Part shown: piece after piece, positions 1-64,000 of the stretch
Layout: every line of letters starts with the position of its first letter
How positions within the stretch are numbered: position 1 is the first letter of the stretch
Assembly: GCA_051047955.1 (NCBI GenBank)
Contig: JBPGPT010000034.1
Location: forward strand, 1-64,000
From: Cystobasidiomycetes sp. EMM_F5
Taxonomy: Eukaryota
DNA: 64,000 nt
Direction of reading: 5' to 3'
Program-made: the position numbers and the translations under genes
Notes under the pieces: generated by a model
The model's input: the letters and a program-made list of their open reading frames with translations, nothing else
Told to the model about the DNA's origin: nothing
Databases searched by the model: none

Positions 1-1392
1 CCATTGCCTATCGAGTCAAAATGGAGACTCGGTCAATATCGTCTGCGAAACGAACGAAAGCGGCACACCGCCATAACGTACCAACTCTAGCACTATCAGA
101 GCTTTGTTCGGAGGCAGATGGCCAGCTGCGACCTGCTTGTCTTCCTCGAGACTCATGATTGGCGTGATGAACCCATAGGGCGAAGCAGAAGATCGTACAA
201 CTGGAGTACCTTTGCCAGCTAGATCAACCAGTTCCTGCTGCCACTCATCGACAGCAAATCCACCCTGCCGGATGAAGACGTTTCAGCCAGTGCCAAGTTG
301 CTGACAATGTCATACGCACGGCAGCCCAAACCGCAAAGACAAGCCCGTCGATGCCTGCCTCGATCTCCTTCTTGATTGCATCTCGCCTTTGGTCCAGATG
401 TGACCAAATGATACCTATCTTCGGTAACTTTGTAATGCTCTCGTTGTCAATGACGAAGTCAAACAGAGGCTTCTTGAGAGGCTTCGCGGGTTCAAAAAAG
501 AACTGCGGGATCCAATTGACGAAGAAGCCTAGTTGCCCTACTTCGAAGCCCTGAAATGTGTCCAACCTATTGGCAGAGACTTTGTTGCAGTAATATCCCG
601 AAGTGATTCTGTCTCCAAGCGTTACGAGTACTCCTCTACCTTGGGCGGCCTCGGAGCCAGCGAGGCTGAAGGCTTGGACGAGATTGTCTGATGCAGGGGA
701 GTTAGTGTTTTAGCTTGCGCCAGCTTGCGTTACCTCGAGCTTGTTCGGTACATACATTGCGAATCCGCGGAAAGCTGTCGAGGTGGAGAGTATCGATCAG
801 GAATGTGAGAGAGGACGGATGTCGACAATTGTAGAACTCACGCCGGAAATAGGTCGCATCGACCCAGTGACGACGACTGGCAACTTTCGGTCCAGCGTGA
901 CGTCCAGAAAGAAGGCCAGTTCTGCGATATCGTTCGTGCCACGCGTAATCACAACGGGCGTATCGATAGTCTTGATGAGGCGAGCCAGCCTTAAATACTC
1001 GGCGGTATCATACTGCTGAGTCTTGACCTCGACGACTCCGGCTACTTGTGCGATGTTGCTGATTTCTGCGCGACAACCAAGCAATATACGAAATCAATCA
1101 AAGCGGCTCATGGGTTATGGCTTTTCAGAGGTGGAACTTACCGGGAACGCGATCCAGTATATCCTTCCCGCTAAGGCGTGTGAATCCTGGAGTCTTCTTG
1201 TCCCCGTACGCTGTGACCTCGAGGTTCGACGATACGCTACATGCAATCGTGCCGCCTCTGATGCGCAGACCACACCGTAAAGTGAGCGAATATGTTCAGG
1301 GGATGCCGAAGGTATAGAACGAACGTGGCTATAAGAGTCACTCGCGGTAGATGCGCTCGACTTGCTTCTGACTGGCCAGCTCTCGTAACCAT
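1..1392 (-). CDS. L-asparaginase type II-like protein, multi-exon, 3' end runs off the window start
   Basis: Hand-spliced exons give MVTRAGQSEASRAHLPRVTLIAT|GGTIA, VVITRGTNDIAELAFFLD, PVVVTGSMRP, LSADSQYNLVQA..GRGVLV, YYCNKVSANRLDTF and GHLPPNKALIVLEL, all matching asparaginase II motifs. No signal peptide. Confidence 0.85.
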
Positions 1393-1896
1393 CTTGATGG
1401 CGACCGAGATTGCAAGTTGGGGCTGTCTGCTACGCTAGAACTGCGGAGATTGATTAGACCGGAACGCGTTGTAGCAGCGGGATACCTAATGCGATGAAGA
1501 AGAGAGGTGGGTGGAGAGTGCTCAGCTCCAAAGACTCTGTCAGACATCAGCGCATGTTAGCCGAGCATTCTCGAGCTCGCGGGGCTATTAGCCGACAGTT
1601 CGGGTGCTGATAGATATCAGCTTGGACAGCATATAGCTGCAGACCGTATAGCGAGTACTAGTTCATTTGTAGCGACAAGAATGGAAGAACTCTACTGAAC
1701 TCTGGGTACGCTATCTTGTATTTTCAGAAATCGGGGGGCCTAGGCAAGATTTACGTATGCAAGCGCAAATCCCCGCAGAAATGCCCGGCCAAGCTGCATT
1801 TCATTCGAGACTGCACTAGTACAGGAATGGAGCGCGCATAGCCTTAGACAACAACACGGCCGACTGCACTATGCCATGCGGTGACTGCCCTACCCC

Positions 1897-2586
1897 TTAC
1901 GCATCATCGACATCATCCGCGGCTTCTGTAGAGACGTTGAAGTATCTGAGGGTGAAAGAATCCTTCTTTGTCGCAACTACTCGCAGCCAGTCCCTCATCG
2001 AGTTTTTCTTCAAGAAGCGTTTTGTAAGGTACTTGACATATCTAAGCATGACAGTCAGTATAGGTGACACAAGGAGAGCTGGGATGGCCGCACCTCTTGC
2101 TGAAAGCGCCGGTCGCAGTCACGAGCACTTTGCCATCGCCCTCCTTTGTGACTGTGATCTTGTCACCGAGGTTGCCGGCCTTGTTGTCGACCTTGATGTG
2201 CTCCTTTAGGTCTGCAGACGGGACTTGTCAGTGTCGCCATGACAGCAAGATGGTTACATAGTCGCTCCCTCACACTGCACATAAGCGTCACCGTCAAAGA
2301 CTGCGTCGTTTGCGGGCGCGCTAAAGTCGACGTAGACCTTCTTCTGTTGGTTTGCCAACGTCTTTTGGGTGGATTGGCCCTTCTTTGTCTGGATCGGACA
2401 TATACACCCACGACTCAGCTACTGCACGGATCAATCGATGGCAGCATACTGAGCGTGGATTCGGGGGGATTGGGTAGGGGTATGCTCCAAGTCGCGCAGG
2501 TTGCCCGCTCTCTCCGTCCCCAATGGTGCACCCCGATACTCTTCCCCCTCCTCCGTCGCTGCGGATGCGAGTCAACGTACAGACAT
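1897..2586 (-). CDS. RPL22: 60S ribosomal protein eL22
   Basis: Spliced exons: [79 protein letters not shown]. Canonical GT-AG introns. Confidence 0.95.
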
Positions 2587-3102
2587 GGTGTGTAGCAGGA
2601 TATGGCAGTGTGCTGGGCTGTAGCGAAATGCGAGTCGTTGCGGAAATTTGGAATCTCTCTCCCCTTGGACATCTCGATTGCTCGGGAAAAAGGGACTCGG
2701 AAGGTCGCGAAAGAGAATGCCCCGCAATGGATACTATTTTGACAACAATGCCATTACAGCGTTTGTTGATACTGTACTGCATTTGCAGGAGGCTTGTATT
2801 GTAGTCTGTACACACAAAACAGCCAAAAGCAAACCAGCATATGTAGCCCAGCTCTCGATCCTCCTACTACTAATCGACCATCATCCATTACATGGCCTGA
2901 GTGATTGTTGACTGTGACTGTGTTGAGTGGCCTGCACTCCAAGGAGCTCTCCGTCGTTGTTTGCTGCATGCTACGCCTGGTTGCCGTAAGTGAATTTTCG
3001 TCGATACCTTGCCAGAGTAATCGAAATTTCAAAGTCGAATATTGAGCCAGACTTTGCAGAGGTGCTCCACGTCCTGGCAGTGCATCCACACTCCCTCCAG
3101 CC
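2587..3102. promoter_or_regulatory. Probable bidirectional promoter between RPL22 and CBF5
   Basis: 516 bp between divergent starts of two ribosome-related genes. Inferred from geometry. Confidence 0.5.
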
Positions 3103-4846
3103 ATGGCCAGCACATCGGCACCGTCGACCGCGACAAACGGGGCGTCGACCTCGTCAAATGTAGACTTTATGATTAAACCGTCGAGCGAAGCGCCAGCAAT
3201 AGACACGAGCAAATGGCCAATCCTCCTCAAGAACTTTGACAAGTGCGTCCAATGCCCTATTTTACTGCGCAAACACTCTCTTTTGCTCATCCCGCTCTCG
3301 CCGTCAGACTACTCGTCCGCTCGGCACATTTTACCCCAATCCCAGCAGGGGCTAGTCCGCTGAAGCGAGATCTTGCGAGTTATATCAGGTGGGTTGGGGG
3401 ATGCTGTCGGTTGTTCTCCTGCTCACACCCTCCCTGATCTCTTCCAGAACCGGCGTAATCAACCTCGACAAACCCTCAAACCCGTCATCCCACGAAGTCG
3501 TAGCATGGATTCGGAGGATACTGCGTTGCGAAAAGACAGGACACTCTGGCACACTCGACCCGAAAGTGACTGGTTGCCTGACTGTGTGCATCGACCGTGC
3601 GACGAGGCTCGTCAAGTCTCAGCAAGGAGCAGGAAAGGAATACGTCTGCGTACTCCGATTACACGACGCTCTCGAGAACGAAAAGGCGCTTCTCCGAGGA
3701 TTGGAAACACTTACTGGCGCTCTCTTTCAACGACCTCCCCTCATCTCCGCCGTCAAGCGCCAACTACGTATCCGCACAATCTACGAGAGCAAACTCGTCG
3801 AATTCGACAACAAACGACACCTTGCTGTCTTTTGGGTATCGTGTGAAGCAGGCACATACATCCGAACACTGTGCGTTCATCTCGGTCTGCTACTCGGCGT
3901 GGGCGGGCACATGCAGGAACTACGGCGTGTACGATCGGGTGCAATGTCGGAGAATGACGGGCTCGTGACGATGCACGACGTTCTCGACGCCCAGTGGATG
4001 TACGACAATACAGCCGACGAGTCCTACCTTCGACGCGTCATCAAGCCACTAGAGACTCTGCTCACCGGATACAAGCGACTCGTCGTCAAGGACTCTGCCG
4101 TCAATGCAGTATGCTACGGTGCCAAACTCATGCTTCCGGGTCTACTGCGCTTTGAGAATGACATCGAAGTCGGCGAAGAGGTAGTCTTGATGACGACAAA
4201 GGGCGAAGCTATCGCGATTGCGATTGCGCAGATGACAACGGTCGAACTATCAACGTGCGATCACGGTGTGGTCGCAAAGATTAAGCGAGTCGTCATGGAG
4301 AGGGACGTGTACCCTCGACGGTGGGGACTCGGGCCGCGCGCGCAGGAGAAGAAGAAGATGATCAAGGGAGGTCAGCTGGATAAGTACGGACGGACAAACG
4401 ATGCTACTCCCCAAAACTGGAAAAAGGAGTATGTCGACTATTCGGTGGAGGGAGATGCGCCACCTGCTGGTCTCTTACCGTCACAGCCTGAGGCTTCTAC
4501 ATCTACCGCGAATGGGGATAAGCCGTCAGCGTCTGCGGCAGAAGCTGAAGAGGGTGCGGAAGCGACAAAGGAGAAGAAGGACAAGAAGAAGAAGAGAAAG
4601 AACGCAGATGGTGCTGCCGCGGATGAGTCGGCAGCGCAAGGCGGGGACGTCACGATGGCAGATACGACGCAGGGCGATGTGACGAGAGATAATGGCGAGA
4701 CGGAGGAAGAGCGCAAAGAACGGAAACGATTAAAGAAGGAAGCGAAAGCTGCGAAAGCGGCTGCCGCTGAGGGCTTGAACGGGGAGGCAGCGAGCGAGGA
4801 ACCGAAAAAGAAGAAGAAGAAGACGGTCTCAGCAGGGGATGCGTGA
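3103..4846 (+). CDS. CBF5: H/ACA snoRNP pseudouridine synthase (dyskerin)
   Basis: [30 protein letters not shown], catalytic [15 protein letters not shown] domain and Lys-rich tail. Introns 3243-3307 and 3389-3447. Confidence 0.97.
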
Positions 4847-5883
4847 GGTCGCTTCTTCCCGTCTCATCTGCTTGGCTCGTTTTCGAATTCGTCTTCTTTT
4901 ACGATATCCTGTCTGCAATTGTTGTCTGTTCCACTGCTTTTAATTACCCTGTCGCCATTGTCTGCGTTGTATTCCCTTCATGTAGCTTGTCGCTAGTTAT
5001 CGGTCACGGCGTCGGCGTGATCTTTTACCCATTTTGCCCAACATGTTGCCTTCATGATTCGGGGTATTACGATGCTCCCCATGGTCAGCTGCCGAGCTCA
5101 CTCTCTGCTAGCCCTGTATGCTTAGCCTGGATGATGGCTGAACGATGCGTCGATATCGGTCAACTTGCGTCAAGTGCATATGTCGATGGTTTACGCAAGC
5201 AGTCCACCCGCCCGCTGCCGCTGCCGCTATCTTCACCAATGTATGTCCTTCTGGCGACACATACTCCATCGACCGAAGTCATGCCGCCTCGCTCGGCACT
5301 GAATTCACAAATAATTATTGGCTACATGCGCTCATGTGGGAAGCGTGCTGATATCTATCTTGTCGGCTGTCATTACGTCGTTCCACCGTATTCGCGTCGC
5401 ACTCCACTTCCTCCCTCCTTCCTACGCAGGCTTATACCAGTAGTGAACAGTCGAGAGTTGCCACGCTGTATTCGCTTTAAATGCCCCTGCAACAGCAAGC
5501 CAGCACGTCCTCATCTCGCCACGATACCACCGTTGCGGTAGGCTGTGCAGCATCCTGTGGCAGGGTACGGGGCGACCAAGCCCAACACCTTCTACAAAAC
5601 CGGCCGGTAGGTCCTCCCGCGCAAGGTTATGGTGGTGTGTGTGGCTACCGTCGCTGCCCCTGCTCAGCTTGTGGCGTATGCAACGCCGGAAACGGATGGG
5701 CGGATGAGCGACTTGAGATTGTTAGATGGGCGTCCCGTTGCAGTAATTGGTAAATGACGGATCGAGGTGTCCATGTCCTTCCTGGTCCTCATTAGACGTT
5801 TACGCTGTCTCATACAAATGTATTTAAGCGGCGTTCCCTTGCTGCGTTTGCCACGTTAGTCGTCCAGTTCCTCATACAGCGAA

Positions 5884-7500
5884 TTATCCTGGTGTGACTG
5901 TCTGCGCGTGCTGTGCTGTAGCAATCGCAGTTGCCGGGCTTGCGGCGTCAGTCACAATGGCACTTGTTGCAGCCGCGGCAGCGGCGTCTTTCTCCTTTGC
6001 TTTTCGCTTTTCCAAGATGGCTTTACGAAGCTCATCAAGGCGAGTCTTGTATCTTTGGGCTTGAGCGGTCTATGTTTGTACACCATGAGTCGTGGTATAC
6101 TTATCTTAGCCTTGACGGGGGCAACTCACCGCTTTCTCAGCTTCCGCTTTGGCTAATCTGAGCTCATCCGATAATTCCAAGACGCGTCGCTGAGAAGCCA
6201 GTAATGCCGACGAATCGTCTGCCACTGGCGCTTGCGCTTCCGGACGCGGTACGACTTGTCGTCTATTGTCAGAGAGATTCGCCATGGATTGTACCATCGC
6301 ACGTTCAGCCTGCCGGCGGAGATCCTTTTGCAGATTCGCCACACTGCCTCGTATCGCTTCTCGTTCTCGTGTGCGCTCCTGAGTGACGGCCTCAAACCGC
6401 TTCGACAGATCGTCGAGCGTGTCTTTGAGTGTTGCATTCTCATGTATTAGCTCTTCCAACGTCTTGCTCGATTGCATCGTTTGTGGTGGACTACCCGATG
6501 TAGGAGCATGAGTATATCCATCGTAAGAAGGGATATTCAGCACTCACAACGGAATCTCGCTTGCATCGCTTGCATCCACTCTTGCTTGCGGTTTGGGGTT
6601 GCTCGGCACGACGTAGAATGACTCCTGCACATGGGGTGTTTGTGCAAAGGCTCGCTGATTGTCGAGCTTAGGTGGCGTAACAGTATGCTTGTGCCCGAGT
6701 TTGTTTGCGCCAGGGGTGTTGAGTGGAACGACCGGCACTGACGCAAAAGCCACTGCGTTACCAAACTTCAAAGTGAGCCCGTCAACGGTGTTCAGGAAGG
6801 CAGTCATGGGGTCCTCTGGATCCTCCTGAATCCATTCGGCGCATTAGATTGTAGATCAACTTTCATATAGGTAAAGCGTTGGAAACTCACGGTGTTGCGG
6901 AGAAGGTAATAGCTCTCTTCAACACTGCTCGAACCCCTCGATTCTGTAGAATGCGGGACCGTCGAAATGACTGACTGGGACGGCGATGTCGATCTACGAG
7001 ATATGCGAGATTCCTCCATGACGGATGCATCCGAGCTGTATCTGGGACTGTAGGTGCTTGCGGTAGGCGGTCTGTAGGGTGAAGTAGCAGCGGCAAAGTT
7101 GTGCAGGTGCTGGTGTCTCGGGGGTTGGGCGGCACGATGAGCTTCTTTGCTGCGTGTAGACTGGCTATGATGAGAGTTGGAGCGTTGCTCCTTTGGAGTT
7201 GTGTTTGCGGCTGTAGGCCTGCTCCGCTTAGCATCCTCGCTCAGCTTGAGCTGCTTGTTGCATTGCATCAAGAGCAGTTTGGCTACTGCTGCATCGCTCG
7301 TTGCATTGGCTGCGAGGTGATAGTTCTTTGCAGCCTGCGTATGAGCTTCGCTTGCCTGCTGGAACGCTCGTTTGGCGGACAGTTGCAACCCATGCTCGGC
7401 GTGCCAATCAGCCTGTTCTGACAGCGCTCAGCGGAGGGTGTTATGTTACAGCTTTAATCATTCGTCTCACCTGAACCAGCGGTGGGGCATCAGGATCCAT
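5884..7500 (-). CDS. Protein with N-terminal MIT-like helical bundle and C-terminal coiled coil, possibly Atg38/NRBF2-like
   Basis: Spliced ORFs: MDPDAPPLVQ|ADWHAEHG..FQQASEAHTQAAKNY..LLLMQ; ESYYLL and ESFYVV motifs; coiled coil KTLEELIHENATLKDTLDDLSKRF; last exon RYKTRLDELRKAILEKRK. Family assignment is from architecture only. Confidence 0.6.
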
Positions 7501-7795
7501 GGCTGCGTTGACAATAACAGGATTTCTAATCTGATAAACGCAATCACATCGTCATGATTGCGAGACTGAACCAGCGTTGTGCGATGAGCGCAGTGGATCC
7601 ACTACAAGACCATACAGGTTGGTCATGAGCGTGCAGGCTGTTGTGCAAACATTGACCAGTATTGGCAGTATCTTGGATGGAAAGCAAGCTCAAATACTGT
7701 AATGCCCCCAACTCATGCTGCAACCAGGTTGAAATACCGCCAATGATTTGAAATAATGACCGACTGAACATATGCTAAACAACGCCAGAGTATAG

Positions 7796-10700
7796 ATGAA
7801 GGAAAGTGCAGGGCTGCGTCAGAGAGTCCAGCGGAGCAAGCTGGCTGGAGAGCCTGAAGCAGCGACGACGCCGAAAACCAATGGCAGCAACGATAAAGCA
7901 AGCTATGGCAAGACTCCGGATGGCAGAGGCAGGGTTCTGAGTTGGTTCATATAAGCGTGCTCCACACCTGACCACCCTTGCAATGGCAGTCTTTGAAATT
8001 CCGAAAACGCACAATGTCCTGGCTGGCCTGTTTGATCCGAGGCTGCCCAAGTCTACGCTCGATGTCGTGACGCTGGCGCTGCTCGGAAGCCAGGTTATCC
8101 TATGGCTGTGTCTCCCGTTGTCGACTAGCAGACATCTCTTCATCTACATGTTTGCATTCTGGCGTCTGGCTTACAAGTTGCGGCATTGCGCCATGATGCA
8201 CCGTCAGAGACACTAACTTTATTACCCCCTTCAGTGCTGGTCTCGGATACATTCTGACCCAACAGAGCAAGAAACGCTGGATAGTCAACAGCCTAAAGCG
8301 TCGAGGTTGGCTGGATGCGAACAAGCACCCGCGCACGAAGGCCTGGATACAGCGCCAAGTCAGCATCAAGTTTGGGAGCAACTACGACTTTGACGTTGGT
8401 CTGCTCGCACACAAAGACACGCAATTCGCCCTAACGCTGTATATCTTGACAGTCTTACCCAGCCGAATGGAATGTCTGGGTCCTCTTCCGTCACAGCGTA
8501 GACGTGATCCTCCTCAACGACTTCGTATCCTACTTCTTCTTTGGCATATCCTACTTTACAACGCCAGATTGGGACGACAGCAAGGCCGTCATATGGTACT
8601 TTACGCGCTGGCTCAGCGGTATTACCCTCGTCGTCTTCAACCTCTGGGTCAAGGTTGACGCGCATAGGATTATTACCGATCTCGCCTGGTACTGGGCAGA
8701 TACATTCTTCCAATCTCTACAGGATCTCGTTTTTGATGGCGTATTCGAGATGGCACCGCACCCGTAAGCATCTGGAAATGTTACTCGCGCCTTGAAACTG
8801 ACATGGTCTACAGGATGTACTCTGTAGGCTATGCTGGATACGTGAGTTATATGCAGTCAGATAAAGGTACCCATGCTGAGACGCAGAGCAGTACGGTCTA
8901 AGCCTTATCTCTGGCAGCGAGACTGTCCTTTTTGTTAGCCTCGCAGCCCACGCTTGCCAGTTTGCCTTCTTGGTCTTCTTTGAAAACCCACGTGAGATTT
9001 CTCCGTGCGTCAGGAATACATATTGTTCATCCTGACGATATGATAAAACAGACATCGAGCGGACATATGGGCAGCGCAAGCCAATTGCTATGCGTGAGGC
9101 GCCTAACATCACTCAAGACTCGGGTCTAGCCAAGAGACGTCCTTCTGCAAAGTCGAGTAAAAGACATTTCTCCACGTCGTCAGCGGACTCTGTGTCTGGT
9201 TCCGTATTGCGAACACTAGCCAACTCTGACACCGAGGACGGTGGCGACTATACTGAGACTGACGCCACTTCGCATGCAACGGGTGCACCAAGAGATAAGG
9301 GCAGATCGGTATCCATCAGCTCTGTCAGCGATCTCGGTATCGACGACGACGAAGACGGCGATAGAGCTACTCCAACCGTCACGAACATGTTACCATCGTC
9401 CTTCGGCCAATCAAGTCCACGACATCCTACAGCACAGTCGAAACACGATGTCGAGAGTCAATTTTTCCGACACGATACAGTCATTCTCAGCAACTTCGAT
9501 ATTCTTCGCGCAAGCGATGTCGGCTTTGCACTTGCCATCTTCTACATGCTGTCAGCATGGATGTTCACCGTTCTGAGTCGGCGGAACCAACTCATCGCCA
9601 TCTTTGCAAACGCGCTGGCATGGCGCATCATTCATACTTTTGTATTGGGCAATATATTGAAATGGCAGAGCGAGAGGAAATGGATGGTTCGCCATTATCT
9701 GAAACATTACCATTACAATGACTCGGTGTATGGCGCGGTCACTGAAGCCTTCGCAAATTGGAAGAGTATATACAATATCAGTGTAAGCACAGCAGGTCCG
9801 AGTCATCTGCTCGAGCTGACGAATATTGAATGTCAGCTTTGCATGGTATACGGTACGCAATGGCTCCCCGTAGCCGGATATTTCCTGTGACTGACTTACA
9901 GATATTTCTGATTGAATCTCATTCAGCTTCCTTCGGTATTCTCGCAATTGCTTGCTATGACTGGAAGCTCACGACAGAGACTCTACGGCACACACTCGGT
10001 TTCGTGAGCATCTCCGATACGCAGTGCTGCGGTACAGACAAAGTGAACTTACCTTGCTTCCGCCAGCTGCTGATTATGCTACATGTATGGACTGCGAAGG
10101 CCATCTTCGAGGTGATTGGCAAATTCGGATGGTTCTATGGCGACTTTTTCATTCGCAATGAAGCGGTTCCTCTTCAGTTGTACTACACCGGTATTTATAG
10201 ACACGTCAATAACCCTGAGCGCAGTGAGTCTCGATGAGTGACTGGCTGTACATTGCTGAAGGCGCTCACAATGTACAGTCATGGGAGGCGCAGCCTTCTT
10301 CGGGTTAGCAATCGTCAGTGGCAGCAAACTTGTCGGTCTCATGGCAGTCATTTCGGTGCTCTCCCACTTCTGGTTCTTGTCGTGCGTAGAGAAGTGAGTC
10401 GCCGTGCCTATGCTTGATTTCTGGAAAATCAAGGACCTAAGGGTTATGAGCTCAGCCCGCACATGAAACGTCTATACGGTAAAGCGATGCGAAAAGAGGC
10501 TGGTGTGACAAAGACCTTCAAAGGTGTAGCCAAGCAGTCGTCGCATCGTGCGCCGCAAATCCAGAAAGCAGTACAGAACTTTCAGGGCACGATTGAAAAA
10601 GTGCTAGATGACACGTCTACGGTTGTGGAAGAGTTCTTGCGCAAGTGTGAGCAGAGGATTCATGTGTCAATTTCATTGCTTTACTGATAGCAATTTTCTA

Positions 10701-11729
10701 GCCGCTCCTCGTCTCAACGGCTACGTCGAAAACACCAAAGTCTTACTGAGGGAGCAAGGCGAAAAGTTATTGATTACGTATGTCGAAAAGTCCGCAACGT
10801 ATGGTATCAATAACTAAGATACCTACGTGCAGCCGGATCGCAGATGTCGGTGCATTGGACGCTCGCGCTTATCAGCTTGCATTAGAGCCGTCCACGTTAG
10901 GGCAGGGCGATGCCGATCTGCCTGACACGCCTCGATCATCCCGATTACCTTGCTATCAATTAGGCGAGACTATCAAGATCAGATGGACGGCACCGTCCAA
11001 TTGCTCACATCGCGACTGGATCGGTCTGTACCGTCTTGGTGCAAACAAGAGCACTCTTATCACCCAAGTACAGAGTCAGAAACGCTGGCTGGGTATATAT
11101 CCCGATGAATGGGAGGGCGACCAATCGTTGGCTATCGATGGCGTGGAAAGCTCCGGCACTTCTGCTGCCTCTGTCAAGCGAGGTTCGCTGATCTTCTCGG
11201 ATCATCGACTGTTCTGGAAGCCCGGCAAGTACGAATTTCGTTATCACCACGATGGCAAACACAATGTGCTGGCCATCTCTGAGCCGTTTGAGATTGTTGG
11301 TGAGTAGATTATAGGCTCGCGGCTCACCGCAGTAGAGGTGACTGACGATATGACGTAGTCGAACGACCTCGCATGCTGCACAAATATGCGTCCGTGTATA
11401 ACACGCTGTTGCCGTTGGTGTCGCGGTGTCTGAATGATGATGTCGCTCTCATCCCGGAGAGCGCCTATACATTGCTAGACTTGCCCAGTCAGCCGTCCAA
11501 GGAGGAACTAGCCAAGATACACGGCCAGCGAGCCGATACCGACGATTTCGTCATCTTTACGGAGTCACAAGCCGAGCGAATAGCGGATGCTATATACCTC
11601 AGTTGCGGTCTTGAGCTTACGAGCGAAGTAGTCATGGCGGAGGCTAATGTCGCCAAATTGACGCGTAGCGTTGTGGATGCAAGGGCGTTGCTGCTGCCAT
11701 TTGACAGCGCAGATGCATCGCCCTCATGA
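7796..11729 (+). CDS. CHO2: Phosphatidylethanolamine N-methyltransferase, many introns, 5' end uncertain
   Basis: [82 protein letters not shown] and C-terminal [13 protein letters not shown]. Confidence 0.93.
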
Positions 11730-11835
11730 TATGTGGAAGGCAAAGTGCTGCATTATCTCGTAGTGTGGTACCACAATGACGCATAGACAACCTTGTTGTG
11801 CGTGCCAGAGCGACATCAGCTGGCATTGAGCAAAA

Positions 11836-13302
11836 TCAGAACCAAATCGATACTGAAAACGAAGGTTCGAGGCTTTTGATTGCGTGCCACCATTTCGGAG
11901 GCATGAAGAGCAGGTCGCCTTCGCTCAAAATAGCTTGCATAGCGTAAGGCAAGACGTGCTCAACGAAATCAGCCGCACGAGGATTGTGCTTTTCTAAAGT
12001 GGCTTCATTCGCCACCTGAAAGACATCCAGAGATGCCGTGTTGTCCAGAAAATGCTCCATTGCTGTGTTTACCGTGGCTATGACCTCCGGGCTGGCCTCA
12101 TCTAATTGCTGGGAATCTCCATCAGGAACGGCCATGAAGGGTGAACATGCCGGAGGCGCGATCCAAATGTGCTTGCTCCCAACGACCTGTGCATAGCAAT
12201 TGAAGTAAGGATCAGTGTGTGCGGGGCTATAGGTGCCTTCTGGCCCCATCCAAGCATTGCAGATGTAGCCGTCTTGAGTGTTTGGCGGTGTATACTCAGG
12301 AAAGTAGATTGGAGCACCGGGTGAGGCAAGCACATAATCCGGCAAGGCTATGTCGTTTCGCAATTGCGGAAGTTGCTGAAACAGATCATGTTGGGCCAGG
12401 TATAATTTCGACTTGTTCTCGTCGCGATGTTGTAAATCATGGTCTTGCCAGTGAATATCCCTGAGGAATTCGCCAAAGTCCATCAGCTTCTGGCTCCAGC
12501 CTTCTGAAGTATACGATGATCCGATTTCGACAGGAACGATTCGGCCACGTCCAGCTACGCCTAGAAGGTATTCCTCGCTCTGCCACCGCCTTGATACGTC
12601 TGCAAGTGCTGGCCAGTGTGATGCCCCGCCCGTCACGACGAATGGGGCGTGAGCAAAGTCCTCATACATCTGCGGTGCGTCAGACACTGCGTATCGCCGA
12701 ATCTCTTGTACATTAGGGATTAGCCTGTTTCTTGGATGGCGAGTTGCATCTAGTGTCTCCGACAACAATCTTGCCCTTTTGGTCGGTCGTCTACTTCCTG
12801 TATCGTTCGAAGGGATATCTGTAGACTTCAAGCGTTCCTGCACATGAGCCATCATGGCAAAGAAGACCCTGTCCCTTTCGCTTGCGAAAAATGCCGACAC
12901 GATGTTTGCCTTGTCGAGCACCTTGACCAGAGAGACGAGTTCTGTTGGTGTGACATTTATGTTGGACCGGAGTACAGCGACGCAGTGTAGCAGACTAGCG
13001 TCCATGTACAGCTGTCGCCAATAATCCGGTACCTCGGCGTAGGGATATGTTGCAATGGCTTCATCGGCTACTTCGACCAAGAGGAGACACCTTTTGGCGA
13101 GGGCATCGGCTTCCGCTGGCTTGAATGAAGCTGCGTTTGAGAGTGCCATGTAGATACTGCTCACGATACTCTCGGTAGGTGCCCCACAGCCGTACACCGC
13201 TACACAATGGCAGTCAGCGTCGGAACGAGCCAGCGGTACTCTGCGCCTACCGCTCCCGCAGTCGCTCAGCTTTTTAGCGCATTCTTCTAGCGTCAGCGAC
13301 AT
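11836..13302 (-). CDS. JmjC-domain 2-oxoglutarate/Fe(II) oxygenase, JMJD5/KDM8-like
   Basis: GRIVPVEIGSSY, YLAQHDLFQQLPQLRNDI, NAWMGPEGTYSPAHTDPYFN (HxD), QVVGSK, GDLLFMPPKWWH, SFSVSIWF. Confidence 0.9.
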   Translation of the reverse strand: MSLTLEECAKKLSDCGSGRRRVPLARSDADCHCVAVYGCGAPTESIVSSIYMALSNAASFKPAEADALAKRCLLLVEVADEAIATYPYAEVPDYWRQLYMDASLLHCVAVLRSNINVTPTELVSLVKVLDKANIVSAFFASERDRVFFAMMAHVQERLKSTDIPSNDTGSRRPTKRARLLSETLDATRHPRNRLIPNVQEIRRYAVSDAPQMYEDFAHAPFVVTGGASHWPALADVSRRWQSEEYLLGVAGRGRIVPVEIGSSYTSEGWSQKLMDFGEFLRDIHWQDHDLQHRDENKSKLYLAQHDLFQQLPQLRNDIALPDYVLASPGAPIYFPEYTPPNTQDGYICNAWMGPEGTYSPAHTDPYFNCYAQVVGSKHIWIAPPACSPFMAVPDGDSQQLDEASPEVIATVNTAMEHFLDNTASLDVFQVANEATLEKHNPRAADFVEHVLPYAMQAILSEGDLLFMPPKWWHAIKSLEPSFSVSIWF

Positions 13303-13510
13303 TCGTGAAGCATTGTATTGATGCCATTTGAAGTCAATTCAATTTTGCAAATTAAACAAGTCTCTCTAGCCCACCCGGGGGAAAGGTTCGATCATCTCAC
13401 TTACGCGACTAACATTGGACATTTTCAGACTTGGACGTCGACATTAACCACTTATATCCTGGACGGCGCTGTGGCTTGTTGACCAGGGTGCTGTCGCAGT
13501 AACAGCCATC

Positions 13511-15672
13511 ATGCAGGCCAATAGACCCAACGCTGCAAAGGGCCGGTCGCGGTCACCCGGTCGCGAGCCATTCGGAGCTGGCGGGCTCAGCAGCCAGCTG
13601 AACTCGCTGTCATTACGGACATCGCCTACGAAGCAGGGAACTGGTTCAACTGTGCGAGGTGCATCGCTGCACAAGAAGAGCAAATCTGCGACTGGCCAGC
13701 CAGTGTTTGATCGGTCCCGGTCTGGCTCGCCCGTCAAACAACAGACAAACAGCAGGCATGGTTCAGCAGTCCCGCTCAAGACTTCTCCGTCGAAAGCTGA
13801 TGCTCGGAGAGCGTATGGGCATGATGCCTTCGTCAGCACAAGCAAGACACCCAGCAAATCCATCATTGCCCGCGCCGGACTCAGCAAGAGTCTCGGTGCA
13901 GGAACCGTCTACAAAAAGGATTCGATTGTTGCCGCAGGAGGGCTGGGTCGAATGGACATTGCTACAAAGGACTGGGATGGATCAGTCAGTGCCGGAGTGA
14001 GCCCGAAGAAACGCTCGCTGAGTGCAAAGGTAAGATTCGAGCCGCCAAGTCATCGAGCATTAACACTGAATCGTCCGTTACATTCTAGAAATACGACCGC
14101 TTCATACCATCGCGAGAAAACTCTGGGTCTTCGGGGGCCACCATCATCAACGACGACATTCACCGCAAAGTACACGACTCATTTGATCAAGATGATTCCA
14201 AAGTTTCCGATTCAGCGCCAGATGACGGATTTGACGATTCTCCACCTCCGACTCCATATCGCGCGGAAACCTCAGATCAAGCTCATACAGCAGAACTTAG
14301 CAGTTCCTTGGGTATCGAACTCGGCAAACGGATATTGTCGTTTTCTGCAGAACCACCATGCGCATCCAATGAGCACTCGTCCCTCCTGGCGGCGTACGCT
14401 CGTGGTGATGGCGTTTCTGGAAAATCATCAAGCCACGCGACTGCTCAAGCCGCCAGTCAACGGAGACGGATTGCAACTACTGCCGAACGGGTACTGGACG
14501 CCCCTGGCTTGGTTGACGATTACTATCTAAATCTGCTCGACTGGTCTTCCACAAACCTAGTAGCAATTGCTCTGTCCGACAGCGTATACATCTGGAATGC
14601 CGAATCTGGCGACGTAGGGTGCCTGTGCTCCATCTCAAACGGAGACGAAACATCGGATGAAATAGTTTGTTCGGTTCGCTTCTCGGAGGATGGGTCGTAT
14701 CTTGCTGTGGGAACATCGTCAGGTCCGGTACAGATCTATGATCTCGCATCTTCATCGCGGGTGCGCAGTATGGCGGGACATGCTACCCGAGTCCCGACGT
14801 TATCGTGGAACGGAGCTGTCTTGAGCTCGGGCAGCAGAGATGGGTCTATCTGGAATCACGATGTGCGGATAGAACGGCACAAGATTGCAGAGATGCGCGG
14901 ACATCGCGCAGAGGTATGTGGTCTTGATTGGCGCCGAGATACTGGTATTGCAGCTGGGTCGGGCGGAGGAAGCGCTGGTGTCACGGGCCTCCTCGCTAGT
15001 GGCGGCAACGACAACGTGGTGAATGTCTGGGACGGTCGTATGCTTTCAGCACCAAAAATGGTCAAAACCAATCATTCTGCTGCTGTAAAGGTTGGCCGGC
15101 TTGTAAAAGCTAGTTTGTTTGCTGCTGACCAGCTTCCGGCAGGCCATTGCATGGTGTCCGTGGCAGCCCTCCCTCCTTGCGACAGGAGGAGGATCTTCGG
15201 ACAGGACCATACAGTAAGCTCCTCTCGTAAATGCCACTTCTTGACTGCACTCTGACCTAATTGGTGCAGCTTTTGGAATACCACCACTTCGGCAAGGCTA
15301 AACTCGCTCGTTACGCCATCTCAGGTCACCTCGCTTCGCTTCAACCCTCATGCCAGAGAGATACTATCTTCACATGGATTCCCCGACAACCAGCTCTCTG
15401 TGTGGTCCTTCCCGACACTAACGAAAATTGTCGACATCAACAGCGCTCATGAAACACGAGTTCTGCACACCTGCCTTTCGCCAGATGGTACGACTGTTGC
15501 GACAGCAAGCTCTGATGAGAATCTCAAATTCTGGAAGGTGTTTGATTTGCCAAAGAAGACCGTCTCTTCGTCTGGGTCAGCCTTCATCGGCAAAGGCAGT
15601 ACGATAGGAGGACCTGGAAAGCGTGACGACGATGTTGGATGGCGAGGCCGAACGGGTATAGCAATCCGCTAG
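13511..15672 (+). CDS. CDC20: APC/C activator WD40 protein Cdc20/Slp1
   Basis: C-box YDRFIPSR near 14092, KRILSF motif, [23 protein letters not shown] repeats, [10 protein letters not shown] and C-terminal IR tail. Confidence 0.93.
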
Positions 15673-15837
15673 TCATTTATGCGGACTTTCATTCTATCAC
15701 TTCAACACTTTGAGCTTGCTAGCAGCTCTCCTTGTTGGTAAGGCGTTGTTTACTTTCCGCCATGTATGGCTTTTCCTGTTGTCAACCATATGAAGCAAGG
15801 CGAACCATGAGCTTTCACCCCCTCCATGCGCTGAAGG

Positions 15838-18800
15838 ATGACGGGCAAACATGCGCCCGTAGCATCGCGTTTCTTTGCCAAACCCAGCCAGGCTTCGACG
15901 TCTCAGCTCAAGCAGCAGACGAGCGTCATCAGCCTGAGCGATGACAGCGACGACGGCGACGGCGAAGTACAAATAATCGGGCAGACCCAAGGTAGCAAGA
16001 CATTCAGCACCGTACCGTTAAAGCGCAGTGCAGACGCGATAAAGTCGACAGAGACCTCGGATGCTCCGAGCAAGCAAATCAAGGTCGCGCCGTTGTTTGA
16101 GCGGAAAAGGTCCACCGTCGAAGCGAAAGCAGAGGAGACGACAAACCTCTCCTTGCAAGCATTGCAGCAATGGAAGTTTTCGGCCCAGCCGTCCCAAAGT
16201 GCAGCTCGTCAAGACGCACCAACGTCGTCGCCACTGCCAGAATTACCGCGAAGAATACGTCCGAAGACTACGACCCACCAAGCGAGTATTGCAGGCAGAA
16301 CAATATCCAACGGGAGTGGTACGCGGAGCGGAGATGAGTTGGGTGACCGTCTACATGAAGGCGTCCCGGGACAACGTCCAGACGGCTTCGACGGAGCCGA
16401 TGATGTCGACATATCGGAGGAACAGGATGAGCATGCTGAAAACAGTGATGGAAATGACCAAGAAGGCACCACTTTCTCCAATAGAATCCAATCAAGGTCC
16501 GCCCAACAAAGCACGAGCGCAGCCATCTCACGACTTAGCAAGTTTGCCGCATCTGGATCAGACGATTCGGATGCTGCCCGAGGCAAGAAAACGCGCAAAG
16601 GCAAAGGCAGAGCGACAGCTGCTGTGCCGGATGATGAAGCCGTCTATACACCCCTTGAAAAGCAGTATATGGAGATTAAGCAGAAATACGTATGGCGACA
16701 TTGCCCATCCAGAAAATGTTGCACGATGTTGACCTTCTGACTATAGCCTGACACACTCCTGATTGTGGAGGTTGGATACAAATTCAAGTTCTTCGGCGAC
16801 GATGCTAAGGTCCGCAGTCCATCCAACATGCAACACTCTATATCCCGTGCTGAATAAAATCTGAAAAGATCGCATCCAGAGAACTCAACATTGGTACTTT
16901 TCACTTCTGAACATTGAGAGCAGAGCTCATCACCTTCTCGCTACAGCCTGTTTCCTGTCACAAAACTTTTATACCGCCATGATTCCCACTCATCGTCTAC
17001 AGATTCACATTAAACGCCTGATCACTGCCGGTCACAAGGTAGGTGTGGTCAGGCAGAAGGAAACAGCAGCACTCAAGAAAGCTGGCGACAATCGCTCCGC
17101 TCCCTTTACTAGGGAGTTGACCAAGTAAGTCGGTGGTTCAAGCCATGCACAGCATACAGCTTAACAGAAGCAGTCTCTACACTGCTGCAACCTTTGTTGA
17201 GGGATTAGACGATGACACCGTCAGTGGATCCGAGCCTACTTCTGGTACAATAATAGGACTATTTGAAGAAAAAAATGGAGGTAAAGCCAGCGACGAAAAG
17301 GTTGTCTTTGGACTAGTCGCCGCGCAAGTCAGTACCGGCGAGGTGATCTTCGATGGTAATCTAATGCACATATTCCTTATTAGTATATTGCATCCTGACT
17401 GATGTCGAGCAGAATTTGATGACGGCTTCCTGAGGGCTGAACTCGAGACCAGGCTGCTGCACCTCCAGCCCGGTGAGATCGTCTTGCTTGGCGATATATC
17501 TCCACCAACAAACAAAGTCATCTCATATTTGCTGAGTCAAGAGTGCGCGATTCCTGCACGTTGTATCTGACACGGGCTAACTGTCTTAACATCTCCAGTG
17601 CCGTTTCTACAGGTACCTCCAGAGGCAGAGTCATTGGCGACCGCAAGACCTATTCACTCACCGAAGCCACTACACAAATCGTTGGCTTTTTTTCGGAGAA
17701 TAAACCGACATCCATAGATTCACCGGCTAAGCGCAAGAGAAAGCCATCCCGATCTGACACAGCTCGACACGCGTCCGCAAATCATGCCCTCACTATTTCA
17801 GACAGTGAAGACGAGCCGCAGAACCCGCCCATATCAAATCGGGAAAGAGAAGACTGTCAAAGCGGTCAGACCGGTTGTCACGGCGAAAGGCTTTGACTAA
17901 CATACTTCTGGGCAGTGAAGGAAAATAGCTCACTTTCGGCTGTGTTAGCTTTGCCGGAAAGGGTTATGTGAGTATTCAGTCAGATATCGAGATGACTGCT
18001 GACGAAAACGTCTGACAGTCGGGCGCTAGCTGGCTTACTTGAGTATCTCGGCGACTTCAAGCTGGATGCAGCCTTGCAAAGACCTAAATTCTTCACGCCG
18101 TTCGCCGAACGAGGGCATATGCTGCTTAACGCCAGTACTATATCCAATTTGGAAATCTTTAGGAATCAGACAGACTTCAAAACGTCCGGAACGCTATTTT
18201 CAGTACTTGACCATACACAGACTGCGTTTGGGCGACGCTTGCTGCGCAAATGGGTAGCAAAGCCACTTCTACAGCGTCATGAGCTCCAAGAACGTATTGA
18301 TGCCGTCGATGAGGTCTTGAATTCGTGAGTTGCGACGAAGGTATTGTCAAGCCTCTGACATTTGTGCGTCAGGCATTCGTATCTACTTGGACGCTTGCGC
18401 GGTCTACTCAAGGGCCTACCTGATCTGGAACGCGGACTAGCTCGTATACACTATGGCAAAGCTACGCCACAGGAACTTATACGGGTTCTGATGGCATTTC
18501 AGCGCATAGGAGACGAGTTCCCTAATCTTCCTACGGCGCTCAAGGGATCGAGTATTGGTTTTCAGTCCGAGGCTATCAACTCAGCCTTTGAGGCCCTTCC
18601 AACGATCAAAACGATCGTCGATGAGTACCTGCAGTCCCTTAATGCACCCAAGGCTCGCGAAGGCGTGAAGGAGGATATGTACTCGCCAGACTTCGAGCCG
18701 GAAGGCATCACGGACTGCAAAGACATCCTTGTCACAGTCGAGGCTGAAGTATAGGCTTGTTAGTCCTTCAAGGTTGGCATTGACCTGACTCCCTTATTCC

Positions 18801-20672
18801 TCGTAGTTTGATACGCATCTTAAAGATTGTCGAAAGATCCTGAAGAAGCCACAAGCGCAATACATGAGTGTTGCGCAAGAGGAGTATCTGCTTGAAGTAG
18901 TACGACGCTTTTCAATATCCTTCTCCTCTATTACAAGCTGACGACTTGGAGAAGCGTGTATCGGATGCCAAATCAGTTCCCGCCAACTGGTCACGCATAA
19001 ATGGAACAAAATGCATGTTATCACCATCATCCATCCTTCTGAACAAGCTAATTTACTGTGACCCATAGCCGTGTACCGTTATCGGTCACCAGACATGCAA
19101 AGATTATTGGACGAGCGGGCACAAGCGCTAGAAAGGTTAGCGGCAGAGGCCGAAGCTGCGTTTCAGCTGTTCTTGAAGTCTATCACATCACAATACGAAG
19201 CCTTCCGAAAAGGTGACGTTCAACCACGACGACATAGGATGGCTTACTGATTCTTGTACAGTCATCGTCGCGCTTGCGACAATGGATTGTTGGTGGCAAC
19301 TCTACTGCTCGAGTGCCAGGCTGATGCTGATTCAGGTCTACTGTCACTTGCCTTCGTGGGACTGTACCCTGGATACACTAAACCCGTAGGCACAAGCGGA
19401 AATGCAGTACGCTTGATCGCAGGTAGCTCATGCTGCATCATAGATTCTGGCGGATCGAGCGTGTCTGACGATCAGAGGAGGTCGACATCCTATTGTGGAA
19501 CGTCGTACGTAGTACAATTATGGCTACAGCAATTGTCTGATGCTCCTTGACAGTTTCCGACAGGCCCTTCATCCCGAATGACGTCTGCCTAAGTGAGGAT
19601 GGCTTGCGCGCAATGGTCATCACTGGCTGCAATATGTCTGGGAAAAGCAGCTTCTCCAGGATGGTGGCGCTTCTCGTCATCATGGCTCAGATTGGGTGTC
19701 ATTTGCCATGCGATAGCGCAACTATTGGGATGGTTGACTATGTCGGTTGCCGATTTGGCGCATCTGATGAGATCACGCGCGGCCGTAGCGTAAGTATTTT
19801 GCGAGTATTGCAGGCCTTGGCTGACAGATTTAACAGACTTTCATGGTTGAATTGGCGGAGACTTGCGAGATCATCAAGGCAGCCACGAGTCGGTCGCTCA
19901 TTGTCCTCGACGAACTGGGTCGGGGAACTTCAACGCGAGACGGTCTAGCTATCGCGTACGCTGTGCTCAGATACATTGTCACGAGCCTCAAGTCGTCAGC
20001 ACTGTTCATCACTCATTATCCGCAGCTGCAGGACATCGCCGCCGTACGTCCACCCCTATTTTCAGCTCCGATCGCCTTGTCGGCGCAGCGACGCGAATTT
20101 TGTCTGACTGCAGTATCACTCATTCCTGCAGGAATATCCACGAGCATGTCAGCTGTTTCAGATGGCCTACATGGAAGAAGAAGTTACAGGACGCGCACCT
20201 GACATAACTTTCCTCTTTAAGCTGATGTAAGTGCTGAAGTCGTGTTTGACACCAAGAGGCCTATGATGTTTTATAAACATATCAAGCTCAACAATCCTAG
20301 CCAATTTTGGTTTTGAGGAGCATTTATATATTCTTCTTCTTCTTATTTCTTTGGCTGAGGCCCCTATCGTCATGCATGATTCGACGGCATACGAACGTAA
20401 TCTGACGATGTTCTATCGTTCTTAGACCCGGCTTAACGGACCGCGTGCATGGCATTAGTTGTGCTCGTATGGCCGGTATTCCCGAGAGCGTTTGCTCAGT
20501 GGCTGCCGACACAAGCAAGCAAATCGAAGATGCAGATATCCAAGCCCGGCAGGATCGCACGGTAACGAAGTTTCGACAATTATTGCCGAACCTTGCCGGC
20601 GCATGCAACATGTCACCTGCCCGGTCTGTCGCAATCGCTAGGAATCTTTGCAATGAAATGCTGCATTCATAG
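15838..20672 (+). CDS. MSH3: DNA mismatch repair protein MutS homolog 3, many short introns
   Basis: [24 protein letters not shown] (K in place of the MSH6/MutS F is MSH3-type), [29 protein letters not shown], Walker [25 protein letters not shown] and LFITHY. Confidence 0.93.
20258..20362 (+). ncRNA. Intronic box C/D snoRNA with 25S rRNA antisense element
   Basis: In MSH3 intron 20227-20425: terminal stem GGCC/GGCC, box C ATGATGT (20263), box D CTGA (20355), C' TTGAGGA (20313), and TCAAGCTCAACA (20282-20293), complementary to the conserved LSU rRNA sequence UGUUGAGCUUGA. Confidence 0.8.
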
Positions 20673-20792
20673 TTGATCCTTATACTACATCGTGCCGTGC
20701 AATTATTACAAAATGTGTGCCGTCGGAGCGGCTTCGGAAATCTCGCAACGTGGTTGCGATCAACGAAGGCGGAGGCGAGTTTGCAGGCTCAA

Positions 20793-23700
20793 TTAAGGAG
20801 CTTTACGTTTGCGTTCGCGCTTGCCCGATGTTTTGAGGCTTAAAAGTGCAGGTTCTGATCCACCTTTTGTTGAGGCTACTTCGCCATCCGCCGCGGCAGC
20901 GGCATCAGAGGCTGTCACGACAGATGCGTTGGCATCGACTCCCTTCCTACTCTTCTTGGACTGCCTCTCGGCCTTGATAGACACGCCGTTTACGCCATTT
21001 GGCGATTTACGTTTGTGGACCAAATCAGTGAATTTGCGGATCAATGGCACAACGGATTTTGCTGCCGCTATATGCGCAGCGTTGCGCAGATCATGCAGGA
21101 CGGAGTTGAGTTCTTCTGCGCGCCAAACTTCCGAGACCTCCTTGTGGGTGTTGCTAGATCTGCAACAGATTTCCGTCTTGCGGACCGCTTGCGTCGCTGT
21201 GTCGAGTATCGACCTGATGCTCCCTATGTTTTTCAAGTATTGCGCTGACTTCGCAATAGCAGCAAATGTTTCGATATACACTTGTACGACGCGCGGCATG
21301 ATCGACATGACCTCCGCACGGGCTTGTTCAATTTTCTGAATGAAGGAATTTTAAGTTGCACCGTCATCACCGCAGAGGCATCACATACAAGGCTTCCTTT
21401 GCTGGAAAGAAGATCTGCAAACAAGGTAAAGGCTTGCGCCCGCGAATAACTGTCAGCCTTCGGGTCAACCGCTACGCTCAACCATTGATCTGCCAGCCGC
21501 CAAGACAAGCGACTGAAGCGACTGTGGTAGGCCTGGAAGAACTTCTTATGCAGCTGAGATTTTTTGCGGTACGCAAAGTCTGTCAATGACTGCTCCCAGA
21601 TATGGCTGACTGCATCAGCGTTTCGGTCCCCACTTTCGCTGAGCGCGATGCGGGTGAGGTATACTGCTGTGTCTGTTGCCAAGTTTGCTAGGTCTGGATC
21701 TTGCAGCCGTCGAGCTCCTATGTGGACCGCTGTCAGTATGGGCAAGGCGTCCTCTGCATGATCGACTGTGGGATACGCTTTCGGCTTGTTGACAATGTTC
21801 CGGAGGATCCGTGCTGCTTTTCCTGAGATCTCGGCATCCGCCTTCGCGGGAAGTCGGGCTGTATTGAACAAAGTGAGAACAGCAGGAAGTAATAATGGCG
21901 AAGCTGGCTGTTGCTTGGCGTAGATTTCCAATAGATCCAGCGTCTTCAAGCGGGCGTTCAGACTATTCTCTTGCTCCGCGCGCTGATCCTTACTGGCGTT
22001 TGTCCTGCTTCTGAAAATTTCCGCGAGTTGCTCGTCGAGCTGCAGCATCTGCTCATCGTCCATGAGCTCTTCCTCGTCGTCCTCCTTGCTCTCGTTATCA
22101 TCATTGCCTTCATCCTCCTCGCCGACGCCGGCTCCTTTAAGAGCGGCTGCCACCTTGTCGCGCAGTTCCGGATCGACAAGTTCCAAGTCCATGCCATCTA
22201 TGTCGTCCTCGTCGAACTCGTCTACGGAATTGTCCTCGTCGTCTTCGTCCTCATTGCTACTGTCTGCATTGCTCGTGCCCTCTGCTTCAATAACCTCACT
22301 CGCATCCTCAGCATCGTCTCCGTCAGCCGGAAGCTGCTCAGAGTCTGGTTGTATTTGCTGGGTGGACAGCCTATCAGCTGGCATTCCGAACAAAGCGACT
22401 GGATGGCAATCTTACATCAAGAAGTAGAGTCATTGCTTGCTCTTTGATGTCGCCTGTGAAAACCGCAAAGACACGTTCGCATGTTGTACGCAGTAGTGCA
22501 GACGGCGTTTGCAGGAGCTGGACCAAGAGATCCACGAGAACGGAAATAGACTCGGCTTCTTCACCTTCTTCGTCAGACTCGTCGGCTGCGGGCTTTTTGA
22601 TTTGTGCAGGTGGTGTATCAAAGATCAATCGTTCAGCTGCATCGCATAGCTCCTGCAGTCACTCTACTTCAGTAAAGGCGGCGATGTTACTGGAAGCAGT
22701 AATCCTACCTCGAGATTGTCGCCGGCTTTCTCTTCAGGGTCGCGAGCAAGTAAGAGAACCACATCAAAGAGGAATAAGAGCGGCATAGCTTGTGAGTCGT
22801 TGGTCTGCACAATGCTGAATTCAGCGCAAAGACCACGAAGGGTGACAAATGTAGAATACCTTTTCTTTGAGTCGTAGGACCAAGTCCTCTGCACGCGTCC
22901 CATGCTCTTGTAGCGCATCAGATACTTCGAGCAATGGTTGCACATGCTTGTCGTCCCTTCCAAGCGCTCTTAACGTCTCCAAGATTTTGCTCGACCAGTA
23001 CTGACCACTGCATTTGGCCGATACCGAAACGAGATGCGAAAGAGTCGAAAACAGACGGCTGCGGAACACAGATTGTGTAGACGTCGAAAATGGAACAGAA
23101 GGAAGGTCCTTCAGTGCAGCATTATTTGATTTTTTGCTTGTTTTACGGACTAAGAAGAAGCCATGGGTTGCCATAAAATTGAGGATGCGCAATAGCCAGG
23201 AGGGATGTCTTTCGGATGGAGCTGCATCCATTTGGACACCCGATTGTACTACGGACTGAAAGTGCCTACGAGCGAGAAGCAGCATCTGGTCGATGGCCCA
23301 CGCTCTTCTCCCATCTACTGCTTTCGTGTCGACAGCCATGCTTTCCGAGTTCTCATGATCACCGTTAACACCGTCAGCTCCATCAATATCATCTGTGTCT
23401 TGAGCGGATTGATGCAAGATGAATTGCTCAAGCCAGGTAATGTACTGCTGTACGCCAGCATCGTCCAGCACTGCGACAATGCCCTCCACGGTCTTGGTCC
23501 TTGTAGCTGCATCGAATCTGATACTGCCAGCTGGACCTGCCACTATCCTCAGCAAGACATCGTACCCAGATGCGGGGCAGCGTGCGATGGCAGTCGGTAG
23601 CGTGGCAGAGACTTGTCTCGAGAGATTGTGAAGAGCACGATCGGGCTTTACGAGGTGATTTGTGAGTGTGCGAAGAAGATTTGGCGTAATTATTGCGGGT

Positions 23701-25052
23701 AGCTCTTGGCTGCCAGCACGGCATAGAAGCGCTTGGACGGCGAGCAATCCGGTATACTTTGAGGCAGTTGATGCAGTAGGACCGAGCAAAGACTCTGCAT
23801 CATGGAAGAAGGACGACTTAATCTTGAGCGATCAGACTTGTAATACCGACACGCCCACTCACCATCGACTATAATCTTGAAGAAAGTTTCAAAAGACACA
23901 TTGTCTGATGTACTCAAACTTTCTACATCTATCTTTGCCTTTTTCCGCTGGGGTGGTTGCGAATCGACATCCTCAGCCGCGCTTGCTGGAAAGTAGGCAT
24001 CGATAATCTCTGACCAGACGTAGTGCAGTTGGCCATTTCCAAAGAAAGCAGAACTAGCGTCGTTGGCTTTATTTCCGGCGTTTGCTGGTATCGAAGGCAA
24101 GCCGCGGAGTATTCGAGCTATTCCTGGGAGATTCTTGCTCGATAGGATAGTCTCCGAATTGGGTAGCGCCGGTTTCAAAGTAGCACACGGTGTCCAGTCG
24201 ATATGTGCTTGGTGTGACGAGCGAGCCTTGAGCATAATGGCCATTGCTAGCCTTTCGGACGTCCACTCGGGGGCAGCCTTCTTGGACGGTCCAGCGTCTG
24301 CGGAAGGAAGCGGGGCAAAGACATTGTTGACGATGATCTGAAGACCATGATCTCTCGAGGTGATGTCGTTGGCGGATTTTGCTAGCAGAGAGAAGGCTGC
24401 TTCACGGACCACCCATCCGGCGCTCTCGTGCAACCATGGTTTTCGGTCTCCGAGAACGAGCGTCTCTTCGATGACCGTCTGCCAGTTTCTTACATCTGGA
24501 GGAGACGCAGACACGCTGCGGAGTAGGATGCCAGAAGCGACGAGGGCGTGCAGGCCAAACAGGCGAGCAAACAGCAAATCCCGCTCCTCTGCGCCTCTGT
24601 GGGTCGCGGGATGTACTTCGGTAGTGGAGAGGATTTGCGATATGGTAGGCGCGGCGGGAATGTCTGGAATGCGAGCGAGGATCTGGCAGGAGCATACAAG
24701 CCATTAGCCATGTACAAAGGTATATATTGCCATCGACTGCGAAAAAACTTGCTTCGGTCAGAGCTACTGCGAAACCGAGCCTGGACGACTCCCTCGGGCT
24801 TGCGAGACCTCTGATGAGACGCTTGAGGGCGTACACGACGTCGCTCGCGAGGCCATGCTCGCCGGGGGATGTGACGATATTTGCATCAATATTTGCAGAA
24901 ACTGACGACGGCAGACTGGGGACTGCGGAGAGGGCGAGGTGCTCCGACTGGGCAGCCTGGAGGTGAGCTACGAGAGCGGCACCGCCGTGGATTCTGACAT
25001 TGGCTGAGGGGTTCCAGAGCTGGCTGAAGATGGGCAGCAGCTGGGACGACAT
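20793..25052 (-). CDS. POL5: rDNA transcription / 60S biogenesis factor Pol5 (MYBBP1A family)
   Basis: YALKRLIRGLASPRESSRLGFAVALTE, LFARLFGL, IRFDAATRTKTVE, acidic stretch and MDDEQMLQLDEQLAEIF. Confidence 0.92.
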
Positions 25053-25304
25053 TATGATGGCGGATTTAATCGGCGGCAGTGAATACGGCGGTCATGAGTG
25101 GGCTGCCAATAGATTGGCAGCAGTTGTTTGAGAATATTCAGTGCTGATGGTGTGTAAAAGCGAGTTGGGCTATCGCATCTGATTGCATTTCGAAAGTAAA
25201 TCATCTTGCAATTCTGGCAATTTCAAACAATCCTGATTAGTACCACCCACACTGACCACTCTGAATATTCCCACTCCTGCTGGCGTACTCCCATCACCAT
25301 CGCC

Positions 25305-27955
<2,651 letters not shown>

Positions 27956-28265
27956 TCGCTCGATTAACAGCTTGCATTACGGACGCTTCATGTTATCCGT
28001 CGTAGATTTAGCCATGGTTGTATCGGTGCGGATGCAGCGACCTTGGGGAGGTCTGGGTCACCTCACTGAAGGGGCGGGTATGCTGACGTGATTGACAAAT
28101 CTCGCCTTTCCTGCAAAGCACTCAACATCTAACTGATGGAGTTGCAGACCTTGCAAGTAAGACTCTCCCCTGCTCCTTGCTTCCTGATCCCTTCCAAATC
28201 CTTTGTCTTCCTTGCCGTTGCCTATTCTTTCGACTTTTTTTTAGATCACTGTCGTACTGGCTACG

Positions 28266-30705
28266 ATGGTGCGTTTCTCCACAGCTGGTCTGATTTTTCT
28301 CAACATACAGCTGGCTCTGTTTTCTATCTCGTCCGACCTATCTTCCGTCTATGGACTTTCGAACAATGGCAACGACTTGGGCACTCGGCCCCGCCACCGA
28401 AGGGCGGGCTTTCATGGCTACGGCAGGCACGATTCTGTCAAATACCCTCATCGACACAGGAGAAGACGAACGCTACCGCTCTCGCAATCGACTAAAGGTG
28501 CAGACGTCGGAAAGCGTGCGGATGCCCAAGCTGGCGAGGCAGACCAGGACGTTCATAATTCCACGTTTATCGGAAATTTGAACAAGACAGGCCTATTTAA
28601 TCAATCATCATACAGCAATACAGCATCTCTTCCCGAAGTAGCTGTCTCGCCAGGATCCATCTTTCTTGTACAACGCGGTCGTACCGCAGAAGGCTCAGGC
28701 CGACTACGCAACATCAATCCATACGTCATGATGGACATGGAGGACTACAACGCTACCAATCATCGTTCGGACAGTAATATTCGCCAGTTCAGCGTTGTCG
28801 ACGCAGCCTTTCCCGCTATTGCGAACAAGCGACAAATACCACCAGCGATCCAGCATGCATTTCAACAAATATTGCCGAATGCATCTACGCTACCAGTGGA
28901 AGCCGTCGCGACGATTCAAGGTCAACCTTCTCCATTCAGTCCTGCGGCTCCGTATGACCCGAGTTCCGCCTCAACAGGCTACGGCGATATCATTACAAAA
29001 AGCTTATGGTTCTACCAGGTGCAAAGTGCGTCTAATGAGCCGGGCGATTTGATCTACTCTGATCCGTATGACAGGGTCGGGGTATCTGCCTCGCGGACCT
29101 CGAGCCATTTCTTGGAGGAACGATTCTGCGCTAGAAGATGGATTCGATAATCACATAGACCTGACCGGCGGATACTACGATGCGGGTGATTACCTCAAAT
29201 TTACGCATCCTCTGGCGTATGTCTAATGGTCACCCCACCACGTAGTACTGAGCATGCACTGAGTCCATTGCGATGCAGATACGCTCTTACAATGCTCGGT
29301 TATAGCGGCGCAGAGCATTCAGCGGCGATTGCTGCAACAGGAAATATTGGCTACTGGGACGAAATGCTTCGTTGGGGATTGGATTGGCTTATCAAAGCTC
29401 ATCCAGATCCGAACACTCTGTACGTACAGGTCGGCGATGGCGATGTAGACAATAACTACTGGGTGAGCAGAAGACGCACTTGCAATGATGATGTTCCTGA
29501 CACTGTTCTCGACGAACTTGTTCAGGGTGGAGACTTGACGATCCCGACGCCGCGACCATCTTTTTCGGTTTCACGCTCAAATCCGGGGACAGATGTTACC
29601 GCTGGTGCCGCTTCTGCTTTCGCTGCCGGAGCCATTTTCTATGCTCAAGTGGTCAAGGATACGGTCTATGCTGAGACTCTGCTCAGCCATGCATTGTCAT
29701 TGTACTATCTCGCAGAATCAGCTAGCAGGCGGCTTTACCAGGCTTCAGTACCCGCAGTGAAAGAGTGGTATGCGAGTACAGACTACTCTGTAAGTTATTT
29801 ACACGCGCACTACAATAGCTGCAGTATCCGAGATTCATGCTGAATGACGTAAACAGGATGAACTCTGTCTCGGCGGATTGTTGCTGTTTCGTGCTACCAG
29901 CAATGTGTACTTCCTGCGGCGAGTAGAAGCATACTTCAACAGGTACAAGGTCGGCAACAACGCCGATCCCCTTGATTGGGACTCGAAACATGGCTTGTGC
30001 ATGCTGCAGGGTGCTCAGCTCGTCAAACAGTACGGTGTGAATAGCACGGTGGACTGGAAAGCGGCCTTGGAGAAGTACCTTGATACTGTGGCCTTGGACC
30101 ACTCTAGGACGCCTGCGGGCATGCTCTGGTGGGATGGCTCCTCCGACACCGACTCATTGTCGCACGTGGTGAGTATAGCGTACTTGCTGAATCAATACGC
30201 TCGGACCTTTCCAGAGAGCAGCAAGTCGCCCGCATACCAGGCTCTGGCAGACAGTCAGACAGACTACGTTTTCGGTAACAACCCGCTCAACATGTCCTAC
30301 GTTGTCGGTGTGGGCGACAAGTATCCGAAAAATCCGCAGGTGAGCCTACGGAACTCGAGGCGTTGGACCCCATTGAGGCTACTGATACCCACCATTGCCA
30401 GTCCGCAATGGCTTCCGGTGGGAACGATATCGGCAACGTCGACAAATCGCCTCTCGTGATGGCACACACTCTTTACGGAGCACTGGTCGGGGGGCCTTCG
30501 AGGGACGATTCGTACCAAGACAAGCGATCTAACTGGAAGCAGTCTGAGGTCATTAGTATGTTATCTGTAGCGTGTACATGATGCTGACCAGTCTAAGTCT
30601 CCACAGTGCGCGCTCGATTACAATGCCGCTTTGACGGCACTCCTAGCGTCAGAGGAGCAACGCGGTCGGCGGCCCTTCTTCCTACGCCGGCCGAACGAGA
30701 CCTAG
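28266..30705 (+). CDS. Secreted glycoside hydrolase family 9 (endoglucanase-like)
   Basis: Hydrophobic N-terminus; [90 protein letters not shown]. Confidence 0.92.
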
Positions 30706-32675
<1,970 letters not shown>

Positions 32676-32857
32676 TAATTTACGATGTCGTAGATTCTGC
32701 GTCGAATAGATTAATAGAAGTGAAAATGATTCTCATCTATTCAATGCTTGGTCAATGCCGTCTCCGCTTTTACTGCTCACACACCCATGACACTGCAGTC
32801 TGCCCATACTTGCGTATCTAGACGTATGCCTGCACCGTCACGTCGAGAGCTGCAGCC

Positions 32858-35800
32858 ATGAGCTCGCCGGCCGCAGAGCCCGACGCGACTGATATATTGA
32901 CTGGCCGCGTCGCCGTCAATACGACACCGAGCAGCACACCGTCGCCCGCACCGTCCATCACGGCCAGCGATGTTGACGACGCGCTCGTTGCGGCTGCGGG
33001 CGATGCAGACCAGGAAGAAGCTATCGTTGACCGCGTCGTTCCAGCGCAAAAACGGATTTCCATCTACGTGCAGGTGTTTGAGGAGATGATCCAGACAGTG
33101 ATGGAACACGAGAGCTTTCTGTTCAATGAGGAGGAAGTCGCCCTCATTCGCGGTTTTGGCCAGATGTCTTGTGAGTTGCGATGGCGCAAATATAGCATGT
33201 ACAACAACGCTGACTGGGATATCAACAGACGAAGCACGATACCTCTTCGTGCGACTCTTCGCTCGAAAGAATGGATGGTTCCGTGTCTCAAAGCTCAAAT
33301 ACGCAGATGAGCTAGGAAACGTACAAAATGCCGTAGACGAACTCAGTACATTTGTACTATCTACACCGTCCGCTGGCATCTCGGAAGGGCAGTCTGATAG
33401 TTCTTTCACTCTTGAGGAGTCTCATTACGCGAACGCGGAAGCAGGCCCTTCCGTTCTAACGATTCCATCGAGCCCCGTTAGGCCGGGCTATATCACAATT
33501 GATGATACCGACGAAGAGCTCGCCAAGGATGATGCAATCGACCCGTTAACAAACCGACGGTGCAACGAAGTCATCAAGGACTATCAAGATTTCGGATTGT
33601 CCAGATTCGCCATCAATGAGAAGATTTTGGCAGAACGAAGTAATATAGACGACTTGTTGGCGTTACTGTCACTGGATGAGCTCAAAGATCTCGGCAAGGA
33701 ATTGAAGATATCCGGCAAAACTACTAGATCGACACTCATCGAAGCTATTTTGCGAATATCGTCGAGCCAGTCGACCTTGACGAGCATGTTTGCAGTCGGG
33801 CAAGCGAGAGCTGATGCCAGACGAAGTGGAGAAAGAGGCAAAGGTAAACAACGGATGCCATCACTCAAAGAACAGCAGCGCAGTCAGACACAGATGCTCA
33901 TTGCGAAAAGTCAGTGAGGACTGCCAGGTGACAGTATGCCTATTATGGTACTGACGAACCATCACATCAGTTCTCGCTCATCTCGGTGGATGCATCAAAC
34001 TGGAGAGTGGACCTATCCGACTCTTTGCTCGGCTCCATCTTCTCTACTATCGGTCGCTCACTTACTCAGAAAAGACGCTCACGCAAGCCGTCCTTGCAAG
34101 ATTCAAGATACGAAACTATCCTTCTTACACGGTCAAGCGGAGTTGCAGCATCTTCAAGGACAGGCAGGCCCTGGTAGATTACGAAGATGCTCTTATCATT
34201 GAACGACAAATGGAAGAATTAGTCGGTGATGTTTCTGACCCCTCGGCTGCGCGGCGAATGCGCAAAATGACCAAAGAGGACCGAGAACGCAATTTCCGTG
34301 ACGCACAACAGTTGTTCGAGGCCACGCTGCCCAGATGGCAGCAGCTGGTCAAGGAAGCACAAGCGCTAGACCTCGACACAAGCAAATCAGGATTGGGTAA
34401 TGCCTTCAGCCACTCCGATGACCGGCTTGTTTACTATCGGAAGCGGTTCCTTGCGGGCTGGCCGCTCACACGAGTAGTTTACAAGGGGACTACCGTCTTG
34501 GCCAAGCTGCACGAATACGAGCGAGAATCTCAAGTGCTACGAGAACTACTTGATCAATCCTGCTTTCGCCGCGGGAAGCGAGGAGAGTGGTACGACCGGT
34601 TGGCTCTCGTACTCATGCATCATATTAAAGGTGATAAAGATGAGAATCGCAAGGAAGCCCTGCGAATTTGTAACGAGGGTCTGTCTCATCCTTGGACGCA
34701 TCTGGGTAAGTTTACGCTACACTTTTGCTTACATACGTTACAGCTGATATCTATGATAGTCTACCACAATTCGCTCCAACGCCGGATAGTCCGTCTTGAA
34801 AGGGCCTTGGCCGTTACTGAGGGGGAAAAATCTCCTGTTGTAGCAGTGTCGCTGCGCTCGGCCAAGAAGCGGGTGATGAAAGGCGAAAGATTAGAAGAGG
34901 GCGAGACTGGGAAGCACAGCATCTGGCGCAGTTCCGACGGCGCAGAAATAAGCGTCGAGGCTTTAGCTTTGGAGCAGTACAACCGCGAAGGCTGGAAAGG
35001 TTTTCATTCTGAAAATGGGATCCTAACTACTATCGTAAGTCCAACATGCACATTTCCTAGACGCCGTCACTAATACATCAGCAAGAAGTTTGCTCTGCTG
35101 TTTTACGATGTCATTTTCGCACCGGTCGAGGGAGTTTTCGAGACTGCATATCAAGCAGCCCCATTAGATCTATCTACTGACGCGTTCGCTATTGGTGGGT
35201 CTATCATGCTGAGACAGCGACCGGAGCACCGCTAACTCGTATGGTTCACAGTACGGACGGAGTTGGTTCAGGAAAGACTGGCATTGATTCGCGAAGGTCA
35301 AGGTCTCGCGCTTCTCAGCGAAGCCGACGATCGCGAGCGACCCAACAAGACATTCTGCGTTGGCCTACGATGGGCATACGAGAGGGAGGATCTGATCGAG
35401 ATCGTTCAGTGTTTGTCTGCAACCGCACTAGCAGCCATCTGTCGCGTTTACGCGGAGGAGTGGAGTCACCGAATAGGCGGCGTTCCAGATCTCTTTCTGT
35501 GGAATTTGGCAGAAAAACGGGCACGCTTCGTTGAAGTCAAGGGTCCTGGCGACATCCTTAGCGAGACGCAGAAGGTTTGGATCGATGTCCTTATGTCTGC
35601 GGGGGTCGAAGTGGAGTTGTGCGCGGTTCAGGAAATTCTGGAAGAGGAGGCTTTTGCTAGTAGTACCGACGAAGAAATCAGAGCAAACAGTCGAAAGCAG
35701 ACGACTAAAGCGACTAAAGCGAAGCGAAGACCCTCTCTCCCTGCATACTCTGCTGAATCCGATTTGGAAACAGAGAAAGAGTTGCATATTTCGAAGCGGC

Positions 35801-35934
35801 CGCGAGTCATCAAACGAAAGTCCAGCGAACAACAGTCTGCGAAAGTGGGTAACAAACGTCGACGTTCGTCAGTCGCAGATGCAGTACGAGAGCCGTCGGC
35901 GGCTGTAAGTGAGGTGATAATCTTGTCAGATTAG
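32858..35934 (+). CDS. FAN1: Fanconi-associated nuclease 1 (SAP, TPR and VRR-NUC domains)
   Basis: ARYLFVRLFARKNGWFR, RGKRGEWYDRLAL, VEALALEQY..GWKGFHSENGI, and PD-(D/E)xK motif GGVPDLFLW..FVEVKGPGDILSETQKVW. Confidence 0.93.
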
Positions 35935-36019
35935 GAATGACAGTCTTTGTTGTTGCTATCGATACATACGCTGGTACCCCTTCAGCATCGCTGATTAAAC
36001 AACAAGTGGTTGCACCAGG

Positions 36020-37949
36020 TTAAGCATTTACGTTGTCCATGTCGACGTCCTCACTATCGTCGTTCTCTTCATCTCCATCATCGTCTGCCACGCTGTCTTC
36101 GGCATCTTCCGAATTGCGATCCGTACTATTCGACATGACTTCTTGCAACGGTGGCCTATCAGGAGCATAGTGGCCATTTATGTCTTTTATTGCAGGCTGA
36201 TTGCTTTTCTCTCGAGTTGGTTCCGACAGAATGCCAACTGCCACCGATGGCGAACATCGCATATTGATATAGCCGGCAAAGTACTGACCGACCAATGTTT
36301 CTAGCTCATCATAATCAAACTGTTCAGATTCGCTTAGAGATGGGTAAGCTTCTTGTAGCGCATCCAGGATGACAGTAGTGCAAAAGTCTCTGTCGGCGTC
36401 CGGGATAATGTCCCGCTGCAGAGCATCCCCAACTTTGTGGAGATTGGGACTTCTCGCTCCGAATACTTGGCGTACGCTCTCGATGCCTAACGCTTTTATG
36501 CCTAGCAGTGCTCCCATCAAAGAACCGCTTTGCCGGCCATCCTGCGCAGAGCCGATGATCAAGCCGCGCAGCAGCGTTTGTAGTATGCGAGGACGCAGTG
36601 CAGCATAAGCCGAAGAATATTTGTGCAGTAGGTACGTGAGGAAGGATGCGGCATGCTGCCGCACGCTGATATGAGTGAGGCCATGCTGTTGTTGGGCAGC
36701 AGTCGCTGTTCCCAATGAGGATGTCAGAAGGATAGAGAGCAAGGAGGGGAGAATTTGATGCAACTTTACAAAGCAACAGCGTCAGACGAGGAAGATGATG
36801 ATGATATGCGGGCAAATCTTGGGCCACATTCAGACTCACATATGGATCTATGAACAGGGATTGATTCTGAAGCAGCGCTTCTAGAATGTCTATACTTTGA
36901 TCAACAGCTTGCAGGGATGATGTGAGTGACGTGACGATCTACCGATGGACGAGGATCAGGATCAGCAAAGTCACACGATGACAACCTCAAGACGCACCCT
37001 CTCGGCGATCCATTGTATGAGGTATGCAACAAGGCCTTGCAGGCCGGTGTCCCCCCGGAAACTCTCAAGTGCCGCAATCCTGACCGCTTCCGTAGGATCG
37101 ACGGCTGCACTCGTCAGTCTATCAAAGTACAGCTGAAGCTCCTTCGACAGTGCGTGTGCGACTAGTGGCTTGATGTCTGCGCCTTCGGGCGCGGTTGCGG
37201 CGACTCGTCCAGAAGATCGTGAACTTGTTGCTAGGGAGCGGAGATCCGCAGGCGATGGATTCTGTGGTATCGCTGGCTGTACACCTTCTACAGCTAGCCA
37301 ATGCGCTGCAGGCAACGTACTCTCAGCAGCTGAAGCGCTTCTCAGACCATGTATAATATATACCAGTGTATGAAACTTCTCTAGGTATCGGCGGAAGCGC
37401 AGCTTGCGAGTACTTTGCGAGGTCGATCTCTTCGTCCTCGAGATAGTAGAGATTACCAGAGGGATGCGCTGTCTTGCGGAATGATATGGGCGCGTGGGGT
37501 GACGAGAAACCCCAAAGTGGCTTTTTATCCAAGCGTGAGCATTCCGGGCAGTCAATACGTAGTAGCGGCATGAGCAGACCTGTATATTCTTGACCTTCAA
37601 AGCCATATCTACGTCCTCAGCGCTCAACCGCGTTCGTTTCGAATGCCGCATAAACTTGAGTGATTCCTGAGGTTTGCGGTCCAATTCAGCCCCGAACGAG
37701 GTGCCAGCAGAGGCAGCTTCCACACCTCGACAAGATCTCGTATCCGGTATTCGACATCTGCAGCCAGCGCCGTCGACAGCTCGTCGTGCAGGTTTGCAAT
37801 GCCCAAAGACTCCGCGACATCCTGCAGGATCCGTCAGTGCAAGTCAGGATACTGGGCTTCTCTCGCGACACGGCAGGCTGATATTGCAGCCCAGCGAGTC
37901 CGTGGCTGACCTTGACGCTGCCTTTTGGCCATGCGGTTGCCGAACTCAT
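36020..37949 (-). CDS. TAF6: TFIID/SAGA subunit TAF6
   Basis: SVK|DVAESLGIANL..LAADVEYRIRDLV, KFMRHSKRTRLSAEDVDMAL, HWLAVEGVQPAIPQNP, HALSKELQLYF and LHQILPSLLS. Confidence 0.94.
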
Positions 37950-38079
37950 TTCTGCATGGAGGTTGGTGAGCAATAAACAGGCGAGATTGTTGGAAATTGT
38001 TCTCTACATCCTACAGTGCACTATATGCTACGACAGTCAGATGCATTCGGCTACAGTGTCCGTGGCCGGGGTCGGCTTA

Positions 38080-41000
38080 CTATCGCCGTTCTTTGACGAG
38101 AACGACGAGGGCTACAAAGGATAAAACAATAAAACCGCCAAAGTACGCACAGAGAATGATAAAGTCAGGCCACCAGAAGGCTTGCGCGCGAAAGCCAAAC
38201 ATTGACAGAATGGTTGCTGCCGGAACTTCAATGTCGACACCGTACTTGTGTTCGATAAGCTGGAGGTATCGGACCTCATTCACAAGCAGTCCCTCGAAAG
38301 CTGCGTGAAAGAATGATACTGTCTGTAGCCAGCCGACACCGAGAGGAACCTTGTCTCGATTGACCAGCAGTCCAGCAAAGAGTAGACTGCAGCATCAACG
38401 TCTGGTTAGCGGGGGAGGTCGGTTGTAGTATCGGGGCAAAATGACCTACTTCCACAGCATGACCAGACTGCCGAGGAGATTAGCCACGCCAGAATTACTG
38501 ACGACGATGCTGATGAAGAATATGACGCTACTGGCCGCCAAGTTGAACATGATGAGGACCAGGATGAATTTCCAAAACTCCGGAACGCTAGATACTAGAC
38601 CAACAGGTCCGTATACAATGGCGCCCAGGATGAATGGAGGGATGACTCGCAATGGCAGCACATCAAACAATACCTTGGCAGTAAAGTACGTGAAAGGTGC
38701 GTAATAGCCATTTGATCGTTCTCGCATGAACAGAATCCTTTCTTTGCTGAAGACGTCCAACGACGTCAGGCACGAAAACCCGAAGAGTGCAAGGACGAAG
38801 AAGAACAAGCCCATTCGATTCTGAAAGCCTGCTATATCGTTTCTGCGCCGAAGTTATACAGTCAGATGCGCATGCATGTGATGCTAGTACTGAAAGGAGA
38901 CAAAACCTACGTGACGTTGGCGAAAAGGAAGCTGCAAAGCACTGTGGATGAAAGCAGCGTCAATATAGGCCAAATGTAGGTCAGGCGAGGAACAAACAGG
39001 CAACCAGGATCGATACAACATAGTGCGACAGCAGAAGCATCGGGTTTCGATACAGATTCTTGAAAGCTCGTCCACTCAGTATCGTGAACTGAGTCCACCA
39101 ACTTGCCCGCTGGAAGCCGGCCAGAGTTTCAATGTCTGTTGCATTCTGATCGGGTATCACAGCGTTTCTGTGTGCTTGATTTTGAGACATCATGCTCGCG
39201 GCAATGTCGCTTTGCTGGTACGCCTTGATGAGACTCGTTAGATGAGGGCCTATGGTGATAGACGATATTTCAGACTGTCGACCGAACAAAGCTGATCTTA
39301 AGCCATTCTTGGAACCGCGCTTCGTAAGTTCTGTATCGCTCTCGTGAGCGCGAAAAGCGGGAGACCGTGATGACTGCGGAGTCTCTTCATCGCCATTTGG
39401 TCTGGGAGTCATGTCACTTTTGCTGTTCGAAGCGGAAGCCGTCTTCTCGTCCTGCATGGTCAAATCGACTGGGTGGCGCTTTCAGCTGTCATGGTAGGGT
39501 AGACTTGGTAAGTCAAGCTTACTGAGGTAGTCGGCGATGTTGAAACCTGGGGGACAAGAGTGACCTATCGATTCAAAGTATGACTGGCATTGACGGTATC
39601 CGCCAGAATAGACGACCTTGCCCCCGGCCAGGAGCAGGAGCTGATCAAACAGAGTTACAATGTTGCTTCTGGGTTGATGGATGGTGAAGACGACGGTTCT
39701 GTTGTATGTCTCAGCCAGGCTCTTGAGTGATTCGATGACGTTGATTGCGTTAAATGCATCTAGGCCAGATGTTGGCTCGTCCAGAAACAGAATCGATGGG
39801 CTAGTCACAAGCTCGCAGGCTATCGAGACTCTGCGCTTCTCGCCTCCAGAAATAGATCTTTTGCCTGACTCGCCTATGCGAGAGTCTTTGATGCCCAATA
39901 TCCCAAGCTCGTGCAGAGTCTCCAGTGTCCGCATCTTCTTATCTTCGTACGACATTTCGCGTGGCAGTCGCAACAGAGCTGAATACAAGACAGTCTCGTA
40001 AACAGTCAAAGTACCCATAAGTGTGTCTTCTTGATCAACAAAGCCGGTGATACGCCGATACTTTGTACTACTCATCGTTTTGCCGTTGACACGGATGTGG
40101 CCTCCGACTGTACCTCGTTTGGTCTTCTGAGCCAGAATGTCGAGAAAAGTGGATTTACCAGCTCCGGAGGCTCCCATCACAGCCAAAAGCTGACCGGGCT
40201 GTACGTTGCCTGACACCTCGGACAGGACCTGTTTACCATTTGGTGCAACGTAAGACAGGCCGTCGAAATGCACGGTCGCCGGAACTCTTTGCCCCATCAG
40301 CTTGCTGATGGCATCGCCATTGTTGCTGTCATCGCCATTTAAGCGAATCTTGCCATACTCCGATGATTCTCTAGTTCTTCCGAGATACCAAAATACTGTT
40401 TTACACCATAGCATCAGTAACGTCCGAGCACTGAGGGGTCCACCTCTTACGAAGACAGGCAGCAACAACCGTTGCTCCGACGGTCGCGATACTGAATGCC
40501 AAAAGCCTGGAATTGTCGGGTTTGAAAGGCGGTTGGAAGCCAGGAACCATCTGATAGTGCATACATTCTCCGGAATTGCAATTCAGAGTAATGTACTCGT
40601 CCCCAAATATGTCATTGATGAGCTGGTTCATGGCTGGTTCTGTGAAAAGGCAGCCCGAACCATCATCTTTGCATGAAAATGTACCAGGGCCTTTTATTTC
40701 TTCCGCCAAGAAGTCGTCAATGTCTGTATGAGATGCTATCAGGGCATTGCAAGCCACATGAAAGGCGGTTACGTACTAACAGAACCGTCCTCGCCGCATA
40801 GCATGCGCCCGGGCATACATGAACATTGAATCTTGTTGCAATCATACTTTGTCACATTGGCCTTGGACTGAGAATCTCTTGTAACGGAACACTCATCAAG
40901 CCCGCAGTAGAAGGATTCCAGACCGCCAACCCAAAACTGGAATCCGCATGTCGAATCAGTCGTATCGCAGGCAAAGGTGACCTGGGGTGGGCGATCCGGC

Positions 41001-41644
41001 AGCATGTCTAGTATTTTCCGGTTTGTCACGTCGCACATGGAGTGTACCTTTTTTACTCCATATCCTCCTTTGTAACATACAGCTACGTTGTTATTGTCGT
41101 CGTCGTCGTCGTCTCCGTCATCGTCTCCGATGAGCGCTCTTAGCGGGTTGCTCGGTCGGCTTATCAGTGCGTTCTCGTCCGATATCAGAGGCTTGCAAGC
41201 TTGATTCGTTTCGCACACGTTGCAAGTCAATCCAGACCACCCAGGCTTGCACGTCGCGGTACTCCCTTCTCGTATGTAACGCTCTCTGCCATCGGCCAAG
41301 GACCCATCGAGAGGCTTGGTGCAGTCTATGCCGCCGAATCCGTCTGGACAGATGCATTGCCCGTCGTACTCCTTGCACTGGCCGTACTGCGCGCAGGTAA
41401 ACGTGGGCAGGTTGCAATTGAAGCACGGCGGACAGTCTTTCGGCCTGTCTTGCCATACATCGAAGCGGGCGATGCTGTAGTTGTTGGACAGCAGAGGCGA
41501 GTGGGCTGCGCTGCGAAGGTACGGCAAGGATGGTCCAGAGGGTCCGCCAGGCTGCTGCGAGCCGTCATCCAGTCCAAACGTGGTGATTCCAGATGACGCG
41601 GCGACCAGCGGCAGCACTGCAGCCGTCCTCAGCAGGAGCTTCAT
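38080..41644 (-). CDS. ADP1: ABCG half transporter with extracellular EGF-like Cys-rich N-terminus (Adp1 type)
   Basis: Signal peptide; [29 protein letters not shown]; Walker [10 protein letters not shown]; signature [21 protein letters not shown]; six-TM C-terminus ending VKERR. Confidence 0.93.
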
Positions 41645-41925
41645 GGCGGATGTACGTGTCCGAGAGATTGGAGAGAACCCAAGGATCAATCAATTATGCA
41701 ATCGCAAGTCGTCAGTAATCAGATAATGTACATGGCATTTGCTTCTGCTAAGCCTGCCAACGAAATAGCTCTAGTTACATGGATTGGAGTACCAAGTATC
41801 CAAGCTTCTAGTATAGACAGACAGAGAGTAGATCTACAATATGATGCGAATGAAACGGGACTGGGGTTGGTTTAGTCTATCGACAGGCGGTAAACGTGAC
41901 GTTTGAACTGAACGCGCAAATCTCG

Positions 41926-47072
<5,147 letters not shown>

Positions 47073-48054
47073 AACCTGGCTTCAGTCCGTAAACAATGAT
47101 GGACTGCAGATTACCATCCACGAGCAGCTCAATGAAAAGTACAGTATGCACCCGATATCGCAGTATCTGCTCGCTATCAGATCAGATCCTGCCTGAACGG
47201 GCAGGACTACTTGGACACGACGAGCAGTGATACGCTAACTTATATCAATACTCATAGCACCCTCAATCTCACGCTTCGGATTCCGAGGCCGGGTCAAACG
47301 ATACGGCACTGGCAGTCTTCTAATGACGCTGAGTATGAATTACGGACAGAATGACCGCTGTATACGTGTACAGTAGGTGTTTGTACGTGATCACCGCTCT
47401 GGCGGATGGATATGGCCGTGTTTCGTCGTTGCTTGACAAACCTCACCGAAATATAGCACATACATACGTACGTTGAGGTTAGCTTTATGCGACTCATCGT
47501 GAATCAAAGTACGATTCATACCACAGCATATCGTGCATACCACTTGAAAAGCTTCAACGTCTCACCCGAGAACAACGATAAGCTTTGCAGATTTTGTAAA
47601 AAACCTACTCTGTCACGTACGCTGTTCCACGCAGGTACCATGGTAATTGCCTGCACCCGTCATCGTCGATGTGTTTGCGAATCTGCATTCGCTCCCTAGC
47701 TCAATACTGCGGAGTCCTGCGTTTGCTTGCGGACAATTGCCAATGGCCTTAAGTCGCCTAGGTTACTGTCGGGGTCCTGTTACTCGTTCCTGTGCCTAGC
47801 ATTCGGGGTGGACTATCCAACTGAAATGACCAGCACTCAATGTGTCAGCATCTGCTGCCCTTCGGACAATACCGCTTGTCTGCTGTTGCGTTGTTCAAAT
47901 TATGCGAGTCGTCTCCGTTGTAATCCATTCAGAGTCATTTATATTTTGACAGACCTCCGCTGCAAACCTTCGAAGATGCCCTCGCCGCAAAGAGATCATG
48001 CACAGACGCTAAGCAAAGCGTGCTGTAAAGCTTTGTGCTTTGTACTGGGGGCCA

Positions 48055-50206
48055 TTATACTTTGTACTTTAGACCAGTCCAGTATGCCGCGCTTTTGAGG
48101 AGATCTGTCCTACGCAGGAGTATCACGGTGTTGAAGAGCGCCAGACTGCCGGTAGCAGTGGATGTTGTCGTGGTCGTCGTCAATCCCGTCCCTTTACAGT
48201 GCTACATTACAGAACACACATCAATCACGTCCCATTCACAAAAGTCTCGACGTGCATTCTCTGACGACTTACATTGTTGTTATCTGTCGGCCAGCAACTG
48301 AGATATCTGCACCACTCGCACGCAGAGTTGGGATCGCTCCTGAAGAAATTGTTGAGAAGGACACCAAACGTGACACACGCTGCCACCAGGGATAGACAGC
48401 GAAGGACATAGACTGTCCACTTGTGCACGTGCGTCTGGTGGATGCCTGGCAATAGCACAATCGACAGCAGCAGTCCTCTAATTTTGTGAGAGTCGCTCAG
48501 CTAGTCAGCCGGTACATTCCCACGCATAGAAGTGGCAAACGCACAGAGCAAATCCGCCAATATGTGAAAAGTTATCGATACCAGGAACGAAGCCCAGTCC
48601 AAAGCCGACGAGAATCTCGACAATCAAGCCAATCAGCATCCGTAAAGGTCGCTCAAACAAATTCCAGTGCGCAACGAGGTCGACGAGCACAGCTGCGTGC
48701 GTACCAAATATCGCACCGCTCGCTCCCATGGACGCTAGTCCGACGAGGGCAAAGTCTGTAATCAATCACGAGATCGAGTGCCTCAGCTGTGGAGCCCGGA
48801 GATGACGACGTGGTCAGCTAAATATGACTTACTGCCACCAAGTATGAATCCAAAAGTACCGGTGACGAGGTACAGGACAACAAACCTGACAAAACAAGAT
48901 GGTCGGAAATGTAGAAATATCCTAATCGTCCGATGAATCAACCTACTTGAGCGTCCCCATTTGCTTCTCAACCAATCCCGACGAAAAGACGAGTACGACG
49001 CCGTTGAGCAAGAGGTGGACGACTCCAACATGCAGCCACATTGCCGTAAAGAATCTGAATGTCTGTTTGGGAATGCCCGACGGACCGAATCCGCCAAATC
49101 CACATATATCCGACAATGTACAGATGGCTGTCGTCGTTGTGGGCGATGAGGAGGATGACGAGTTGAGACATGCGAAAGACATGTTTGAAATTTCCGGCAC
49201 GTCTCGCATGCAGGCTGTGAATCGCGCGCCGACATTGATCAACAGCTCGGACGACGGTCCAATCATGTAGTTGAATGGCGAAGTCGAGATGACTTTACCG
49301 GTCCGTTGAGCCTGTTTGCAAAAGATCATACATTGGTTTCAACGAGCGGACAATGGCGCTTGTTGAAAGTCGACTCACACTCTGCGCGAGCTCTACGCAA
49401 AAGACTGCCACGATGATGGCTGCAAAGACCCAGCAAGCCCATGGCCGGTCTTGCACCCCTATTCCCTTTTTGTGATTTGCAATCTTTTGCTCTGTGGGTG
49501 ACGAATCCCATATCTGCCTCTTCAACCAGTGGGGACGTTTGTAGTTTGAATTGCTCGATGAATCTGCTTTGACTGCGTTGCGTGCGCGTAGACGACCGAG
49601 GATGCCTCCGTCGTCTGGCGTCGACGGATACAAGTCCTGCTTGCTGTCATTGTCGTAGGTGTAGGGATTGGTGGGAGGATATCCGTAATTGTACCCATTG
49701 TTGTCATCGTCTTCGTCATTTACAGAATGCCGTGCATTGTTTTGGGGCGCCCACGATGGTTGATATGCTCCACCTTTGGCGTGCTGTTGAAAACTGCCTA
49801 TCCGAGTATCACCGTCCATAAAGGACGCTTCATCAGAGTCGTCTCCATCAGACTGACGAGGTGGGTATGGGTATGAGTTGTATTGCTGTCTGTCACGCGT
49901 CTCGGGACGTGCCATGTTGTCGTAGTGTGGCCGCCCATCGTATGGATAATAAGCCTGCCCATCGTATGCGCCGTATGCCTGCACTCCATCTCGTGCATCC
50001 CTCATCTCCTCCGTTACATCACCAGCCTGCGACGCACTGTCTGATGGTCCTAGCTGGCGGTGCTCGATGTGACTGTCATTGTAGCCGTACTGCTCGTGCT
50101 GCTGATGGAGATGACGACTGTCATTGTGGTCGGTGTAGGCGTCGTATCTTTGATGTTGCTGATGTCGCTGAGATTGTTGATATTGTTGCTGCGGGTGCCC
50201 AGACAT
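48055..50206 (-). CDS. Rhomboid-family intramembrane serine protease, both ends approximate
   Basis: FNYMIGPS..LINVGARFTACM, RFFTAMWLHVGVVHLLLN, catalytic GASGAIFG, DNFSHIGGF and CEWCRYLSCWP. Confidence 0.9.
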
Positions 50207-50448
50207 GCCCCTTTGAGACGAGGGCGAGGTGATTAGACCTGGGTGAGTAGTAAATGAGCGAGCTATTGAGTTGTTGAGTGAGTGAGTGGGTGGGTCAGTC
50301 TGCATCCAGCCGACAAGTGTGCTTTGTTCAAAGCGGTGTACTAAACACGTGATCTACTACTGTACTTTGCCGAATTGTAAATGATTCATTTGTTTGTTGG
50401 ATTTGCACAATTTGTAATCTTACAGAGGGAGCGAGCAGCTGAACATAG

Positions 50449-51395
50449 ATGGACAGCAATCAGTCACACAGTATGGCTACGAGTGGGAGCAGAGACGGCC
50501 ATCGAGGAATGGGAGAGACGACCGAGAGGAGCGGGGTTCACAACGGAGACTGGCAGCAGCAACAGCCGTACGGTGGATATCAGCAACAGCAACAACAATA
50601 CTATGGACAGTATCCTCCACCTCATGATCAGTACTCTGGCGGATGGCCTTCCTCGTCTTCCTCGCCGTACGGCTATGTCGGAAACAACCAGCAATCTCCG
50701 TATTCGCAGCAATCACAACCACCACAACAGTACAATGCCCCTCAGTATCAGTCCAATCAGTCACAGCAGTATACAAACTATCCCCCTCAGCAGCAGGGCG
50801 GGTATGGTGCACCTCTTCAACAACAGCCATACTATTATGGCCAGCAGCAGCAGCAGCAGAACAGCTCGCAATACCCATATCAGGGTGGGCCAAGTCCATC
50901 GCCGTATCAATACGGCCCTCGTGAGTTTATCAATGCATGTTTTTGGCATTGCGTGATGCCTCTGATGAATACAACCCGTAGCTCCTCCTCAGTACCAATA
51001 CAATCGCAAGTTGTTGTCCGAAGCACGGGTTGCGATGACAATGCTGACATCTGGTGTCTCTGTCTCTAGAAGTGCAACCCGACTACAAGGCACGACCCGT
51101 CCCTTCTCCTTCTCCCGTCCCCACACCGTATCCACAGCAGGCACAAGTGCAAGCACAAGATCAGCAACCTCAGCCTCAACAACAGCAGCAAGCACCGCCT
51201 CCAAAGAAGGGTAGGCGGCCCTTCATTTGTGTAAGAGTCTAGGTGCTGATGTGTAGAGTATGTCTCGTCGATGGTGCAGAGAGCAAACTGCACAAGCTCG
51301 CAGATAGTAGGCTAGGACAGGCGGCCACATGGGGATTCGGAGCAACGCTGGGCGCAGATGCGGCGAATGCAGTCTGGCATGGTATATTCAAATGA
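50449..51395 (+). CDS. Gln/Pro/Tyr-rich low-complexity protein with Pin3/Lsb1-like C-terminal motif and no SH3 domain
   Basis: Spliced product is Q/Y/P/G/S-rich and ends KK|ESKLHKLADSRLGQAATWGFGATLGADAANAVWHGIFK*, resembling the Pin3/Lsb1 tail (LGNAAIFGAGATIGSDIVNSIF). Confidence 0.7.
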
Positions 51396-51767
51396 CGCGT
51401 TGGCAGAGTGCACGCGGTAGCGAAACGTGTAGGTCTTGGTTGAGCTGGATGCTGCGTGCACCAGCAGCACTGGATGGACGTCACAGGCAGATAGCCTTCT
51501 CTGCATCGTCCCTCATTAGGTAGATGCCACCGGCAGATATCCTCTTGTGTATCATTTTCCCATGCACGATGTGCGGCTCCAAATCCATTTCTTCGCACTC
51601 ACCATCGCGTAGTGTCGACAGTCGCTTTGGACCATGTATCATAGTTTCTGCGCCTTGCCTTGTAACAGCAGAATGACCGCAGCATCGCGGCGGAGCAAAC
51701 GATAGATTGTGCTCAGTGTCGCGTGTGGACGTGTGCGACCATTTATCGCCAGTAGTCCAAAAGCACG

Positions 51768-52824
51768 TCACGCCCTCTCGTACACTCTGAAGAGCATGTG
51801 CGTGTTTTCGATTGGCAAGGGATACAGCTTTTTGGTCGGTTCTGGTACCCTGTACCACCTGCCTGCGTCGTGCTCTACGATTCTCCATGCGCCTGTCCTG
51901 GCCGTCAGGGTTTGGTCGAGGACAAGGTGGAGCGGGTACGTTTTTCCAGCAACATCCATCTCCGAGTATGTCCCCGCCGACTCCGCTACAACGAGTAGCG
52001 TGCCCTCTAAACATACAGCCGATAGGTGATTCATCAATGCTAGAGACTTGGTCTTTGATGCTGCAAATAGTTCATTTGTCGTAAAGAGCAGCGTAATGAT
52101 GTTTGTAGATGCAAAGTCTATGGTAGTGAAAGAATCCAGAATGTCCAATTGGCTGAATGATAATGCGAAACGATCTGTTGAGAGTTGCCAGGACGTTTGT
52201 ACGAGATCCCGTATGCCGTCCACTGTTGGCGTCCACGCTGCCGAATCAATGGCTGTCACGCTCATTCGAGGGTACAAGCCTCGAACAGACGGAAAATGCT
52301 TCGCTAGAGATGCAAGTGCAATCAATTCGCTACCTGCGCCTCCTCCGATGCATACCACGGACGTGTCGAGTCCATCTAGACATCGTCTTTCGCACAACTC
52401 GACAATTGCGTCGGTCGTGCTCAACAAGTCGCGGTATGCTAGGGCGCGGCCAGGGACCCATCGTGCGCAGTATGCCAGAAGATATTTCTGAACGTTTGTC
52501 ATATGTCAGGGACTTGAACTTCAGAGTGCATGTCAGGTGATGCCTTACAGGTTTGGAAAATGCAATTGGGTAGTTTCTTTCGAAGAGGGCAGCTTTGATT
52601 TCCTGGAGGATTGGGGCTAGATTGGCATTGATGCAAGAGCGGCTCAGTTCTTTCAGCAATGTCGTTATCTCTGCCTCTCTAGCCAGAGTTTCGTCATTGC
52701 TGGGCGTCTGTCTCGGTGTTGCCGCTGCTGAAGATTTGCCTGCATGTTTCGATTTTCGACCCGCAGACTGCCCGGGCTTGACTGCGAATGTTGGGCCAGT
52801 CTTGAGTCGTGGCAGACCAGACAT
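51768..52824 (-). CDS. BMT6: 25S rRNA uracil-N3 methyltransferase (Bmt6 family)
   Basis: LQEIKAALFERNYPIAF, LLAYCARWVPGRALAY, VVCIGGGAGSELIAL, ITLLFTTNELF and ESAGTYS. Confidence 0.88.
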
Positions 52825-52970
52825 GCGAGTTGGGAGAAAGACGACAATTTGCAGCTTCACTGCCCATCACTCGGTATATCTCGATCACGGTTCTCGACAA
52901 GCGCACCGGCAAGCACGGAGGGTTCACGTTCCGCCAAAGGCTTGTTTGACCTGTATACAAACTGCCAAAT

Positions 52971-54715
52971 ATGCTGTCCCGACACGCTACGAAGCTGCGG
53001 ACGCAGGCGCGCTCCATTGTTAGGGTAGGCAGTAGACCGCCGTCACAACCCGGCATGCCCCGCTGGTGTTGGCAAAGCTGACCGTGTTTGGCGGTCGCAA
53101 ACAGTGCAACGCGCAACAGCAGAAGCGGAATCTATCTATTCACGAATACCTTTCGGTCCGGCTCTTGAACGAAGTAGGTTGTTTGCATGGAGTATCGGCG
53201 ACTCCGTCTGCAAGAAAGGAAAGTCGTACAGCGAGCTGCAATGGCTGATTCCGACACGAATGTGCTTTTCCTTTACTAGTACGGCGTAAAGACGCCAGAA
53301 TCCAAACCAGCAAAGTCGGCCGAAGAAGCTTTCGAAGTAGCAAAGACATTTGGCACCAATGAACTCGTTATTAAAGCACAAGTCTTGGCCGGCGGACGAG
53401 GAAAGGGACATTTTGATTCTGGTTTACAAGGAGGTGTTAAAATGATCTCGAGGTATGCTCACTCCGGCACTTCAGTATTAGTTGCGCATTGACAGTTCCG
53501 TTGCACGACGCAGCCCCGAAGAAGCTCGTGATTATGCAAAGCAGATGATTGGAAGCAATCTTATTACCAAGCAAACTGGAGCAGCTGGTCGTTTGTGCAA
53601 TACAGTCAGTCGAATACTCCCGCGAATGCAATTTGGCAATCCGAAGTCTCATATTGTTATACCCCAGGTCATGCTGGCCAGAAGGATACAACCCGAACAC
53701 GAATACTACCTCGCCATCCTCAACGACCGAGGCTTGGGCGGACCCGCCCTCGTAGCTTCGGCTCGTGGCGGTATGAACATTGAAGATGTCGCCCGTGATG
53801 AGCCAGATGCTATCCTCACCCATCCGATCAATTTTGAAAATGGCCTAGAGACGCAAGAGTGAGTAACATGACAAATCAGCATTTTCAAGCTGACTTTTTT
53901 CTACAGAGCTAAAGATATTGCAAAGAAATTGGGCTTCAAAGACGAAAAGGCCCAAGGCGAAGCTGCAGAGATTATGCAACGCTTGTACACGTTGTTCAAA
54001 GAGACTGATGCGACTCAGGTTGAGATAAACCCGTTATCAGAGACCGCTGAGGGTGTCATGTGGTACGCTGCCAACTTTGCTGCAAATAGGCATGTCTCTG
54101 ATGTGCCTGTGCTTGTCTGATACAGCATGGATGCGAAACTTGGGTTCGACGAAAACGCAGAGTTCCGCCAGAGCAAAGTCTTTGCTCTCCGCGACAAGAC
54201 ACAAGAGGATTCGTCAGAGGTGACGCCGTCTTAATGACGTATGAAGCAGGATATATGCTGATTATGCCCGCTTTCAGGTCGAGGCAGCCGAGTTTGGCTT
54301 AAACTTCATCAAGCTCGACGGCAACATCGGATGTCTCGTCAACGGGGCTGGACTAGCTATGGCCACCATGGACGTGCTAAAGTTGAACGGCGGTAACCCA
54401 GCCAACTTTCTTGATGTCGGCGGTGCTGCCACCGCGGACGCCGTCAAGAAGGCATTTGAGATTCTAATGCGCGACAAGTCTGTGCGTTCCATCTTTGTCA
54501 ACATCTTTGGCGGTATCATGCGGTGTGATGTCATTGCCGAAGGCATCATCAAGGCCACCCAGGAACTGGCGCTTGATATCCCGCTCGTCGTCCGCTTGCA
54601 AGGCACAAAGGAGGCGGAAGCGAAAAAACTAATCAAAGAGTCTGGCCTTGCTATTGAGGCGCATGACTCGCTAGACGACGGTGCACAAGCAGCCGTCAAT
54701 GCTGCCCTTGCCTAG
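52971..54715 (+). CDS. LSC2: Succinyl-CoA ligase beta subunit, mitochondrial
   Basis: Presequence [72 protein letters not shown] and VVRLQGT. Confidence 0.96.
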
Positions 54716-55574
54716 ATACCTGATATCGTCTGCCTCGTTGGGGAAGGCGCGGCGTCGTTTCGCCAGTGAAGAGATTGGATGAAGACTAGGCGACAGTACT
54801 CTAGAGTTGTGATGGCTATGTACAAACATGAGCTGCAGACGTGAGCCTCCGCTTCTGCTGTCGTTCGTCCTGGCTGTCTGTACAGTTTGACCCGGTCGAC
54901 GATCGACTTTTGCCTTTTCAATCTCGCCCTTTGCGACTAGGGGTTGCCTCTGCTCGCACCAGATTGCAAGGACACTGAACGGCCAGTCCTGGGTGCAGTT
55001 GCAGTACATTGCCATTGCTCAGACACCATCGACCAGGATTGTAGCTGCGTGCATTCGGAGCCATCCTGACTCAGCGCTGGGATTCATCGTTCGAGGTGTT
55101 TTGGACGTCTAGGAACTCGAAAAACAGGAAACGGACCGACATTACACGAAAGGCAGCATATATAGACTGGGCATTGTGTAGAGCTGCGGCTTTGCTGCGC
55201 GTGTAGCCCGTTTCGTTCACTTAGTACGAGAGACCGGCGTAAAAGCCAGACCAGTCAGCTTTACAGCTGTGCTCGAGTGCATCTATCGAAACATTCACAG
55301 CGACGCTCATACAGGGCAGAGCTCTTCCCAGCTAACGTTTTCTTTTCGCATTCCGCTCGCAATCCGCAATATTACCATCCCAATCCTGCTGTTCAGTGAA
55401 CAGTCTCCACCTCACTGTAGCCATCCTGTGCGCATTCCTCACACGTAGCAGATACGACCCATCCTATTGGTGCTCATTCTTGCGCTCACACACCGCGCTG
55501 AGGATCTGCCCTGGTCTAGCCTTGCGTCCATTTCCCCGAGTGCTGAAGTACCACATTCCGCTGTTCAACGAATC

Positions 55575-57986
55575 ATGTCGGGCTCTGTGGTGTTTTACCG
55601 CTTCAAGGCGCAAAAGGAAGCCTCGACTGTCACCTTCGAAGGAACCGGTATATCAGTATGGGATCTCAAGAAGGAAATTCTCGCCGAAAACAAGCTTGGC
55701 CGCGGTGCAGACTTTGATTTCGCAATCATGAATGCTGATACAAATGAGGGTATGTTGCCATTTCTTGCAGATTATTCGGTGAGGCACGCAAGTCGCTTTC
55801 GAGCATGGCGTTGCCTCACCAATACTCTAGTCGCGACCTCGGTCACTAACCTTCGTATTGTGTGACGCAATGTGCCAATTTGTAGAATATAGTGATGATA
55901 AGGCGATTGTACCACGAAATACCTCTGTCGTTGCTCGCCGATTACCGCCAAGTCGACCAGGTCGAGGAAATGCGCAATTCTACATGGTCTCCACGTCTGC
56001 TGCGCCCACCGCCTCGACTTCGAGCGCTCCATCGCGTGGAGGGTTCAGTGCTGGTCGAGTAGGACACATGTCGAAACGTTTCGATGGACGAGAAGATGAG
56101 CAAAAAGCTGTGGTGAGTGTCAATCATATTGCGACGGGACGGCACTCATATGTATCGCAGACTCCCATGCCTAATTTTCCTATTACGACGGCTGTTGGAG
56201 ATGGCAATGCTGATGAAGCCGCCAAGATTGCGGCAATGTTCGCCAGCACCAACGAGCAATGGCAATCCACACAAGACAAAATGACCAGGTATGTCTCTTG
56301 CTTGTCTGTATATTGTTGCTTCTGGTTGCAAATACTTATCGGGATGCATATGTTAGTGTGAGATCTGGACCTTTCAATCGTCCGCCTCGGCCTGGCGGAC
56401 AGCAGCCTGCAACAAATGCAGCTCCAGACCGACCCGTCCCGCCAGGCTATGTATGCTATCGGTGCGGGCAACCAGGTAAGAGCATTCTCGCGTGATAGCT
56501 GGCCCTGCTGATCGTGCTTGTTGTTCATCAAGGGCACTGGATCCAAGACTGCCCCACTAACGATAAGCCAGATTGGGAAAATAAGCCACGCATCAAGCGG
56601 ACGACGGGTATTCCGAAAAGTTTCTTGCAAACGGTCGAAGGGCCTTCAAAGGATGGAGAGAATCAGCCGGGAATGATGATTACAGCAGATGGCAGCTTCG
56701 TGATCGCCCGACCTGACGCGTAAGTGAATTAAATTGCCACTGGAAAGATTGGCTAAGGTCCTTTGCAGCGCATCGTGGGAGAAGCATCGGGCGGTCGTCG
56801 CAAACCTGACGGAGAACGATATTCAGAATATGGCCCCGACCGATCCCGACTTAACGTGTCCATTGTGTAATCGCCTGTTACGTGATGCAGTCAAGACACC
56901 TTGCTGTTCTACCAGTTACTGCGAGGAGTGTATTCACAATTATTTGTCGGAGAATGATTTCGTCTGTCCCCAATGCGAGTCGAAAATCAAATCACTTAAG
57001 AACCTCGTAAGAGACGAGGATCGTCGAGCGCGAGCTAAACAATATCTGGAGGACACTTTAAAGGCTAGCAAAGATGCAGCCAACCGCAAAGCTTCGAGTG
57101 ATGCTGGTCAAGATGGAGAAGGCAAGAGCGATAATGGTGCAAGCGATAGGCGATCTCCAAATCCAGCCGGTAGTGACGCTGGTCCCGCTGAAGAGGGCGA
57201 AGTCGGCGATGAGCAGGTTCGTAGGCGGTGACTTTCATCTAATCTCAATCTATGCTGACAGCAGGTTGGATAGGGCAAGACAAGATCTCGGAACGGTTCT
57301 GCCGTGCCGAGTCACGGCGATGGCTCCAATCAAAACATGATGAATGAGCAAATGAGCTTTCAGCAACAACAGCAACAACAAATGCAGCAATATCAGCAAC
57401 AGCTGCAGATGTTACAGAATCAGATCCAGTCAACTGCCAATATACTACAATCGCCATCACTTCCTCCTCAGATGCGTGTGCAGCTTTCTGCGCAACTGCA
57501 AGGTTTGCAATATCAGTATGGCCAAACCATGCAGATGATGCAGAGTGGAAGCGCCACGGGCATGCCGCAGCAGATGATGTTAATGCAGCAGATGCAGCAA
57601 ATGCAACAAATGCAGCGAATGATGATGATGCAGAATGGAATGCAACAGCAGGCGCAGAACATGTTCAACCAGCAGCAAATGTTCAACCGGCAATTTTCTC
57701 CGCAACTGAATCAAATGCAGATGAACAACGCACAACCCCAGCAAATGTATAGCAGACCCTTCGTTTCTGGACCGCACGGGGGTCGCAACAGTGCACAATA
57801 CGAAGAGGATTCCTCCGAATCGCCGTGAGTAGCCAGAATGATGCCAATCTGACGAGTACAGCTGAATGCTCTACTTCCATTTGCAGTTATATGCGTGTGC
57901 CTATCAATCCAAAATTCCGGAATGGCGTGAAGCGTGAAAGACCTGAGGATTTCGTAGACCTCAACAAGCAAGCGCTGAAACGGTGA
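55575..57986 (+). CDS. MPE1: Cleavage/polyadenylation factor Mpe1/RBBP6 (DWNN, zinc knuckle, RING-like)
   Basis: VFYRFKAQKE..TFEGTGISVWDLKKEI, GYVCYRCGQP|GHWIQDCPTND, RIKRTTGIPKSFL, LTCPLC..TPCCSTSYCEECI..CPQC and Q/M-rich tail. Confidence 0.93.
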
Positions 57987-58175
57987 TTTATAATCCGTGT
58001 ATAAAGTCTGTAGCTAGCAGAAGCATGGAGTCGCGTCACGTACTATAGCATATACTCTTGTTTGCATTCCCTTCAGCAATTGTTGTATTGATTCAATGCA
58101 TCGTCTTTCGTGCTTAAACGGGTCACACACCATAAAAATACACGTTCTACAGGATTTACAGCGAAGGCCTCTGCT

Positions 58176-59321
58176 CTACTTCTTCGGCTCCTCCTTTTTA
58201 GGCGGCTCCGGCGCTTTCAGTCTGTACGCTTCGGGTCTCGTGTCGACACCTTCTCCATTTTGCTCCCACGGTGAGACAGCTCCATCTGGTGAGGCAGCAA
58301 TGTTTAGACGGACACCATTGAAATTTCGGTAGCATGACGAGCTTACCAAAGTTTCTGAAAGCTTGGGATAGTTGAAGCGGTTCTGTAACAACTCGTTTCT
58401 TTTCTTCGTCGTACCGTACTTCGGTATAGCCCTGTTGCAGTATATACGCTTGAGTTTACAGCTTATTCGGCAGATGGCAAACATCGATGATACTCACAGT
58501 CAAGGGGAAATCTTTGCGCAGCGGATGACCCTCGAAGCCATAGTCTGTCAAGATGCGGCGGAGATCGGGGTGTCCGGAAAAGAAGATGCCATACATATCC
58601 CACGCTTCGCGCTCGTACCAGTCTGCACCTCTGAACAAGCTCGTAGCGCTCGGCACAGGCGACACCTCATCTGCATACGTCTTGACTCTGATTCTCGAGT
58701 TGTGTGTGACGCTCAAAAGGTGGTAGACTACTTCGAAGCGCTTCGCTCTGGTCGGGTAGTCTGCTCCGCAAATGTCCATGGCGGATTTGAATTGACAATT
58801 GGTGTGGTCCCGGAGGAATGTCAAGACGGGTACCACGCCTTCGGGTGAGATGTAGATTGTCAATTCCTCGCGGACGACAGAGTATTGCTGAATAAATTTA
58901 GGCAAGCATGCCGTAAGATACGAGCCGTAGTCATGCAGAGGTCCTTGTAAAGCGGCATATCGGGATTTTGGGTCGATGCCTGCTCTTTCCACGTAACTGT
59001 GTATAGGCAGTTGTAATGGCCCAGCGTCAGCAGAGTCGAGCCATGCGTGGACAGCTGTCATTTGTCGGGAATGACGGCTCGAACAGAACTCACGGCGATT
59101 TTCCCATCTCTGGCGCAGGCCCTGTTCACCATGGCTGCACATCAGTCATTGTAGCCATCTTCTGTATGTTTGAAGGCCATACCAAGACGGCGAGCGGGCG
59201 TTGATGAAAGAGCTCGGAAGCTGCCAACCTGTGACTGCGATCCTGATCCCAGCAGTACAGGCCGGACCCCTCCAACGCTCCGCGCGAGCAGCTTGGACTG
59301 CGTTCTTGCGCACGCCGCCAT
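58176..59321 (-). CDS. NDUFS3: NADH:ubiquinone oxidoreductase 30 kDa subunit (complex I)
   Basis: [90 protein letters not shown]. Confidence 0.96.
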
Positions 59322-59590
59322 GGTGTGTTGTGAAGGAGCTGTGGTCAAGATGGATAACAGAGCTGGAGCTGGTCTTGCCTTGAAGTGAGTGAGATTGAGG
59401 GACGGGCTGTATAGTTTGGAGATAGACGAGCAGAGTGAGGCAGCGGCTGGGCTGACAGCTTTGCGGGAACTTATGGCTACACACAACAGATTTGCTCGCC
59501 TTAGCGGGACGCAGTCTAACGAATTTGACCGATTAGAGAAGCCATCGTTGCCGTTGTTACTGCTACTGCTACTGCTACATGGAGCCATAT

Positions 59591-60702
59591 CTACGATGGC
59601 ATGGTCTTTGGCTTCTGCGGTCGTGCAATGAGGAATCCAACTGCAGCGATGAGCTTGAGGATCGCAGACATGAGAAGACTCAATTCTGGTCTAGAATAGC
59701 GATACGCTAGTGCCGCAATAGCCCCGCCTGAAAAAAAAAAGGCGAGAAGACAAAAGTATCAGTTACTGTGCGCGCTACGACTCATTCACCGCGTGCTTAC
59801 CGAAAAAGAAGGTCAGTACAAAGATGAAGCGCTCGTTACGTGCTCTGTTGTGCAGCACAAACAGTTTAGGATCACTGAAGAAGGTTGCCATAGCTCCCGT
59901 CGCTACCGTCGTTGCGACCGTCCCGCCAGTCTTGAGCGCCGAAACGCTTACGTTCTGCTGACCCATGGCGAAGGACATCAGGCAAATCGTTACATACTCT
60001 GTTCGGCCATCGAGATATGACAGGTAGCCTCCATAGTAGAGTCCCGCACATAGAAATCCTATTACAGACTGCTCCAGGTATTCGCAGAAGAGGTAAGTTC
60101 GATGACGAGGGCCATATCTTCTGCCCAGCACTCCGCTATGGGTTGGATCGTAGTTAGCGGAGAAGGCTCGGTCTACCGCAGTCGGTCGGAATGGCTTACG
60201 AAGTGTATGACCCTAACCAGGAGCATATCAATGACGCTACGCACGGCACCGGGCGCACCAATTCGGGGTATATGGGCTCAAGCTGACCCAGCGCGAGGGA
60301 CAGCAATACCAGATTTCCAGTCTGTTATGAAAACGATCAGGGTTGAAAATGCAGATGTGTCATAATGTGGTTCCCACATTGTTGGCCACGAAAATACGCA
60401 GGGATGGCAGACTGAAGACGTCTACGGCTGCGTAACATGACCGATAGGATGGCCGGATGAATAGAGAATGAGAAACGAAAACTTCAGTCGCGCGTTGACG
60501 AGCCTTAACATCTGGATATTACCGCACAAGCAGCCGCCCAGCTCAGTGCCAGAAGGATAGGAAGGTAATCTTGCCATGGCAAAGCGAGATTCTGTCCTGC
60601 TGTTCGAACGATCCAGCTACTGCGGCCATTCCTTTGGGGCTCGTCGGCCACGACAGCTGCAGGACCATCTTCCTTTTGCATATTGTTGAAAGCTACTGCC
60701 AT
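59591..60702 (-). CDS. DUF1275/YoaK-family membrane protein
   Basis: VDVFSLPSLRIFVANNVGTT (cf. FxxxxTGN), LMSFAMGQQN, TTVATGAMATFFSDPKLF, RNERFIFVLTFFFG|GAIAA; several TM helices. Confidence 0.8.
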
Positions 60703-60873
60703 CTGGCGACTCAGCAGCCCATATTGTGCTCGGAAGACCTTGAAGCTGGCAGTCGCAGGAGAAACGTGACTCTAATGGCAAACTCCGAGAATGGCCGGAG
60801 GTGCCGCAAGTTTTGACGGAAACAGCTTGGAACGCTGTCAACTGGCGGGAAGAGCTATTCTGCGTCCAATGTT
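60703..60873. promoter_or_regulatory. Probable bidirectional promoter between DUF1275 and MAE1-like genes
   Basis: About 170 bp between two divergent start codons. Inferred from geometry; no motif identified. Confidence 0.5.
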
Positions 60874-62843
60874 ATGGCTACGAATCCCAAATATGCCCTC
60901 CGCGGAACTGACCCATCAGCCTCGCCGACGCACTGGAAGAAGCGCATCAGAGGCGTCACTTGGGCGTTCGTAGATGTAGCTTCATACTAGAGAGTATCCC
61001 TACTAAGATCTTGTCTACTGTCTGTCAAATATAGGACGTATACATCCGTCATGGGAACGAACGGCGCAGCCTACCTGATTTACGAGTTGCCGTACGATGG
61101 TAGGTGAGACGTACAGGAAACGTCAACTTGGACTTAGTATAATCTGCTTTTTCAGTGACTTGGAAGCTCGTACTCTCTAAAATCATCTACATCTTCAATC
61201 TGGTTCTGTTTACGGTCTTGACCGTGTGTATCATAACAAGATTCTGTATGTATCCGCGAGCCTTGAAGAGCTCCTTTCTGCACCCCGTCGAGAGCGCTTT
61301 CATACCATGCTTTCCCCTGGCGCTGGCCACACTCACTTCGAACGCTATCAGTCTAGGTGGACCATCAACGGGCTACTGGCTCGCAACAGTTTGCGTCGTC
61401 TTATTTTTCGTATACTGCACACTGTCGTGTCTGTGCGCAATCTTCGTGCCCATACTGCAGTAGGATATACATTTACACCGGATGGGGCTTCGTACCGATC
61501 TAACGGAATACTTTTTAGATGGCACAAGCAGTCGCACACGATAGACAAATTCATGCCTGCTGCCATTCTTCCACCGATGGGTGTCGTGTTTGCCGGTGCT
61601 CTGGCATACTCAATCACTGTATGCTAGATCTGGACTGCGCGAAACGCGTTCGGTGCTGATTGTTCTCCCTCAATCTTGCAGGAGCGAACGCCAGAATACA
61701 CATCGATTTATATCATCATCGTTGGGCACGTCATCATGTCAATTGGCGTCTTTACTGGCTTGATATGTGAGAAGAAGAGAGCTATCCGCATGGCTACGGC
61801 GTCCTACTGAGAGCATTACCAACGAAAGATGATGCATATTTCACGATGCGCATGCTGCATGGCGGCATGATTGCGCCCGAGCAGGCGCCGACAATGCTTA
61901 GTACGGCGCTTGCGGTCTCTGCGTTTATATCTCTAGTTCTGACAGACAGCTTGTGATCAGTACAAGTGGGCCCCATCGCATGGGCTGCCTATGGCTTCAT
62001 TGGACTGGGGTATCGAGCTTCGACCGTTTTCCCCGCCCACATGCCCCAATTTGCGCAAAACGCAATGTCTGGTTCTATATTTGAAGTCACTGGCATCTAT
62101 CTTGGTGCGTGTACTGAAAATAGCCAGCACCATGCACGCTAACGCATTGATAAGTAGGCCTCATGCTGTGGGCGTTGTCGTAGGCAGATCTTTAGGTCCA
62201 ACTCCCGCGCCGTCTGATACCTTGAGCTGTCTTCGACAGATGGTGGTTAACTCTCACGTCGTACGTATGGATCCTGACGTGTTTCTGGCGTCGAAAATTT
62301 GCGTGGAGTGTGGTGCACTGGTATGTCTGTTTACTTGCTGCCACAAGCGTCACCATCGTAATGAAATAATCATTTAGGGGCTTGACATTTCCCGTTGCTG
62401 GGTTGATATCGACTACAGTAAGCAATCTACCATCTCCTTCAGGCAACAAGGCTAACATGTCGTGATGGCCAACAGCTAATTCTGGGCCAGCGCCTGGATT
62501 CCGGGTAAGACGTGCACGCATCTTCTGATGCTCGTCCTGGTCTCACTGCTTCATGTGCAGATTTCTTCGTACTCTTGGGACTGTGAAAGTCGTGATATGG
62601 CTAATCAGCTGGTTATGGGCGCTATTTGCGAGCATAGTCGGTATCTGCAAGGGAGAGATATTTGCCGAAGGCAAGGACCAAAATGCCCCAACTCCTGACT
62701 ACTTAGGCGAATTCTACAGGGTAGAGTCGGACAAGTCGGCCACCGAAGAAGGCCGGACAGATTCACCAAGAGGTAACGGCCATGTAACGCGGAATGCGCA
62801 GACTGTTCGAGAAAGAGGCGTCGCGAGTCAATCACATGTGTAA
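60874..62843 (+). CDS. SLAC1/TDT-family C4-dicarboxylate (malate) transporter, Mae1-like
   Basis: WKKRIRGVTWA|TYTSVMGTNG (cf. RLRHFTWAW), RFCMYPRALKSSFLHPVESAFIP, PAAILPPMG, VGPIAW, and W..TFPVAG. Confidence 0.88.
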
Positions 62844-62932
62844 TGGACCCATCACTCAACATGTAAAATAGTAGCATTACACATCAGTAGCATCCTCGCG
62901 GCGCCAGCACCGTATGCCATAGTAACCAGCAC

Positions 62933-64000
62933 TCATGAGCGCCTGGGGATTGATTGGCCAGTGTTCCGACCTTTCTTCTTCTGACGTGCTTGCTCCTTCC
63001 TGACTGCATTGTTGAATTTGCCTTTACCGTGTGGAGTGACCTCCGAACCGCCTGGTAGACCATTTGTGTGTACAAGCTCTGCATCAACAGCACGACCAGG
63101 TGCTCTCTTTTCGCGCTTGAGAGCACGAAGTTGGTCGTATCCGTCCGCTTGACCAGTCTTCTTGCGCTTGGCGATACTGCCCAGAATGTCGTCGAATTCT
63201 GATTCGATGCCCGGAGCACGTCGTCCTCGTACGCCCTTGGATCCAGCCATGAGATCCTCTCTGGTTCCTGTCCCGCCTAGCGCAATCTCCTCCTCGTCCA
63301 TTCGTCTCCGTTTCGAATCCTTCTTTGTCATAAACAAGCGTGTCATATTCTCCTCCTCGTACCGCGTAATCTCGGCAAGCTTTGCGGCCTTTCGAGATTG
63401 CAACGCCGGCGTTATCGACAGACCAGATGTGGACTCCATATATGGGTTGGAGGCCGATTGTACGAGCGATGTGGCCATATCCCGTACGAGGGCATTCGGA
63501 GCTGGTTTGCGTACTTTCTTGCCTGTAAGGTCAAGTCATATGAGTATGTAACCTCAAAAAAGCCGAAGTAGGGTTCTCGACCCACCCCTTGTGTCCTCAT
63601 TATATGCAACAGGAGCCAGCCTCGGTGGTCGATAGATGCCGTCGCTCGGCCCAGCAACACCTTTCACGCCGCCGTCTTCGTCTGAGCCTGCGTCCGGGTC
63701 GTCTTGACCAGCGAGGGCAGCAGGGTTGGGCTTGAAAGCGAGGGGATCTGAGTGAAGAGAAGATCTCAACCTAGACACTTGTTCGCAAGCCATCCTTTCC
63801 ATCTTACCATTTGCAATCTCCTCGTCTCTGATGCCACTACCGCCATTCTCCGCTTCCTGCCTGTCGGCCGCATCTGCTCGACTGACAAGTTTGTCAATCT
63901 GGTAGCGGAGTTTCGTCTCGAGGGGCTTGATCTTTTCGAGAATGACACGCTGGCGTACGAGCTGTTCGACCAGACTGGATCTCACCCTGTCGTCCGAGTC
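62933..64000 (-). CDS. LCP5: U3 snoRNP / SSU processome protein Lcp5 (neuroguidin), 5' part outside window
   Basis: LVRQRVILEKIKPLETKLRYQIDKLV, DPLAFKPNP, GIYRPPRLAPV and RYEEENMTRL. Confidence 0.9.

Follow-up and report, generated by a model that had tools for sequence, protein, structure and literature searches.

Box C/D snoRNAs are stable RNAs of ~70–120 nt bound by Snu13, Nop56, Nop58, and fibrillarin, with box C (RUGAUGA) close to the 5′ end, box D (CUGA) close to the 3′ end, and a short terminal stem joining the two. Those acting as guides contain an antisense element, 10 nt or longer, that ends 1–3 nt 5′ of box D or D′, and the target nucleotide lies opposite position 5. Intron-encoded snoRNAs are found in sense orientation, one per intron, and end some tens of nucleotides 5′ of the branch point. 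Two described systems are closest to the locus presented here. In Arabidopsis, G2410 and U2411 are both ribose-methylated via the D′ guide of SnoR29, as reported with the help of a T-DNA mutant, with G2410 opposite position 5 of the guide and U2411 opposite position 6, and the functional SnoR29.2 guide adjoins a degenerate D′ box (PMC8053127). In N. crassa, 26S-Um2372 is the listed target of Nc CD20, for which S. pombe snR88 is given as a homolog; in the same table, Um2372 lies 7 nt before Um2379, the site of the snR66 homolog, and 11 nt before Um2383 (PMC2780460, Table 1). The same paper gives GenBank accessions EU780925–EU780999. The main text of PMC5824354 mentions neither snR88, CD20, nor snoR58, nor the terms 2410, 2372, MSH, or “host gene”.

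We analyzed a stretch of 64,000 nt from Cystobasidiomycetes sp. EMM_F5 (contig JBPGPT010000034.1; hereafter the window), in which positions 20257–20364 (+) probably encode an ordinary intron-borne box C/D methylation-guide snoRNA, as judged from sequence comparison. The open reading frame pieces flanking this locus matched the Pfam domains MutS_III and MutS_V, and many of the 120 homologs listed for them are named MSH3. In a tblastn search against the window, 11 MSH3 homologs aligned collinearly within 16327–20690. The penultimate exon (20132–20226, +) is an open frame ending in FLFKL, which is aligned to about 20224–20245 by two of them (P0047, residues 1071–1113, and P0021, to residue 1017). 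The last exon (20426–20672, +, including the stop codon) continues in the ORF frame and is aligned from about 20421–20430 by three of the 11 homologs (P0021, residues 1017–1088; P0047, 1109–1155; P0067, 1055–1147); at an E-value threshold of 1e-3, the alignments of the remaining eight stop short of this exon.

Between these two exons, with collinear homolog alignments on both sides, lies an intron of 199 nt (20227–20425, +, GTAAGT...TAG), which is the last intron of MSH3 because the frame of the following exon runs to a stop codon at 20670–20672. Candidate GT–AG introns between the neighboring aligned blocks measure 43–49, 49, 47, and 45, 70 or 88 nt. The 199-nt intron is thus two to four times longer than its neighbors, and it is the only long GT–AG candidate among them. 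Its G+C content is 0.40 and that of the snoRNA candidate 0.36, compared to 0.52 for the window. A previous reading made from the sequence alone (the sequence-only reading) had described a long, AT-rich intron with shorter neighbors and assigned it to the end of MSH3, and both statements are borne out by the base composition, the MutS domains, and the homolog alignments. The sequencing runs listed as containing the stretch included no RNA run. Of four runs aligned to the locus, all of them metagenomic DNA or contigs, one gave three contig pieces, a second gave one piece, and another a single weak read, none with a splice junction; one of the three pieces, a 151-nt contig from a phyllosphere metagenome, spans positions 20201–20351 with three differences.

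The predicted snoRNA has a length of about 106–109 nt, with RF00360 aligning to 20256–20364 and our covariance model R1 (see below) to 20255–20366. Its parts, all on the plus strand and hence on the sense strand of the confirmed intron, follow the canonical order of box C, D′, hairpin, C′, box D, and a 4-bp terminal stem. Box C (ATGATGT, 20263–20269) agrees with RUGAUGA at six of seven positions, with a T for the last A, box D (20355–20358) reads CTGA, and the stem is formed by GGCC at 20258–20261 and GGCC at 20359–20362, as expected for the class; the equivalent stem covaries among homologs. The antisense element TCAAGCTCAACA (20282–20293) is followed by a degenerate box D′ at 20296–20300, which can be read as CCTA (20296–20299) or CTAG (20297–20300). 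Between D′ and C′, a hairpin of five pairs occupies 20299–20312 (GCCAATTTTGGT at 20300–20311, enclosed by A and T). Box C′ (TTGAGGA, 20313–20319, with TGAGGA at 20314–20319) is a good match and aligns with the TGACGA of homologs in the R1 alignment. It is separated from box D by a pyrimidine-rich spacer (20320–20354). The end of box D lies about 45 nt from CTGAC (20402–20406, +) and 67 nt from the 3′ splice site. CTGAC is branch-site-like by consensus only, with the snoRNA ~40 nt upstream of it and the 3′ splice site 20 nt downstream. When the sequence was re-read, every motif named in the sequence-only reading was found again, and its classification of the locus as a box C/D snoRNA holds in silico, given the motifs, the alignment to RF00360, and the stem and hairpin.

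The target of the guide was located on three stand-in LSU rRNAs (L162, L153, and L151), which come from contigs of other eukaryotes found in a genome-contig scan with the LR10R primer. TCAAGCTCAACA forms 12 Watson-Crick pairs with all three, a duplex equaled by only 3 of 200 shuffled guides. The target is a conserved LSU rRNA stretch in domain V, directly 3′ of the GAAAGAAGACCC motif, and falls inside the fungal 26S primer LR10R (PMC5981135, Table 1). On the stand-in rRNAs, the duplex starts at position 3 if D′ is CCTA and at position 4 if it is CTAG, giving an antisense element of more than the minimal 10 nt at a proper distance from D′. Position 5 would face a G (base 2 of the target 12-mer) with CTAG, the register used in plants, or a U (base 3) with CCTA, and these are the predicted methylation targets. 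The sequence-only reading had likewise recognized the 12-mer as antisense to conserved LSU rRNA and had arrived at a U or a G by the +5 rule, and the stand-in rRNAs agree with it on both counts.

SnoR29 (Z107/R87 in rice and Arabidopsis, RF00360) shares its antisense element, CAAGCUCAACA, with the candidate, placed ~13 nt after box C and 5′ of a degenerate D′, and the two nucleotides that it targets, G2410 and U2411, correspond to bases 2 and 3 of the same target 12-mer. This correspondence is fixed by G2392 and G2410 lying 18 nt apart, a distance that the D and D′ guides of plant-like homologs from metagenomes reproduce on the LSU rRNA of L151. These plant-like homologs and the window also have in common a CC two bases after the guide, and the register of D′ is the same in the window candidate and in plant-like and fungal-like homologs. 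In contrast, SnoR29 has a second functional guide at box D for G2392, 18 nt upstream. In the plant-like homologs, CCCGCTGAA before box D pairs at this G, whereas the window has a pyrimidine run instead and does not show the double guide typical of SnoR29.

For the fungal counterpart, L162, L153, and L151 all have a U at base 3 of the 12-mer, with further U's at +7 and +11. In yeast, snR66 and snR78 act on U2417 and U2421. With the snR66-type site 7 nt downstream of it, the N. crassa Um2372 equals base 3 of the 12-mer. Like Nc CD20, as described in the published table, the candidate would be a fungal, intron-encoded box C/D RNA with the same target nucleotide, but the two differ in architecture: Nc CD20 is listed with 75 nt, a D-box guide, and a 13-bp duplex (PMC2780460, Table 1), whereas the window RNA would have about 106–109 nt, a D′ guide, and 12 bp. 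The candidate does not follow the Nc CD20/snR88 layout of a guide beside box D in an RNA of ~75 nt. With both site and guide already known in plants and fungi, the G and U in domain V are not unusual targets.

The sequence-only reading had proposed either a different methylation guide or an rRNA chaperone, and the first of these is favored. A snoRNA that pairs with domain V for rRNA folding or pre-rRNA processing and leaves it unmethylated would be compatible with the degenerate D′ box and with S. cerevisiae, in which, to our knowledge, the predicted G and U carry no modification. Against this, Arabidopsis uses the same guide, in an identical register, for methylation (PMC8053127), the U is listed as the 2′-O-methylation target of Nc CD20 (PMC2780460, Table 1), and a search of the stand-in rRNAs found no extended or bipartite complementarity as in processing snoRNAs. 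Since the two nucleotides are known methylation sites, a chaperone function is not needed to account for the guide, and we consider it extremely improbable.

The D spacer (20320–20354) showed no convincing rRNA partner. Its best duplex with the stand-in rRNAs scored 8.5, and 192 of 200 shuffled spacers did as well. An additional pairing of the pyrimidine-rich spacer with a purine run beside the target (−16.1 kcal/mol) was rejected; few LSU pieces from elsewhere (36 of 500) matched its strength, but 545 of 1000 shuffled spacers paired as well, indicating an effect of composition. The D spacer thus appears to lack a target, which would make this a single-guide snoRNA.

Homologous guides were sought in Rfam and in metagenomes. 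At gathering thresholds, Rfam gave no matches across the window. RF00360 (snoZ107_R87) aligned over its full length with 20.1 bits (E = 0.074), below its gathering threshold of 50 bits, and has an identical 11-mer at the place of the window guide. A metagenome scan with a pattern composed of the C-box core, the 12-mer, and RNCC returned 125 loci, and the covariance model R1 was built from 16 of these. In the 16 seed loci there is a D box, and the terminal stem shows compensatory changes; neither feature was part of the search pattern. In the stem, 57% of cells pair versus 42% in shuffles, and the observed covariation score was reached by none of 500 shuffles. With R1, 37 of the 125 loci (30 distinct sequences) score 48.7–75.7 bits; these have the guide in the register seen in the window, together with a D box and the covarying stem. 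The same kind of pattern scan in viral contigs yielded 11 loci, all at or below 34.3 bits, and the LR10R primer scan of viral contigs 13 loci, one of them with a 364-nt LSU fragment. The window candidate scores 36.0 bits, between the loci that match by pattern only (17–35 bits, maximum 34.7) and the clear members (at least 48.7 bits). We therefore did not count the R1 score as independent support, as a value barely above the pattern-only loci means that the model adds little beyond the selection pattern.

Other features lie outside the pattern. Among the 81 distinct pattern matches scoring below 48 bits, a D box accompanied by a stem of 4 bp or more is present in one and a hairpin followed by TGANGA in two, but none combines the D box and stem with the hairpin and C′, as the window candidate does. 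The window shares the order of its parts with nine fungal-like intronic homologs from metagenomes (L003, L047, L061, L117, L024, L115, L026, L045, and L095), in which box C is followed, as in the window, by 12–17 nt, the guide, CCNA, a short hairpin at the place equivalent to 20299–20312, ~2 nt, a C′-like box, a spacer, and box D. The C′-like box reads TGACGA in five of the nine, TGGACA in two, and TGAAGA in one, and is not clear in L095. Several of these homologs are flanked by splice-site-like and branch-site-like motifs. A separate alignment of the nine sequences (A2) was not used, as MAFFT had misaligned box C in two rows. The D spacers of the fungal-like homologs differ from that of the window, and targets for the D guides of the homologs on the stand-in rRNAs reach 9–11 bp only.

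Differences from these homologs raise the question of whether the window holds a decaying or orphan copy, which may still be made but would no longer guide, with the site unmodified or served by another guide. The distance from box C to box D is 71–80 nt in the fungal-like homologs vs. 92 nt in the window, where the interval from C′ to D is ~20 nt longer and consists of low-complexity pyrimidine sequence. This, the D spacer without a target, a D′ of CCTA or CTAG rather than CTGA, and the deviating last base of box C are what one would expect of such a copy, and a second guide is conceivable because N. crassa serves the same U by a D-box guide of a different layout (PMC2780460). However, all homologs found have a non-CTGA tetramer or an offset CTGA at the place of D′, and a degenerate D′ also accompanies the functional guide of Arabidopsis SnoR29.2 (PMC8053127). 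Furthermore, the terminal stem and box D are intact in the window, as are the core of box C and the guide over its full 12 bp. Loss of function is thus a very unlikely explanation.

Another rival explanation is a look-alike arising by chance, in which a long AT-rich intron happens to contain C/D-like boxes, the palindromic GGCC on both sides, and an rRNA-complementary 12-mer, and gives rise to no stable RNA. Counted over both strands, the window has six pairs of box C and box D joined by a stem of 4 bp or more, and 48 of its 12-mers are antisense to the 5,368 nt of stand-in rRNA, compared to about 41 expected. Two of the other five box pairs contain such a 12-mer. Folding predictions give the candidate no greater stability than shuffled sequences (z = −0.61), and the R1 score exceeds the pattern-only maximum only slightly. 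By themselves, the boxes and the 12-mer do not exceed chance, and motifs of this kind occur by chance at an appreciable rate, a lesson for similar searches. The two other box pairs with a 12-mer (40586–40670, minus strand, and 57098–57191, plus strand) were rejected as chance matches; both lie inside open reading frames, and the target of each is present in one of the three stand-in LSU rRNAs, whereas the candidate lies in an intron and its target is present in all three. The call for the candidate rests on this context and on the comparison with homologs, not on the boxes and the 12-mer. Its guide, the distance of the guide from box C, and the D′ register equal those of an established guide family, the D box and stem occur together with the hairpin and C′ in none of the 81 pattern-only matches, and the targeted nucleotides are known methylation sites (PMC8053127, PMC2780460). 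A chance origin is therefore unlikely.

For an intron-borne methylation guide at 20257–20364, we infer the following route. The RNA would be freed from the last intron once this has been spliced out of the MSH3 pre-mRNA and debranched. Exonucleases would trim it as far as the kink-turn of boxes C and D and the terminal GGCC/GGCC stem, and it would be packaged with the usual C/D proteins Snu13, Nop56, Nop58, and fibrillarin/Nop1. The 12-nt element 5′ of the degenerate D′ may then pair with the conserved domain V stretch and place fibrillarin on the nucleotide opposite position 5. Methylation of both position 5 and position 6 is conceivable, as in Arabidopsis SnoR29. The fuller scenario, in which a guide for the domain V G and U moved into the last intron of the mismatch-repair gene MSH3 in a poorly sampled, Pucciniomycotina-like basidiomycete, the supply of this guide came to depend on how a low-abundance DNA-repair mRNA is transcribed and spliced, and its single D′ guide methylates positions 5 and 6, is a tentative one that we consider rather doubtful. 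If both nucleotides were methylated, the non-canonical “position 6” rule would extend to fungi. If the RNA is real, it would be one more snoRNA for the basidiomycete yeasts, whose annotation is sparse, and this lineage would use a D′-box layout for the domain V site, like plants and unlike the D-box layout of N. crassa. Neither the site nor the guide nor the mode of biogenesis is new, and the locus does not open a long-standing question.

A real RNA at this locus would also exemplify a snoRNA that has a DNA-repair gene, and not a translation-related gene, as its host. In a literature search, no MSH3-hosted snoRNA was found, with the matching titles being cancer reviews, and a search for basidiomycete snoRNAs and RiboMeth-seq retrieved nothing relevant, both as judged by title. 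The sequence-only reading had called such a host atypical, and in agreement with this, MSH3 is encoded at none of the 125 pattern-matching metagenome loci, the fungal-like homologs included. The plant-like metagenome copies are arranged in tandem on three contigs (L021, L028, and L054), whereas the window copy is alone in the intron of a protein-coding gene. Among the fungal-like homologs, the copy on L024 adjoins an ORF with a 50S-ribosome-binding GTPase domain.

The last intron of MSH3 (20227-20425, 199 nt) begins with GTAAGT, ends with TAG, and contains a branch-like site, CTGAC, at 20402-20406. The neighbouring candidate GT-AG introns, located between alignment blocks, measure 43-49, 49, 47, and 45, 70 or 88 nt. 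G+C content is 0.40 in this intron, 0.36 in the candidate snoRNA element within it, and 0.52 in the window. Both the host gene and the last-intron position had been claimed in the sequence-only reading, and both are borne out. ORF pieces around the intron match MutS_III and MutS_V, and a 69-residue exon retrieves thousands of MutS-V proteins, many of which, among the 120 matches listed, are named MSH3. Eleven MSH3 homologs align collinearly with the window in tblastn searches (16327-20690); three of them (P0021, P0047, and P0067) cover the exon 3' of the intron, P0021 and P0047 also cover the exon directly 5' of it, and residue 1017 of P0021 maps to 20224 and a second time to 20421. At E 1e-3, the tblastn alignments of the other eight homologs stop short of the last exon. 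Since a stop at 20670-20672 closes the frame of the final exon, 20227-20425 is the last MSH3 intron. A DNA-repair gene is an unusual location for a snoRNA, without demonstrated consequence. Convergent with MSH3 lies a DNA polymerase phi (Pol5/Mybbp1a-like) gene (21233-23831, minus strand), whose final ORF piece stops approximately 560 nt from the MSH3 stop.

Every motif of the proposed box C/D snoRNA was found in the sequence where it had been reported. A 5' GGCC (20258-20261) stands one base before box C (ATGATGT, 20263-20269), followed by the antisense 12-mer TCAAGCTCAACA (20282-20293), the D' candidates CCTA or CTAG (20296-20300), a hairpin GCCAATTTTGGT (20300-20311), box C' (TGAGGA, 20314-20319), a pyrimidine-rich spacer, box D (CTGA, 20355-20358), and, immediately after it, a 3' GGCC (20359-20362). 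AGCCAA at 20299-20304 is perfectly complementary to TTGGCT at 20351-20356, which overlaps box D, and this pairing replaces the small hairpin in the minimum-free-energy fold.

Taken alone, these motifs do not exceed chance. A motif scan for RTGATGN paired with CTGA, requiring a terminal stem of 4 bp or more, found six such pairs over both strands of the window, and the window holds 48 12-mers antisense to 5,368 nt of stand-in eukaryotic rRNA (LSU and 5.8S from contig L162, SSU from contig L153; approximately 41 expected), taken from contaminating contigs in prokaryote assemblies. Two of the five remaining box pairs also enclose an rRNA-antisense 12-mer; both sit within ORFs whose translations look protein-like, and the rRNA target of each occurs in only one of the three stand-in LSU rRNAs. 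The pair at 40586-40670 (minus strand; ATGATGG and CTGA, 5-bp TGCAA/TTGCA stem, 12-mer antisense to L162 LSU 2485-2496) was judged a chance occurrence on account of its open frame and singly represented rRNA stretch; the translation is Cys-rich, and an ABC-transporter ORF adjoins. The pair at 57098-57191 (plus strand; 12-mer antisense to L162 LSU 21-32) was likewise attributed to chance, as it lies in an open acidic, Ser/Gly-rich frame and its 12-mer is not beside box D. The fold of the candidate is no more stable than shuffled sequences (z -0.61), and no Rfam family reached its gathering score across the whole window. Eukaryotic rDNA occurs in L162 (complete LSU, 5.8S, partial SSU, linked 5S), L153 (complete LSU and SSU), L151, and 10 shorter loci, all on contigs filed as bacterial or archaeal genomes and MAGs, where it is likely contamination.

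Evidence above chance comes from the target, the homologs, and features independent of the search. The 12-mer pairs fully with all three stand-in LSU rRNAs (L162, L153, and L151) at a site immediately after GAAAGAAGACCC, and 12 pairs were attained by only 3 of 200 shuffled guides. We take this stretch to be helix 74, next to the peptidyl-transferase ring, which agrees with the proposed site near the peptidyl transferase centre. It falls inside the fungal 26S sense primer LR10R as listed in Table 1 of PMC5981135. With permissive thresholds, the plant Rfam family RF00360 (snoZ107_R87) aligns end to end with 20256-20364 (20.1 bits, E 0.074, cut-off 50), with an identical CAAGCUCAACA at equal spacing from box C.

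A metagenome search with the pattern TGATG, 6-21 bases, the 12-mer, and RNCC matched at least 125 loci, many of which inspection and a script both identify as evident snoRNAs with a common architecture. In this architecture, box C is followed by a gap of 12-17 nt, the guide, CCNN, an internal stem or hairpin, C', a second spacer, box D, and the terminal stem. In an alignment of 16 of these homologs, excluding the window, 57% of the cells of the 7-bp terminal stem are paired vs. 42% in shuffles and 23-37% in slid registers; the stem shows 19 double-sided changes, and its covariation score was matched by none of 500 shuffles. R1, the covariance model built from this alignment, gives 37 of the loci, representing 30 distinct sequences, scores of 48.7-75.7 bits. 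Its single match in the window is 20255-20366 (36.0 bits, E ~1e-6); pattern-only loci in metagenomes and 11 viral contigs alike reach 17-35 bits, so that the window's score mostly reflects the pattern itself and was not counted as independent support. The comparison set comprised 81 distinct, largely coding-like and GC-rich pattern matches below 48 bits. Among these, CTGA next to a terminal stem (4 bp or longer) occurs once, a hairpin (4 bp or longer) with TGANGA behind it, downstream of CC, occurs twice, and the two never occur together. The candidate has both features, which lie outside the search pattern (4-bp stem, 5-bp hairpin). The 30 clear members show the stem in 19 cases, the hairpin/TGANGA in six, and both in two; the internal regions of plant members are longer and escape the simple test. 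One AT-rich match (L007:825-921, minus strand; G+C 0.29) falls between clear members and background at 40.5 bits with R1, and one family member (L095:244-344, minus strand) has a perfect 10-bp terminal stem and CTTA in the expected place of box D.

The nucleotide targeted depends on the D' register. Table 1 of PMC2780460 lists Nc CD20 of Neurospora crassa as a 75-nt intronic snoRNA that was cloned and detected by northern blotting, with a 13-bp guide at box D targeting 26S-Um2372 and with S. pombe snR88 and A. thaliana snoR58 as homologs; Um2379 and Um2383 appear there as the sites of the snR66 and snR78 homologs. In L162, L153, and L151, the third base of the target 12-mer is a U, with further U's 7 and 11 nt downstream, and as this spacing matches the tabulated Um2379 and Um2383, Um2372 corresponds to base 3. 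With U2417 and U2421 as the yeast numbers, this is the U2410 of the sequence-only reading. In Arabidopsis, the RiboMeth-seq study PMC8053127 assigned 25S G2392 and G2410 to SnoR29, the G2410 guide lying beside a degenerate box D', and a SnoR29.2 T-DNA mutant showed that this D' guide also directs methylation of U2411, at position 6. When aligned with the L151 LSU, plant-like metagenome homologs place position 5 of their D and D' guides on G's exactly 18 nt apart, the downstream one being base 2 of the 12-mer, which fits G2392/G2410. In the plant register, with D' read as CTAG (20297-20300), position 5 would be G and position 6 U; in the alternative register, with CCTA (20296-20299), position 5 would be U. 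Both alternatives had been correctly derived, and methylation of both G and U is known from species other than S. cerevisiae.

The candidate is likely to be a functional methylation guide, and it would work like Arabidopsis SnoR29 and Rfam Z107-R87 and like Nc CD20 and snR88. Once the last MSH3 intron had been spliced out and debranched, exonucleases would trim it as far as the terminal stem and C/D kink-turn, leaving an RNA of approximately 106-109 nt; bound by the core C/D proteins, this RNA would base-pair through its D' guide with domain V of pre-25S rRNA, and fibrillarin would methylate the ribose of G and/or U. However, the candidate scores below the RF00360 threshold, lacks the second guide of SnoR29, and guides from D', whereas Nc CD20 guides from D. 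It thus departs formally from each of these snoRNA types and is best regarded as an added member of an established kind.

We treat the pyrimidine region before box D as a spacer, not as a second guide. No target was found for it in the stand-in rRNAs (best duplex 8.5, equalled by 192 of 200 shuffles), and its possible duplex with the purine run that immediately precedes the primary target (-16.1 kcal/mol) was equalled by 545 of 1000 spacer shuffles. A second spacer preceding box D, ...TTCTGCAAT..., is common to the fungal-like members L003, L047, L061, L117, and L095; no target was found for it in the stand-in rRNAs (best duplex 9-10 bp).

MSH3 was found by tblastn in none of the 125 metagenome loci compared, 80 of them covered with full flanks. 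An ORF that carries a 50S-ribosome-binding GTPase domain adjoins one fungal-like member (L024). The plant-like SnoR29/Z107-type snoRNAs come in pairs, with approximately 1.2 kb between the two copies on a contig (L021, L054, L028; also L022, L055, L029), consistent with plant snoRNA clusters. The window also encodes a nearly uninterrupted Cbf5/dyskerin gene (3356-4846, plus strand; DKCLD, TruB_N, TruB_C_2, and PUA domains), the pseudouridine synthase of H/ACA snoRNPs. Its sole 100% match is the window's own protein, and the best named matches come from Pucciniomycotina yeasts and rusts (roughly 72-85% identity), which points to a basidiomycete that has no close named relative in the searched collection. 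Further Pfam-recognised gene fragments (11836-15255, 25200-27197, 33955-35073, and 43818-44873) represent a JmjC/cupin-8 protein, a CDC20/Fizzy WD40 protein, an mRNA cap guanine-N7 methyltransferase, a FAN1-like nuclease TPR domain, and a protein kinase.
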